Under the pieces are notes generated by a model that worked only from the letters and a program-made list of their open reading frames with translations, was not told the DNA's origin and made no database searches. The translations under genes and the position numbers were made by a program. A stretch of DNA of 64,000 bases from Candidatus Eiseniibacteriota bacterium (GTDB lineage Bacteria; Eisenbacteria; RBG-16-71-46; CAVPCR01). The stretch lies in assembly GCA_963823555.1 (NCBI GenBank), contig CAWGMA010000003.1:544001-608000 (forward strand). The letters are read 5' to 3'. Below, piece by piece: positions 1 to 64,000 of the stretch (positions are counted from its first letter, which is position 1; the number at the start of each line of letters is the position of its first letter).

Positions 1-7568
<7,568 letters not shown>

Positions 7569-7703
7569 GCTTCGGATACCGCCGGAGGGGGCTGGGGCTC
7601 GGTCCCCGCCGGGCCGGGGGGGCGCCCTCCGCCGGGGCCGGGGGGAAGAGCCGACCGGGAGGTCGGGGCCGCCTGGAATCCCCGGAAAGAAGGGGAATTG
7701 GCC

Positions 7704-7733
7704 TTGACGCTCGTTGACCGGGTTCGATAGTAT
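7704..7733 (+). promoter_or_regulatory. Putative sigma70 promoter of the str operon
   Basis: TTGACG (7704) - 18 nt - TAGTAT (7728) upstream of rpsL. Confidence 0.5.
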
Positions 7734-7851
7734 CCTCAGTCTGCGCCCAGCTGTCGGGCGTAGCTCGGCGTCGAATCGCCGGGGTATCGCCAAGAAAAGA
7801 CGTCAGTTAGCCGGGGCGAGGGATCCTCGCCTCGAGGGAGAGCAAGATCAC

Positions 7852-8229
7852 GTGCCGACCTTGAGTCAGCTCGTGCGCAAGGGTCGCCAGCGCCTGGTGA
7901 ACAAGACCAAGTCGCCGGCGCTCAAAGGTGCGCCACAGAAGCGTGGGGTCTGTACCCGCGTCTACACCACGACGCCGAAGAAGCCCAACTCGGCGCTGCG
8001 CAAGGTCGCGCGTGTGCGATTGACCAACGGGATCGAGGTCACCTGCTACATCCCCGGCGAGGGGCACAATCTGCAGGAGCACTCGATCGTGCTCATCCGC
8101 GGTGGCCGCGTGAAGGACCTGCCGGGGGTGCGCTATCACGTGGTCCGCGGCACCCTCGACGCCTCCGGCGTCGATGGGCGCAATCAGGGTCGTTCCAAGT
8201 ACGGGACAAAGCGCAAGAAAGAGGCTTGA
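7852..8229 (+). CDS. rpsL: 30S ribosomal protein S12
   Basis: GTG start, (M)PTLSQLVRK...[11 protein letters not shown]...[10 protein letters not shown]. Confidence 0.98.
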
Positions 8230-8236
8230 TCCAGTC

Positions 8237-8707
8237 ATGCCGAGACGGAGAGTCATCGCTCGTCGCGAGCCACCGCCGGACCCGGTCTACTCGAGCCCGC
8301 TCGTCGCGCGCGTCATCAATAACCTGATGAAGCGAGGCAAGAAGAGCACGGCCGAGCAGATCATGTACGGCAGCCTCAGGATCGTCGAGGACAAGCTCAA
8401 GCAAGACGGTCTTTCCGCGCTCAAGACTGCGCTGAACAACGTCAAGCCCGCGCTTGAGGTGAAGTCGCGGCGTGTGGGTGGGGCGACCTACCAGGTGCCG
8501 GTCGAGATCCGCCCGGACCGGCGAAATGCGCTCGGGATTCGCTGGCTCCTCTCCTATGCTCGCGCTCGGTCGGAGCAGACGATGCAGGAGAAGCTGGCCA
8601 TGGAAATCATCGCGGCCTCCAAGGGGGAGGGGGCTGCGGTGAAGAAGCGGGAAGACACCCATAAGATGGCCGAGGCCAACAAGGCCTTTGCTCACTACCG
8701 GTGGTAA
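8237..8707 (+). CDS. rpsG: 30S ribosomal protein S7
   Basis: MPRRR...[12 protein letters not shown]...[13 protein letters not shown]. Confidence 0.98.
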
Positions 8708-9104
8708 TCCTGCCAAGTCGCTGATAAAGCCCTGCCGCTGTCGCGGAGCCCTGGCGGCTCCAATCCGACGGCGCACTCCGACCGGGCTCCTATAGCGGCT
8801 GCTAGACAACTTACAACCGATTTGTCGTCCCGTGCCGGGCTCAAGCGCTTCCGAGCGCCCATCCCTGAGGCGGGGCGAGCGCGTGAGGGATCCGATCGTG
8901 CGGGCTGGTCCCGCCGAGCGAGCCTCGTCGCGTAACCCAGGTGCCGACGGCGCTGCCTCAGCGGTTCCGGCGTGTCCGAGCCTCGGCTTCGGTGCGCGCT
9001 GCCGCGATGGCTGGCGCGTGGCCGGCGCCATCAATCTTGGATATGCGGTCATCCAGACCGGGCGGCGGACCGATTCGGCCCGCCAGGAGATCGAGGACGT
9101 TCCC

Positions 9105-11174
9105 TTGTCGCGCCAGTTTGCCATCGAGAAGACCCGCAATATCGGCATCATGGCTCACATCGATGCCGGCAAGACCACGCTCACCGAGCGGATCTTGTTC
9201 TATACGGGTCGCATCCACCGGGCCGGCGAAGTACACGATGGCACCGCCACCATGGACTGGATGGAGCAGGAGCGCGAGCGTGGCATCACGATCACCTCGG
9301 CGGCGACCACCACGGTCTGGGACAAGCACTCGGTCAACATCATCGATACGCCCGGACACGTCGACTTCACGGTCGAGGTCGAGCGCTCACTGCGCGTGCT
9401 GGATGGCGCCATCGCCGTCTTCTGCGGTGTGGGGGGCGTGGAGCCGCAGTCGGAGACCGTGTGGCGGCAGGCTGACAAGTACGGGATCCCGCGCATCGCT
9501 TTCGTCAACAAGCTCGATCGCGTCGGCTCGGATTTCGATTTCGTGGTGCGCATGATCCGGGAGCGTCTGGGCGCGCGGCCGGTGCCGGTGCAGATGCCGA
9601 TCAAGATGGGCGACATGTTCCAGGGGCTCATCGATCTGGTCGAGATGAATTACACGGTCTACTTCGAGGAAGGCACCGAGACCCGCATCGTGAAAGAGCC
9701 GATTCCCAAGGATCTGATCGCGCAGGCCAATGATGCGCAGCACGCTCTCCTCGATGAGGTGGCCGAATTCTCCGACGAACTGACGGCGGCCTACCTCGAG
9801 GGCGGCGCGATCCCTCCGGCGCTCATCAGGGAAGCGCTCCGCCGGGGGACTCTGGCCACGAAGATCGTGCCTGTGTTCGGCGGCTCCGCGTTCAAGCACA
9901 AGGGAGTGCGCAAGCTCCTCGACGGTGTGGTTGATTACTTGCCATCGCCGATCGATGTCCCTCCCGTCGTCGGACACGCGCCCTCTTCGGAAGAGGAAGT
10001 GATGCGCCGTCCGAGCGATGACGAGCCCTTCTCAGGCCTCGCCTTCAAGGTCATGACCGACAATTTCGTCGGGCGCCTGGTCTTCCTCCGGGTCTATTCC
10101 GGTCGACTGGCCTCGGGCTCCTCGGTGTGGAACTCGGCGACCCAGAAGGTGGAGCGGGTCGGCCGCCTGGTGCGCATGCACGCCAACAAGCGCGAGGATG
10201 TCGAAGAGGTCTGCGCCGGCCAGATCGTCGCCGCGGTGGGCCTGCGCCGCGTGTCGACCGGGGACACGCTGGCCGACCCCCAGCATCCGGTCGTGCTCGA
10301 GTCCATGAATTTCCCGGAGCCGGTGATCGCGGTGGCCATCGAGCCCAAGACCAAGGTCGACGAGGAGAAGCTGGCCAACGCCCTGCAGAAGCTGGCCGAG
10401 GAGGATCCGACCTTCCGCATCAAGGTGGATGAGGATTCCGGCCAGACCATCATCTCGGGGATGGGCGAGCTTCATCTGGACATCATCACCGATCGCATGC
10501 GCCGCGAGTTCCGCGTTGAAGCTGCGGTCGGGAAGCCCCAGGTCGCGTACCGCGAGACGATCACCCGAGCGCTCGAGCATCGCGAGCGGTATGTGAAGCA
10601 GTCCGGCGGCCACGGGCAATTCGGCGATGTCTCGATTCGCATCGAGCCCAACCCCGGGCACGGGTACGTCTTCATCGACAAGATCGTGGGGGGCGCGATT
10701 CCCCGCGAGTACATCCCGGCAGTGCAAAAGGGCGTGCACGACGCTCTGGAGAGCGGCGTGCTCGCTGGCTTTCCGGTTGTCGACGTCAAGGTCACCTTGA
10801 TTGACGGCAGCTATCACGAAGTAGACTCGTCGGAAATGGCCTTCCGCGTCACCGGCCAGCGCGCGGTGCGCGAGGCGCTCGGCAAGGCCGGCCCCCAGCT
10901 CCTGGAGCCGATCATGGAGGTGGAGGTGGTCGTTCCCGAGGAGTACATGGGTGAAGTCATCAGCGATTTGAGCTCGCGGCGCGGGCGTATCACCGGGATG
11001 TTCCGCCGGAACGATGCGCAGGTGGTGGTGGCTCATGTGCCACTCGCCGCGATGTTCGGTTATGCGACGGACCTCCGTTCCGCCAGTCAGGGACGGGCGG
11101 TCTACACCATGCAGTTTGCCCGCTACGAGGCGGTACCAGAGGGAGTGGCCCAGACACTGGTCTCGGCCCGCTAG
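9105..11174 (+). CDS. fusA: Elongation factor G
   Basis: TTG start after [41 protein letters not shown]. Confidence 0.97.
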
Positions 11175-11230
11175 CCCGTAATTGGGCGCCGCCGCGGGCG
11201 GCGGCCCGCGGTTCCTGAGGAGGCATCGGA

Positions 11231-12424
<1,194 letters not shown>

Positions 12425-12436
12425 CGGCGGAGGGGG

Positions 12437-12760
<324 letters not shown>

Positions 12761-12792
12761 GCGAGGTTGGGGCGGACCAGGAGGAGAGGGCG

Positions 12793-13506
12793 ATGCCGGG
12801 CCTGATTGTCAGGAAGGTGGGCATGACCCAGGTGTTCGAGCCGGACGGCAAGGTGGTCCCGGTGACCATCCTGCACGCCGAGTCGAACGTCGTCGTTCGC
12901 ACGCGTACGAAGGAGACGGACGGCTATACGGCCGTTCAGCTCGGCGCCGGGACACGGAAGCCCAAGCACACGACGAAGCCGCTTGCCGGCTACTTCAAGG
13001 CGCAGGGTGTGGAGCCCAGGCGGAAGCTGCGCGAGTTCCGGGTCGCCGACCCGGCATCCGTGACGGTCGGTCAGGATATCACCGTCGAGCAGTTCCAGCC
13101 CGGAACGCTGGTCGATGTCACCGGCAGCTCCAAGGGCAAGGGGTTCCAGGGCGTCATGAAGCGCCACAACTTCGTCGGCGGGTACGACAGCCACGGCTCG
13201 AAGACCGGGCGGATGCCCGGATCGGTCGGCATGAGCGAGGACCCGAGCGAGGTGTGGAAGGGCACCAAGCTGCCTGGACGCATGGGCGGCGTGCGGACGA
13301 CGGTGCGCAATTTGAAAGTGGTCGGCATCGACCCCGAAGCCAGTCTCATCTGGCTCGAGGGCGCGGTGCCGGGGGCGATGAACGGCACGGTGATGATGCG
13401 CCCGGCGATCGCGGCCAACGAGCGGCGGCGGCGGCGGGCGGCCGGTATCAAGGTCGAGCAGCCTACCAAGAAGAAGGGCGGCGTGATCGCGCCCAAGAAG
13501 AAGTAG
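12793..13506 (+). CDS. rplC: 50S ribosomal protein L3
   Basis: KVGMTQVF, DGYTAVQLG, SKGKGFQGVMKRH. Confidence 0.97.
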   Translation: MPGLIVRKVGMTQVFEPDGKVVPVTILHAESNVVVRTRTKETDGYTAVQLGAGTRKPKHTTKPLAGYFKAQGVEPRRKLREFRVADPASVTVGQDITVEQFQPGTLVDVTGSSKGKGFQGVMKRHNFVGGYDSHGSKTGRMPGSVGMSEDPSEVWKGTKLPGRMGGVRTTVRNLKVVGIDPEASLIWLEGAVPGAMNGTVMMRPAIAANERRRRRAAGIKVEQPTKKKGGVIAPKKK

Positions 13507-13512
13507 GAAGCC

Positions 13513-14139
13513 ATGGACGCCAAGCACTTCAATGCACAGGGTGAGGAGCAGGGGACGATCGAGCTCCCGGTCTCCGTGTTCGGTCAGCCGGTCCATGAGC
13601 ACGCCATCTGGGAGGCGGTGCGGATGTACCTGGCCAATCAGCGCCAGGGCACGTCATCGGTCAAGAACCGCTCGGCCGTCTCCGGCGGCGGCCGGAAGCC
13701 GTGGCGCCAGAAGGGAACCGGCCGCGCCCGCTCGGGATCGACCCGTTCGCCGCTGTGGAAGCATGGGGCGCGGGCGTTCGGTCCGCGGCCTCGCGACTAC
13801 AGCTACCGGATTCCACGCAAGATCCGCGCGCTCGCGCTACGCTCCGCCCTTTCGGCGCGTGCCGCCGATCTCGCTGTGGCGGTCGTCGACCCGCTCGATT
13901 TCGACAAGCCGCAGACGCGGGGGATCGCCGGGCTCTTGAAGAAGATCGGCGTCGAGGGCAAGAGCTGTCTGCTGGTCCTCGGCGATCACAAGAAGAACAC
14001 CTACATGTCGGCGCGGAACATTCCCCGGGTGAACACCATCGAGGTCCGGGAGCTCAATCCCTACGTCGTCATGCAGAGCGAGACGATCCTGTTCGAGACC
14101 AGCGGGCTCGCCAAGATCGAGGAGGTCGTTGGCGCATGA
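13513..14139 (+). CDS. rplD: 50S ribosomal protein L4
   Basis: GGGRKPWRQKGTGRAR. Confidence 0.97.
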   Translation: MDAKHFNAQGEEQGTIELPVSVFGQPVHEHAIWEAVRMYLANQRQGTSSVKNRSAVSGGGRKPWRQKGTGRARSGSTRSPLWKHGARAFGPRPRDYSYRIPRKIRALALRSALSARAADLAVAVVDPLDFDKPQTRGIAGLLKKIGVEGKSCLLVLGDHKKNTYMSARNIPRVNTIEVRELNPYVVMQSETILFETSGLAKIEEVVGA

Positions 14140-14426
14140 AAGACCCCCGACAGATCGTGCAGCGACCCCTGATCACGGAGAAGGGCGCTCAGCTTCGGGA
14201 GAAGCAGAACGTCTACTTCTTCGCGGTCGCTCCGCACGCCAACAAGATCGAGATCCGCCAGGCAATCGAGGAGATCTTCAGCGTCAAGGTGACCGGCGTA
14301 CGCACGATCAAGTACAAAGGTAAGCCGAAGCGCCTCGGGCGCTATTCCGGATTCCGCTCGGCCTGGAAGAAGGCGATTGTCACGCTCCAGCCGGGTCAAA
14401 CGATCGAGCTCTTCGAGCAGGTGTAG
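14136..14426 (+). CDS. rplW: 50S ribosomal protein L23
   Basis: RPLITEK...ANKIEIRQAIE...WKKAIVTL; ATGA overlap with rplD. Confidence 0.96.
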   Translation: MKDPRQIVQRPLITEKGAQLREKQNVYFFAVAPHANKIEIRQAIEEIFSVKVTGVRTIKYKGKPKRLGRYSGFRSAWKKAIVTLQPGQTIELFEQV

Positions 14427-14432
14427 GACGCC

Positions 14433-15272
14433 ATGGCCATCAAGAAATTCAACCCGATCACCCCGACGCTGCGCTTCCGCACGGTTTCCGCGTTCGAGGA
14501 GATCACGAAGACCGGGCCCGAGCGCTCGCTGGTCGAGGGTCTGCGCCGCACCGGCGGCCGCAATAACAAGGGCAACGTGTCGGCGCGCCATATCGGCGGC
14601 GGGCACAAGCGGCTCTATCGGATCATCGACTTCAAGCGCAACAAGAAGGAAGTGCCGGCGCGCGTCAAGACCATCGAGTATGACCCCAATCGCTCGGCAC
14701 GCATCGCCCTTCTCGCCTATGCCGATGGCGAGAAGCGCTACATCCTGGCGCCGCACGGCCTCGCCGTCGGGGACATGGTGGTGGCGAGCGATGCCGAGAA
14801 CGTGGATATCCGGCCGGGGAACGCCATGCCGCTGCGCCGCGTGCCGCTCGGCGCCAGCGTGCACAACGTGGAGCTGGCACCGGGCAAGGGCGGCCAGGTC
14901 GCGCGCTCGGCGGGTACCTATTGCCAGCTGGTCGCCAAGGAAGGGAAGAACGCGCTTCTCCGCCTGCGTTCGGGCGAGGTGCGGAAGTTCAACCTCGAGT
15001 GCATGTGCACCATCGGCCAGGTAGGCAATCTGGATCACGAAAACATCGTGTGGGGCAAGGCCGGCCGCAGTCGCTGGCTCGGTAAGCGGCCGCACGTGCG
15101 CGGCGTGGCCATGAACCCGGTCGACCACCCGATGGGAGGCGGCGAGGGCAAGAGTTCTGGCGGTCGCCATCCGTGCAGCCCCAAGGGAATTCCGAGCAAG
15201 GGCTTCAAGACACGCAAGAAGAAGCCATCGGACAAGATGATTGTCACTCGCCGCGGCAAGAAGCGCGGTTAG
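14433..15272 (+). CDS. rplB: 50S ribosomal protein L2
   Basis: [30 protein letters not shown]. Confidence 0.98.
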
Positions 15273-15283
15273 GGAACGGAATC

Positions 15284-15568
15284 ATGGCACGTTCGGTCAA
15301 AAAGGGTCCGTACATCGACCAGACGCTCTTCGCCCGCGTTCAGCTGATGAACCGGAAGAACGAGAAGAAGGTGCTGAAGACGTGGGCGCGCCGCTCGACG
15401 ATTCCACCCGAGTTCGTCGGGCACACGCTCGCCGTGCACAACGGCAACAAGTTCATCCCGATCTACGTGACCGAGAACATGGTCGGGCACAAGCTAGGCG
15501 AGTTCTCGCCGACCCGCCTCTTCCGCGGGCACACGAGCAAGACCGAGAAGAAGTCGGCCCGCAGCTAG
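15284..15568 (+). CDS. rpsS: 30S ribosomal protein S19
   Basis: [10 protein letters not shown]...[13 protein letters not shown]. Confidence 0.97.
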
Positions 15569-15597
15569 CGGCCGCTGGACCTGAGAGAGTATCGGAT

Positions 15598-15987
15598 ATG
15601 GAGGCCAGAGCGATCACCCGCTACGTGCGCTGTTCGCCCCGCAAGGCGAATCTGGTGCTCGAGATGATTCGCGGGTGCAACGTCGAGCATGCCGCTGATC
15701 TCCTCAGCTTCACTCCCAAGCGCGTGGCGAAGACGATCAACAAGACCCTGCAGTCGGCGGTGTCGAACGCGATGAAGGACGAGAACAAGATCGACTTGGG
15801 CGACCTCGTCGTGAAGACCGCCATCGTCGGCGACGGTCCCACGATGAAGCGGTTCCGGCCGCGCGCCCAGGGTCGTGTCTATCCGATTCTCAAGCGCATG
15901 AGTCACATCACCATCGTGGTGGCGACCAAGGACGAGATGCCCCGCGCCAAGCGGCGCCCGGGGCGTGCGGCCGCAACCAAGGGTTAG
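15598..15987 (+). CDS. rplV: 50S ribosomal protein L22
   Basis: SPRKANLV...[10 protein letters not shown]...SHITIVV. Confidence 0.97.
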
Positions 15988-16007
15988 GCGGTTCAAGGAG
16001 CGAGTCT

Positions 16008-16721
16008 TTGGGACAGAAGACCAATCCAATCGGATTCCGGCTGGGAATCGTCAAGACCTGGGATTCGAAGTGGTTCGCCAAGCGCGACTACGCGAATCTC
16101 CTCGCGGAGGATCTCTTCATCCGGAAGTACCTGAAGACGCGGCTGAGTCAGGCCGGTGTCTCCAAGATCTTGATCGAGCGAGCGGCCGACAAGGTGACGG
16201 TGACGATCCGCACGGCGCGGCCGGGAATCGTCATCGGTCGTCGCGGCCAGCAGGTCGATCAGCTGCGCGATGAGCTGCAGCACATCACCTCGAAGCAGAT
16301 CCTCCTCAATGTCGAGGAGGTCCGGCGGCCGGACGCGGATGCACAGCTTGTCGCGGAGCATATCGCGCGGCAGCTGGAGCAGCGCGTGGGCTTCCGCCGC
16401 GCGATGAAGAAGTCGCTTACCGCGGCCCGGCGCTCGGGTGCCCTCGGGATCCGTGTCGCTTGCTCGGGACGGCTTGGCGGCTCCGAAATGGCGCGCTCCG
16501 AGCAGTATCGTGACGGGCGGGTGCCCCTGCACACGCTCCGTGCCGACATCGATTTCGCCAAGGCGACGGCCCACACCACCTACGGGTGCATCGGGGTCAA
16601 GACCTGGATCTTTCATGGCGAGAAGCTGGGTGACGAGCCGGAAACGCCTGCTTCCGGAGAGCCCAAGGCGCGCCTACGGCCGCGGCAGTCGGCGATGGCG
16701 CCTTCCAAGAGCGGGGAATAG
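16008..16721 (+). CDS. rpsC: 30S ribosomal protein S3
   Basis: TTG start; [25 protein letters not shown]. Confidence 0.97.
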
Positions 16722-16724
16722 GCA

Positions 16725-17147
16725 ATGCTCGCTCCGAAGCGTATCAAGCACAGGAAGCAGCACCGTGGCCGGCGCACCGGGATGGCCTATCGCGGCGCCA
16801 CGGTGGCCTTCGGCAAGTATGGTCTGCAGGCCCTCGACTCGTGCTGGGTGACCAACCGGCAGATCGAGGCGGCGCGTGTGGCGATCACCCGCGAGGTGAA
16901 GCGCGGCGGCAAGATCTGGATCCGCATCTTCCCTGACAAGCCGGTGACGCAGAAGCCGGCCGAGACCCGCATGGGCAAGGGTAAGGGGTCGCCGGAGTTC
17001 TGGGTCGCCGTGATCAAGCCGGGCCGGGTGATGTTCGAGATCGAGGGGATCGAGGAGCCTCTGGCGCGCCGCGCGTTGCAGCTTGGAGCATCCAAGCTGC
17101 CGCTGCGCACCCGCTTCGTGACCCGAGAGGAGCTGACCGGGGAGTAG
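16725..17147 (+). CDS. rplP: 50S ribosomal protein L16
   Basis: [16 protein letters not shown]. Confidence 0.98.
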
Positions 17148-17168
17148 CCCCGGCAGAGGAAGACGAAG

Positions 17169-17669
17169 ATGCGCGAACTGAGTCCACACAAGGTGCGGGA
17201 GTTGAGTGCCGAAGAGGTGCGAATCAAGGTGCGGGACCTCCGCGAGGAGATCTTCAACCTCAGGTTCCGCAACTCGATGCGTCAGCTCGACAATCCGCTC
17301 AAGATCCGCGAAGTGCGCCGCGATCTTGCCCGTCTGCTCACGATCCTCAAGGAGCACGAGCAGGGGGTGAGGTCGCTGGGCATGGCGCCCGTGGCCCCTG
17401 CCGCGGCCGAGGTGAGCGCGGCGGCGCCGGAGGCTGCAGCGAAGAAGCCGGCAGCGAAGAAGGCGGCGGCCAAGAAGACGGTGGCCAAGAAGGCGACAGC
17501 CAAGAAGACGACAGCCAAGAAGGCGGCGGCCAAGAAGGCCCCCAAGGCTGCCAAGGCCAGCGCGTCGACCGGGAAGAGCACGGCCAGGGCGGCGAAGGCG
17601 GGTGCCAAGAGCACGGCCAAGTCGGCGAAGGCGAAGGCCACCAAGGCCAAGACGTCGAAGAGCAAGTAA
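17169..17669 (+). CDS. rpmC: 50S ribosomal protein L29 with long Ala/Lys-rich C-terminal extension
   Basis: L29 core (EEIFNLRF...[15 protein letters not shown]) between rplP and rpsQ, then AAKK/AKK repeats. Confidence 0.93.
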
Positions 17670-17708
17670 TCGGGCCAAGGGACGAAGGGCCAGAAAAGCG
17701 GAAGGACG

Positions 17709-17990
17709 ATGGAAGAGACCACGCAGGCGACCACCGTAGAACGGGGAATTCGCAAGGTCCGGGTCGGGACGGTCGTCTCGGACAAGATGCAGAAGACGGT
17801 CGTCATCCAGATCGAGCGTCTGGTCAAGCATCCGATCTATCGGCGTTACGTGCGCCGGCGGAAGCGCTTCAAGGTGCACGACGAGGAAAATCAGTGCCAT
17901 ATCGGTGATGTCGTCTCCTTCATGGAAACGCGACCGATGAGCAAGGACAAGCGCTGGCGTGTGGTCGAGATTCTCCAGCGCGCCAAGTAG
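17709..17990 (+). CDS. rpsQ: 30S ribosomal protein S17
   Basis: GTVVSDKMQKTVV, ETRPMSKDKRW. Confidence 0.97.
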   Translation: MEETTQATTVERGIRKVRVGTVVSDKMQKTVVIQIERLVKHPIYRRYVRRRKRFKVHDEENQCHIGDVVSFMETRPMSKDKRWRVVEILQRAK

Positions 17991-18017
17991 AGGGCAGTGG
18001 AGCGGGAGTAGGGAGCG

Positions 18018-18386
18018 ATGATTCAGCTGCGGACCATGTTGACCATCTCGGACAACTCCGGGGCGCGAGTGGCCCAGTGCATCAAGGTGCTGGGTGGCAC
18101 GGGTCGACGCTATGCAGGGCTCGGAGACACGGTGGTGGTCGCCGTGAAGGATGCCCTTCCTGGCGCTCAAGTGAAGAAGGGCGACGTGGCCAAGGCTGTC
18201 ATCATCCGCACCCGCAAGGAGCAGCGGCGGAAGGATGGCTCCTACATTCGCTTCGACCACAACGCCGCCGTTCTCATCAACGACCAGAAGGAGCCGCGCG
18301 GGACCCGCATCTTCGGACCGGTTGCCCGCGAGCTGCGCGAGAAGGAGTACATGAAAATCATCTCGCTGGCTCCGGAGGTGATCTGA
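18018..18386 (+). CDS. rplN: 50S ribosomal protein L14
   Basis: [26 protein letters not shown]. Confidence 0.98.
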
Positions 18387-18739
18387 TGGCGCACAAGAAG
18401 AGCCCGGCGGTCAAGACGATCATGCACATCGCCAAGAACGACACCGTCGAGGTGATCGGTGGCGATGACAAGGGGACGCGGGGGAAGGTCTTGAAGACGT
18501 TCCCGGAGCGCAACCGCATCATCGTCGAGAAGGTGAATTTCATCAAGCGGCACACCCGGCCGACGCAGAAGAACCCGAAGGGTGGGATCCTGGAGAAGGA
18601 GGCCCCGATCAACGTCTCGAACGTGATGATCGTCTGCCCCAAGTGCGGAGAGAAGACCCGCATGGGGAGCAAGCGCCTCGCCGACGGATCGAAGGAGCGG
18701 GTGTGCAAGAGCTGCCTGGAGATGATCCCGCGCGGCTAG
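18386..18739 (+). CDS. rplX: 50S ribosomal protein L24
   Basis: [22 protein letters not shown]. Confidence 0.96.
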
Positions 18740-18756
18740 CGAAGCAGGAAAACGAG

Positions 18757-19299
18757 ATGAAGCCCAACCTCCAAGTTCATTACGAGAAGGAAGTCGTTCC
18801 AGCGATGATGGAGCGCTTCCACTACAAGAGCGTCATGCAGGCGCCCCGTATGACCAAGATCGTGGTCAATATGGGCGTCGGGGACGCGATTCAGGATTCC
18901 AAGAACATGGACGCTGCGGTCGAGGATCTGAAAGCGATCACCGGCCAGCGCCCGATGATTCGCCGCGCCAAGAAGTCGATCTCGAACTTCAAGCTGCGCG
19001 AGAACATGCCGATCGGGGCTGCGGTCACCTTGCGTGGCCCGCGGATGTACGAGTTCTACGATCGCCTGGTCAATATCGCCGTGCCGCAGATCCGCGACTT
19101 CCGAGGCTTGCCCGATAAGTCGTTCGACGGGCGCGGCAATTACTCGATCGGGCTCACCGAGCAGATCATCTTCCCGGAGATCGACTATGACAAGGTGCAC
19201 AAGATCCGGGGAATGAACATCACCATTGTCACTACGGCCGAAAACGACGAGGAGGGGCGCGAGCTTCTCCGTTTGATGAAGATGCCGTTCCGTCGTTAG
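18757..19299 (+). CDS. rplE: 50S ribosomal protein L5
   Basis: [28 protein letters not shown]. Confidence 0.97.
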
Positions 19300-19320
19300 C
19301 GACGGGAAGAGGTTCAGAAC

Positions 19321-19506
19321 GTGGCCAAGAAGTCTTGGATCGAGAAGTGCAAGCGGACGCCGAAGTTCAGGGTGCGCACTTACACGCGCTGCCGCCGTTG
19401 CGGCCGATCGCGCGCGTTCATGCGCCAGTTCGGAATGTGCCGGATCTGTTTCCGCGATCTTGCCTTGAGCGGAGAGATCCCAGGCGTGGTGAAGGCGAGC
19501 TGGTAG
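19321..19506 (+). CDS. rpsN: 30S ribosomal protein S14 type Z (zinc-binding, 61 aa)
   Basis: RCRRCGR...MCRICFR...IPGVVKASW. Confidence 0.96.
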
Positions 19507-19594
19507 CCCATTAGCCGGGTGGGTGGCCTGACGGCGCTCGAGCGCCGCCTGGCGGCTCTCCGGGCGGCGTCAGACGGTCAAGGAGGTTTGCGCA

Positions 19595-19993
19595 GTGTCC
19601 GTCTCCGATCCGATCGCCGATTTCCTGACGTGCATTCGCAATGCCCTGCACGCCAAGAAGCGGCATGTGGACATTCCGTCCTCGAACATGAAGCGCGCCA
19701 TCGCCGAGGTGCTCCACAAAGAGCGCTTCATCCGGGGCTTCAAGGTCATCGAGGATTCGAAGCAGAACGTGATCCGCGTCTACTTGAAGTACGCGGCGAA
19801 CGAGAAGCCGGTGATCAGCGGGATCAAGCGGGTATCAACCCCGGGACGCCGGATCTACGTCGGGAAGGACGAGTTGCCGCGCGTGCTCGGTGGACTGGGC
19901 ACCGCGGTGATCTCGACGACCCAGGGCATCGTGACCGACCGTGACGCCCGCAAGAATGGGCTCGGCGGCGAGGTCATCTGCCACATCTGGTAG
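19595..19993 (+). CDS. rpsH: 30S ribosomal protein S8
   Basis: [26 protein letters not shown]. Confidence 0.97.
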
Positions 19994-20011
19994 TGGTTCG
20001 GGAGCGATCTC

Positions 20012-20554
20012 ATGTCGAGGGTAGGAAAGAAAGTCATCCCGGTGCCCAGCGGAGTCGAGATCCGGGCCGACGGGAGCACGGTCAAGGTGAAGGGCCCGAA
20101 GGGCGAGAATGCCTTCACCCTGCCGCGGGGGTTCAAGCTGGCGACGGAGGGGGCGACTGCCACCATCGTCTGTGAGCGGTCGGATCCCCAGGCCAGTGCC
20201 CTGCATGGTCTGTCGCGTGCCCTCATCGCCAACATGGTGAAGGGCGTGAGCGAGGGGTTCACCCGCGTCCTCGAGATCGAGGGCATGGGCTACAAGGCCG
20301 AGTTCAAGGGACGCTCGCTCGAGCTTCAGGTCGGCTACTCGCATCCGGTGGTCTTCGAGCTGCCGGCCGGTATCGAAGGCCAGTGCGAGTCGCCAACGCG
20401 GATCGTGCTGAGGGGTATCGACAAGGGCCAGCTGGGACAAGTGGCCGCCAACGTGCGCGCCTTCAGGCCACCCGAACCCTACAAGGGGAAGGGCATCCGT
20501 TACGAGGGTGAGCATATCCGGCGTAAGGCCGGGAAGTCGGCAGCCAGCGCCTAG
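20012..20554 (+). CDS. rplF: 50S ribosomal protein L6
   Basis: MSRVGK, VKGPKG, PPEPYKGKGIRY. Confidence 0.97.
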   Translation: MSRVGKKVIPVPSGVEIRADGSTVKVKGPKGENAFTLPRGFKLATEGATATIVCERSDPQASALHGLSRALIANMVKGVSEGFTRVLEIEGMGYKAEFKGRSLELQVGYSHPVVFELPAGIEGQCESPTRIVLRGIDKGQLGQVAANVRAFRPPEPYKGKGIRYEGEHIRRKAGKSAASA

Positions 20555-20620
20555 TTCGCTGGTGCTCCGGCGTCCGCCCGCCGCGCGATGGGCGCGGGGG
20601 TGGGGGTAGAGGAACAGAAG

Positions 20621-20995
20621 ATGCGTTCAGTAGCTCAAGAGCGACGGCAAGGCAGGCTCAACCGGCATCGGCGGATTCGTCGCCAGCTTCGCGGCACCGC
20701 TGAGCAGCCGCGGCTGGCTATTTTCCGCAGCTCGAAGCACCTCTATGCGCAGATCATCGATGATGATCGCGCCAACACTCTCGTTGCCATCTCGACCATC
20801 GAGAAGGCGATCGGTGAGCAGCTCGCAGCATCGGGCAGCGGTCTCAAGCGAAGCCGTGAGCTCGGCAAGCTCCTGGCCCATCGCGCCAAGGAGCGCGGGA
20901 TCACCCAGGTGGCTTTCGATCGCGGTGGCTATCTCTATCACGGGCACGTGAAGGAGCTGGCCGAGGGCGCTCGAGAGGGCGGGCTCAAGTTCTAA
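20621..20995 (+). CDS. rplR: 50S ribosomal protein L18
   Basis: PRLAIFRS, FDRGGYLYHG, AREGGLKF. Confidence 0.96.
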   Translation: MRSVAQERRQGRLNRHRRIRRQLRGTAEQPRLAIFRSSKHLYAQIIDDDRANTLVAISTIEKAIGEQLAASGSGLKRSRELGKLLAHRAKERGITQVAFDRGGYLYHGHVKELAEGAREGGLKF

Positions 20996-21069
20996 GCTGG
21001 CGGTCGCCGATCCGGGCGGCCGGCGGAAGCGTATCGCCGTCCCAGGGGATGGCGAAGAAGGAGTAGGGA

Positions 21070-21690
21070 ATGGCGCAGCGACGCGGTGGACCTCCGCGCG
21101 AGCGCGATCGCAGCCGCGATCGCCGGACCGAGGGCGAAGCCCCGGAACTGGCGGAGCGCGTGATCAACGTGAACCGCGTGGCGAAGGTGGTGAAGGGCGG
21201 ACGCCGCTTCAGCTTCAACGCCATCGTGGCGGTGGGCAACCAGAACGGCAAGGTGGGTATCGGGCTCGGCAAGGCGAACGAGGTCGCGGAAGCGATCCGC
21301 AAGGCCTCGGAGGCCGCGCGCAAGGGGATGACCGAGATCCCGCGCCGCGGCACCACGATCCCGCACGCCATTCTTGGCCATCATGGCGCGGGTCGGGTGA
21401 TGCTCAAGCCGGCGGCGCCCGGTACCGGCATCATCGCCGGCAGTGTCGTGCGCGCCATTCTCGAGTCTGCAGGCATCACGGACATCCTGACCAAGTGCCT
21501 GGGCTCGACCAACCCCCACAATCTGGTGCAGGCCACGGTGAGGGCGTTGCACGGGTTGCGCGACGCGAGCGTGATCGCGGCGGAGCGCGGGACGACAGTA
21601 CGAGGTTTGTTCGGTCTCGAGGAACGAGCCGGGGCGGAGGCGGTCGTGGCCGCCGAGCCGGCCGGTGCGAACTCGGGCGGCCAGGTATAG
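21070..21690 (+). CDS. rpsE: 30S ribosomal protein S5
   Basis: [26 protein letters not shown]. Confidence 0.97.
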
Positions 21691-21726
21691 GCCAGGTAGC
21701 AGGCCAGGTAGCAAAGAGGCAGCGGG

Positions 21727-21909
21727 ATGAAGCTCAAGATCACCCAGACCCGAAGCGCGATCCATCGTCGATTCGATCAGAAGCAGACGATTCGCGCCCT
21801 GGGCATCAAGCGTCTGAACGGCACGGTCGTGCACGACGACACCCCGCAGATCCGGGGCATGATCAACAAGGTGAGCCATCTCGTCCGAGTTGAGGAGGTC
21901 CAGTCATGA
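21727..21909 (+). CDS. rpmD: 50S ribosomal protein L30
   Basis: LKITQTRS...[15 protein letters not shown]. Confidence 0.95.
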
Positions 21910-22349
21910 AGCTCGGCGATCTGCAGCCGGCGCCTGGCGCCGTGCACCGCCGCAAGCGACTCGGCCGCGGCACCGGCTCGGGCAAGGGCGGCACCTGCGG
22001 GCGCGGCAACAAGGGCCAGAAGGCGCGCGCCGGCAAGAAGGTGCATCCCTATTTCGAGGGCGGTCAGCTACCGCATCACCGCCGCGTGCCGAAGGTCGGG
22101 TTCACGAATTTCAACCGGGTTCCCTATCAGGTGGTGAACCTGGGCGACCTGGCCGCGTTCCCGGCGGGAAGCAAGGTGACAGGCGCCGAACTCAAGGCCA
22201 AGGGTCTCGTCCGCAAGGCGGATGATCCGATCAAGCTCCTCGCCGACGGCGAGGTCAAGGTGGCTCTCACGGTCCATGTCGACGCCGCCAGCGCGGTGGC
22301 GAAGCAGAAGGTGGAGGCGGCTGGAGGCCGGGTCGCGGGCCGCGAGTAG
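21906..22349 (+). CDS. rplO: 50S ribosomal protein L15
   Basis: [11 protein letters not shown]...GNKGQKAR...FEGGQ. Confidence 0.97.
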
Positions 22350-22441
22350 CATGAGGAGGACGCGCCGGACGGCCGGTTGGGCCGGCCCCGGACGCAGTCG
22401 TTAAGGCTGGACGCTCAGCGTTCAGCGGAGAAGCGAATCAA

Positions 22442-23767
22442 ATGGCGTTGGTCGAGAGCTTCCAGAGCGTGTTCAGGATCCCAGAGCTGAAGAAGCGGAT
22501 CCTGTTCACGGCCGCGCTTCTCATCATCTATCGCCTCGGCAGCCACGTGCCGACGCCGGGGATCAACGGCGCGGCTCTCGCGTCGTTCTTCCAGGCTCAG
22601 GCCGGGACGCTGTTCGGTCTCTATGACCTCTTCGCGGGCGGGGCGCTGTCGAAGGCGACTATCTTCGCCCTCGGCATCATGCCGTACATCAATGCCTCGA
22701 TCATCCTGCAGCTCCTCGGTTCGGTGATCCCGTACCTCGAGAAGCTGCGCAAGGAGGGCGAGGAAGGGCGGAAGAAGATCACCCAGATCACGCGCTACTG
22801 CGACGGTCTTCTTCGCCGTGGTGCAGTCCTTCGGGTTCTGTCTGTTCCTCGAGGGGCTGCGCGGTGCGGACGGCGTGACGGCGGTGGTGCCCAACCCAGG
22901 AATGGGATTCCGCCTGCTCACCATGCTGACCCAGACCTCGGGCACCATCTTCGTGATGTGGCTCGGGGAGCAGATCACCGAGCGCGGGATCGGGAACGGC
23001 ATCTCGCTCCTCATCTTCATCAACATCGTGGCTCGATTCCCCAACGACGTGCTGAACACGGCGCGTCAGGTCATGAGCGGGCAGCTCAACATCTTCGCCG
23101 GAATCCTCCTCACCGTGTTCATGCTGTTCGTGATCGCAGCCGTCGTGGCCATGACCCAGGCGCAGCGGAAGATCCCGGTCCAGTACGCGAAGCGGATCAT
23201 CGGGCGGCGCATGGTCGGCTCGCTCGAGCATGCTCATCCCGCTCCGGGTCAACGCCGCCGGCGTGATCCCGATCATCTTCGCGCAGTCGATCATCGCCTT
23301 TCCGAGCACGCTGGCCAGTTTCTTCCGGGACAACGAGCTCATGGCGCAGGTGGCCAACATCTTCGCGCCTGCACCAGATCGTGTATGGCCTGCTCTACGC
23401 GGCGATCATCATCTTCTTCACCTACTTCTACACCGCCATCGTGCTCGATCCGGCCGAGCTGGCGGACAACATGAAGAAGCACGGCGGCTTCGTCCCCGGC
23501 ATCCGGCCGGGGAAGAAGACGGCCGAATACATCGACCGGGTTCTGACCCGGATCACCTTGCCGGGAGCGATCTTCCTGGCGGCGATCGCGGTTTTGCCCG
23601 ACATCTTGCTCTATCGCTTCAATGTGCCGTTCTACTTCGGCGGGACGAGCCTTCTGATCGTGGTGGGTGTGGCGCTCGATACCCTGCAGCAGATCGAATC
23701 GCACTTGCTCGTGCGCCACTACGACGGTTTCATGAAGCGAGGGAAGCTCAAGGCGCGGCGCTACTAG
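22442..23767 (+). CDS. secY: Preprotein translocase subunit SecY (split by apparent sequencing indels)
   Basis: [51 protein letters not shown] in successive frames. Confidence 0.96.
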
Positions 23768-23795
23768 TCGACGGGCGCGCGCCCGGCGCAGACTG

Positions 23796-24389
23796 ATGAA
23801 TCTGATCTTGTTCGGACCGCCTGGGAGCGGCAAGGGAACGCAGGCCAAGCGCATCGAGCGGGAATTCGGAATGGTGCATCTTTCAACCGGTGACATGCTC
23901 AGGCGGGCGGCGGCAGAGCGGACTCCGCTCGGCCTTGCCGCCAAGGAGCTGATGGACGCCGGGCGCCTGGTCCCGGACGCGGTCATGATCGACCTCGTGC
24001 GGGAGCGATTGTCTCGAGGAGTCGAGGCTGGGTTCGTCCTCGATGGCTTCCCGCGGACGATCGAACAGGCCAAGGGACTCGAGGCGATGCTGGCTGCCAA
24101 TGGCGCGCGCGTCGATTGCGTGCTCTCGGTGGTCGTCGCCAAGGAGGAAATCGAGCGCCGCTTGCTCAGTCGATCCGAGATCGAAGGACGGAGCGACGAC
24201 ACCAAGCGGGTGATCGAGAATCGGCTTGCGGTCTATGAGAGCCAGACCCGTCCGGTTGCCGCGTGGTACCGGGAGCGGTCGCTCTTGGTCGAGGTGGACG
24301 GAGGGCGGAGTATCGAGGAGGTCTGGGGAGATATCCGGGCCCTGATCGAGCGCGGTCGGAGCGGAGCGGCGACACCCGCCGCGCACTGA
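23796..24389 (+). CDS. adk: Adenylate kinase (short LID type)
   Basis: GPPGSGKGTQA, STGDMLR, LDGFPRT. Confidence 0.96.
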   Translation: MNLILFGPPGSGKGTQAKRIEREFGMVHLSTGDMLRRAAAERTPLGLAAKELMDAGRLVPDAVMIDLVRERLSRGVEAGFVLDGFPRTIEQAKGLEAMLAANGARVDCVLSVVVAKEEIERRLLSRSEIEGRSDDTKRVIENRLAVYESQTRPVAAWYRERSLLVEVDGGRSIEEVWGDIRALIERGRSGAATPAAH

Positions 24390-24441
24390 TTCGCGAGCGG
24401 ATGGCGCATCGGATCGGAACGGAGTTCGCTGGTTGGCACGA

Positions 24442-25209
24442 ATGGCCATGGGAAACATAGCAATCCGCTCGCCGCGGGAGATCGAGCTGATCCGCGCCTC
24501 GAGCCGGATCGTGGCCGAAGTGCTCGACCGGGCTCGCGAGTGGGTGGTCCCCGGGGTGACGACCAAGGAGCTCGATCGCCGTGCCGAGGAGCTGATCCGC
24601 GAGCGGCGCGGGGAGCCGTCGTTCCTGGGGTATATGGGATATCCGGCCTCGATCTGTGTCGCCATCAACGAGCAGGTCGTGCACGGGATCCCGGACGAGC
24701 GCGAGCTCGCCCCCGGAGACATCATCGGAATCGACGTTGGAGTGTTCAAGAACGGCTATCACGGCGACGCGGCGCGCACGTACGCGGTGGGCGAGGTGAG
24801 CCCCGAAGCGCGACGCTTGCTGGAGGCCGGCGAGGAGGCGTTGCAGCGGGCTGTCGATGCCGCTCGCGTCGGGAACTACGTCGGAGACATCGGCTGGTCC
24901 GTGCAATCGTACTGTGAGAGCGCCGGGTACTCGGTGGTTCGCGATCTGGTCGGGCACGGCATCGGCGAGCGGTTGCACGAGGAGCCGCAGGTTCCCAACT
25001 ATGGACGCCGCGGCACCGGGATGCCGCTCCAGGCCGGCATGGTGATCGCCATCGAACCGATGGTGAACGCCGGGGATTGGCGAGTCGTCACGCTGTCCGA
25101 TCAGTGGACGGTGGTGACGGCGGATCGAAAACTATCGGTCCATTTCGAGAACACGGTGGCCATCACCGAAAATGGCCCCGACATTCTCACCCGGATCGAT
25201 CTGAGCTAG
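24442..25209 (+). CDS. map: Type I methionine aminopeptidase
   Basis: VVHGIP, GHGIG, HEEPQV, IAIEPM, HFENT; start approximate. Confidence 0.96.
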   Translation: MAMGNIAIRSPREIELIRASSRIVAEVLDRAREWVVPGVTTKELDRRAEELIRERRGEPSFLGYMGYPASICVAINEQVVHGIPDERELAPGDIIGIDVGVFKNGYHGDAARTYAVGEVSPEARRLLEAGEEALQRAVDAARVGNYVGDIGWSVQSYCESAGYSVVRDLVGHGIGERLHEEPQVPNYGRRGTGMPLQAGMVIAIEPMVNAGDWRVVTLSDQWTVVTADRKLSVHFENTVAITENGPDILTRIDLS

Positions 25210-25268
25210 AGACTGGCGAGGGGAACGCCCGAAGCGGGCGGTCCTGAAGGCCGTTTTGCGGGAGGCTT

Positions 25269-25487
25269 GTGAGCAAGCAGGAAGGCGTCACGGTCGAGGG
25301 GACGGTTGTCGAGCCCCTGCCGAACGCGATGTTCAGAGTGGAGCTGGAGAACGGGCACAAGGTCCTGGCCCACATCTCCGGGAAGATGCGCCTGCATTTC
25401 ATCCGCATCTTGCCCGGGGACAAGGTAACGGTGGAGCTTTCGCCCTACGACCTGACGCGGGGGCGAATCGTCTACCGCTACAAGTAG
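25269..25487 (+). CDS. infA: Translation initiation factor IF-1
   Basis: [14 protein letters not shown]...[13 protein letters not shown]. Confidence 0.98.
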
Positions 25488-25583
25488 GGGGCCTTGAAGG
25501 CGGTTCTCGCTGCGACCGGAAGCCGGTCGGAACGCCGTGCGCCCGGGAACACCGGGTGTTAGCGGGAAAGGCTTGAGAGAGCC

Positions 25584-25700
25584 ATGAAGGTCAGAGCATC
25601 AGTCAAGAAGATCTGCGAGCACTGCAAGCTCGTGAAGCGGCAGGGAGTCTTGCGCGTGATCTGCAAGCGCAATCCCAATCACAAGCAGCGGCAGGGCTAG
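25584..25700 (+). CDS. rpmJ: 50S ribosomal protein L36 (38 aa; absent from the ORF track)
   Basis: Hand translation [38 protein letters not shown], between infA and rpsM. Confidence 0.96.
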
Positions 25701-25718
25701 TCAGGAAGGAGAAGCAAG

Positions 25719-26102
25719 TTGGCGCGCATCGCAGGCGTAGATCTGCCGGCTAACAAGCGGATCGAGATCGGCCTCACCTACCTCTTCGGGGTTGGGGTAT
25801 CCACCGCACGCAAGATCCTGGCCGAGACCGGAGTCAATCCCGATACTCGGGTCAAGGATCTGAACGAGGAAGATACCGCCAAGCTTCGCAGCGTGATCGA
25901 GAACAAGTACAAGGTCGAGGGGAGCCTGCGGACCGAGGTGGCGATGAACATCAAGCGCCTGATGGACGTCGGCTCCTACCGTGGCCTCAGGCACCGTCGC
26001 GGGTTGCCGGTGCGTGGCCAGCGCACGAAGACGAACGCCCGCACTCGCAAGGGGCCGAAGCGCAGCGCCGGCTCGGGTCGCCGGGTCCTCACCAAGACGT
26101 AA
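25719..26102 (+). CDS. rpsM: 30S ribosomal protein S13
   Basis: [26 protein letters not shown]. Confidence 0.98.
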
Positions 26103-26113
26103 GGGAGTGAAGC

Positions 26114-26506
26114 GTGGCCAATCCGAAGCCAAAGACCAAGAAGAAGCGCGACAAGCGCGCCAGCGTCAATGGCGTCGCCCATGTTCAGGCGACGTTCAAC
26201 AATACGATCATCACCATCGCCGACGAGACGGGCGGTGTCGTGAGCTGGTCGAGCGCCGGCAAGGCGGGGTTCAAGGGCTCGAAGAAGTCGACGCCCTTCG
26301 CGGCTCAGGTGGCTGCTGACCAGTGTGCGCGCGAGGCGCTCGGACTCGGCATGAAGCGGGTCGAGGTCTGGGTCAAGGGACCGGGTGCGGGACGCGAGGC
26401 GGCCATCCGCTCGCTGCAGGCCGCAGGTCTCGAGGTCGCGGCCATTCGCGACGTGACCCCGATCCCCCACAACGGCTGCCGGCCGCCGAAGCGGCGGCGC
26501 GTATAA
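26114..26506 (+). CDS. rpsK: 30S ribosomal protein S11
   Basis: [32 protein letters not shown]. Confidence 0.98.
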
Positions 26507-26610
26507 CGTCGAAATTGGAGCGAGGATAGCGCTAGCAATGGGTTTGGCCTCGCACGGGTGCGAGGCCTCACGAGAGCAAGGCCGGATCGCGGGATTCGGC
26601 GGAGGTCTGA

Positions 26611-27240
26611 ATGGGACGGTATACCGGAAGCGTCTGCCGGCTTTGCCGGCGTGAACGCATGAAGCTCTTCCTCAAGGGCTCCAAGTGCGACACCGACAAG
26701 TGCCCGATCGAGCGGCGTCCGTACCCGCCCGGCGAGCACGGCAAGGACCGACGGTCCAAGGAGTCGGACTACGGAGTGCAGCTGCGGGAGAAGCAGAAGG
26801 CAAAGCGGATCTACGGGTCACGGGAGCGCCAGTTCCGCAACTACTTTGCCGCTGCCGCCCGCCAGACCGGCGTGACGGGCGAGAGGTTGCTGGCGAAGCT
26901 CGAGCTGCGGTTCGACAGTGTCATCTATCGCCTCGGCTTCGCGCCCTCGCGCGCGTCCGCGCGCCAGCTCATCCGGCACCGCCACTTCACGATCAACGGT
27001 CATGTGGTGGACATCCCCTCGTGCCAGGTCGCGGTCGACGACGTGATCGGCGTGCGCGAGCGGGCGCGGAAGCTGAACCTCATCCAGGATGCCATCGAGA
27101 AGCGCGGGGCCCGGCCGATGCCGACCTGGCTCGAGCTCGATGCCGACGGCATGTCCGGTCGCGTGCGGATGTTGCCAGGACGAGAGGAGATCCAGATCCC
27201 GGTCCAGGAGCAGCTCATCGTCGAGCTCTACTCCAAGTAG
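26611..27240 (+). CDS. rpsD: 30S ribosomal protein S4
   Basis: CRLCRRE, PPGEHG, QLREKQK, LIVELYSK. Confidence 0.97.
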   Translation: MGRYTGSVCRLCRRERMKLFLKGSKCDTDKCPIERRPYPPGEHGKDRRSKESDYGVQLREKQKAKRIYGSRERQFRNYFAAAARQTGVTGERLLAKLELRFDSVIYRLGFAPSRASARQLIRHRHFTINGHVVDIPSCQVAVDDVIGVRERARKLNLIQDAIEKRGARPMPTWLELDADGMSGRVRMLPGREEIQIPVQEQLIVELYSK

Positions 27241-27262
27241 ACCAGACGGAGGCCAGAAGATA

Positions 27263-28273
27263 ATGAAGTGGAAGCCGCTCCAGATGCCAAAGCGCGTCGA
27301 GGTCGAGGAACGAACCATGACCGATCGCTTCGGGAGGTTCTTCATCGAGCCGCTCGAGCGCGGCTTTGGCATGACGATCGGCAACTCGCTGCGCCGCGTT
27401 CTCCTATCGTCTTTGCAGGGTGCTGCGGTAACAGCGGTTCGGATCGAAGGTGTGCTGCACGAGTTCACCACCATCAATGGCGTTTTCGAGGACACCACCC
27501 AGGTCATTCAGAACCTGAAGAAGGTCCGTTTCAAGTTCGATGCCGACGGACCCGTGAAGGGGCACTTCGAGAAGCGAGGCAAGGGCGAGCTGCGCGCCGG
27601 CGATCTCGAGGTCGACCCCTCGGTGACCGTTCTCAATCCGGAGCTCCACATCGCCACGCTCAACGAAGAGGCAGAGCTCCTCATCGATGTCGAGGTTTCG
27701 CCGGGGCGCGGCTACGTGGTGGCCGAGCAGCAGGCGAGCGTCGAGCGCCCGATCGGCGTGGTGGCGGTCGACTCGCAGTTCTCGCCCATCGAGAAGGTAA
27801 ACTTCACGGTCGAGAACACGCGTATCGCGCAGCGCACCGACTTCGACAAGCTGATTGTTGAGGTCTGGACCGACGGGTCCGTGGCGCCGATCGATGCCGT
27901 GGCGCATTCGGCCAAGATCCTGAAGGATCATTTCAGCCTCTTCATCAACTTCGAGGAAGAGGTCGAAGAGGTCGAGGAGGTCCGGGAGGACGAGGACACG
28001 AGTCGGGTTCGCGCTCTGCTCGAGAAGAGTGTCGAGGAGCTCGAGCTCTCGGTGCGTTCGTCGAACTGCCTGCGAGCAGCCGAGATCAAGACCCTCGGTC
28101 AGCTCGTGCAGAAGTCCGAGGCCGAGATGCTCAAGTACCGCAACTTCGGCCGCAAGTCGCTCCGTGAGATCGCCGACGTGCTTTCGGAGATGGGCCTTCA
28201 GTTCGGCATGGATGTGTCCCAGTATTTGGAACCCAAGAAGGAGGAGAAGCAGGAGCAGTATCTGGGGCTATAG
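27263..28273 (+). CDS. rpoA: DNA-directed RNA polymerase subunit alpha
   Basis: [40 protein letters not shown]. Confidence 0.98.
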
Positions 28274-28347
28274 GCTTCGGGTGAGCGCGGGCGAGAACTT
28301 GCCCGGCGCCCCCCTGCTCGGCTTCGTCGCAGAGGAAGGATCGGGCC

Positions 28348-28947
28348 ATGCGCCATAATCGCAAGGGACGGCAGCTCAGCCGGACCCACAGCCACCGGCG
28401 GGCGATGCTCCGCAATCTCGTGACCTCGCTCTTCGCGCACGAGCGGGTGACCACGACCTTGGCCAAGGCCAAGGAAGCACGGCCCGTGGCCGAGCGGCTG
28501 ATCACCAGGGCTCGGCGCGGCGACCTCGCCGCGCGCCGCTACGTGTCGTCCTATGTGATGAGCGAGACCGTGGCGAAGAAGCTCATGGACGACATCGCCC
28601 CGCGTTTCGCCACGCGCCCCGGCGGCTACACCCGCATCTACCGCATGGGCGTCCGACATGGAGATTCCGGGGAAGTCGGTATCATCGAGCTCGTCGATCG
28701 CAAGATCGTGAAGCCTTCCGGCGAGGACGGCAAGAAGGGCGCCAAGAAGGAGCTCAGCGCAGACGCCGCGGCCGAGAAGGACGCCAAGGACAAGGCGCGG
28801 GCCGAGAAGAGGGCCCAGAAGAAGGCTGGCGTCCCGATGCGCGAGGACCGCGGTCCTGGTCGCCGGACCAGGGGTGCGATGCATACCAAGCACACGCAGG
28901 CCACTCGCAAGTCGGGCGGTAGCCAGAAGTCCTCGAAGGAAGGCTAG
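28348..28947 (+). CDS. rplQ: 50S ribosomal protein L17 with basic C-terminal extension
   Basis: MRH...HRRAMLRN...RPGGYTRI. Confidence 0.96.
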
Positions 28948-29011
28948 TCCGCGAGGAGGTGCTGTCCCAATCGGGCAGCGGACCATCGCGGAGGTCTCCC
29001 ATCTCGGGCCA

Positions 29012-30406
29012 ATGAGCACACCGGCAAGGGCAACGAAGAGGGCGGTTCCCCCAGGGATCCGCCCTCGTTCCATTCTCCTCCTGGTTCTCTTGAGCCTCCT
29101 GGTCGGGGTAGCCCTCGTCGGCTGCAGCGCCAAGACGCCCAACAGCGGCGGGATCACCGCCGAGTTGCCGGAGGCCGGCGCGGGGGGGGGCGCGGCGCCC
29201 GCTGAGGCGGAGGCATCCACCGAGCCCGAGGAGCCCCGGGGATCAGCGGAGTCCGGTGGGATGGCGTCTGGTGGGACCGTGGATCCAGCGGTTCCCGCGG
29301 CCCGGGCGCCGGTCTACGACTCCCCGCGCGCGCTCTGGATCGTGCGCCACGATCTCGCCGATCGGAAGCGCCTGACCGATGCCATCGAGTGGGCGGCGGA
29401 GGCGGGCTTCACCGATCTCCTGGTGCAGGTGATGGGCCGGGGGGACGCCTACTACCACTCAGCCTTCGTCCCGCGTGCCGAAGAGCTCACCGATCTGGCG
29501 CGGGACCCGCTCGCCGAGGCCGTCGCCCTGGCGCGAGCGCGAGGACTGCGTCTCCATGTCTGGATCAACGTCGCGCTCGTGTGGTCGAGTCCCAAGCCGC
29601 CGCGCGCGGCGACCCATGTCGCCAACGCACACCGCGACTGGTTCGTGTGGATCACCACCAAGGGCAAGGCCCCGCGAAACTCGCTCGATTTGAAGAAGCG
29701 TGAGCTCAATGCCCTCGAGCTCGAGGGGCATTTCCTGAACCTCGGCCATCCCGAGGTCGGCGTGTATCTGGAGGACGTGGTGCGCGAGATCCTGAGGCAG
29801 TACGCGGTCGACGGCATCCACTTCGATTACGCCCGGTTGCCGCGCTCGGTGAAGAGCCTGGATCCGCTGAGCCGCGCCGAGTTCAAGGCGCAGCACGGAG
29901 TGGATCCGGTGCGTCTCGGGGCGCCGCGCGCTGCCGGAGATACGCTGGCCGCAGCCTGGTATCGCTTCCACGAGGAGCGCGTGACGCGCCTCATGGAGCA
30001 TCTCGCCGCCGCGGCCCGCGAGACCCTCCCGGGGATCCTGGTCTCGGCCGCCGTCTATCCCGATCCGGTCCTGGCGCGGCGCGAGCGCGGTCAGGCCTGG
30101 GATCGCTGGCTCGACGAAGGGACGATCGACGTTGCCGCCCCCATGTGCTACGCGGCGGACACCCGGATCGCGCGCTCCGATCTTCGAGTTGCGCGCGCCG
30201 CCACGAGCGGTCGTCTGTGGGCGGGTCTCGGTCTCTACAACAAACCGCTCGACGAGGCGCTCGCGGGGACGGCGCTCGCCCGGGAACTGGGCTACGAAGG
30301 CGTGGCGCTCTTCTCGCACACCGCGGCTCGGGAGCAGGGGCCGCGCGCCGGCACTGCCATCGCCACGGCGCTCTCGGTCTTTGCCGGAGCAGGAGCTGGT
30401 CCGTGA
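29012..30406 (+). CDS. Glycoside hydrolase-like family 10 (DUF187-type) putative lipoprotein
   Basis: Lipobox LVGC; RALW, QVMGRGDAYY, DPLA, LHVW, VDGIHFDY, PMCY pattern typical of GHL10 TIM barrels. Confidence 0.8.
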   Translation: MSTPARATKRAVPPGIRPRSILLLVLLSLLVGVALVGCSAKTPNSGGITAELPEAGAGGGAAPAEAEASTEPEEPRGSAESGGMASGGTVDPAVPAARAPVYDSPRALWIVRHDLADRKRLTDAIEWAAEAGFTDLLVQVMGRGDAYYHSAFVPRAEELTDLARDPLAEAVALARARGLRLHVWINVALVWSSPKPPRAATHVANAHRDWFVWITTKGKAPRNSLDLKKRELNALELEGHFLNLGHPEVGVYLEDVVREILRQYAVDGIHFDYARLPRSVKSLDPLSRAEFKAQHGVDPVRLGAPRAAGDTLAAAWYRFHEERVTRLMEHLAAAARETLPGILVSAAVYPDPVLARRERGQAWDRWLDEGTIDVAAPMCYAADTRIARSDLRVARAATSGRLWAGLGLYNKPLDEALAGTALARELGYEGVALFSHTAAREQGPRAGTAIATALSVFAGAGAGP

Positions 30407-31905
30407 CCGCCCAGGCTATGCCTCTCGTTCTACTCACCGGAGCCTCCGGCTATGTCGGGGGGCGGCTGCTCCAGGTGCTCGAAGGAGCGGGATATCGCGT
30501 GCGCTGTCTGGCGCGCCGCCCGGAGAATCTCCGGGGTCGACTTGGCGGAACCGCCGAGGTCGTCCCGGGCGACGTTCTCGATCCGGACAGCCTCGGTCGG
30601 GCCATGGATGGAGTCGGGGTGGCCTACTACCTCGTCCATTCGATGGGGACAGCCGGCGATTTCGAGGAGGAAGACCGGAAGGCAGCGACCAATTTCGGCA
30701 CCGCGGCTCGCAAGATGGGGGTTCGGCGAATCATCTACCTCGGCGGTCTCGGCGAGTCGGACGCGGATCTGTCGCGGCATCTGCGGAGCCGGCAGGAGGT
30801 GGGGGAGATCCTCCGGCAGTCGGGCGTGCCGGAGGTCATCGAGCTCCGGGCCTCGATCGTGATCGGGTCGGGGAGCCTCTCCTTCGAGATGATCCGCGCG
30901 CTCGTCGAGCGCCTTCCGATCATGGTGACCCCGCGTTGGGTGTCGATGCCGGCGCAGCCGATCGCGATCGGTGATCTTCTCGAGTACCTGCTGCAATCGA
31001 TCACGGTGGAGGCGGGCGAGGGGAGCGGCATGGGGGCCCGCATCTTCGAGATCGGCGGCGCGGACCAGGTCTCCTACGGCGACATCATGCGCGAGTACGG
31101 GCGGCAGCGTGGCCTCGAGAGGATCATGATTCGGGTGCCGGTCCTGAGCCCAAGGCTCTCGAGCTACTGGCTCGGGCTCGTGACCCCGCTCTATGCCCGG
31201 ATCGGTCGCAAGCTCGTCGATAGCCTGCGCCATCCGACCGTGGTCCATGATGATTCGGCTCGCCATGCGTATCCAGCGATCCGACCCATGGGGATCCACG
31301 ACGCCATCGCGAGCGCGCTGCGCAACGAGGAGTCGGAGTTCGCACTCACGCGCTGGTCGGATGCGCTGTCCTCGAGCGGCCGTCTCCGCGATTGGGGCGG
31401 GGCCCGACTCGGCACGCGCATCGTCGAGTCGCATGTCGCCCGCGTGAGCGTGCCTCCGGCGACGGCGTTCGCGCCGATTCGCCGCATCGGCGGCCGCACC
31501 GGCTGGTACTACGCGAACTGGCTATGGAGCCTTCGCGGCTTCGCGGATCTGCTCCTCGGCGGTGTTGGGCGCCGCCGCGGGCGCCGAGATCCGGAGACGC
31601 TCCGCATCGGTGACACCGTCGACTGGTGGCGGGTCGAGGCCTATGAACCGGATCGTCGCCTGCGTCTGGTGGCCGAAATGAAGGTCCCCGGCCGCGCCTG
31701 GCTCGAGTATGAAGTGGAGGATGAGGGGGCAGGGCGTTCCACGATCAGGCAGACGGCCATCTTCGATCCGCTCGGTCTCATGGGACTCGTGTACTGGTAC
31801 TCGCTACACCCGGTGCACTGGTTCATCTTCCGCGGCATGCTCGAGCGGATCGCACGGCGAGCCGAGAAGGAGGTTCAGCCCGTGGACAGCCCGGGTCTCC
31901 TTTGA
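30403..31905 (+). CDS. NAD(P)-binding SDR-family oxidoreductase with C-terminal DUF2867 (YbjT-like)
   Basis: LTGASGYVG Rossmann motif, YYLVHSM; C-terminal IGGRTGWYY...EMKVPGRAWL...YWYSL. Confidence 0.85.
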   Translation: MTAQAMPLVLLTGASGYVGGRLLQVLEGAGYRVRCLARRPENLRGRLGGTAEVVPGDVLDPDSLGRAMDGVGVAYYLVHSMGTAGDFEEEDRKAATNFGTAARKMGVRRIIYLGGLGESDADLSRHLRSRQEVGEILRQSGVPEVIELRASIVIGSGSLSFEMIRALVERLPIMVTPRWVSMPAQPIAIGDLLEYLLQSITVEAGEGSGMGARIFEIGGADQVSYGDIMREYGRQRGLERIMIRVPVLSPRLSSYWLGLVTPLYARIGRKLVDSLRHPTVVHDDSARHAYPAIRPMGIHDAIASALRNEESEFALTRWSDALSSSGRLRDWGGARLGTRIVESHVARVSVPPATAFAPIRRIGGRTGWYYANWLWSLRGFADLLLGGVGRRRGRRDPETLRIGDTVDWWRVEAYEPDRRLRLVAEMKVPGRAWLEYEVEDEGAGRSTIRQTAIFDPLGLMGLVYWYSLHPVHWFIFRGMLERIARRAEKEVQPVDSPGLL

Positions 31906-31992
31906 TAGCATGCCCACGCCTGCGCTCCGAGCGCGGCTTTGGTTCCTGATGGCGTGCCCTGGCGATGGTTGAGAACGAGAAGAGGACTTGTC

Positions 31993-32541
31993 ATGATGAA
32001 CACGAAGCGCCTGATGATCGTATGTAGCATTCTGGTTCTTGCTCTTGCGTCGCCGGCGCACGCCAGCTGGTTGCTGGGAGTTTCGGCCGGCGGCCAGGCA
32101 GGTGTGAGCCACACCTACGGCGATATCGACGACAGCTCCTTCATCATCGGAGGCAACGTCCGGGTCGAAGTGCTCTCGATGCTCGCTGGTGAGTTCGCCA
32201 TCGACTATCGCAACGAGAGTCTTGACGCCGGCGACATCCGCACCATCCCGATGCAGGTCAGCGTGCTCTTCACGTTGCTGCCTTTCATCTATACGACCGC
32301 CGGGGGCGGTTGGTACGACATCAACGTCGACGGCGATCTCCGCGATCAGTTCGGCACCGAGAACCTCAGCAATCATGGCTGGCATCTGGGTGCCGGTATC
32401 GGCATTCCCGTGCCCGGACCCTGGACCGTGATCGCTGATGGACGCTTTGTCTTCCTGAACTACGACAAGAAGGCGCCGGGGATGAGCGATCGAGCTGACT
32501 ACTACCAGATCACCGGGGGATTGCAGTACAAGATCTTCTAG
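31993..32541 (+). CDS. Outer membrane beta-barrel protein
   Basis: Signal peptide (ASPAHA), alternating beta strands, terminal LQYKIF beta-signal. Confidence 0.8.
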   Translation: MMNTKRLMIVCSILVLALASPAHASWLLGVSAGGQAGVSHTYGDIDDSSFIIGGNVRVEVLSMLAGEFAIDYRNESLDAGDIRTIPMQVSVLFTLLPFIYTTAGGGWYDINVDGDLRDQFGTENLSNHGWHLGAGIGIPVPGPWTVIADGRFVFLNYDKKAPGMSDRADYYQITGGLQYKIF

Positions 32542-32610
32542 GCGAGAGGGGTCGGGGGTGGCCTTGGGCAGCAAGGCGTCCTCGGAGAGCCTGTCCTGAT
32601 CCTCGAAGCG

Positions 32611-33174
32611 ATGGGAGCCAAGATGAAGATAGCGTGGAGTTCATTCCTGGCCGCAGTACTCATCATTGGAGCTGTTTCCTCCGCGCAGGCCGGCGGCCTG
32701 CTCGGGTTCTCGGTGGGGGGCCAGGCCGGTGTCAGCCGCACCGGGGGCGACGTCGACAAGAGCGCATTCATCGGCGGGGGCTCAGCGCGGGTCGAGATCC
32801 TCTCGATCCTGGCCGGCGAGTTCGCAGTCAACTATCGGCGAGAGAGCCTGGATAGTGGTGATATCAGCACGATTCCGATCCAGGTGAGCGCGCTCATCAC
32901 TCCGCTTCCCCTCATCTATGGCACGATCGGTGTTGGCTGGTACAGCATCAACCTCGATGGCGACCTCACGGATCAGCTCGGAGACATCGGCGATTTCTCG
33001 AACGCGGCGCTGCACCTGGGCGGCGGTATTTCATTCCCCGTTGCTGAGAAATGGAATCTCATTGGTGACATTCGTTACGTCTTTCTCAACTACGACATTG
33101 AGGATCTGCCGGACTTCGACAGCAACGCCGATTTCTACATGATCACGGGCGGGTTGCAGTACGAGGTGTTCTGA
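32611..33174 (+). CDS. Outer membrane beta-barrel protein, paralogue of the upstream gene
   Basis: Signal peptide, GGQAGVS shared with the neighbour, terminal LQYEVF. Confidence 0.8.
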   Translation: MGAKMKIAWSSFLAAVLIIGAVSSAQAGGLLGFSVGGQAGVSRTGGDVDKSAFIGGGSARVEILSILAGEFAVNYRRESLDSGDISTIPIQVSALITPLPLIYGTIGVGWYSINLDGDLTDQLGDIGDFSNAALHLGGGISFPVAEKWNLIGDIRYVFLNYDIEDLPDFDSNADFYMITGGLQYEVF

Positions 33175-33288
33175 GCAGCAATTGGCCGCGGGCGTCGAGA
33201 AGGGTGGACGATCGGAGATACGAGGCAGGGGGACCGAAGAGATCCGGGGGGGCTGATTCAGGACGGCCTAGGCCTTCCCCTGGTGGGC

Positions 33289-33317
33289 TTGACAGGATTC
33301 CTGTCGCGCCGTAGAGT
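33289..33317 (+). promoter_or_regulatory. sigma70 promoter of tRNA-Asn
   Basis: TTGACA - 17 nt - TAGAGT. Confidence 0.7.
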
Positions 33318-33369
33318 ATTTGGGGCGTTGTACTTGCCGCGACGGCAGGCAACGCGCCGAGAGCTTTGT

Positions 33370-33444
33370 TCCTCGGTAGCTCAATGGTAGAGCAAGCGGC
33401 TGTTAACCGCTAGGTTGCTGGTTCGAGTCCAGCCCGGGGAGCCA
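33370..33444 (+). tRNA. tRNA-Asn (GTT)
   Basis: Acceptor TCCTCGG/CCGGGGA, D arm GCTCAATGGTAGAGC, anticodon arm AGCGG-CTGTTAA-CCGCT, GGTTCGAGTCC, encoded CCA. Confidence 0.97.
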
Positions 33445-33754
33445 TCGTCCGGAGTCGCGAGCTGCAAGCGGCTCCGTGGTTAACGCACGGCCCCGGTGGA
33501 GCGATCCGCCGGGGTCTCGTGTTAGCGCGAGATGTGGCACCGAGTTGCGCGCGCGCGCGCGGCGGGCGCGACTCTCTGTTTGCGAACCGTGCGAGTTGGG
33601 GGCCCGAGATGCGGTCGCGAAATGGGGCGGTGGGGCCCGAAACTCTCTCCCTCTCGGCGCGGGACGGAGAATTGGTGAACAGGACTGGTCTACTTGGTGG
33701 CCAAGTAGTACCGTCTTCGAACAACCTGGTAGTCTACGGCCCTGAGGCTGACCG

Positions 33755-34873
33755 GTGGAGAGCAAGATGGACAAGCGCGGCATGCTCATCCGGTTGACGG
33801 ACCTGGTGAACCATCCCGAGACCGAGAGCGAAGTTCGCATACGTGAGGGCCACCTTGACTGGGCGACCTCTGTTGTGCCTCTTCTTCCAGCCTGCATGAT
33901 ACTAACCTACATGCTGCTCATCGGTGCCGTAGGCACATCGAATGGCGAAACCCTGATCGATGACGTGGCTTCTCTATTGCTCGAGTATTATGATGCAGTC
34001 ATCTATGGCGAGGTCACGGGAATGCAGCCAAAGCACATCTACAACCTTAGTGGGCGCTGCACCTGGGTTACCGAGATTGAAATCCAACCACTTAGGCAAT
34101 TGTGGGGGGAATGCAAATCCGAGAAAATCCGAGTATTGACCCTGTCTTTGCCGGAAGACTTGAGGCAAGCGGGGCCAGGGGGTCCTCCGGGCTGTGCTTT
34201 CATAAGCCAAGGGTACCCCCCTCCTGAAGTCGGAGAACAGTGTGTATTCCTGCTAAGTGGACTTTCAGATGGCTATTTCAATGGGTTCCGGATTGCGAAA
34301 GATGCTACGTTTGTTGTAGCGGTCCAGCAGGATGTCATACCCGTGTCTAGTGACGGGACGTTGGCGATCTTTAAAGATGGAATGCAGCAAGAACGTCGTT
34401 GGGCGCTCGACGACTTCTCAGATGCTCTTGAGCGAGCAGCGAGTCGGCTCTCCCTGAGCAGCCTGATCCATAGATCATCTACCATAGCGTTGGTCAACCT
34501 GGTGGAACTTCATGGTGATCCTCGGGGAGCCTGGAGCCAGCGCATGGTAGTAGCAACTGCCTACAAGGGAACTGCCGCTGGGGACACGCTCGATTGCGAG
34601 GCCGATGTCACTCCTGGCGGGCAAGACAATGCAAGAGATGCACTGAAGGCTCACTATGCAGGAGTGCTGCTGTGGAAGCTTCAAAAGTCCAGGGTCAGGA
34701 GGGCGATCTACTTCGGTTGGACTTTGGGTCAGGCTACGGGTGAATCCACCAGTGGGCGGTGGGTCCCCGTCAATCAGGACGATGTCGTGATGCTCCCAAG
34801 TGCAGTACTGATAGATGGCCAAATTGAGCGTGCGCAAATCGCTCTCTCCAGCCTGACGGACGAAATTGAATGA
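33755..34873 (+). CDS. Hypothetical protein (island orphan; start uncertain)
   Basis: 372-codon ORF with visibly lower GC and relaxed codon usage compared with the core genes. Confidence 0.6.
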   Translation: MESKMDKRGMLIRLTDLVNHPETESEVRIREGHLDWATSVVPLLPACMILTYMLLIGAVGTSNGETLIDDVASLLLEYYDAVIYGEVTGMQPKHIYNLSGRCTWVTEIEIQPLRQLWGECKSEKIRVLTLSLPEDLRQAGPGGPPGCAFISQGYPPPEVGEQCVFLLSGLSDGYFNGFRIAKDATFVVAVQQDVIPVSSDGTLAIFKDGMQQERRWALDDFSDALERAASRLSLSSLIHRSSTIALVNLVELHGDPRGAWSQRMVVATAYKGTAAGDTLDCEADVTPGGQDNARDALKAHYAGVLLWKLQKSRVRRAIYFGWTLGQATGESTSGRWVPVNQDDVVMLPSAVLIDGQIERAQIALSSLTDEIE

Positions 34874-35035
34874 CTGGGAGGGACTCATCCCTGGGGCCTG
34901 ATCAAGGCGAGCTACGGGCAGTAGGCGGGCGGGGGCGCACGTCGAATCGCTTGACACACGTCCGCCCGACCCGGTAGTTTATAGGCAGCAGCGTCGGCCG
35001 TAGACACGACGGCCATAGAAGACGACCTGTCACCA

Positions 35036-35172
35036 GACAGCGACCCGGCTGCGGAGCAGAAGGCGTTGTGGGTGTTGCTTCGGCACCCCGACGCCTTTTC
35101 CCGTCCTACCGCCGGAGCGGCACCCCCGACCCCTTCCTCTCCCCAGGCCGAGCGCCCTGGAGGGGATGGATG
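35036..35172 (+). promoter_or_regulatory. Structured leader, copy A (candidate RNA switch)
   Basis: CTGC-GGA-GCAG hairpin, long stem 35060-35097 with T tail, alternative partner 35117-35136, SD-sequestering hairpin before ATG 35170; homologous to 39714-39852. Confidence 0.65.
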
Positions 35173-35391
35173 GACTTCCTCCGAGACCCGGCGGTGATGA
35201 CGCCGGGGGAGCGGCTCACCGAACTGGCGGCGATCCTTGCCCAGGGGTACCTGCGGCTCCGCGCCCGACCCGAGATCGCGCTTCCCGCCGAGAGCGCCGA
35301 GAGCAGGCTGGACTCTCGGCCCGACCAGAGACCTCCATTGGACGCCGGGTTAGCGCCCGGAGACCCGGTTCGAGAGGAGGTCGTGGGATGA
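35170..35391 (+). CDS. Small hypothetical protein preceding DUF2924
   Basis: GGAGG SD; MTPGERLTELAAILAQGYLRL resembles small ORFs I associate with DUF2924 loci; ATGA overlap with the next gene. Confidence 0.6.
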   Translation: MDFLRDPAVMTPGERLTELAAILAQGYLRLRARPEIALPAESAESRLDSRPDQRPPLDAGLAPGDPVREEVVG

Positions 35392-35891
35392 AGGTGAACG
35401 TCGCCGCCGAATTCAGAGCTCTCGGGCGCATGACCGCTGGCGAGCTGCGGGAGAAATACCGGGCGGTCTTTGGCGAGGAGACGCGGTCGGGGAACCGGGA
35501 CTTCTTGCGGAAGCGGATCGCCTGGCGCATCCAGGCCCTGGCCGAGGGCGGCCTCTCTGAGCGCGCTCTCCGCCGGGCCGAGGAACTGGCCCGGGACGCC
35601 GACCTCCGCATCCGGGCGCCGAAGGGCGAGTCGTTCCCGAGCCATCCTGCTGCTGGAGACACGGTCGTCGGCCGGGTCAACGCGTCCCAGGATCGCCGGT
35701 TGCCGCTGCCGGGGACCGTGCTCGTGCGCCGGTATCGGGGCGAGACCGTCCAGGTGACCGTGCTCGACAACGGATTCGAGCACCAAGGCAAGACCTACAA
35801 GTCGTTGACGGCCGTCGCGCAGGCGATCACCAACACGCACTGGAACGGCTACCACTTCTTCGGCCTGCGCCGGAAGGGGGCCGCGTCGTGA
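35388..35891 (+). CDS. DUF2924 domain protein
   Basis: LRKRIAWRIQALAEGGLS...PGTVLVRRYRG...YKSLTAVAQAITNTHWNGYHFFGL. Confidence 0.88.
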   Translation: MKVNVAAEFRALGRMTAGELREKYRAVFGEETRSGNRDFLRKRIAWRIQALAEGGLSERALRRAEELARDADLRIRAPKGESFPSHPAAGDTVVGRVNASQDRRLPLPGTVLVRRYRGETVQVTVLDNGFEHQGKTYKSLTAVAQAITNTHWNGYHFFGLRRKGAAS

Positions 35892-37468
35892 GCGCGAAGC
35901 GTGGGGGGAAGAAGAACGGCGACCCCGCGACGCCGTCGGTCGTCAGGTGCGCAATCTACTGCCGGGTGTCTGTCGACAGAAGCCTCGACAACGGTGCGTT
36001 CACGAGCATCGATGCCCAGAGGGAGGCTGCTGAAGCCTACGTCGGAAGCCAGAAGCAGAAGGGCTGGACCGCCTTGACCGCGCATTACGACGACAGCGGA
36101 TGCTCGGGCGGGACGACGGAACGGCCTGCGCTCCAGCGGCTTCTAGCCGACGTGCGGGCGGGGAAAGTCGATTCGGTCGTCGTTTACAGACTCGACAGGT
36201 TCTCCCGCAGCCTTCTCGACTTCTCCAAACTCATGGAGGTTCTGGGCCACCACCAAGCATCTCTCGTCAGCGTTTCTGAGGCGTTCGACACCGCGACCTC
36301 GATGGGTCGGATGGTCATGCATCTGCTTGCCACCTTCGCCCAGTTCGAGCGGGAGACGATCGCCGAGAGAACGCGGGATAAAATGGGTGCTGCACGACGC
36401 CGAGGCCGATGGACCGGCGGCCACTTGCCTTTCGGCTTCGACCTAGACCCCGCCGCCGGGCGCCTCGTGGTCAACAACGCCGAGGCCGAGCGGGTGCGGG
36501 CGATCTTCCAGATGTACCTGGAGAAGCACTCGACCTTCGAGGTCCTGCGGGAACTGGCCCGCCGCCGATGGACCACGAAGCGGTGGACGACGCGGAAGGG
36601 GGAGGAGCGCGGCGGGAGAGCATTCGACAAGTCGAGGCTCTTGTACCTTCTCAAGAACGTCGTCTACATCGGCAAGGTGCGGTACGACGGAGTCGTTCAC
36701 GACGGCGCACACGAGGCGATCGTGGACGCCGACGTGTGGCAGCGAGTCCAGATGCTTATCGGACGAAACGCGGTTACAAGCGGCAGCGCTTTCCGAAACA
36801 AGCACGGCGCATTGCTCGGCGGGATCTTACGCTGCTCGAACTGCGACTGCGCAATGACGCCTTGCTACACAACCAAGAACAACCGGAGGTTTCGGTATTA
36901 CACGTGCTTGGTCGCACAACGTCACGGCTGGAACAAGTGTCCTGCCCCGTCGATTCCGGCGACCGAGATTGAGCGGTTCGTCGTCGAGCGCATCCGCGCG
37001 ATCGGCGCCGACCCGGCGCTGCGGGCCGAAGTGATCGCGCAGGCGAAGGCTGCAAGTGCATCACGAGCCGCCGAGTTGGAGCGCGAACGCCTGGACGCGG
37101 AGCGCGAGATGCGGCGCATCGCCGGCGAGATCCGGAAGGCCCTCGGGCGCGTCGAGGGCGCCGGGAACGGCGGCTCGTCGGCCACGACGCGGCTGGCCGA
37201 GTTGCAAGAGCAGGTGGCAGCAGTCGAGGACCGTGCCCGTCGTGTCCGAGATGCAATCGCCGCCCTCAACGCCGACCAGATGGACGAGAGCGCCCTCGTC
37301 TCCGCGCTGGAGCGGTTCGACCCGCTCTGGGAGACGCTCACGCCGAAGGAGCGCGCGCGGGCGATCCACCTGCTGGTCGAGCGCATCGCGTTCGACGGCG
37401 GCCGGGGGACGATCGCCATCACATTCCGGCCGGGTGGGATCAAGGCGCTCGTGGAGGGATCGAAGTGA
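35888..37468 (+). CDS. Large serine recombinase (resolvase, recombinase, zinc-ribbon and coiled-coil regions)
   Basis: AIYCRVS catalytic Ser, SGGTTERPALQRLL, VYRLDRFSRS, CSNC...YYTC, coiled coil. Confidence 0.93.
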   Translation: MSAKRGGKKNGDPATPSVVRCAIYCRVSVDRSLDNGAFTSIDAQREAAEAYVGSQKQKGWTALTAHYDDSGCSGGTTERPALQRLLADVRAGKVDSVVVYRLDRFSRSLLDFSKLMEVLGHHQASLVSVSEAFDTATSMGRMVMHLLATFAQFERETIAERTRDKMGAARRRGRWTGGHLPFGFDLDPAAGRLVVNNAEAERVRAIFQMYLEKHSTFEVLRELARRRWTTKRWTTRKGEERGGRAFDKSRLLYLLKNVVYIGKVRYDGVVHDGAHEAIVDADVWQRVQMLIGRNAVTSGSAFRNKHGALLGGILRCSNCDCAMTPCYTTKNNRRFRYYTCLVAQRHGWNKCPAPSIPATEIERFVVERIRAIGADPALRAEVIAQAKAASASRAAELERERLDAEREMRRIAGEIRKALGRVEGAGNGGSSATTRLAELQEQVAAVEDRARRVRDAIAALNADQMDESALVSALERFDPLWETLTPKERARAIHLLVERIAFDGGRGTIAITFRPGGIKALVEGSK

Positions 37469-37938
37469 CCACTGCGACACAGCGATTGGACCAGAGCGGC
37501 GGCGGCTCGTCGACCGTCGTGTTCAAGACTCACTTCCAGCGCGGGAATCGCGGCTGCCGCCGCCTGCGGGACGGCCCAGCGCCCGCGCCGCCGCCCGTCG
37601 AGCCGGGGCGCGTCCCGCGCATCAGCCGCTTGATGGCCCTCGCCATCCGCCTCGATGGGCTCGTCCGCTCGGGCGCCGTCCGCGACTACGCCGACCTGGC
37701 CAGGCTCGGACACGTGAGCCGGGCGCGGGTCACCCAGATCATGAACCTCCTAGCTTTGGCCCCGGACATCCAGGAGGCGCTCCTCTTCCTGCCGCGCACT
37801 GTCTCCGGCCGGGACCCAGTCAGGGAGCGCCAGGTGCGGCCGATAGCTGCCGTCGTGGACTGGGGGGGACAGCGCCGCCTGTGGCGGGATCTCCGGCACC
37901 GAGCGGGCCTGGACACCGAAGTGCAGGATGTCGCATGA
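37465..37938 (+). CDS. Hypothetical HTH-like protein coupled to the recombinase
   Basis: DYADLARLGHVSRARVTQIMNLLALAPDIQE; GTGA overlap with the recombinase stop. Confidence 0.75.
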   Translation: MTTATQRLDQSGGGSSTVVFKTHFQRGNRGCRRLRDGPAPAPPPVEPGRVPRISRLMALAIRLDGLVRSGAVRDYADLARLGHVSRARVTQIMNLLALAPDIQEALLFLPRTVSGRDPVRERQVRPIAAVVDWGGQRRLWRDLRHRAGLDTEVQDVA

Positions 37939-38081
37939 TCGTGGCACCGCGCCACCCGTGGCCACCGCCGTAGCCGGGGCCCGGCCACGCAATCGATAGA
38001 GGGGAGCCGTAGGGTCGCTCCCGAACGCCGCCCTGCTCGAGGCGGCTAGGCTCCCCTACCTCTCATCGAGCTAAAGGGCAC

Positions 38082-39065
38082 ATGAGCATGCCCAGTACCC
38101 AATTCGACGATGCCGAAGACCATGATCTCCCACAGTTCGGGCGTGATGCGGTGATACGCGTGCGCTTCGGTCTCCGCTACGACCCAAATGTCGAAAAGCA
38201 ATGGCCCGATCGAATCGTACAGCTGCGGGGAGCGATCTCACGCCTGGAACGAGTCAGAAGTGATACGCCAGATGCCTTTGAGCGCGCGTGTGTCACATTC
38301 CATGAATCGACGATGGGCAAAATAGCACGGTTCGTAGCGACTGGGCTCATAGGGTTCACGCACAAGTATGGGCGATGGGACGCCGTTGCCGACTACGAGA
38401 GACCCTTTATATCCCAGTACTTCTTGCTATTTCCACATTTGAAGCCCAAGCCACCGCGGCAGAAGCCAAAGGAGCTGGCGCCACATTTCTATTCAATCGC
38501 CGCGAAATGTGAGCACTTCAAGAGGCTTCTGAAGAACTTGCGCCAGTGTGATCAACAAGTACGAAAGCTGTGTACCGCAGAGGGCATCGACTATAGCCGT
38601 CTGTTCAGGAAGCTGGGAGAGGACCCTGTGCGCACCTTCGTTGGCAATGTGATCGAGTCACCACAGGTGTATGAGGTGTTGTGCGAGATAAGAGAGGTCA
38701 CGCCATCGGCATCCTCGCAAAAGATCGGGCAACGGGACTTCGAAATGGCGGTTATGAAATTCAGACTTGGCTGGGAAGTGCTGCAGTGGCACCTCATCCA
38801 ATGCGGTCTCATTCCGCCCTCGGTAGATGATCCGGCCGAAACCTATGAAGGGCCCGCTGCTGGCAACGACCTGCCCGACGTCTTAGTCGGGCAGGTACGA
38901 GCTGCATTCGAGGAGATCGAGGCGTTGCTCGAGGTTGATCGCCGCGGAAGGTACATAGAGAAGAACTACTTCGAGTGGTTCTGCGACCGGATGGCACTCG
39001 TTACGGGCACCACTTCCAGAACCGTGGCACAGAGAATCAGCGAGGACCGGAAGGGCACCCTATAG
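38082..39065 (+). CDS. Hypothetical protein (lower-GC cargo)
   Basis: 327-codon ORF, no motif recognised. Confidence 0.65.
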   Translation: MSMPSTQFDDAEDHDLPQFGRDAVIRVRFGLRYDPNVEKQWPDRIVQLRGAISRLERVRSDTPDAFERACVTFHESTMGKIARFVATGLIGFTHKYGRWDAVADYERPFISQYFLLFPHLKPKPPRQKPKELAPHFYSIAAKCEHFKRLLKNLRQCDQQVRKLCTAEGIDYSRLFRKLGEDPVRTFVGNVIESPQVYEVLCEIREVTPSASSQKIGQRDFEMAVMKFRLGWEVLQWHLIQCGLIPPSVDDPAETYEGPAAGNDLPDVLVGQVRAAFEEIEALLEVDRRGRYIEKNYFEWFCDRMALVTGTTSRTVAQRISEDRKGTL

Positions 39066-39281
39066 GCGCACTCCCCGGGGGTGGCAAGAAAAGGCTATGC
39101 CGTAAGTCATGCCACAACCATCAGATACCAGCTGCAAATTGTCACCGAGACCATCTTCAGCTGTATGGCTGGGACCGTCTGAGAGGCTGGCGGTGCTCGT
39201 CGGGCGTGGTGAAAACGCTCCGCGACCGGCGAGGCCCCCGCCAACCAAGCTGACGGGCAGGCCGTCCACGTGACGGCCACC

Positions 39282-39330
39282 GGCCCCCATGCTTCCCCTG
39301 GCGGGGCGGGAGCGTGGGGGCCTTTCTCTT
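39282..39330 (+). terminator. Intrinsic terminator/attenuator-like hairpin
   Basis: GGCCCCCATGCTTCC pairs with GGGAGCGTGGGGGCC (15 bp including G-T), followed by TTTCTCTT. Confidence 0.6.
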
Positions 39331-39372
39331 ACCGGTCTGCAAGCGGACCTATCTGGAGGTAGCACAACAACA

Positions 39373-39687
39373 ATGATGAAGTCACAACTGACACGGGCGC
39401 GAGAGCGGTTAGTAGAGCTCGCTCAGGAGCTCGACTTCGGCCAGATCGAAGGTTTGGTCGTGCGCAACGGCGACCCCGTCTTCACTCCGCCGCCTTGCGT
39501 CATGCGCGAGGTTAGAATGCACAGCGACGAGCCGCGAACTAGGCAGTGCGCATCGGACTTCAACTTGAAGCCCGAGGTGATCCACCTGCTTGCAGAAATG
39601 ACCACACTCGGGACGGGAATCATCGATCGAATAGACGTCAAGCATGGGCTGCCGTTTCGCATTCACATTAGGCAACCAATGAACTAG
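39373..39687 (+). CDS. Hypothetical protein of the element
   Basis: GGAGG SD; RLVELAQELDFGQIEGLVVRNGDPVF...IDVKHGLPF. Confidence 0.7.
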   Translation: MMKSQLTRARERLVELAQELDFGQIEGLVVRNGDPVFTPPPCVMREVRMHSDEPRTRQCASDFNLKPEVIHLLAEMTTLGTGIIDRIDVKHGLPFRIHIRQPMN

Positions 39688-39713
39688 ACCACGACAGAAA
39701 GAACAAAGCACTC

Positions 39714-39852
39714 GACAACGAGCTGGCCACGAAGTGGAGGCCGTTGTGGGTGTCGCCTCACGGCGATTCTCGCAACGGCCTTTGCTATCAGCGGCTCGTC
39801 ACTAGGCGAACACCCACACGGACTCCTCCCAGCACGGAGGAGATGCCGAATG
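39714..39852 (+). promoter_or_regulatory. Structured leader, copy B (candidate RNA switch)
   Basis: CCAC-GAA-GTGG hairpin, long stem 39738-39781 plus TT, alternative partner 39805-39826, CTCCTCC/GGAGGAG SD hairpin before ATG 39850. Confidence 0.65.
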
Positions 39853-40401
39853 GGTCAAGTTCCCCCGGACAACGGGTTCGATGAGTACGCCGCTTGCCTG
39901 ATCAGCCGCAAGGCCCGCCAACTTGTCGGCAAAGCGGGGCTCACCGCCGCCGACTGCCAGGATGTAGAGCAGGACCTGGCGCTGCACCTTCTCCAGCAAC
40001 GTCACAAGTTTGATCCCGCGCGAAGCGGCTTCCATACCTACGTCAGCAGGCTCGTCGACCGGCGGATCGCTTCGATCCTCCGCTGGCGCGGTGCTGCCAA
40101 GCGCGACTGGCGCGTGAACGGCCTCTCTCTCAACGCGCCAGTCGAGAGCGCCGATGGTGATGACGTCGAACTTGGTGACACGGTTGGTGCCAAAGACCCT
40201 CCTCTCGACCTACCTGTGGATCTGCAACGGGCGATAGACAGCCTGTCGCCGGACCTGCGAAGGCTGTGTGAACGGCTGAGGGAGGAATCGGCGTCAGAAG
40301 TGGCATTGAGGTTGGGCGTCTCCAGGGCGACCGTTCATGCGCGGATCGGGGTGATCCGGAGGGCCCTCCGGAAGAAGGGACTGCATGACTATCTGGCCTG
40401 A
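39850..40401 (+). CDS. Sigma-70 family (ECF-like) sigma factor of the element
   Basis: Region 2-like DCQDVEQDL...KFDPARSGFHTYV and region 4 HTH SASEVALRLGVSRATVHARI. Confidence 0.78.
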   Translation: MGQVPPDNGFDEYAACLISRKARQLVGKAGLTAADCQDVEQDLALHLLQQRHKFDPARSGFHTYVSRLVDRRIASILRWRGAAKRDWRVNGLSLNAPVESADGDDVELGDTVGAKDPPLDLPVDLQRAIDSLSPDLRRLCERLREESASEVALRLGVSRATVHARIGVIRRALRKKGLHDYLA

Positions 40402-40466
40402 CACTTTTCGAAGCTTTGGCGTATGTAAGGAGTAGAGGCAGGAACGTGAAAGGAGGAGCAAGCAGC

Positions 40467-40781
40467 ATGATCGCTGAGACATACAACTACCACATCGAAG
40501 GGAGGATCCCGTTCGAGGCCGTGGAGGAGTCCCTGCTGCTGGCCATCCTGGCGGCGGAGTGCCTGCATGGGACGCCGCAGGTGCGCCTGGACGCGGTCTT
40601 CAGCGCGGACTCGGCCAAGCGAGCCTGCGTCGTGGATGCCGGGACGGAGGTGGGGCGGGACATAGCGCGGCTGTTCACCGGGTTCTTGTCCCGCCAGTTC
40701 GGGGAAGACAACTTTCGGGTCGAGCGGGTGGGCGGGCAGCACGCCGGGCACCGTGATGCGGCGACCGGAGTGACGCAGTAG
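40467..40781 (+). CDS. Hypothetical protein
   Basis: AGGAGG SD; VEESLLLAILAAECLHG...FTGFLSRQFGEDNFRVER. Confidence 0.7.
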   Translation: MIAETYNYHIEGRIPFEAVEESLLLAILAAECLHGTPQVRLDAVFSADSAKRACVVDAGTEVGRDIARLFTGFLSRQFGEDNFRVERVGGQHAGHRDAATGVTQ

Positions 40782-40839
40782 GACCAAAGGGAACCCCGGC
40801 TCGCGGTGGCACGCAGCCGGGGTCACAGGAGACACTGAC

Positions 40840-41046
40840 ATGGAAACGGTAACGGAAAATAGGACCGTCGGTCAACCCCGTAGTGGAGAGCCCCGCTGCC
40901 GCCGGTGCGGCTGCGTGGATCGCGTCGGCTGGGTCGAGGGCATTGGCTGGCTCTGCGGTCGGTGCGCCAATCGAATCCTCGACCATGTCCTCGACCTCGA
41001 AGACCGCATCCTCGGGGCCTTCGGCGATGGGGTGGGCGGTGCCTGA
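40840..41046 (+). CDS. Small putative zinc-ribbon protein
   Basis: AGGAG SD; CRRC...CGRC. Confidence 0.45.
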   Translation: METVTENRTVGQPRSGEPRCRRCGCVDRVGWVEGIGWLCGRCANRILDHVLDLEDRILGAFGDGVGGA

Positions 41047-41064
41047 GACCACGGCGTTGCCCAA

Positions 41065-43578
41065 GTGCCGACGCCCGGCGACGGGGTGCCTGCCATGACC
41101 CCCGACCTCACCCTTGAAGGTGGCGTCGTCGAAAGCGGTGTCGGGAGGGCTTGCACCCACACGATGGCGCAACCGCAGGCGCCACCGAGCTACCGACTCG
41201 CCTTCACTGCCGAGGAACTGCGGGCTCGGCTTCCTGCCGAGCTTGTTGCACAGTCGCAGTGGGTTGCCTGGAGATTCGAGTGGCGTGATGGCAGGTGGAG
41301 CAAGGTGCCGGTCAATGCTCGCACCGATGGACGGGCCCGAAGCAACGATCCAAGTACCTGGGCCACGTTCGACGAGGCCATGGCCTTCCATGAGTGCACC
41401 CCAAGAAGCGCCGGCATCGGGTTCGTGTTCGCGGAGGCCGATCCGTTCGCCGGCGTCGACTTGGACGGCTGCGTGGCCGGGGCTGACCAGGAAGCCAGGG
41501 TCGAGGCGTGGGCCCGAGACTTGCTCGACGCCTTCGCGACCTATGCCGAGATCTCGCCGTCAGGGCATGGCGTCAAGCTCTTCCTCCAAGGGCGAGCCCC
41601 GCACAACGGACGCCGGGCTGGGTACCCGGTCGCGGGATCGGCGGTGGAGACGTACGACCGCACGCGCTTCTTCACGGTGACAGGGCTTCGGGTGCCGGGA
41701 ACGCCCCAGGTGCTTGGGGATGCCCAGGGTGCTTTGGACGACCTCATCGCCAAGGTGTGGCCGGTGCCCCAAGGCAACCGAGATGAGGAGATCCCAGCGG
41801 CTGCCCTTGCCGTCGACGATGAGGCGCTGGTCGCCGCCGCGCTCCGTGCCCGCAACGGCGCTGACTTCGAGCGGCTGTGGGCAGGCGACTGGAAGGGTCG
41901 CTACGGGTCGCCGAGCGAGGCCGATCTTGCTCTGTGCGGAATGCTCGCGTTCTACACGGGATCCGACCCCGAGCGGATCGCCCGCCTCTTCCAACGCTCC
42001 GGCCTCTGCCGCGAGAAGTGGCAGCGCGCCGATTACCGGGAAAGAACCATCACGAAGGCCCTCGACGGCCGGACCGAGTTCTACAGCGGGCCGAGGGCCG
42101 TGCTCGTGCTGCCGCCGTCGAATGGCGGTCATCCATCCCGCGCCCTGACATCAGGCAAGGATAGAAGGCGGGGGAAGCGGAGCGCGCGTCGTGCGGTTGG
42201 CGCAGGCGATCCCAGCCGGTTCTGGGAGGGGCGAGCGTTCCGTCCCGCGCTCCTCGCCGATGAACTCATGGCTCTCGACTCCTACATCTCCACTCCCGTA
42301 GCTGACGATGGTGTGGGCGCCTTCCTCTACGCCTACCGGGATGGCGTCTACCAACGTGCGGAGGAGGTCGCGAGTAAGAAGGCCGAGTCCCTCCTCGGCG
42401 TGCGCGCCGCAAATGCGCGCATCGAAGATGCGGTGAAGCTGATACGCCGGCGGGCCGCGAGCCCGCACGACGATCTGAACCCGAGCGGGCTTGACCTCAT
42501 CAATGTCCAGAACGGCATGCTCGACTGGAAGACGGGGAAGCTCAAACCCCACGATCCAACTTGCCTCTCCACGATCCGCATCCCGGTGCGGTTCGATCCC
42601 GCCGCCAAGTCGGAGATCATCGACCGAGTTCTTCAAGACTGGCTTCCGGGTGACGCGCTCGACCTGGCCGGAGAGATGCTCGGCTACCTGCTCATCCCGA
42701 CCCGCAAGCACCAGACCGCGTTCATGCTGGTCGGGGAAGGGGAGAACGGAAAGTCCACGTTCATCAATCTCACCCGTAGTCTGCTCGGGCGCGGCAATGT
42801 GTCGAGCGAGACGCTCCATGATCTGGAAGAGAACCGCTTCCGCGTGGCCTCGCTCTTCGGCAAGCTGGCGAACCTCTGTGCAGACATCGACGATCGGGCG
42901 CTGCAGTTCACGAGCGTCTTCAAGAAGATCACCGGGGACGACTCGCTCTCGGCCGAGCGCAAGCACCAGCACCCGTTTGACTTCGATCCCTTCGCCCGTT
43001 TGATCTTCTCAGCCAACACTCCCCCTGCCCCGCGCAACGACCGCACTCACGCCTTCTTTCGCCGCTGGGTGGTCGTCCCCTTCGACAACAAGTTCCGCGA
43101 CGGCGAGAAGCGGGACCGAGATCTACCGAAGAAGATCACGACCCCGGAGGCGCTCTCGGCCTTGCTCAATATCGCCGTCGCCGGGCTGCAGCGGCTGGAG
43201 GCGAGGGGCGAGTTTGCCCTGCCCGAGTCGGTGCGGCAGGCGGGTGAGAAGTACCGGCGGGAGGCCGACGCCGTTTACACGTTCATCAGCGAAGAGTGCG
43301 CGAAGGGCGGTCAGGATGCCCGCGTCTCTGCCACCGACCTCCAGAGATCGTTCCGCGCCTGGTGCGCAGAGAACGGGTACCGGAACGTTCCCCCGAAGAA
43401 GGCCCTGGAGCGGCAGTTGGTCGAACTGCTCGGCGCGGAGAAGGAGCGAGCACGGGTCGGGGGACGCAAGAACGCCGTGGTGGTTTGGCGCGGCATCACG
43501 TGCTCGTACTCACCCCCGGCCCAGGGGGAGGCCGGGGCGGATGGGTCCTCCCTGGCGCCGGAGGACCGGTGGCCATGA
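41065..43578 (+). CDS. Primase-polymerase fused to D5/SF3 helicase (P4-family phage/plasmid primase); start uncertain
   Basis: QWVAW...KVP, GVDLD, EISPSGHG prim-pol motifs; SEADLAL; INVQNGML; Walker A GEGENGKST; FSAN; FFRRW. Confidence 0.9.
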   Translation: MPTPGDGVPAMTPDLTLEGGVVESGVGRACTHTMAQPQAPPSYRLAFTAEELRARLPAELVAQSQWVAWRFEWRDGRWSKVPVNARTDGRARSNDPSTWATFDEAMAFHECTPRSAGIGFVFAEADPFAGVDLDGCVAGADQEARVEAWARDLLDAFATYAEISPSGHGVKLFLQGRAPHNGRRAGYPVAGSAVETYDRTRFFTVTGLRVPGTPQVLGDAQGALDDLIAKVWPVPQGNRDEEIPAAALAVDDEALVAAALRARNGADFERLWAGDWKGRYGSPSEADLALCGMLAFYTGSDPERIARLFQRSGLCREKWQRADYRERTITKALDGRTEFYSGPRAVLVLPPSNGGHPSRALTSGKDRRRGKRSARRAVGAGDPSRFWEGRAFRPALLADELMALDSYISTPVADDGVGAFLYAYRDGVYQRAEEVASKKAESLLGVRAANARIEDAVKLIRRRAASPHDDLNPSGLDLINVQNGMLDWKTGKLKPHDPTCLSTIRIPVRFDPAAKSEIIDRVLQDWLPGDALDLAGEMLGYLLIPTRKHQTAFMLVGEGENGKSTFINLTRSLLGRGNVSSETLHDLEENRFRVASLFGKLANLCADIDDRALQFTSVFKKITGDDSLSAERKHQHPFDFDPFARLIFSANTPPAPRNDRTHAFFRRWVVVPFDNKFRDGEKRDRDLPKKITTPEALSALLNIAVAGLQRLEARGEFALPESVRQAGEKYRREADAVYTFISEECAKGGQDARVSATDLQRSFRAWCAENGYRNVPPKKALERQLVELLGAEKERARVGGRKNAVVVWRGITCSYSPPAQGEAGADGSSLAPEDRWP

Positions 43579-43584
43579 CCCAAG

Positions 43585-43702
43585 TGTGTCGGTTGTGTCG
43601 ATTGTGTCAAAACCGCCTACTTCTCTCCCCGTTAAACAGTGCACTGGAAGCGCGTATAGGAGAAAAGTGGGGGGGACCGACACAACCGACACAATCGACA
43701 CA
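43585..43702. repeat. Inverted iteron clusters, candidate replication origin
   Basis: TGTGTC at 43585, 43594, 43603 and GACACA at 43679, 43688, 43697 (9-bp period). Confidence 0.75.
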
Positions 43703-43991
43703 GCGAGAGAGAAGGCAGGTACGACCCGTGGCCACCCACGGGTCCATAGCCGCCATGACGTGCGGCGCGCAGAAGTGAAGGCGATGCTGGCGGATCCCGC
43801 CGTTGCTGGCAGTGCCTTGACGAGGGCTGTCGCGGGATGCCTGGACTGGCAGCGGCACATGCTCCAAGTGCCCGAAGCGGTTCCGAAGGGCGACGCCCTA
43901 GGCGGATAGGAGATAGCCAGGGCTGGGACCGAGAACCCTACCGGCGTCAGTACGGGCCCACCCGGTTCCACGCCCCTCGAGGAGACAAGAG

Positions 43992-44531
43992 ATGCCTGAT
44001 CACATTACGGTTCGCGATACGTCCACCCTTCCCCCGCACAAGGAAGGCCAGTTTGCCGCCATTTGCGCCGACGTGATTGATCTCGGCCAACGCGTGGAGA
44101 CCTACCCCGGCTCCTCGCCGCGTGTCGTGAGGAAGGTGGGTCTGGTCTTCGTCACGACCGAGCACCGCCAGGATGGCAAACCCAGCACAGTGAGTACTGA
44201 GTTCACCGTATCCATGAACGAGCGAGCGGGTCTGCGGCGGTTCCTCGAGAGCTGGCGTGGGCGGTCCTACACACCAGACGAGACGGCGGGCGATGCTCCG
44301 TTGCGTCGCCTGGTCGGGCAACCAGCTCTTCTCACGCTCGAGAATCGGTGCAGTGCCAAAGGACGGAACTACGCCAAGATCGCGAGCATCGCGCCCTTGC
44401 CGAAGGGCAAGCCAGCCCCTGAGGTTAACGGGTACCGGCGCTCCCTTAGCTGGGAAGAGCGGAAGAAGCTCTATGAGGCCGAGGTGGCACGCCACATGGC
44501 GGGTCCTGGTGCCACCGCCGTGGGGCAGTGA
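43992..44531 (+). CDS. Phage-type hypothetical protein (possible ssDNA-binding/replication accessory)
   Basis: GAGGAG SD; EGQFAAICADVIDLG...SMNERAGLRRFLESWRG...YAKIASIAPLPKG resembles phage replication-module proteins. Confidence 0.6.
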   Translation: MPDHITVRDTSTLPPHKEGQFAAICADVIDLGQRVETYPGSSPRVVRKVGLVFVTTEHRQDGKPSTVSTEFTVSMNERAGLRRFLESWRGRSYTPDETAGDAPLRRLVGQPALLTLENRCSAKGRNYAKIASIAPLPKGKPAPEVNGYRRSLSWEERKKLYEAEVARHMAGPGATAVGQ

Positions 44532-44610
44532 TAGAGCTCGTGCACGTTGCTTACGCCTTCCAGGATTCAGGCTCCTGGCAATCACCGGACCAGAGCTGAG
44601 GAGAAGAGAA

Positions 44611-44961
44611 GTGTATAGAGAAGAACGCGAGACGGTGATCGTGGCCAACCTGGCCGATCTCGACGACGGCTTCTTCACCGTTGAGACCACAGAGAAAGGC
44701 GTGCTGGCTCGCCTGCGCCGCCTGGCCGGCGACCGCCTTCAAGTCGAGGGAAATCGGCCCTGGCTGTGCCGGGTCCCCGCTGACCTGTGGCGGGGGAACG
44801 CGCTCAGGGTCGGACGGCGCCTGAAGGCGACCGGGAGACCTTTCCAGAATCGCGTCCAGGCGTCAGGAACCCCGCGCACCGGCGCAAATCTGGAAGGGAA
44901 CGGTGTCGACCCGACCACAGGTATGGGTCGAGAGGATTCGCATGCAGAACTCCTGCAGTAG
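44611..44961 (+). CDS. Hypothetical protein
   Basis: GAGGAG upstream of GTG 44611; in-operon position. Confidence 0.4.
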   Translation: MYREERETVIVANLADLDDGFFTVETTEKGVLARLRRLAGDRLQVEGNRPWLCRVPADLWRGNALRVGRRLKATGRPFQNRVQASGTPRTGANLEGNGVDPTTGMGREDSHAELLQ

Positions 44962-45018
44962 GAGCAAGCGAGACGGCCCCCGCGTCACCGGAGGCCGTCG
45001 AGCGGGGACAGGGTCGTG

Positions 45019-45297
45019 CTAGCCGGTAGCCGCCTCGGTCTCGCTGAGGATCGCCTGCAGGGTCGGCACGTCCCGCCGTGCGGCAGCCAGGGCCACGGCG
45101 CGGACGAACCGGCTCGCCCGGGCCGGGCCTGCTGCGTCGTGGATCTCGTCGCGCTCGTCGGCCGAGAGCCTGAACGCGAACACGACCAGGTCCTCGGACG
45201 CCTTGGCTTTCGGCATCACGGTCTCGGTAGTGGCCTTCTTGGTCGCCGCCTCAGGGGCGGTCTCTTCCGTCGTGGCTGCTTGCTTCTTCGTACTCAT
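45019..45297 (-). CDS. Small putative DNA-binding protein (RHH-like)
   Basis: GGAGG SD on the minus strand; LVVFAFRLSADERDEIHDAAG...SRFVR strand-helix-helix pattern; divergent from the MTase. Confidence 0.55.
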   Translation of the reverse strand: MSTKKQAATTEETAPEAATKKATTETVMPKAKASEDLVVFAFRLSADERDEIHDAAGPARASRFVRAVALAAARRDVPTLQAILSETEAATG

Positions 45298-45386
45298 CTC
45301 ATTGCCCTCCGTACCCGGCCCCACGCCGGGCGTGCAACAACAAGGGCGCTGCTCGGGGACAACATCAAGGTAAAGAGAGGAAGAAA

Positions 45387-46797
45387 GTGAGGACCGCAAG
45401 GTCGCGAAAGCTCGCGCTTTGGTCGGCCCTGCCGCCGTATCTCGGTGGTAAGCGCCGCCTTGCCCCGCTCATCTTCCGGGAGATCGACCGCCTCATCCCG
45501 CGCCGCCACTGGCGCGGACTCACATTCCTCGACGGGTTCCTCGGCGGCGGGTCGGTCTCGCTCTACGCCAAGGCGCAGGGATTCACGGTCGTGGCGACCG
45601 ACATCGCGGAGCGGGCAATCACGGTAGGGGAGGCGCTCATCGCCAACTCGCGGGTTCGGCTGACCCGAGAGGACGTGCTTCGGTTAGCGAAGGACGATGG
45701 CGAGGCACCGGGCCGGGTCGAGACCGGATACGTACCGAGCACTTTCACGAAGGACCAGGCCCGCTTCCTCGACCGTGCTCTCGGGACCGCCGCTCGAAAC
45801 CCCCGACACCGCGAAGGCAGCACTCATCCGGCTGCTGGCTATCCGCGTCGCGCTGCTCGCTCACCCGATGAGCCAGGTGCGGGCGGGGACCATCCACCGA
45901 CTCTCGTCGGGCGAGTACGAGTCGATCACCGAGAGCTGCCGCTATCACTACGTCGACGGGTTACGGCTCATCCGTCCTGGGAAGTTGTGGGACCTGGCGC
46001 AGCAGTTGAACGCGGGTGTGTTCCAGGGCGAAGGCAAGGTGATCCACGCGAGCATTCTCGACGTGCTGCCAACAGTCGACGCCGCAGTAGTCTACTTCGA
46101 CCCGCCATATCCTGGCGTCATGTCATACGAGAAAGAGTACAAAGTCATCGACGAGATTCTCGAAGGCCGGTCTCGGCCGACGAGCCCGTTCACCGCGCGG
46201 GATGGCGCAACGATGCTCGACGCGCTCTTCAAGCGGGCGCAGCACATCCCGGTGTGGCTCCTGTCGCTCGGGAACGCGGTGGTCACGATCGAGGAGTTGG
46301 CGGCGAAGATGGCGCGCTTCGGTCGCCAGACCAAGGCGATCGCGATCCGGTATCAGCACCTGCCTGCCGTGGCGACCGAGGAGAAGAAGCGCGAGAACCG
46401 CGAGTTCCTGGTCGTGGGGTGGGATGCGGAGGCTCCGCTGCTTCGGCGGTCGTCAGTGCAGGGTGACCGGGCCGGCACCGGGATCGATCAGCCGAACCGA
46501 CTCGCCATCGTCGAGGATGACGCGAGCCTCGGTGGCACCGAGCTTCCGACCCTCAAGCCCAGCCTCGGCAATGGCGGTGAGAAGAGCAAGGCGAGCCTCG
46601 CCGAGAAGGCGGCTTCCAGCCTCGGGCTTCCCGTCCGGGTAGCGCAGGATAGCGTGGATGACCCAGGTGCCGGCGTCATCGAACCCGGCCTGGACTTCGA
46701 CCGTGAAGGGCGAGCTGTCGTCTTGCCGTCCCATGACCCAGACGTTCCCTTGGCAGGCGGCGCCGAGTCAAGCCGCACGAAGGAGAAGAGACTGTGA
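45387..46797 (+). CDS. DNA adenine methyltransferase (D12/alpha class), one apparent frameshift near 45800
   Basis: PPYLGGK, FLDGFLGGGSVS (SAM binding), then YFDPPY (catalytic) in the next frame. Confidence 0.85.
46453..46734 (-). CDS. Possible small antisense gene overlapping the MTase C-terminal extension
   Basis: 93-aa protein-like ORF with AAGGGA upstream; the overlapping MTase tail has no MTase character. Confidence 0.35.
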   Translation of the reverse strand: MGRQDDSSPFTVEVQAGFDDAGTWVIHAILRYPDGKPEAGSRLLGEARLALLTAIAEAGLEGRKLGATEARVILDDGESVRLIDPGAGPVTLH

Positions 46798-47508
46798 CCG
46801 ACGACACGAAGGCGCCTGTGGCGCACAAAGGGCGCGCCAGTGCGCGAGTTGGGCCGAAGATGGTACCCCTGGACGACCTGAGGCCACACCCGCTGAACTC
46901 GAACGTGATGCCCGAGGACTTGCGGGAGAAGCTCAAGGCGCACATCAAGCGCACGGGGCGGTATCCGTTCCTGGTGGTCCGCCCACACCCCGAGGAGCCA
47001 GGGCAAGTACCAGGTCCTCGACGGCCACCACCGGGTCGAGGTGCTCCGCGAACTCGGCTACACCGAGGCCCGCTGCGACGTGTGGGACGTGGACGACCGC
47101 GAGGCGAAGCTGCTGCTCGCCACGCTGAACCGGCTTGCAGGGCCAGGACCTGCCCATCCGCCGGGCCCAGCTCATCCACGAGCTGCTCGGGCGAGATGAG
47201 CGTCGCCGACCTGGCCGGGCTCCTCCCCGAGACCGACAAGCAGATCGAGGAGCTGCACGCGCTGCTTGGAGTTCCCGGCCGAGGAGATCGCCGCGCTCCT
47301 CGACGCCGAGGCCGAGGAGGCCGAGAAGGTCCTGCCGCGGGTCATGAGCTTCGTCGTGACCCCCGAGCAGGAGGAGATGATCGAGCAGGCGGTCGAGCTG
47401 GCGAGCGACGGCACCCCGGGCCGGGACCGGAAGGCGCGAGGCCTCGCGAACCTCGCCAGGCACTTCCTGAAGGAAGGGGCCGATGCAGACGCACTCGAAG
47501 AAGCGTGA
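46794..47508 (+). CDS. ParB/Srx N-terminal domain protein (split by indels)
   Basis: VPLDDLRPHPLN...LVVRP...YQVLDGHHR reconstructed across frames. Confidence 0.8.
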
Positions 47509-48052
47509 GGAAGCCCGTCGGCTCTATCTCACCGGCGAGATGACCACGAACGCCGAGATCGCTGCCCGGCTCAAGGCGAAGCCGCACACGGTCGGCAGGT
47601 GGCGCCGGGAAGAGGACTGGGACGGGCTTCGCCTGAAGATCGACCGCCGGGCGGCAGAACTGTTCGTCGAGAAGATCGCCACCGATCGGGTGACCTTGAA
47701 CGTGCGGCACTACAGGCTCTGGGAACTGATTCTGGCGAAGCTGATGGAAGACCTGAAGGCGAAGCACGTCCTCGATGTCAGAGACATGGAACGGATCGCG
47801 GGCATCTTGGATCGGGCCCAGAAGGGGCAGCGGTTGGCCAAGGGGATGAGCGTAGCCGGCGAGACCGAGGAGGCCATCCGAGCCGAAGCGCAGGCCGAGA
47901 TCCGCAGGCTCATCGACGTGTTCATCGACGCCGTCAAGGAGAACGTGAGCGATGAAGAGACGCGGGATCGCATCCGCCGCACGATCCTCGATGCACTACC
48001 TTCGGAAGAGGACACGGGAACTGGCGACGGCGACAACGCGCTCGTTCAGTGA
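47483..48052 (+). CDS. Putative terminase small subunit (N-terminal HTH)
   Basis: REEARRLYL...NAEIAARLKAKPHTVGRWRREEDW; directly upstream of the large subunit. Confidence 0.65.
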   Translation: MQTHSKKREEARRLYLTGEMTTNAEIAARLKAKPHTVGRWRREEDWDGLRLKIDRRAAELFVEKIATDRVTLNVRHYRLWELILAKLMEDLKAKHVLDVRDMERIAGILDRAQKGQRLAKGMSVAGETEEAIRAEAQAEIRRLIDVFIDAVKENVSDEETRDRIRRTILDALPSEEDTGTGDGDNALVQ

Positions 48053-49592
48053 TCCACTTGCCGCGTGGGCGGTGAAACGGATCCGGCTCGACGGCTCGCC
48101 CTTTCGCTTCGAGGGCCACGAGTACCTGCGGGCGATCTACGACGACACGTCGCCGCACGTCGTCGTCCCGAAGGCGGCGCAGATCGGTGGCACCACCTGG
48201 GCGATCCTGCGCTCCGTCCATGCCTGCCTCTCAGGTCTCAACGTCATGTACTTCTTCCCGACCCGGACCGATGTGCTCGACTTCTCGAAGTCCCGGGTGT
48301 CGCCGCTTCTTGGCCGACAACCCGTTCCTCGCCAAGATGATGACCGACACCGACACCGCTGGGCTCAAGCGGATCGGGGAAGCGCATCTCTACCTGCGCG
48401 GGATGCAGTCGACCGTCGGCATGAAGTCGGTGCCGGCCGACATGATCGTCTTCGATGAACTGGACGAGGCCACGCCCGAGGCGAAGGCCATGGCCCGGGA
48501 GCGGCTCGCGCACTCGCGACTACAAGCGGATCATCGAGCTGTCGAACCCGACCCTGCCGGACTACGGCATCGACGAGAGCTACCAGGCGTCGGACCAGCG
48601 CCACTGGACCCTGAAGTGTCCCGCCTGCGGTCACTGGACGGCTCTCGACAGGGAGTTCCCGACGAAGCTGGGCGAGGAGGTGAAGATCATCCTGCCCCGC
48701 CCCGATGGCACCTTCTACCGAGCCTGTCCGAAGTGCTCGGCGGAGCTGGATCTGGCGGCAGGTGAGTGGGTGGCTGACTTCCCCGACCGCCCGATCCACG
48801 GCTACCGCATCAGCCAGCTGTTCAGCGACAAGGTCGACCCCGGCGAGATCTTGCACGAGTACCGCACCACCCGCTTCCCGGACCGGTTCTACAACCTGAA
48901 GATCGGGATCCCCTGGGCCGACCTGGAACGCCGCCTCGATATGTCGACGTGTCCTCGCTTGCTGCAGCGACGACACCATGGAAGACGAGGCGCAGAGCCA
49001 GGGGACGTACTGGATGGGGGTCGACACCGGCAGCGCCTTCCACGTCGTCGTCCTCAAGCACGAGAGCGGGGACACGGACGGTGATGGCCTGAGGCAGGTC
49101 CGACTGGTCCACCTCGCCGTCTGCCACGACTTCTCTGACCTCGATGCGATCATGAAGCGCTTCAGGATCTTCCGCTGCGTCATCGACGGGTTGCCCGAGA
49201 CCCACGCCACCCGGGACTTCGCCAAGCGCCACCGAGGCCACGTGTTCATGTGCTTCTTCAACGAGCACCAGCGGGGCGAGATGAAGTGGGATCGAGAGGC
49301 GCACACCGTGCAGGTCAACCGCACCGAGGCCCTCGATGCCTCACGGGCGGCGGTCCGGGACAAGAAGGTCATCCTGCCGCGCCGGCTGCCCAGTCGTCGA
49401 GACGTTCGCCCGGCACATGGCGTCCGACGCCAAGGTGCTCGATGAGGACGAAGAGACGGGGGCGAAGAAGTACCGGTACGTCCGGACCGGCGAGGACCAC
49501 TTCTCCCTGGCGTTCACTTACGCCTGGATGGCGGCTGAGCGGCACGGGGGGCCGAGTCAGCCGCGGGTCATCCGCATCGACCTGAACGATAG
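47952..49592 (+). CDS. Phage terminase large subunit, gpA-like (split by indels; ends approximate)
   Basis: VVVPKAAQIGGT (Walker A variant), IVFDELDE (Walker B), SNPT, CPACGH/CPKC, nuclease WMGVDTG and EDHF. Confidence 0.83.
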
Positions 49593-49880
49593 GCGGCTCC
49601 GGAAGCCTGAGCTGGCCCGGGCAGAGGCTCTTGGGGCGGTCGCTCCTCAGTGGCGTTTCGAGGCGGGGACGACCGTGGTAGCATGTGAGAGGCTCGCAGG
49701 ACGGTTGATTGAGGAGGGCTACGCTCATGTCGTTGTCGAAACTCATACTCGCCGTTGGCTCTGTTCTCGTCATGACCAGCGCTGCGGACGCGGCTACGAT
49801 CCGCGTTCCATCAGAGCAGCCTACCATTCAGGCGGGGATCAATGCCGCGACCAACGGAGATACCGTGCTTGTCGCGCCTG

Positions 49881-51453
49881 GGCAGCGTCTCGGTAGTTGT
49901 TGAATAAGGTCTGACGTTCTCTCCGGACCTCTTGAATCCTAGCGTTTCGAGCCGTTTGCTTCCATCTTCAGAATGCGGTCTGCGATTTCCTTCCTCCTGG
50001 CCGCGGTGAGCCCTGGATGGGCTGTTCGCCCGATGATCGCTGAGAACCGGCTTCACCAGAGGCCCCAGGATCAACGTTCTCGAGTCGGTCCGACCCGTAG
50101 CACCCCCCTGTTTCGGGGTGGCGGGGGCTCGGCGCGGATCCCGGGAGTCTCATGCGAGCTTCCTCTGCGCGCCGTCGATCATCTCCTCGAGCTTATGGTA
50201 CCCGTCGATCTTGCGCAGGCGGATCGCACCAGAAGCGATCAGACCGAACAGCAAGGTCAGCGCCGCCGCCTCGGTCGGGAACGACCCCTGGGTCTTGGTC
50301 CGCCGGCGGAACTCCTCGTTGATCCGCTCGATCAGGTTCGTCGTGCGCAGACTCTTCCACATCGCGGCGGGGAAGTTGTAGAAGGTCAGCAGCTCCCGCC
50401 CCGCCTCCTCGAGGCTGACGACGACCTCCGGCACCAGCGGCTGCCACTTCCGGCAGAACGCCGCGTAGGCCTTCTCGGCCGCCTCTCGGTTCTCGGCGTG
50501 GGTGATCGCCTCATAGTCGCGCTTGAGCTCCGCGTGGCAGTGCTTCGGCGCCTTGGCCAGCAGGTTCTCCAGCTTATGCCATGTGCACCTCTGCAGCTCG
50601 GCCTCCGGCCACGCCGCCCGCACCGCACGGATCAGGCCCGCGTTGCCGTCGAGCAGCACCAGCCGCGGCGCGACCAGGTTCCGCGCGACGAGTCCCTCGA
50701 TCACTCCCGCCCACGCCTTCAAGCTCTCGCTCGGCGCCAGTCGCAGCTCGAGCAGCTCCTTCTCGCCGGTGGCCTTCACCCCGACCACCACCTGCACCGG
50801 CACCTTGACCACCCGCCGGGCCAGCCGCACCGGCAGCCGCATCGCATCCAGGATCACGATCGCGTACGACTCGCGGCTCAGGTCGCGTCCTCGCCACATG
50901 GCGAACAGATCCTGCAGCCGCTTGACCACCCGCGACACCGCACTCCGGGACATCGCCGTCCCCTCGACCAGCGGCTTCAGCGCCAGTCGGATCTTCCGCG
51001 TGTTCGTCCCCGTCAGGTAGCTCGTGACCAAGGCCGCGTCCAACCGCCGCGTGCGCCGCGCGTAGCGCCGGACGATGTCGCTCGTGAACTCCTGCGTCCC
51101 CGTCGTGGTCCGCAAGCGAGCGCGGGGCACCTCCACCTCCACCGGGCCGAACGAGGTCATCAACCGCCGCGGCGGCCGGCTGCCGTGCCGGTAGCCGGTG
51201 CGGGCCTCGGTGCGCTCCCGGAGGCTGGCCCCCAGGGCACCCTCCACTTCCTCGTCGAGGATGTCGACGATCATCTCCCGGACCCGGCCCCGGACGAGGG
51301 TCTCGAGATCATGGAAATCCGCTGGCGGCGCCAGCAACTGCGCAGTACGATCTTTCACGGCGTATTCCTCCGGTTAAGCCCATACTGGGCTTTGCTTTAT
51401 GACACCCGGAGAATACGCCATTTCCCTTTCTCAACAAGTCCCGGGACGCTGCC
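49881..51453 (-). mobile_element. IS256-family insertion sequence, complete
   Basis: Imperfect terminal IRs GGCAGCGTCtCGGtAgTTGTTGA / GGCAGCGTCcCGGgAcTTGTTGA; 8-bp TSD CGCGCCTG at 49873-49880 and 51454-51461. Confidence 0.93.
50150..51358 (-). CDS. IS256-family (Mutator-type) transposase
   Basis: GYRHG, VPRAR, ILDA, LLDG, QRCTWH, TTNLIERINEEFRRR. Confidence 0.95.
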   Translation of the reverse strand: MKDRTAQLLAPPADFHDLETLVRGRVREMIVDILDEEVEGALGASLRERTEARTGYRHGSRPPRRLMTSFGPVEVEVPRARLRTTTGTQEFTSDIVRRYARRTRRLDAALVTSYLTGTNTRKIRLALKPLVEGTAMSRSAVSRVVKRLQDLFAMWRGRDLSRESYAIVILDAMRLPVRLARRVVKVPVQVVVGVKATGEKELLELRLAPSESLKAWAGVIEGLVARNLVAPRLVLLDGNAGLIRAVRAAWPEAELQRCTWHKLENLLAKAPKHCHAELKRDYEAITHAENREAAEKAYAAFCRKWQPLVPEVVVSLEEAGRELLTFYNFPAAMWKSLRTTNLIERINEEFRRRTKTQGSFPTEAAALTLLFGLIASGAIRLRKIDGYHKLEEMIDGAQRKLA

Positions 51454-52903
51454 CGCGCCTGGATTCTACATCGGACCCAATAACGGGTGCGGTTTGTCTT
51501 TCAATGGGCGGAATGCGCTTCTTCTGTCCGAGGGTGGCCCGGATGTCACAGTCTGCGACGGGAGCAATGTCTGCCAATGGATGGGCATTGGCCCTCAAGA
51601 GCCTATGGCCGCCGTGTCCGGATTCACGGTGATTCAGGGCGCTTCTTCCGGTGCACTCCTCATCAGAGACTCGACGCCCACCATTTCCAACTGCGTATTC
51701 TCACAATGCACTGTTGATGGAGCAGTGACCATCGACGGTGCGGCAGCGCCTACGTTTGTAGACTGTCGGTTTGAAGGGAACGAAGATCCCCTGCCCTCAG
51801 GTGTGCCAGCCAGCGTCAACGCTGCAGTAGTTGTGGACGAGGGCGCCCAACCGTCATTCATCCGGTGCCAATTTACGAGCAACGTGGGCGCCTTGGCTGT
51901 CGCCAATGGCTCTGGCGCCACCTTGGTTGACTGTGTCTTCGTGGAAAATTGGGATAGCGAGAAGGGGTGCTTTGAGATCGCCGGCTCTATGGCAACGCTG
52001 CAGGGGTGCTCGTTCTCCGGCAACGGCGCATATTCCGGGCATGGGGGTGCCATCTTCGCTAGAGCCTCGACCTTGGAGCTTACTGGCTGTTCCTTCGCTG
52101 ACAATGTTGCGATTCAAGGGAATGGAGGTGCGATCTACATCGATCACACGTCCTCAAGCATCGTGTCATGCACTCTTGCAGATAACACTTCAGTTGGTGG
52201 CGTTGGCGGGGGGATCGCACTCGACTCAAGCGAGACAGTGATGTCGCGCACTGATCTTGTAGGGAACTCAGCAACTCTAGGGTCTGGTCTCGCCGTGTTG
52301 CGGGGATCGTCGGCAGGTGTTCAGAACGCGATCGTTGCATTTGGTGTGCAGGGATCGGCCGCTCTCTGCGGAGGGAATAGCTTGTTGATCATGTCTTGTT
52401 CTGACATCTACGGGAATACTGGAGGAGACTGGACCGCTTGTCTCTCCGGCCAGCTCGGGATCAACGGCAACTTCAGTGCCGATCCGCAATTCTGCGATGC
52501 TGAAGGCGGCGACTTCAGAATATCCGGCAACTCCCCATGCTCACCGCAGAATGCGCCTCAAGGGTGTGGCCTCATTGGCGCCATGCCAATTGGGTGTGAG
52601 ACAACGGCGCTAGCTGAAGAGCAAGTACCGCCAAGCGGCGGATGGCTGTCGATAGCCCCGAACCCCGTGCGCGGCGTCGCCGAGTTCTCTCTCGAAGGTG
52701 CTGGCCCGCGAGTCCTTAGTATCTTCGATTCGCAGGGACGTCTGGTCGAGCGCCTCGCGGGAAGCGATGGCCGCTGGACTTGGACCCCGGGCGCGTTGAC
52801 GGCGGGCGTCTACTTCGCGAGGCTGGACGGGGGCGGGATCGGAGAGACAGTCAAGTTTCTCTACCTACGATGAATTGGATGACACCTCTGGTCACGGAGG
52901 ACC

Positions 52904-53848
52904 ATGGCCATGCGTTCTCGTTGGTTGACCCGTGTGCGTTGGCTCATGTTGATGGCGATGGCGAGCACGGCTGTCTCTGCCGTGGCGAGCGAGCGGCAAC
53001 TTACGATGCGCCCCTCGCTTGACGGCCAGCCAGCTTGGTCGCCGGACGGGCGCTGGATCGCCTTCATCTCGATCCCGCCGCCACCGCTCTCTCCGCCGGA
53101 CATCTGGGTCATGCGAGCAGATGGCGCCGACGCAGCGCAACTGACAGCAACCGACGCCTCGTGGGATTCGAATCCGGATTGGTCGCCTGACGGCGAGTGG
53201 ATCGCTTACACATCCCACGTGTTTCCGCAGCTGAATCCCGACATCTGGGCGATGCTTGCGGCCGGTGGTTCCGGGGTCCCGCTGACCTCCGATCCCGGGG
53301 CTGAGTCACACCCGGCGTGGTCTCCGGATGGCTCGCTGATCGCGTTCAACGCGACGCGCGATGGGAACTCCGACATCTGGGTCATGCCGGCGGGAGGAGG
53401 AGGAGCGACGCGGCTCACGGTCGACCCGGCGGAAGACTACCAGCCAGTCTGGTCCCCGGATGGTTCGGAGATCGCCTTCACCTCGTGGCGTGGCGGTACC
53501 TCGGACATCTGGATCATGCCGGCGACCGGAGGGCCAGCTCGCCAGATCACGGACTTCCCGACCTACGAGTCGCAGCCAGATTGGGCGCCCGATGGTAGGT
53601 GGATAGCCTACGTCTCTTCCCGAAACGGCAATGAGGACATCTGGGTCGTGGGGGCGTCAGGCGGGACGCCCGCGCAGCTCACGGCCGAGCCCGGGACCGA
53701 CGACGAGCCGGCGTGGTCCCCGAACGGTCGTGAGATCGCCTTTGAATCCGATCGAACAGGGAACCTGGAGGTCTGGGTTCTGGATGTTGACCTTCCCGTA
53801 GCGATCGGGCCGACAAGCTGGGGTGCCGTCAAGGTGCTCTTCCGATGA
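52904..53848 (+). CDS. TolB-like PD40-repeat beta-propeller, secreted
   Basis: Signal peptide; six P-x-W-(S/A)-P-(D/N)-G-xx-IA repeats; C-terminal PTSWGAVKVLFR. Confidence 0.9.
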   Translation: MAMRSRWLTRVRWLMLMAMASTAVSAVASERQLTMRPSLDGQPAWSPDGRWIAFISIPPPPLSPPDIWVMRADGADAAQLTATDASWDSNPDWSPDGEWIAYTSHVFPQLNPDIWAMLAAGGSGVPLTSDPGAESHPAWSPDGSLIAFNATRDGNSDIWVMPAGGGGATRLTVDPAEDYQPVWSPDGSEIAFTSWRGGTSDIWIMPATGGPARQITDFPTYESQPDWAPDGRWIAYVSSRNGNEDIWVVGASGGTPAQLTAEPGTDDEPAWSPNGREIAFESDRTGNLEVWVLDVDLPVAIGPTSWGAVKVLFR

Positions 53849-53950
53849 GGGGTCTGGGATCCGTGGCGAGCTTCACTCCTTCCTCTCGCGGATGGTGGCC
53901 CCGCCGCCCGTCGCCCGGCCGCCAGCGGGTCCCCCTCAGGCCGACCCCGG

Positions 53951-54090
53951 AATCGGGGCATCCCCTCCCGCCCAACCGGCCGAAAAGGGGCATCCCCTCG
54001 GGCGGACATGGCCGATTTGGGGCATCGGCCTTCCCGGAACCCCCCGAAAAGGGGCATGGCATCCCGGCCAACCGGCCCAAAAGGGGCATC
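53951..54090 (+). repeat. Five GGGGCAT motifs at an exact 32-bp period
   Basis: GGGGCAT starts at 53955, 53987, 54019, 54051, 54083; three are preceded by AAAA; inverted copy at 54237-54246. Confidence 0.85.
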
Positions 54091-54550
54091 GGAAACCGGG
54101 TCATGGGCAGAAAGAGGCGTCCAGGCGGGGAGACCGAGAATGCCCTAACCCGTTATCCTGTCGTCTGATGTGCGGTCTTGTGCACCTGCCGAGGGGCAGC
54201 CAGAACGCGATTTTGGGGCTGATTCCTGCCCATGAAATGCCCCTTTGAGGCCCGGAAGCCCCGGAAACTGCCGCCAACCTGCCCGTCTCAGCCGTCCAGA
54301 AGCCGTGATCCTGCCGTCCTGCTGCCCGCCTCGGGCTATCTTGTCGCCTTCCGACGGAAAGGCGACATGAGTTCAATAACGGCGTGGAGGCGCAGGATGC
54401 TGCGGCACGTAGATAGCTGTGGTTCATCGTCGTAAACGGTGTACTTCGCGTTCAGTAGACACCTGTCTTGAACAAGGGGCACACCTGAGCCAGCACACCG
54501 CAAGCCAGCGCGAGGCGCTGCCTGCCGGCGGCGGTCTCCGGGAGGCGCGG

Positions 54551-55036
54551 TTAGGGATACACCGCCTTTATGCGGCCCCACGTCGTTGGCTCGATCGCCA
54601 TCGTAGAGCAAGGGGCCGCTACCGCCCCAACGACCTGGAATATGCGATGGCAACCGATAGCTCCGCAGTTGAAAAACGAACCGAGCAGCCTCACCTCCTG
54701 GCCCAGCAGGGGACCCAAGTCCACGCTGTCGCTTTCCAGAAAGAATCCACCGTACTGGCCGCAGCGTAGTAGGCAGAATGGCCTGAAGCAGCACTCCGGA
54801 ATGGTAATACAATCGTTCCGGAGTTGACCGGAGACCTCAAGCGTGTCGGTGGGCGTCGGTGCTCCAGAGACACGGATATCGTTCTCCGGACCCTGCAACG
54901 GCCCTGCGGTCTCTCCGATCGCCCACCGCGCTGTCGATATCCAGATGCCCATGATAAACGCCAAGGCCCACCCGGTGGCTTGCAGTGCCGCCCAAAGTGC
55001 GACTCCTCGATCAGGTGAGGTTCTGCTTGCGTTCAT
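54551..55036 (-). CDS. Hypothetical exported Cys-rich protein with C-terminal TWGRIK motif
   Basis: Hydrophobic N-terminus; ends IEPTTWGRIKAVYP. Confidence 0.7.
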   Translation of the reverse strand: MNASRTSPDRGVALWAALQATGWALAFIMGIWISTARWAIGETAGPLQGPENDIRVSGAPTPTDTLEVSGQLRNDCITIPECCFRPFCLLRCGQYGGFFLESDSVDLGPLLGQEVRLLGSFFNCGAIGCHRIFQVVGAVAAPCSTMAIEPTTWGRIKAVYP

Positions 55037-55080
55037 TTCCTAGCCCTCCGCTCCGACAGTTCACTGTCCTCACCCCCCCC

Positions 55081-57501
55081 TTAGCGTTGGATGACAAGCT
55101 TCCCACGCCCCACAGTGGCCTCGTCAATGTGGAGCGTGTAGAAGTACGGGCCGTTCGAAACCCCATGTCCCCCGGAATTGCGCCCGTCCCACCAGAACCA
55201 CCGCCGGCCCGCAGGCATCCGCTCGGGTCCCAGGCTCCGAACCAGCCTGCCACTAACATCGTAGATCCGAAGTGCCGTGTTGCCCACTCGTGGCAGCTCC
55301 ATCTGCACCCGAACCCGTTCGCCGATACTCGGTCCGGGCCACGTGTCCACCCGCAGCGGCTCCGTCCCCGCACCGTCGGTCGCCGTGATGGTGGCCTGTG
55401 CGATGGCGGTGAAGGCAATCCGTGCCTGGTCGTAGTGATACGGCACAAAGAGAGGCGGAAGATCTGGCCGATGGACCTCGTAGACATAGGTTTCCAGCGT
55501 CACGACTGTCGCGCTCACGTGCACGACGCTTGCCCAGGATGGCGGGGTATCGTAGTAGTCGATGGGGTTCGATGCCGGCCACCCGATCGTGCCGGAGATT
55601 CGGTACCACACGGCCGGAGGCTCCAGGAACGCTGAGTCGAACTCATGCGTTGCCGTCAGCCTGTAGCGGATCGTCTCATACGTTCCATCCGTGAGCCCGG
55701 GAACTCGACTGAACGCCTGGTTCAGGAGAACCTGGTCCGATACCACAGGATCAAGCTGCCGTTGCTCGACTGCCTTGAATGGCGCGACGAACAGGAGAGC
55801 GGCGTCAGCCCTCACGAGTCCGTGTCCGGTTTCCACATCAAAGTGGGGCGGACCCACATCCCTCGCGGTTCGGATCATGATTTGGCCAAAGTCCTCTCCC
55901 ATGAGGACGGGTCTGTACGACTCAAGGAGGGCGGCAATCCCGCTGACAAAGGGCGCCGCCGCGGACGTGCCGGTAAAGCCGTCCGAGACACAAAGAGGGT
56001 GTGCGGGGTCCATGTCATAGTACTGGTTGAAGCGGCGCGTTGTAGCGATCGCCTTTCCGCCGGGGGCACACACATCAATCCAGGAGCCGTATGTCGAGCC
56101 GGGTCCCCAGCCAGGATCACATCCTTCAACATCTTGGTCGCGCCACCGCTGTCCGTTCAAGTAGAGAGCTCCAACGGCGAACACCGTATGTTCATGGGCA
56201 GCCGGATAGAACCGCATGGTACTATTGACATTGCCCATAATCGAGACAAGGAACGACCCAGCGAGGGCGCCAGTGCGCGCCGCATCGGCTTCGAGCGGAT
56301 TGAAGGCGCCTCCGTAATAGCTCATGTTGAGGATCGGGATACGCCGCTGCTGTGCCCAGTAGATGCCATACGCGCTAATGATGGCGGAGCCGAATCCTCC
56401 GGAGTCGATGACTTTGACAGCCACCCCCGTTGGCGACCAACTGACGCCGACGACTCCCTCATCATTGTTTCCGGTAGCACCGATGATGCCGGCAACGGCT
56501 GTGCCGTGTCCGTTGTCGTCCCAAGGAGGGCTATTGGGGGAGACGTAGTTGAAGCCGCTCCGCATGCGTGGCGCGAGATCGACATGCATCGTGTCAATTC
56601 CGGTGTCGAGAATAGCCACCCATGCCGAGGTGGTCCCCGTGTGCAGGTCCCATGCCTCTCTGGCGTTGATGTCGATGTCGTCGCCGATGCCCCATTGCCC
56701 AACGTTGTGGAGGCCTGTCTGTCGTGGATAGAAAGTATCATTCGGGTCGTTCCCGGCAACGCGCAGATGGTCCGCTGTTACGTACACGGTCCCGTTCTGG
56801 TGCTGGAGCATGTAGACAGCCGTCAGAGCATGGTGGCCGGCCGCCATCGAAGCGAGGTAGATAGTGGACAGGTCATCGAGGATGATATCCTTGCCGAGGT
56901 CGTTTGTAGAATAGATGCTGTGTTGGTCGAATGAGGGTAGCCATTTCGTCAATGCGATCACGTGTGCCGCGGAAAGAGCGGCAGCGAGCCCCGGCACAGT
57001 GAAGTGGTAGGCGTCCAAGGGACCGCTGGCTGGTGCGCCTTTTGCCACTGCACCTGGATTGAACCTGATGATGATACGGTCGGCACGTGCACCTATCCCG
57101 TTGCAGGTCCAGTTGGAAATGGGGATGGGAGGCAGCGCATTACCTGCGTTTGACGATCTCACAGTCAAGGATCCGTGCCTGGCACCCTCTTCGGTTGGGC
57201 AGGCGCGAATGACGACCGGGATGCTTCTGCCACCAGGGACCGCGGCCGGCAAGGTTGGAGCAACAGCGATGGTGTAACCAGCCCCAGTGACGGTCAGTTC
57301 GGTAATGTAGAGCGTTGACGTGGGGTCCTCGCTCATATTCGAGATGGTACCGACGAGGTCAGTGCAGTAGCCCACAGTGACACACCCGAAGTCGAGCGTG
57401 TCGGGGCTGAAACCCATGATCGGAGTCAGCGGTGTGGAAAGGCAGAGGTTGGGGAAAGCGAAGGTGGCGACCATGATATAGGCGGGCAGATGGCGGCACA
57501 T
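55081..57501 (-). CDS. S8 (subtilisin-like) serine peptidase with N-terminal Ig-like domain and C-terminal FlgD-like domain
   Basis: AAGGAGG SD before ATG 57501; triad ILDTG / NGHGTAVAG / GTSAAAP; IYDVSGRLVR...WDGRN...GPYF. Confidence 0.92.
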   Translation of the reverse strand: MCRHLPAYIMVATFAFPNLCLSTPLTPIMGFSPDTLDFGCVTVGYCTDLVGTISNMSEDPTSTLYITELTVTGAGYTIAVAPTLPAAVPGGRSIPVVIRACPTEEGARHGSLTVRSSNAGNALPPIPISNWTCNGIGARADRIIIRFNPGAVAKGAPASGPLDAYHFTVPGLAAALSAAHVIALTKWLPSFDQHSIYSTNDLGKDIILDDLSTIYLASMAAGHHALTAVYMLQHQNGTVYVTADHLRVAGNDPNDTFYPRQTGLHNVGQWGIGDDIDINAREAWDLHTGTTSAWVAILDTGIDTMHVDLAPRMRSGFNYVSPNSPPWDDNGHGTAVAGIIGATGNNDEGVVGVSWSPTGVAVKVIDSGGFGSAIISAYGIYWAQQRRIPILNMSYYGGAFNPLEADAARTGALAGSFLVSIMGNVNSTMRFYPAAHEHTVFAVGALYLNGQRWRDQDVEGCDPGWGPGSTYGSWIDVCAPGGKAIATTRRFNQYYDMDPAHPLCVSDGFTGTSAAAPFVSGIAALLESYRPVLMGEDFGQIMIRTARDVGPPHFDVETGHGLVRADAALLFVAPFKAVEQRQLDPVVSDQVLLNQAFSRVPGLTDGTYETIRYRLTATHEFDSAFLEPPAVWYRISGTIGWPASNPIDYYDTPPSWASVVHVSATVVTLETYVYEVHRPDLPPLFVPYHYDQARIAFTAIAQATITATDGAGTEPLRVDTWPGPSIGERVRVQMELPRVGNTALRIYDVSGRLVRSLGPERMPAGRRWFWWDGRNSGGHGVSNGPYFYTLHIDEATVGRGKLVIQR

Positions 57502-58015
57502 CGAACGTCCTCCTTGGCGGGGCAATGCTGCTCGCGGTGGTCGTGGCGCGGTTGGCGACGAATGGCAAGCGGATGGTGGCATGTGCCTCGGGACGTCGGA
57601 TGATGCGGCGAGTGGGGGGATGCTGAACTCGGTGCCATGAACCACGCCAATCCGGATTGCGCGAGGGGCTTGTGTTCTCGCGGCGCCCGGATCGGCGCTC
57701 AAGGGTGAGAGGGTGTTCGCGGCATCTCGGGCGGTCATGGCGGACCTCCTAAAGGGCTCCCGAGGGAGTCCGGCCCCCAGCCCCGGGCGGGGCGCGCGAG
57801 GCCAGAGGTCTTGGGAACCATGCTGCGCCCCTCGGTTGGCCCGTGCAAGGGGGATTCGCTGAGCCGGGGCAACTTGACCTGCAATCCCCGTTGTGCATCT
57901 GTCCAGCAATGTCGAGGCGGCTCAGGCGGGCCATCTGCTTGTGCAGACACGACTTCCCCGCTCTTGGCCGATCGCAGTGCGGCATCGGCCACGCCGGGCG
58001 TAGTGTCCGAGAATA

Positions 58016-58084
58016 GTGCGCCGTGGCAAGGTGGCGACTTCCAGCGGGTGCAAGTCCCGCCCGGCGACGGGTCGCTCCAGCCGG
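58016..58084 (+). mobile_element. 5'-terminal stub of a group II intron
   Basis: Starts with GTGCG, then CCGTGGCAAGGTGGCG...GCGGGTGCAAGTCCCGC (GNRA-type hairpin)...GCTCCAGCCGG, resembling bacterial group II domain I starts; no RT ORF or domain V seen. Confidence 0.6.
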
Positions 58085-58092
58085 AATCCGTC

Positions 58093-58572
58093 TCAGCACA
58101 CCATCCCCCTCAGCCTCTCGAACATCTCCTCGTCGCTCGGGTAGATGTACGCCGTGGTCGTGAGCGGGCTCGCGTGGCGGGCGAACCGCTGGGCGAGGAA
58201 GAGGTCGCGGGTGGCGAGGTAGACACAAGTTATTGCGGCATGGCGCAAACTGTGGAACGGATACAGCCGCGAGAACCCGGCGACGACCTGCCACGCGCGA
58301 AATAGGACCTGGACGCGGCGTCGTGAGATTCGTCGGCGTCCCTGGTTGCAGAAGAGCGGGGCCGAGGGGTCCACGCGCTCGTGGCGCGCCTGCTTGTAGA
58401 GCCAGAAGCGCGCCAGCTTCGCCACCAGCGCGTCGGGTAGAAACACGTCTCCCGCTCGCCCGCCCTTGGCTATCTCGGCGCGGAGACGAACGCGGGCGCG
58501 CGGTGACCCGTCTTCGAAGAACACGTCACCCACGTTGAGCCCGACGATCTCCCCGAGGCGGAGGCCGGTGCC
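58093..58572 (-). pseudogene. Tyrosine recombinase, N-terminally truncated (copy 1)
   Basis: [29 protein letters not shown]. Confidence 0.88.
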
Positions 58573-59267
58573 GCTCCGCCGATCTCGGCGGCGCGCTCGC
58601 CACTGGCGCGAGCGCCATCCTGAGAAACTGCACTCTGTACCAGAACACGGGGTTGGGTCCGGAGGGCGCAGGTGCCGGGCTCTGGATCGGCGCGGCCCAG
58701 GGGGTCACGGTCGAGAACACGATCATCGCTGCCAGCACGCAGGGGCAGGCCATCACGTGCCACGTCGGCATCGTGATGATGAGCTGTAACGACATCTTCG
58801 GCAACGCGGGTGGCGACTACGTCGGTTGCATCAGCGGCTCCGAGGGCGTTGACGGGAACATCTCTGCCGACCCGCAGTTCTGCGACGCTGGCGGCGAGGC
58901 CTTCACCTTGAACGCCGCGTCGCCGTGCGCGCCAGCGAACGCACCTCCTGGCTGTGGGCTGATCGGCGCGTTTGACGTGGGCTGTGGGCAGGCCGCGATC
59001 GAGGAGGGTGGAGTGGCCGCAGCCCGGCCGCTCATCTCGCTCACGCCTAATCCGGTCTGGTCTTCGGCGCAGATTGCAGTGCGCGGGCCCATGCCTGGGC
59101 GAATCATCGAGATCATCACGACGGCTGGTCGAGTTATCGACGCTCTCCGCGCTGATGCGGGTGGCGGGATCACGTGGCACCCATCCCGCGACCTGCCGTC
59201 GGGGGTCTACTTCGCCCGCCTGAGGGGCGGCGAGACGGGCACCGCGCGCTTCGTTCTCATTCGGTAG
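58573..59267 (+). pseudogene. 5'-truncated beta-helix protein with C-terminal sorting-like domain (paralogue of 49727-52873)
   Basis: Frame open from the recombinase junction; GNISADPQFCD...SPCAPANAPPGCGLIGA...PNP...GVYFARL; no start or signal peptide. Confidence 0.8.
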
Positions 59268-59269
59268 CG

Positions 59270-59487
59270 CCATCCCTTCGCGATCTCGCGCCGAAGGTGA
59301 CCCGCGTGCGCGGTGTGCCGTCGTCGAAGAACACGTCTGCCACGTTCAAGCCGACGATCTCGCCGAGCCGGAGGCCGGTGCCGAGGGCCACCGAGAAAAT
59401 CAGGTGGTCGCGGGGGTGGGTGAAGGTGGCTTGCAGGAGTGCGCGCTGCTCGGCCTGGGTGAGGGTCGGGGGACTGAGATAGGGCAT
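59270..59487 (-). pseudogene. Tyrosine recombinase N-terminal fragment (copy 2)
   Basis: [18 protein letters not shown]...[26 protein letters not shown], truncated near EIAK. Confidence 0.85.
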
Positions 59488-59575
59488 GGATCGCCTCGCG
59501 GGATGACGGTGACGAGATGAGGGTCCCTGCCGGCGAGGGGAAGATCAAGCCTGCACCGGGTCGCATGGCAAGGCC

Positions 59576-59656
59576 GTCGCGCGGGTGTCCTTCGCTCACG
59601 CCCAGCAGGGCTCGCTGCTCGGCGGCGGTCAGGGTCGGTGGGGATAGGTGGGGCAC
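59576..59656 (-). pseudogene. Tyrosine recombinase N-terminal fragment (copy 3)
   Basis: GGAGG then GTG; (M)PHLSPPTLTAAEQRALL...HPRD. Confidence 0.75.
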
Positions 59657-59716
59657 CGGTATCCTCCGGGGCCGGGACCATGGTGCCTCGGGGTGGTGGG
59701 GGGGCAAGCCTGCAGG

Positions 59717-59795
59717 GCGGGGTGACGTCGGCACCAGCGAACGGTTGGGTGGCCTGCTCAAACACTATCACCGGTCGGGCGGCTTGAGAGCTTGA
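59717..59795 (+). pseudogene. 3' tail of an integrase-core (rve) transposase
   Basis: ERLGGLLKHYHR, a C-terminal signature I associate with such transposases. Confidence 0.5.
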
Positions 59796-59819
59796 GATGG
59801 GCGTTGCCGATCGAGTTAC

Positions 59820-60003
59820 CGGATACTGCGCGATCCGGATCTTCTCCTCGGCGGAGTAGCGGCGGAGGGCCTTCCGGCGGATCTCGCGGACGACGACTCG
59901 GGACCGAGTTCATAGGCCATGGCTCACCCCCCGGGTTCGGCGTATAATGGAGATGAAGTGTCTCTTCGTTTCAGACCTTGACTTGGTCCCATTGAGGCTG
60001 ACA
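59820..60003 (-). mobile_element. Left-end remnant of an IS3-like element
   Basis: Minus strand begins TGTCAGCCTCAATGGGACC; encodes VVREIRRKALRRYSAEEKIRI, then is truncated. Confidence 0.65.
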
Positions 60004-60054
60004 CGAGACAACGAACCACCCCTTCCCCGGGACGGCAGAAAGGAGAGGGCAATC

Positions 60055-61719
60055 ATGCGTCTTCTGCTCCTTGCGATCACCATTGCGACCCTGACACCGC
60101 TATCCGCGTTCTCGACCGAGTTGCCTGGTGGCGTAGCCGACGGAGACACCTTGCGCGCGGACGAGTCGCCCTATTCACTCACTGGAGACCTGCTGGTTCT
60201 GGGTCTGTTTGTCGAACCGGGTGTTGTCGTGGAGGCGGCGGGAAACTACGAGATCCACGTTGTGGGCCTGCTGGTTGCGGTCGGTACGCAGACCGATTCG
60301 ATTAGCTTTACGGCGGCAGACACCGTGGCGGGATGGCAGGGGATGTTCTTCGATCAGAGCTTCCCCGCAACTGAGATCGCCTTTTGCCGCATCGCGAGAT
60401 CGCTCAATAGCGGCATTCGTATCAATAACGCATCGCCGACAGTACGCAACTGCTTGGTCACGGACAACTCGGCGCGGATTGGTGCTGGCTTGCGGATCAG
60501 CGGATCGCTTGAGGTTATGCTCACCAGGTGCGTCATCGAGGGAAACGGATACCAAGGGGATGCTCCGCGGGGCGGCGGCATCTATACAACTGCACCCCTG
60601 GCGCTCGATCACTGCGAGATTGTCAACAATACGATCGACGACTTTCGAGTAGGCGATTGCTTCGGCACGGGGGACGCCTCTGCCCTTGGCGGGGGGATTT
60701 ACGCTGAAGGCGACCTGACCCTTCAGAACGTCGTGGTGGCAGGGAACGTCGCCAACTCAAGAGGCGGACACGAGAACTCCCGCGGCGGAGGCGTCTACTT
60801 GTCAGGAACTCTGACGGCGCACAACTCAGTAGTGCTTCAGAATGTGGCTTCAGCTGGCGGGTGCAACGTTGGTGGTGGTGCCGTTGGCTATGGAGGCGGG
60901 ATTTATCTGGCAGGGAGCGCGTCTATGGGGAACTGTATCGTGTCGGAGTGCAATACGCGCACTTCTGGGGGAGGAGTATACGTCTCTGGATCCGCGACTC
61001 TTGAGAATTGCACGATTGTCTATTGCGGTCCGCCCTCGACCGGGGGCGCCGGTGGCTTGGCCGCCACAGGCGGGAGTAGCGTGGAGTTAAGAAACTGCAT
61101 CGTCTACTTCAACTTGCCGTCACAGCTTTCGGGGCCGACCGTGGCAACGTTTAGCGATGTCGAAGGCGGATGGCCAGGTGAAGGCAACATCAGTCAGCAT
61201 CCTCTGATCGTCCTCAACCCCGAGGAGCCGTGCCATCTTGCGATCCGTTCGGGTTCTCCGTGTGTGGATGGGGGTGACCCTTCGCCGGCGTTTAACGATC
61301 TCTGCTTCCCACCGTCCTGTGGGACATCGCGCAACGACATGGGTGCGCATGGGGGGCCCGGAGGTTGCGAGTGGCCATCTGACGAGTGCGACGTTATCAC
61401 GGCGATAGCGGACGGCCGACAGAGTGCGGCAATCCCAGCAACCCCGGTGATGGGACTGCTCTGTGCACCGAATCCATCACGCTTTGGCTTTGACATTGGG
61501 TACACGTTGCAGCGGAGTTCCTATGTCAGGGGTGAGGTCTTAGACGTGACTGGTCGACTGGTTCGACTGATCGAGGACTCGACGAAGGACGGAGGACCGC
61601 ACTCCGTTCGGTGGGATGGTCGCGATGAACACGGACGGTACGCTGCAAGAGGAGTTTACTTCGTGCGTGTAACGGGTGCGGGGGGGATGGGAACGGCGCG
61701 CGTGGTGTTGCTTCGATAA
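60055..61719 (+). CDS. Secreted right-handed beta-helix protein with C-terminal FlgD-like domain
   Basis: AAGGAG SD, signal peptide, GGGIY repeats, SPCVDGG...NDMGAHGG, PNP...DVTGRLV...WDGRD...GVYF. Confidence 0.88.
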   Translation: MRLLLLAITIATLTPLSAFSTELPGGVADGDTLRADESPYSLTGDLLVLGLFVEPGVVVEAAGNYEIHVVGLLVAVGTQTDSISFTAADTVAGWQGMFFDQSFPATEIAFCRIARSLNSGIRINNASPTVRNCLVTDNSARIGAGLRISGSLEVMLTRCVIEGNGYQGDAPRGGGIYTTAPLALDHCEIVNNTIDDFRVGDCFGTGDASALGGGIYAEGDLTLQNVVVAGNVANSRGGHENSRGGGVYLSGTLTAHNSVVLQNVASAGGCNVGGGAVGYGGGIYLAGSASMGNCIVSECNTRTSGGGVYVSGSATLENCTIVYCGPPSTGGAGGLAATGGSSVELRNCIVYFNLPSQLSGPTVATFSDVEGGWPGEGNISQHPLIVLNPEEPCHLAIRSGSPCVDGGDPSPAFNDLCFPPSCGTSRNDMGAHGGPGGCEWPSDECDVITAIADGRQSAAIPATPVMGLLCAPNPSRFGFDIGYTLQRSSYVRGEVLDVTGRLVRLIEDSTKDGGPHSVRWDGRDEHGRYAARGVYFVRVTGAGGMGTARVVLLR

Positions 61720-61769
61720 GTCGCTCAAGGAGGCTCGCGCGGAGCGGCCCGACTCAGCAACTGCCTTCT

Positions 61770-62690
61770 TGTCAACTGTCGCCTGAAGGTAGCCACGTGA
61801 TTTCGCCTGATAGGGAGCCACGGGCACGGGTGTGCGGTGGTCCTTCGGTGTCCTTTCTCCCTACGCCGCCTTCCGAGCGACGGCTTCGCGTTCGTGCGCC
61901 CGGTAGCTCTTGCCGGTGATGGTGATGAGATGCGCTCGATGCGCCAGGCGATCGAGCGCGGCCGAGGCGAGCAGCGGGTTGTCGCCGAACGCCGCCGGCC
62001 ACTCGGTGTAATCGCGGTTGCTGGTGACCAGCACCGAGCCCCGTTCGTAGCGCCCGCTCGAGGAAGCGCACGTAGCGATGCACCGCCGAGTAGCTCCCCA
62101 GGAACCGATGCTCGTCCCTGAGCCGCTCGAAGATGGCGCGGGACTCCACCCCCTGCTCCCGATAGCTCCGGATCACGGCCTCGAACGGCGCCGCCTTGTA
62201 CCCTTGACGAGGCAAGGTCGGTGGAGGCAGGCTTGCCTTGAGCCGGCGGTCGAGTTCCTCGGGGCTCACCAGCGGCCCGGTGAGGAGATCCTCGGCCTCA
62301 GCCAGCTTGCGGTACTTGCCCACGGTCTTGCGGGCGATCCCGAGGTCGCGGGCGATCGCCCGGTCGGTCTCGCTGGCGCGCAGCCGGCGCACGAGTTCGC
62401 GTACGTCGAGTGTCATCAGTCTCCTTCCTGCCACGGGGCTACCCTCCCTGGTTTTAAGCCTCCAAGGAAGGCACCCCGTGTGCGGGAAGGACCACCGCAC
62501 CCCGCCACCCCGTCCCGCCGCCGGTCCTTCGCGCTCCGGGTCCGACTCGAGCCCCCGACTCCCCCCTGGCTCCCACCCCGCGAAAGCGGGTGGCAACCTA
62601 TCGGGCGAAAACAGATGGCTCCCTATGCGGCGAAATCGCCTGGCCCCCTATCCGCGAAATCCGTGGCTACCTATAGCGCGATTGCTGACA
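61770..62690 (-). mobile_element. Internally deleted IS21-family element (istA 5' end joined to istB 3' end)
   Basis: Ends TGTCAAC.../...GCTGACA with repeated TTTCGC-n-ATAGG-n-GCCA subterminal motifs; IstA N-terminus (RAIARDLGIARKTVGKY...GSYSAV) at about 62416-62055; IstB C-terminus (TSNR...W...LDRLAH...GKSYR) ending at 61861. Confidence 0.88.
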
Positions 62691-62905
62691 GCGTCGGGCC
62701 ATGAATTCCCCTCTGGCTACAGGATCATTGGGTCGGCCTTGGGCAGGAGCATACACGAGGGGACCGATTGTGCCACCGATCCCGGGAGAGCGCAGCATGG
62801 ACCGGCCAGCCTCGGGCTATCCCAGGTCTGGAGGGTACCAAGGGGGTCCGTCGACGGTACGACACTGCGTCGGCCGACGACTCCGCCAGATTCCGCGCGT
62901 GCGAG

Positions 62906-63454
62906 CTACCTTGCTCCTTGGGCCTTGATCTCGCCCCAGGTCGCGGGCTGCGCCGGGACCGGGCCGACGATGGTGAAGCAGGGGAACCAGGATTCGCAAT
63001 TCCAGTAGGCCGTGCGGGGAGCCCAAACTTCGCCTGATTGAGTGAGGGCGTACATATTCGTACCCTGTCCATCTCGCGGGGGGATCAGCGCTATGAACGA
63101 CGAGGATGCCGAGAATGAACAGGCCAACGTCCAGCTTGCGGGTTGTGGGTTGCCGGCATCAACCGGCATTCGCCACAACTCGCCGGAGGCGGTGAGAACG
63201 TAGAGCGCGTCACCGCCGGTAGATGAGACGAAGACAGCTGAGACAGCTTGGTCTTGCGTGCCAGGTCGTCCGCAGTAGATGAACTCCTCGCAGGCGACGC
63301 CGGGAGTCCGTGATACCCAGACGCCGCCATCATCGGTCAGGGCCAGAAAGAGGCCAGCTCCATAGGGGAATCGATCGAAGGACACGAAGTTCATGGCCAA
63401 GGCCGAGTTTGACAGGACGACTCCTAGCAGGATGAGCAGGGCGGCGTTCTTCAT
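62906..63454 (-). CDS. Hypothetical secreted beta-rich protein with C-terminal TWGEIK motif
   Basis: Signal peptide MKNAALLILLGVVLSNSALA; three LTxxG(G/E)(V/L)W repeats; ends QPATWGEIKAQGAR. Confidence 0.78.
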   Translation of the reverse strand: MKNAALLILLGVVLSNSALAMNFVSFDRFPYGAGLFLALTDDGGVWVSRTPGVACEEFIYCGRPGTQDQAVSAVFVSSTGGDALYVLTASGELWRMPVDAGNPQPASWTLACSFSASSSFIALIPPRDGQGTNMYALTQSGEVWAPRTAYWNCESWFPCFTIVGPVPAQPATWGEIKAQGAR

Positions 63455-63532
63455 GGCAAGGTCCCCGCGGTGAAGACAAGGGGTGGCAGCGAGACGACAG
63501 CAGGATTATAGCAGGTTTAGGCTCCCGTCTCC

Positions 63533-63741
63533 TCAGCACACCATCCCCCTGAGCCGCTCGAACATCTCCTGGTCGCTGACGTGGGTGCGACGGTCGTGAG
63601 CGGACTCGCGTGGCGGGCGAACCGCTGGGCGAGGAACAGGTCCCGGGTGGCCCGGTACGCGGCGGTCAAGTCGTTGTGGCGCAAGGCGTGGAACCCGTAG
63701 AGCCGCCCAAAGTCGGCGACGACCTGCCAGGCGCGGAAGAC
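63533..63741 (-). pseudogene. Tyrosine recombinase C-terminal fragment (copy 4), catalytic Tyr codon lost
   Basis: FHALRH...DLFLAQRFARHASPLTT and the same RLRGMVC end as copy 1; 4-nt deletion relative to copy 1 at the Tyr. Confidence 0.85.
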
Positions 63742-64000
63742 CGACGTTCTTTTGCTACTTCATCAAAAAGACGACGATCAGCAGGAATGTATAGACCACC
63801 GCGAATAGGATCGGGACGCCTGGAATAACATACTTGGAGTTTGCCAGCTTTCCCGGTATCGGCATTTCGGTTCGAGCCTCTTTTCGTTTGCTGAAAGGAC
63901 CGCCTGGCCCTTCAAAAGCTAGTGCTACCTCTTCTGCTTGCGTCACATGGCGATTGGCGCGGTGACCATATGCCACCCAGACCAAGCTAAGGAGAATGCC

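Follow-up and report, generated by a model that had tools for sequence, protein, structure and literature searches.

Phage P4 pairs a D5/alpha-type primase-helicase with an integrative life style and has no capsid genes of its own. The island described here resembles P4 in its D5-type primase-helicase, its integrative character and its lack of capsid genes, but it encodes TerS and TerL, whereas P4 is described as having no terminase and as being packaged by the P2 terminase through a cos site (PMC10690885). With PICIs and SaPIs it shares the plan of a 15–26 kb island with an integrase, primase-helicase replication, a regulator, TerS and cargo and no capsid genes. PICIs are described as contributing no more than TerS, or else a protein that diverts the helper's TerS, and as using the helper's TerL (PMC10690885). 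The element studied here adds a complete TerL, a ParB/Noc-like protein, a methylase and a sigma-like factor, and its integration gene is a large serine recombinase, whereas PICIs have a tyrosine integrase. Both TerS and TerL do occur in cf-PICIs, but these satellites are reported to encode a major capsid protein, protease, portal, head-tail connectors and HNH endonuclease and to borrow tails only (PMC10690885); none of these genes turned up, either here or in relatives.

Vibrio PLEs likewise integrate through a large serine recombinase and have their own replication (PMC6002521, PMC7145576), but they are expected to depend on the helper ICP1 for packaging (10.1101/2024.04.22.590561), whereas the element here has its own terminase. 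VEIMEs and tycheposons are also small integrative elements of uncultured bacteria; they have a primase-helicase and recombinases of the tyrosine or serine type, and some carry TerS. For marine VEIMEs, small-subunit terminases have been reported and TerL is expected to come from helpers; the available part of that paper describes no capsid-less form carrying TerL (PMC9618062). The island family is apparently undescribed in print.

We analyzed a window of 64,000 nt from Candidatus Eiseniibacteriota (GCA_963823555.1, contig CAWGMA010000003.1, 544,001–608,000), and coordinates are positions within it. Our main interpretation, held with moderate confidence, is that the window contains one copy of a conserved, capsid-less integrative family with its own integration, replication and terminase genes, likely a phage satellite.

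Gene content of the island

Checked using Pfam and PHROGs, the order of genes from 35166 to 49600 is DUF2924, serine recombinase, sigma-like factor, prim-pol/D5 helicase, iterons, methylase, ParB/Noc-like protein, TerS and gpA-type TerL. This is the order given in the initial annotation, except that an HTH protein had been listed after the recombinase and no HTH family matches between 37465 and 39687 at E ≤ 0.01. That annotation overlooked that several frames are broken, that an insertion sequence is present, that a tyrosine recombinase lies downstream and a small basic protein upstream of the block, and that the tRNA is the probable target. The features are:

33370..33444, +, tRNA-Asn (GTT) (ARAGORN; Rfam, 70.6 bits)
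33436..33721, +, left-arm repeat of 286 bp, beginning in the final 9 nt of tRNA-Asn
35166..35891, +, DUF2924 protein (PF11149, E 8.7e-45)
35888..37468, +, large serine recombinase, open frame of 526 aa (phrog_95 integrase, E 1.1e-117)
37465..37938, +, small protein encoded next after the recombinase, in relatives too (phrog_14161, E 2.3e-17)
39289..39687, +, conserved small protein (tblastn, 32–44% identity, same position in at least 10 relatives)
39850..40401, +, sigma-70/ECF-like factor (Sigma70_r2, 27.3 bits, cut-off 24; phrog_1740, E 2.4e-12)
40416..40781, +, conserved small protein after the sigma gene (tblastn, 41–49% identity in L019, L037, L049 and L065)
41065..43578, +, prim-pol/D5-type primase-helicase, open frame of 837 aa (phrog_1829, E 9.8e-135)
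43585..43702, no strand, iteron-like 9-mers in two inverted clusters with a 64-bp spacer between them (tandem repeat finder scores 41 and 47)
45019..45399, −, small basic protein, divergent from the packaging genes and conserved upstream of the methylase-TerL block
45387..46797, +, D12-class N6-adenine DNA methyltransferase in two frames (PF02086 in the first; phrog_27806 in both)
46794..47508, +, ParB/Noc-like protein, its frame broken about four times (profile of 18 homologues)
47483..48052, +, TerS with an N-terminal HTH (Terminase_5, 21 bits, cut-off 20.3; TerS and DNA-binding PHROGs)
47952..~49600, end approximate, +, gpA-type TerL (ATPase and nuclease) in four frames (phrog_675; GpA_ATPase)
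49728..52873, +, secreted right-handed beta-helix protein, cargo or flank (Beta_helix, E 6.6e-18; signal-peptide-like start)
49881..51453, −, IS256-family element (Transposase_mut, E 6.4e-82)
52904..53848, +, PD40 beta-propeller, cargo or flank (Pfam)
55081..57909, −, S8 subtilase with FlgD_ig tail, cargo or flank (Pfam)
58096..58572 and 59299..59487, −, small tyrosine recombinase, Xer-like and split into two pieces (Phage_integrase fragment)

The serine recombinase has Resolvase, Recombinase and Zn_ribbon_recom domains in its single 526-aa frame, all above the Pfam cut-offs, and the DUF2924 gene is its usual partner, adjacent in at least 14 relatives. Its target is probably the tRNA-Asn, the single gene of its kind in the genome; in a genome of the same genus (G006), DUF2924 and the serine recombinase also come after tRNA-Asn. 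The 286-bp repeat, presumably attL or element-arm sequence, has five more copies at 81–87% identity (C3:619432, C3:635130, C4:6870, and C2:716470 and C2:696579 on the minus strand). A pseudo T-arm/acceptor 3′ end stands before each of them, and a shorter copy at C2:706537 adjoins a second DUF2924-recombinase pair. The read contigs examined, which are of low depth and come from relatives, contained no credible attP/attB joint.

The primase-helicase contains DUF5906, NrS-1 polymerase HBD, D5_N and Pox_D5 domains. Just downstream, the iterons claimed earlier withstood a count: all five exact copies of TGTGTCGRT in the 64-kb window, two on the plus and three on the minus strand, are clustered at 43585–43702, compared with 0.83 expected by chance, and none of 100 shuffles attained five. 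These clusters may be the origin of replication. Among the smaller genes, the sigma-like gene is present only in some relatives (homologues in L019, L037, L053 and L065), and the protein at 39289..39687 has no Pfam or PHROG match. The small basic protein is marked by a 130-nt segment with a codon-like pattern that is kept in 24 loci, and minus-strand ORFs occur in 17 loci. AlphaFold2 predicts a C-terminal domain of one strand plus three helices (pLDDT 89–97, residues 71–126), for which Pfam, PDB and Foldseek gave no match; we suggest that it is a DNA-binding regulator. A plus-strand ORF at 45016 is spurious, the real gene there being this minus-strand one.

In the packaging block, the methylase is a single gene of 370 aa in L019. 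The ParB-like frame switches at 46998, 47131, 47189 and 47265, and single sequences, this copy included, have no Pfam match. The earlier call of a ParB-like protein is borne out by relatives only: the 18-homologue profile matches chains of Noc (E 3.8e-6 and 2.4e-5) and ParB (E 0.0037). TerS is 51–74% identical among relatives. The TerL pieces are collinear with residues 24–121, 182–339, 356–496 and 501–556 of the 576 in phrog_675; two of them match GpA_ATPase (PF05876), which the L019 protein matches at 79.3 bits (cut-off 25.6). A structural model of the TerL family matches whole large terminases (D6E, HK97, T4 gp17, Sf6) with probability 1.0, and its residues 330–525 (pLDDT ~85–95) match the nuclease domains of G20c (TM 0.63), P74-26, P22, SPP1 and RB49. 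As modeled, the family retains a C-terminal RNase-H-like nuclease domain.

Recurrence of the core and the search for virion genes

Methylase, ParB-like, TerS and TerL genes are arranged in this sequence at about 50 further loci, in other genomes of Eiseniibacteriota, Acidobacteriota and others, and the recurrent core consists of the small basic protein, these four genes and often a small tyrosine recombinase. Among 8000 candidates scored, 848 proteins matched TerL at E ≤ 0.001; the best 119 relatives, the query excluded, are 65–76% identical and mostly 400–572 aa long. Species-representative genomes contributed 55 TerL loci, with two to seven copies in several genomes, and viral contigs 117 relatives, of which 80 were kept. 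The division is sharp, in that loci whose TerL is at most ~51% identical have none of the other core genes, and the family forms one clade in the tree (SH-aLRT 95). In 65 loci (L017–L081), many of them incomplete, full-length genes number 38 for the methylase, 41 for the ParB-like protein, 48 each for TerS and TerL and 26 for the tyrosine recombinase. The block genes evolve under purifying selection: with 119–120 pairs for each, median dN/dS is 0.23 for TerL, 0.34 for TerS, 0.17 for the ParB-like protein, 0.26 for the methylase and 0.22 for the tyrosine recombinase. Within the window's own phylum, TerL is found in 20 of 206 genomes (15 of the 121 of high quality) and 16 of 83 genera, and 19 near-full-length matches are free of stops. 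Across two phyla TerL is 60–80% identical.

How far does the element extend? In three IMG/VR records of 17.2–17.8 kb, called provirus or linear, the serine recombinase sits at one end or close to it, and TerL lies close to the opposite end. The tyrosine recombinase is the usual right-end gene, with homologues 0.05–9 kb downstream of TerL in 17 of 30 family loci. By tblastn, the window pieces correspond to residues 36–194 and 1–63 of the 194-aa L019 protein. R40, K71, H142, R145, H168 and Y177, which we take to be the tyrosine recombinase catalytic set, are invariant in 15 sequences, and profile matches to XerC-like proteins, XerA and XerD are confined to the catalytic domain. Methylases, reverse transcriptases and nucleases are among the cargo near the core in relatives. 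Since nucleotide similarity between copies in one genome is confined to a 4–5 kb core, what moves or is conserved may be this core instead of the 15–26 kb element. In G006 the core lies ~500 kb away from the recombinase at tRNA-Asn.

Virion genes were sought at three levels, with scans that are blind to ORFs below 150 aa and to novel capsid folds. No window ORF has a portal, capsid or tail match in Pfam or PHROGs, as had been claimed for the region downstream of TerL (main ORFs 49973–63454). When the whole genome (92.5% complete) was searched in six frames, none of Phage_portal_2, Phage_portal, SPP1_portal, Phage_capsid and Phage_cap_E was found, so that the informative searches place no portal or capsid family beyond the window; Portal_Mu was also unmatched, but its control matched nowhere, which makes that search uninformative. 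The portal, protease and capsid of the nearest true phages gave no tblastn match in the genome at E ≤ 0.01. In relatives, 347 flanking ORFs (146 downstream from 27 loci, 8 from L075/L076, 107 upstream from 32 loci and 86 by codon-position G+C) included no head, connector, portal or true tail families; the only three "tail" matches are of repeat type, in large secreted proteins of L028 and L066. As a control, TerL relatives at 35–49% identity have portal or head genes directly downstream in 9 of 13 loci, whereas those at 58% identity or above never run on into portal or capsid genes.

The initial annotation had left two alternatives, a satellite-like or DNA-transfer class and a prophage that lost its head-tail module. 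Because close homologues lack portal and capsid genes and none was found beyond the window in the genome, the first is favored at the level of the family, and the ordinary decayed prophage, on the refutation test that the annotation itself had set, is not.

Interpretation of the capsid-less core

We tentatively propose, with somewhat less assurance than our main interpretation, a new class of satellite that carries a full packaging machine, made up of TerS, TerL, the ParB/Noc-like protein and the methylase, under its own regulators, has no shell and needs only the empty procapsids of a helper, and that has spread through at least two phyla while exchanging its modules for replication, integration and cargo about a 4–5 kb core that hardly changes. 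The island would depend on a helper phage for its shell. The serine recombinase would integrate the element into, and excise it from, the 3′ portion of tRNA-Asn, and the prim-pol/helicase would replicate it from the iterons at 43585–43702. The packaging operon might be controlled by the sigma-like factor and the small basic protein. TerS would recognize a site on the element, TerL would cut the DNA and dock on a foreign portal, and the replicated DNA would be pumped into empty helper capsids. The methylase may protect this DNA in the next host, and the stretch from TerL to the tyrosine recombinase may be exchangeable cargo.

Some observations sit poorly with a satellite. In the data analyzed, no helper phage, excised circle or encapsidated form came to light. 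The identity of TerL between phyla is unusually tight if the protein must fit fast-evolving helper portals, and the distant core of G006 and the limited similarity of intragenomic copies also count against it. It is possible, though we consider it unlikely, that the core serves the element or host without any capsid, processing concatemers for another transfer route or interfering with phage packaging, and is not a motor for self-transfer. The same conservation of TerL, the core-only similarity, the location of a core far from any recombinase, the nature of the relatives' cargo and the failure to find resident phage head genes in the genome would all fit such a role. However, PADLOC identified no defense family except orphan methylase models, the scanned ORFs of the window and of relatives' flanks contain no conjugation genes, and TerL retains motor and nuclease folds and is always accompanied by TerS, as in packaging enzymes.

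A system like a gene transfer agent, with its terminase here and its capsid and tail genes elsewhere in the chromosome, is very unlikely. Terminase genes that are intact in most relatives and multiple copies per genome are compatible with it, but the genome-wide portal and capsid Pfam searches (Portal_Mu aside, given its silent control) and the tblastn searches with proteins of the nearest phages came back empty in this 92.5%-complete genome.

State of the window copy and significance

The initial annotation also placed secreted-protein cargo straight after TerL. This is a beta-helix gene that begins at 49728 and that the IS256-family element interrupts. As the element is flanked by an 8-bp target duplication (49873–49880 and 51454–51461) and splits the beta-helix gene, it is a simple insertion, not a deletion scar. 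A second copy at C3:623872–625444 is 99.5% identical, and contigs of runs X1 and X5 end at the element's borders. The TerL copy on C4 is followed by a homologous beta-helix gene without the insertion sequence.

Compared with that C4 copy, the window TerL has single extra bases at 48307, 48517, 48949 and 49393; the base at 48948 is missing from contigs of two runs, which represent diverged relatives. Since rpoB and rpoC are also broken in frame, the breaks in the TerL, ParB-like and methylase genes are probably assembly errors. Because these three genes are broken, the window copy may alternatively be dead.

Such damage, together with an insertion sequence 280 bp past TerL, a tyrosine recombinase in two pieces and truncated TerL copies (C4:18639–19934, C4:1–127 and C2:723119–723331), would suit an ordinary temperate prophage deprived here of its head-tail module, for example via the IS256 insertion, and now decaying, but this is highly improbable and at the family level largely refuted, as the capsid-less layout recurs in ~50 independent loci with intact genes under selection, the insertion is simple, in the diverged C4 copy, which lacks it, TerL and the beta-helix gene meet at the same junction, and frame breaks are denser still in rpoB and rpoC than in the block genes.

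If the satellite reading is correct, a whole motor without a capsid would represent a different hijacking strategy, since known satellites steal the helper's TerL. It would also give genes a route of transfer in Eiseniibacteriota and Acidobacteriota, two abundant and mostly uncultured groups from which few phages are known. Virus-prediction tools call these islands proviruses, so prophage counts are inflated. The conserved core would be a simple marker for such islands, and the part of the motor that docks on the portal could point to their helpers.

Gene content of the element

The genome carrying the element (4.62 Mb in 4 contigs, 67% G+C, an estimated 92.5% complete) has the genes listed here on its contig C3, where the window spans C3:544001-608000, and their order, as given in the initial annotation, was borne out on the plus strand by Pfam and PHROGs.

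Genes of the element (window coordinates; identified by Pfam/PHROGs unless noted)
35166-35891, plus strand: DUF2924 protein
35888-37468, plus strand: large serine recombinase, 526 aa
37465-37938, plus strand: phrog_14161 protein
between the phrog_14161 protein and the sigma-like gene, plus strand: two ORFs without a family
39850-40401, plus strand: sigma-70/ECF-like protein
41065-43578, plus strand: prim-pol/D5 primase-helicase, 837 aa
45387-46797, plus strand: D12-class adenine methylase
46794-47508, plus strand: ParB-like protein (profile of homologues)
47483-48052, plus strand: small terminase subunit (TerS)-like protein
47952 to about 49600, plus strand: gpA-type large terminase subunit (TerL)

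The ParB-like assignment holds only through its relatives, as a profile built from 18 homologues finds Noc and ParB chains (E 3.8e-6). An HTH protein had also been proposed, and Pfam found no HTH family in 37465-39687. The proposed iterons are real, since all five exact copies of the 9-mer TGTGTCGRT in the window, against a chance expectation of 0.83, fall in two inverted clusters around a 64-bp spacer immediately 3′ of the primase stop. An Rfam scan returned nothing besides the tRNA. Two ORFs, 33755-34873 (372 aa) and 38082-39065 (327 aa, with a low codon score and lower G+C), have neither a family match nor a homologue in related loci and may be strain-specific cargo or not genes.

Two genes that flank the core formed by methylase, ParB-like, TerS and TerL genes had escaped the initial annotation. 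At the upstream edge, 45019-45399 on the minus strand encodes a conserved small basic protein, rich in lysine and alanine, whose conserved C-terminal domain consists of a strand and three helices. This protein matched no Pfam family (best E 0.013, for one member each), no PDB sequence and, at E below 2, nothing in Foldseek; that it is a ribbon-helix-helix protein is an unconfirmed guess. The other encodes a Xer-like tyrosine recombinase of 194 aa, catalytic domain only, convergent with TerL; 17 of 30 family loci have it between 50 bp and 9 kb past TerL, the intervening genes being variable. In the window it is in two pieces within 58096-59487.

The TerL gene of the window spans four frames, its pieces collinear with positions 24-121, 182-339, 356-496 and 501-556 of the 576 in phrog_675; the methylase gene is split between two frames, and the ParB-like gene switches frame about four times. 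By themselves these breaks would suggest a pseudogene, but rpoB and rpoC (window 1-7717) are likewise broken across several frames. Following the frame by codon score, we counted 34 switches in the 7.7 kb of rpoB-rpoC, 12 in the 4.2-kb methylase-TerL stretch (three of them gene junctions), none in the primase gene and zero inside the genes of fusA-tuf (8832-12424), which argues for many single-base assembly errors in some conserved stretches. Compared with a second, diverged TerL copy on contig C4 (84% identical), the window sequence carries one additional base at each of 48307, 48517, 48949 and 49393, none within long homopolymers; base 48948 is absent from short contigs of two public runs, these contigs coming from diverged relatives. 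The frame breaks are probably errors of assembly that cluster in conserved DNA.

The TerL family was modelled with AlphaFold2 (mean pLDDT 61, mostly above 85 over residues 330-525), and the model matches complete large terminases as well as isolated nuclease domains of terminases, so both halves of the enzyme are present; the TerL profile had no match among PDB sequences. Median dN/dS, computed pairwise by NG86 for 119-120 pairs per gene with dS near 1, was 0.23 for TerL, 0.34 for TerS, 0.17 for the ParB-like gene, 0.26 for the methylase and 0.22 for the tyrosine recombinase.

The terminase core in other genomes

With the uninterrupted TerL frame on C4 (446 aa) as query, 848 of 8000 candidates scored were homologues at E <= 0.001, the best 119 besides the query being 65-76% identical. 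An alignment of 20 homologues was used to search further genomes and viral contigs. TerL loci from species-representative genomes number 55, with record titles naming Candidatus Eisenbacteria/Eiseniibacteriota, Acidobacteriota, Planctomycetota and others, and viral contigs yielded 117 relatives, of which 80 were kept. Within the phylum of the window, TerL occurs in 20 of 206 species genomes (15 of 121 of high quality) and 16 of 83 genera; 19 near-full-length matches are free of stops, and two contain 1-3. In a quick TerL tree, the family forms one clade (SH-aLRT 95) in which host-phylum labels are clustered, with 4 and 2 changes versus 11.0 and 9.4 in shuffles.

When the window proteins were mapped onto the relatives, the order methylase, ParB-like, TerS, TerL was fixed. 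Full-length copies among 65 loci, many of which end early at contig ends, number 38, 41, 48 and 48, respectively. Around this core, the DUF2924-recombinase pair occurs upstream in either orientation, a serine recombinase immediately follows TerL in one locus (L043), the small ORFs and sigma factor reappear in some loci, and the replication genes differ widely (prim-pol/D5, DnaB-like, DnaG-like, RecD-like, Sak4, SSB, ERCC4 nuclease). Copies within one genome share nucleotide similarity confined to the 4-5 kb core, and in the same-genus genome G006 about 500 kb separate the core from the tRNA-Asn recombinase. In the closest related locus (L045:6500-12000), the segment that begins with the small basic protein and ends with TerL has the opposite orientation to window 45000-49800 between the same two flanks, an orf44257-like stretch and the beta-helix/PD40 genes. 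Together, the core-only similarity, the separation in G006 and the inversion suggest that the core may be a conserved or exchanged unit around which other modules are shuffled. As for an invertible segment, the only flanking inverted repeats were imperfect 14-30 nt pairs. One multi-copy genome has small contigs of 13-15 kb that were considered as circles; this was rejected, as they show no terminal overlap and have only the core in common.

Several relatives carry additional genes beside the core. An uncharacterised phrog_7872 and phrog_17239 gene pair lies in the variable region past TerL in two loci of different phyla (L028:12851-14475 and L035:13230-16003), and reverse transcriptases are neighbours of the core in L031, L035 and also L058, which has a distant TerL; the pair and the reverse transcriptases may be exchangeable defence-type cargo. 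PADLOC returned methylase models only. In some relatives (L034:7766-9490, L067:8033-9992, L031:6179-7663), a ParB-methylase fusion of another family (phrog_498/phrog_620) replaces the separate methylase and ParB-like genes.

Search for virion genes

A gene with a signal-peptide-like start opens at 49728, ~130 bp past the likely TerL end, and continues as a right-handed beta-helix protein (Pfam; window 49728-52873), but an IS256-family element of 1573 bp inside it (49881-51453; Transposase_mut, E 6.4e-82) had been overlooked. An 8-bp duplication borders this element, of which a second, 99.5% identical copy lies at C3:623872-625444, so it represents a simple insertion and no deletion scar; in the diverged C4 copy, TerL and the beta-helix gene meet at the same junction with no such element between them. 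Downstream are genes for a PD40 propeller and for an S8 subtilase that has a FlgD_ig tail. The next 60 kb of contig beyond the window contain further insertion sequences, fragments of recombinases and more secreted proteins of the beta-helix type.

The beta-helix gene beside the core is split by insertion sequences in both congeneric loci (window 49728-52873 and L045:3100-6830), a different element at a different site in each. Mosaic DNA containing tyrosine-recombinase fragments, IS256-/IS3-type elements, short repeats and many genes for secreted beta-helix or subtilase proteins with FlgD_ig tails occupies window 58000-64000, C3:608000-645000, C4:1-20000 and C2:696000-725716. The C2 and C4 contig ends fall inside it, and it includes truncated TerL copies (C4:18639-19934, C4:1-127, C2:723119-723331).

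The absence of portal, capsid and tail genes after the terminase was upheld for the main ORFs up to 63454, in which Pfam and PHROGs matched no head, connector or tail family. Genome-wide searches in six frames gave no match to Phage_portal_2, Phage_portal, SPP1_portal, Phage_capsid or Phage_cap_E; for Portal_Mu, the control gave no signal and the search is uninformative. Among close TerL relatives, we scanned 146 ORFs of at least 170 aa within 9 kb past TerL in 27 loci, 8 ORFs in two further loci and 107 upstream ORFs of at least 230 aa in 32 loci. Since choosing the longest ORF selects wrong frames in G+C-rich DNA (long ORFs just upstream of the relatives' methylase were rejected as R/L/G-rich wrong frames), 86 ORFs picked by codon-position G+C were scanned as well. 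Portal, capsid, protease, scaffold or connector families matched 0 of these 347 flanking ORFs, answering in the negative whether such genes follow the terminase in close homologues. The "head and packaging" matches were the core's own TerS and secondary matches of Sak4-like ATPases, and three "tail" matches were repeat matches inside large secreted proteins. Distant loci served as a control: of 13 with a TerL only 35-49% identical, 9 have portal or head genes immediately behind it. These 13 loci share none of the remaining core genes, and structural proteins of the distant-TerL phages had no tblastn match in this genome or any close family locus.

Element ends and a possible mode of packaging

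In G006, tRNA-Asn runs into the same ~130-nt sequence, behind which lies a DUF2924-recombinase pair. This pair is 86% identical to another one in the window's genome, at C2:706537-708878, which opens with a partial tRNA 3′ end. The ~286-bp sequence after the window tRNA-Asn (33436-33721) has five further copies in the genome, plus that at C2:706537.

Copies of the 286-bp repeat
C3:619432
C3:635130
C4:6870
C2:716470, minus strand
C2:696579, minus strand
C2:706537

Each copy is preceded by a pseudo tRNA 3′ end with a 5-nt insertion in the T-arm. These repeats and the G006 context point to the 3′ part of tRNA-Asn as the probable target of the serine recombinase, placing the left end at ~33419-33444. 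DUF2924 and the recombinase follow only two copies; the remaining ones may be att-like remnants of islands that have decayed or become stacked. A search for a displaced tRNA-Asn 3′ fragment marking attR gave nothing but 12-13-nt chance matches and the C2 copy; by comparison with related loci, the right end may be past the two pieces of the tyrosine recombinase, close to 59500. Among the public runs listed, the best-matching DNA run contained 0.18 of the sampled words, and none was an RNA run. Looking for the circular junctions that had been suggested as a check, we found no credible excision or circle joint in four runs, which gave low-depth contigs of relatives only; their single long skip had a 21-letter side.

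How does such an element compare with known satellites? As far as the article text goes, the published PICI and VEIME satellites that we checked carry TerS at most, whereas the element has TerS and TerL; cf-PICI and MiniFlayer-type satellites have TerL plus a full head module, whereas head genes were not found here (PMC10690885, PMC12822802, PMC9618062). Literature searches at the level of abstracts and text passages turned up no description of a capsid-less satellite bearing TerL.

A serious rival to satellite packaging is that the core has a capsid-independent or defensive role. A gene-transfer-agent arrangement is unlikely given the family-level facts, which also exclude the initial suggestion of a prophage that lost its head-tail module as a one-off decay. 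The best-supported mechanism, which we propose, is that of a satellite that packages itself with its own terminase: the element would excise, replicate from its own putative origin and use its terminase to package its DNA into the procapsids of a helper phage.

Follow-up and report, generated by a model that had tools for sequence, protein, structure and literature searches.

A duplicated two-loop RNA hairpin ahead of the sigma factor and recombinase genes of a prophage-like element family, with a small DUF2292-like protein as its candidate partner

The window considered here, a stretch of 64,000 nucleotides from a Candidatus Eiseniibacteriota bacterium, contains a prophage-like element whose features, as described below, all lie on the + strand. 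Just left of the element is a tRNA-Asn gene (33370..33444), its possible integration neighbourhood; two segments of the tRNA were searched for in the window as att repeats, and neither recurred. Behind a first leader (A) lie a small conserved ORF of 73 aa (35170..35391; Shine-Dalgarno, or SD, sequence at 35159-35163) that belongs to no family and had no PHROG or NCBIfam match, a DUF2924 gene (35388..35891; Pfam PF11149, E 8.7e-45), a large serine recombinase gene (35888..37468; PF00239, PF07508, PF13408) and a conserved accessory ORF (37465..37938; phrog_14161, E 2.3e-17). Further right, a G+C-rich, terminator-like hairpin with a pyrimidine tail (39282..39322; z -2.8), which may form a further gate, precedes ORF-X (39373..39687), and a second leader (B) separates ORF-X from the gene of an ECF-like sigma-70 factor (39850..40401; PF04542; phrog_1740, E 2.4e-12; TIGR02937, E 5.4e-10, below its cut-off). 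These are followed by a primase/D5-type replication protein (41065..43578; PF19263, PF22763, PF08706) and by the terminase region (47483..49530), with a small subunit and a large subunit spread over several frames, the latter a broken gene or an assembly error. The ORFs scanned past the terminase included no recognisable portal or capsid gene, and the sigma protein as sole query found no viral loci.

Promoter-like sites of a single pattern, YGWCR-N15-SGGTAnGTA, precede leader A (34952..34980; third-best site in the window) and the replication genes (40399..40427, at the sigma stop codon; second-best). The pattern occurs in 27 of 46 non-redundant regions upstream of copy A, compared with 1.6% of shuffles, and the replication-side site precedes 68 of 89 homologues of the next ORF. 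The site before leader A is probably read by the element's own sigma factor. A preliminary description of this DNA had proposed that duplicated leaders co-regulate a recombinase operon and a sigma/replication operon; the recombinase operon and the sigma gene do stand behind such leaders, whereas the replication genes have a promoter-like site of their own. A scan for sigma-70 promoters and terminators flagged neither leader.

The duplication itself (35036-35078 and 39714-39756) is ungapped and identical at 32 of 43 positions, while no other 43-mer of the 4.62-Mb genome, on either strand, exceeds 28 matches with copy A as the query or 29 with copy B. Compensatory pairs in its first hairpin are present as described earlier (columns 23-31, U-A versus C-G; columns 24-30, G-C versus A-U). 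Since the 5' and 3' parts of the shared 43-mer pair with each other, together they make up a single long hairpin. The conserved element, which the preliminary description overlooked, is a 42-nt core hairpin with two purine internal loops (2x1) arranged as a direct repeat. Core A (35032..35073) forms 15 of 16 consensus pairs and scores 48.5 bits outside the training set of the motif model; its lower AG/G loop is intact and its upper loop is widened by a C.A mismatch, a variant common to the long A leaders of G009. Core B (39710..39751), which starts 22 nt past the ORF-X stop, forms 16 of 16 pairs and scores 59.9 bits as a member of the training set; its upper GG/A loop is intact, and its lower loop has CG for the AG that a same-genus element retains. 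The A and B cores of this one element differ at 11 of 43 positions and keep their pairs.

Two further helices compete for the 3' strand of the core in the window. The proximal stem, which excludes the core, is terminator-like and extends over 35058..35099 in copy A (19 pairs; folding z -5.8) and 39734..39785 in copy B (23 pairs; z -8.4), where it is the most stable state. It ends in only four T in copy A (35096-35099) and three in copy B, and because these runs are short in both, termination in this genome is doubtful. The second, downstream partner described earlier was likewise found: 35059-35079 pairs with 35116-35136 (19 pairs), the lowest-energy state of copy A in the model, and 39734-39757 with 39805-39830 (22 pairs) in copy B. 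The SD sequences and starts of both downstream genes lie where they had been placed, and the model predicts that distal pairing frees the SD in one copy only. In copy B the distal partner overlaps the 5' arm of the hairpin that hides the sigma SD (39823..39842), and distal pairing raises the modelled SD unpaired probability from 0.14 to 0.82; in copy A the SD is not opened (0.17 with distal pairing, 0.11-0.13 without).

Homologous leaders indicate that the prophage-like family carrying the same hairpin before sigma and recombinase genes is widespread. Among 177 unique motif matches, 162 precede either the small ORF/DUF2924/recombinase genes (89) or a sigma gene (73), with differing expression platforms. 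Several actinobacterial pattern matches (e.g. L156, L157, L188, L195, L216, L218) were absent among HMM matches and were treated as chance. Of 176 matches, 16 departed from the ungapped core pattern and 67 others were redundant; in the alignment of the remaining 93 sequences, 95.0% of 1488 cells are paired and 10 of 16 pairs show two-sided changes. None of 500 shuffles was as high in percentage paired, changed cells or score; RNAalifold recovered 15 of 16 pairs unaided, and the top eight MI-APC pairs are all helix pairs. Several core columns were prescribed by the collecting pattern, and selection thus accounts for part of their invariance. G-U wobbles outnumber A-C (112 versus 26 cells), which favours the sense RNA; this ratio, together with the position between promoter and SD, ruled out a DNA-level site. 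The possibility that the core conceals an SD-GTG leader peptide was also rejected, as reading frames are not conserved: no upstream ORF is conserved in the leaders, B leaders carry 1-2 nt indels, and the frame from the core GTG to the start varies in short A leaders.

The core belongs to a covarying, sense-strand RNA switch ahead of the recombinase operon and the sigma gene, as had been suggested, and it matches no Rfam family. In a scan of the window against Rfam 15 only the tRNA reached the gathering score; both leaders gave only sub-threshold chance matches (E<=10), neither leader nor core matched a catalogued riboswitch class, the motif in four homologous loci and six DUF2292 loci gave nothing, and C4-type models matched neither leader nor the motif loci. 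A literature search, mostly of open-access papers and with the supplements of PMC11109978 and PMC5737381 (which may list the motif) outside its scope, returned no paper on the core RNA or the ORF-X protein.

The switch had been described as having two states, and it does covary; however, it has three, since comparison of leaders assigns the core 3' strand three alternative uses: the proximal stem, the distal pairing or, in short recombinase leaders, a stem over the start codon. The proximal and distal helices both covary among homologues (the leader alignment, A3, excluded three short-platform B leaders and added window copy A), and the proximal stem contains a small conserved internal loop. 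In fold models of co-transcriptional order, the core dominates when first made and is lost once the proximal arm is complete. Of 106 B leaders, 41 have a U-tract behind the proximal stem, compared with 15 of 424 control windows, and the other 65 lack a strong one, as do 21 of 23 long A leaders and the two copies in the window. Forcing the core increased access to the ribosome binding site (RBS) in 36 of 46 A leaders and reduced it in one, while the RBS-hiding stem of short A leaders favours its own partner in only 24 of 39. In B leaders, forcing the core raised SD access in 6 and lowered it in 11 (n=39). Their median SD access is 0.04 with a locked core versus 0.55 in the distal state, which exceeds the proximal state in 27 of 38 and the core state in 30 of 38; core and distal energies are nearly equal (medians -61.7 and -62.4). 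Because a locked core leaves the B-leader SD closed, binding alone cannot start translation, and a separate hand-over to the distal partner would be needed.

ORF-X, of 104 aa with two helix-plus-beta-hairpin repeats resembling DUF2292/YezD, is the candidate RNA-binding partner. The core motif follows 117 of 126 ORF-X homologues and starts 8-55 nt past the ORF-X stop in 115 of these 117. Among 77 elements, copy B is present in 56 of 58 with ORF-X and 0 of 19 without, and copy A, kilobases away, in 45 of 58 with and 1 of 19 without, where an ORF-X scored as absent may lie beyond the fetched locus; in the sole ORF-X-less element with copy A, the upper loop is damaged. On trees restricted to loci with both DUF2924 and sigma, copy B follows ORF-X in 4.9 of five independent contrasts (p 0.06) and copy A in 1.6, with none opposite (p 0.5). 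The small ORF, the accessory ORF and the ORF after sigma were considered as partners, and none of the three tracks the motif. The ORF-X family (~1,900 clusters at 50% identity) is conserved in alignment and predicted to be well folded (AlphaFold pLDDT 91.7), and hhalign supports its internal repeat at 93%. Its net charge is ~0, with some conserved basic residues missing in the window copy. ORF-X showed no significant match to PDB sequences, no named Atlas cluster and no match among GenBank phages. Fold searches, which also bear on a CAT-like fold, gave no clear match (best Foldseek E 1.1 against the PDB and 0.56 against a viral library; best VIA Z 3.4), a result that does not prove a new fold.

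The relation of ORF-X to two DUF2292/YezD-like repeats is a weak sequence similarity. The window protein has no match to PF10055, and none occurs in G000; 4 of 68 family members match (best E 3.3e-4), and the halves score 68% and 26% in hhalign. Where a DUF2292 gene encodes a single repeat, a one-loop hairpin with this loop type comes after it at 9 of 13 loci, versus 3 of 390 shuffles, and these hairpins overlap plain terminators after the genes. The two-loop model finds none of the one-loop loci.

The comparative evidence for the hairpin, its three covarying partners, their positions and the co-occurrence with ORF-X leads us to favour, with moderate confidence, a protein-held RNA ON-switch of RAT/LicT-like logic that gates sigma and recombinase. 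ORF-X protein probably binds the hairpin and thereby switches both sets of genes on; the binding, the ON polarity, the hand-over, the promoter specificity of sigma and the link to induction are what we infer. The 42-nt hairpin would be the binding site on nascent mRNA, with one ORF-X repeat per internal loop. It would fold first during transcription and, in the absence of protein, its 3' strand would be captured by a more stable OFF helix: in sigma leaders the proximal stem, a terminator in part of the family and burying the SD in all, and in short recombinase leaders the stem covering the start codon. Bound ORF-X would keep the core formed through that interval, leaving short recombinase leaders translatable; in sigma leaders the polymerase would clear the proximal arm, after which the strand may pass to its distal partner and unmask the SD. 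Sigma might then activate transcription of the replication genes and of the recombinase operon from their promoters, and with the operon still needing ORF-X at copy A, induction would pass through a feed-forward AND gate. The duplicated leaders could in this way exert the dormancy-versus-excision control suggested earlier. Points that weigh against this reading are the closed SD of B leaders with a locked core, the small number of independent contrasts, the weak DUF2292 similarity, the many leaders with no strong U-tract, the limited partner preference of the RBS-hiding stem in short A leaders and the near-zero charge of ORF-X.

Conceivably, ORF-X binds the core and yet represses the sigma leader, whatever happens at copy A. 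Such an immunity-like role, in which a locked core blocks the SD-opening distal pairing, agrees with an SD that is open only in the distal state and with the near-equal energies of core and distal states. It is nonetheless unlikely: a repressor would be needless because the proximal OFF stem is ~14 kcal/mol more stable without ORF-X in the fold model, the core is the ON state in short A leaders, and the one-loop hairpins overlap plain terminators. Phage lambda nut and HK022 put are loading sites that make polymerase processive, and the core might be one as well, with ORF-X as its factor, instead of competing locally with a single helix. The placement of both copies close to where a transcription unit begins, the co-occurrence of ORF-X and the many leaders lacking a real terminator would fit, but loading does not need a strand with covarying local alternative partners, translational ones included, and this reading is given a low probability.

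A small-molecule aptamer with exchangeable platforms and ORF-X as a linked passenger is a very improbable reading, even though a conserved 5' domain with variable expression platforms is a riboswitch-like trait and the purine loops are conserved: the hairpin is simple and unbranched, only phage regulatory genes lie downstream, the distant copy A is nearly missing from elements without ORF-X, and loop number equals repeat number. We hold out similarly little hope for an antisense RNA of the C4/CI type, whose terminated or processed proximal hairpin would act in trans on upstream and downstream targets. In P4 seqA/seqB/seqC, as here, one segment is complementary to both upstream and downstream sequence, and the conserved internal loop of the proximal stem could nucleate pairing; however, C4-type models do not match, none of the states leaves the switch strand unpaired, the core is all that short A leaders have, the two cores diverge while keeping pairs, and no icd/ant-type gene follows. 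Slimmest is the chance that translation of ORF-X, through its stop just upstream, sets the fold of copy B and that the protein is irrelevant. The short spacing from stop to core would suit such coupling, but no ORF-X lies upstream of copy A (0 of 89), which yet depends on ORF-X in the element, ORF-X is conserved and well folded, and no leader-peptide frame is conserved.

If the favoured reading is correct, an uncatalogued cis-regulatory RNA family is added, the ORF-X family gains a function despite having no clear structural match, and DUF2292/YezD gains a testable role in RNA binding with loop number equal to repeat number. Prophage control would take a different form, from RNA gate to own sigma to replication and recombination, in phyla with hardly any work on their phages. 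With a site of 42 nt and a protein of 104 aa, the pair is small enough for direct testing and for reuse as an orthogonal ON switch. A broader picture is possible, if on present evidence rather doubtful: in one family of temperate elements spread over Planctomycetota, Desulfobacterota, Acidobacteriota and others, an RNA-protein switch rather than a lambda-type repressor may decide induction, with a fused two-repeat DUF2292-like protein reading the two-loop hairpin in a modular code of one repeat per loop that is insulated from the one-loop systems of the host, driving a kinetically ordered three-state refolding in which blocking of the OFF stem precedes opening of the sigma RBS, and gating the recombinase in a feed-forward loop.

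Several known systems share parts of this arrangement. Com of phage Mu, a small zinc-binding translational activator, opens a single target, an RNA structure located just downstream of its own gene. ORF-X is likewise a small phage protein encoded just upstream of an RNA structure, and its alignment contains no Com-like zinc-binding motif. In C4/CI antisense systems, a leader segment that has a complement on either side of it governs the lytic decision, with icd/ant-type genes downstream. The present leaders share the phage setting and the two complements and differ in having no Rfam match, no exposed antisense loops and no icd/ant genes, and in the indications of a protein partner. C4 antisense RNA is listed as RF01695 in the available text of PMC2864571, and RNase P processing of the P1/P7 C4 and P4 CI RNAs is described in that of PMC5499578. 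SigN (ZpdN) of pBS32 is also a mobile-element sigma factor that acts as the master switch of element genes; according to excerpts of PMC6751061 it is repressed by LexA, whereas the sigma gene here stands behind an RNA switch.

The one-loop DUF2292/YezD/OscA loci share the loop type (CY-GR...A-GG), a hairpin directly after a small gene and a competing downstream stem. They differ from the present system, which has two loops, a two-repeat protein below the Pfam cut-off and a three-way switch, and which controls a prophage sigma/recombinase circuit in place of sulfur or late genes. The RAT hairpin bound by BglG/SacY/LicT is described, in the available portions of PMC3105407 and PMC12591593, as having two asymmetric internal loops and overlapping a more stable downstream stem. 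By covariation and folding, the core shares both features; as far as those portions extend, both systems would also use two protein units for two loops, with the hairpin as the ON conformer. No CAT (PF03123) or PRD domain was detected in 68 ORF-X members (E<=0.5) or 29 window proteins. Compared with the same portions, the ORF-X units are fused repeats in one 104-aa chain, the loops form a direct repeat about a turn apart, and among the platforms are ones that mask the SD or the start codon, along with a third state; a phage sigma factor and recombinase, instead of sugar genes, would be the targets.

The leader that stands before the recombinase operon and again before the sigma gene is a real, uncatalogued cis-regulatory RNA. 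Its duplication, proposed in a preliminary description, is borne out by 43-mers identical at 32 positions, compared with at most 29 in the rest of the 4.62-Mb genome, and the proximal stems, distal partners, Shine-Dalgarno (SD) sites and starts were located where that description had placed them. It had recognized no named family, and a Rfam search was likewise empty for both window leaders; literature searches found no paper on either the RNA or the protein of ORF-X, an unnamed 104-aa gene (39373-39687) just upstream of the sigma-side copy. A two-copy covarying element is indeed shared, but its conserved unit is the core, a 42-nt two-loop hairpin (copy A, 35032-35073, recombinase side; copy B, 39710-39751, sigma side), and not the proximal stem that had been described as stem 2, because many recombinase-side copies consist of the first 45 nt only, followed directly by an SD and start.

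Of 177 unique core matches from pattern and HMM searches, 89 preceded the small ORF/DUF2924 and 73 the sigma gene, leaving 15 unassigned; by title, the records were mostly Planctomycetota and also Desulfobacterota, Acidobacteriota, Nitrospira and others. The core is a single hairpin whose two internal loops, AG/G (lower) and GR/A (upper), are arranged as direct repeats with a spacing of 12 nt on the 5' strand. Of 1488 cells in a non-redundant set of 93 sequences, 95.0% were paired, and two-sided changes occurred in 10 of 16 pairs, while none of 500 shuffles matched the core on percentage paired, changed-cell count or score. Some columns were fixed by the search pattern, and part of their invariance reflects that selection; the columns that covary had been left free or allowed to vary. 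RNAalifold recovered 15 of the 16 pairs unaided, the top eight mutual-information pairs were all helix pairs, and G-U cells outnumbered A-C cells (112 vs 26). A covariance-model scan of the window returned exactly two strong sites, copy B at 59.9 bits and copy A, which lay outside the training set, at 48.5, with the next site at 13.3.

The 3' strand of the core, here the switch strand, has three alternative partners: upstream (the core itself), the proximal stem and the distal partner. The preliminary description called for covariation and a conserved alternative partner among homologues, and the core, proximal and distal pairings all covary. The long-leader set comprised 37 sigma-side sequences and window copy A (38 in all); paired cells made up 86.8% of the proximal stem and 93.4% of the distal pairing, with 25 and 24 two-sided cells, respectively. 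The switch strand of sigma leaders favored its own partner over the average for the others in 36/38 (upstream), 32/38 (proximal) and 35/38 (distal) cases, a preference that was weak in short recombinase leaders (24/39). Median predicted energies for the 38 sigma leaders were -61.7, -76.0 and -62.4 kcal/mol for the core, proximal and distal states, respectively, and the SD of these leaders is predicted to be accessible chiefly in the distal state (medians: distal 0.55, core 0.04, proximal 0.13). The earlier idea that distal pairing frees the SD holds, in the folding model, for copy B (0.82 vs 0.14), but the SD of copy A stays closed. When the core was forced in the model, RBS access rose in 36 of 46 recombinase leaders. 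A U-tract lies 3' of the proximal stem in 41/106 sigma leaders vs 15/424 control windows, and in only 2/23 long recombinase leaders; both window copies have weak U tails. Folding of the window sequence predicts that the core dominates once transcribed and gives way as soon as the whole proximal arm is present. This three-partner picture rests on prediction and comparison.

ORF-X is a strong candidate, from sequence comparison, for the protein partner of the core RNA. The motif lies 3' of 117 of 126 ORF-X homologues, and four of the nine missed by the motif search have divergent versions by eye. Divergent cores that were missed by the HMM and keep the switch layout follow ORF-X in L338, L341, L041 and L053, and are material for co-variation with the protein. 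Among 77 elements with both DUF2924 and sigma, copy B was present in 56/58 with ORF-X vs 0/19 without it, and copy A, kilobases away from ORF-X, in 45/58 vs 1/19; the upper loop is damaged in the sole ORF-X-less element with copy A. The small ORF, the accessory ORF and the ORF after sigma were considered as partners, and none tracks the motif. Kinship among elements limits this support: in five independent contrasts copy B followed ORF-X in 4.9 (p 0.06) and copy A in 1.6, with none opposite, and a separate count gave three contrasts.

ORF-X, with about 1,900 relatives after clustering at 50%, consists of an internal repeat, helix plus beta-hairpin (hhalign 93%; model pLDDT 91.7); fold searches gave no clear match. 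Its similarity to DUF2292/YezD is weak (4/68 members match; hhalign 68% and 26%). A one-loop hairpin of the core's upper loop type lies directly 3' of the gene in 9 of 13 canonical single-repeat DUF2292 loci, is absent from the other four, and occurred in 3/390 shuffles. The most suggestive result is a correlation: single-repeat proteins go with one-loop hairpins, and the two-repeat ORF-X goes with the two-loop core. In two Bacillaceae loci (L449:469-574, L450:483-591), yezD, with a SAM-I riboswitch on one side and a one-loop hairpin on the other, precedes a PAPS reductase gene, an arrangement that reads as tandem sulfur-gene control. Two tandem one-loop hairpins follow a single-repeat DUF2292 gene in L442 and L444, the second copy passing the scan in L444, and ORF-X-like genes form a tandem pair at L201:1753-2450. 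Upstream of ORF-X, the window has a terminator-like hairpin (39282-39322), and many homologues have a second, different antiterminator/terminator-like leader (e.g., L395, L381, L294, L360), possibly a cascade input.

The window element is temperate-phage-like and, here, probably defective. Downstream of tRNA-Asn, the gene order is small ORF, DUF2924, large serine recombinase, accessory ORF, cargo gene, ORF-X, ECF-like sigma, replication genes, terminase. This order was seen again in 59 viral loci retrieved with DUF2924, and phage recombination and replication genes follow sigma in two of three homologous elements scanned. The terminase large subunit is split over several frames (47952-49530), from prophage decay or long-read errors, and no further phage gene was recognized downstream of it. 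A second, divergent DUF2924 element of the same genome (contig C2, ~706900-708900; L271) has a degenerate leader and a truncated recombinase match, with neither ORF-X nor sigma within the fetched 20 kb. Directly 3' of the primase gene (43585-43702) is an origin-like inverted repeat of 44 nt in which GACACA-type units recur. The left end of the elements has conserved sequence words, a repeated ACTCTC type and GTTAAC (33570-33660 here, and 5' of many A leaders), which are candidate recombinase attachment arms.

A promoter-like pattern precedes 27/46 recombinase-side leaders (1.6% in shuffles), and weight-matrix scoring placed a site 5' of 68/89 homologues of the ORF after sigma, but of only 2/119 ORF-X and 1/119 sigma genes. 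Window sites are at 34952 (+), 40399 (+) and 44127 (-); the best-scoring (44099-44127, -) faces back towards the replication genes, and an antisense or origin transcript is possible. This distribution suggests that copy B gates sigma and that the replication genes are served by a site of their own, so that the joint sigma/replication control once envisaged would extend to sigma only; expression of the recombinase operon would depend on sigma and ORF-X together. We infer that the element's sigma reads these sites.

The most likely mechanism, held with moderate confidence, is that ORF-X binds and holds the core, the first hairpin to fold, which would keep the OFF helix from forming; in sigma leaders, the switch strand would then pass to the distal partner, freeing the SD. 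This hand-over would be required because, with the core locked, the SD of sigma leaders is predicted to stay closed, which is the weak point of the model and the observation in favor of its main rival, repression by ORF-X at copy B, which we regard as improbable. A processive-antitermination site, a riboswitch, ribosome coupling and a C4-like antisense RNA are less likely; neither Rfam nor gene context places the element among the C4/CI RNAs.

By its comparative features, the RNA would belong among protein-controlled RNA switches. In the LicT/RAT system (PMC3105407, PMC12591593), a terminator is in competition with a hairpin whose two internal loops are contacted by a protein dimer. Neither a CAT nor a PRD domain was found in the ORF-X family, so by domain content the window switch is not a member of that system, but it would work alike, the two-loop hairpin in both systems competing with a downstream stem.
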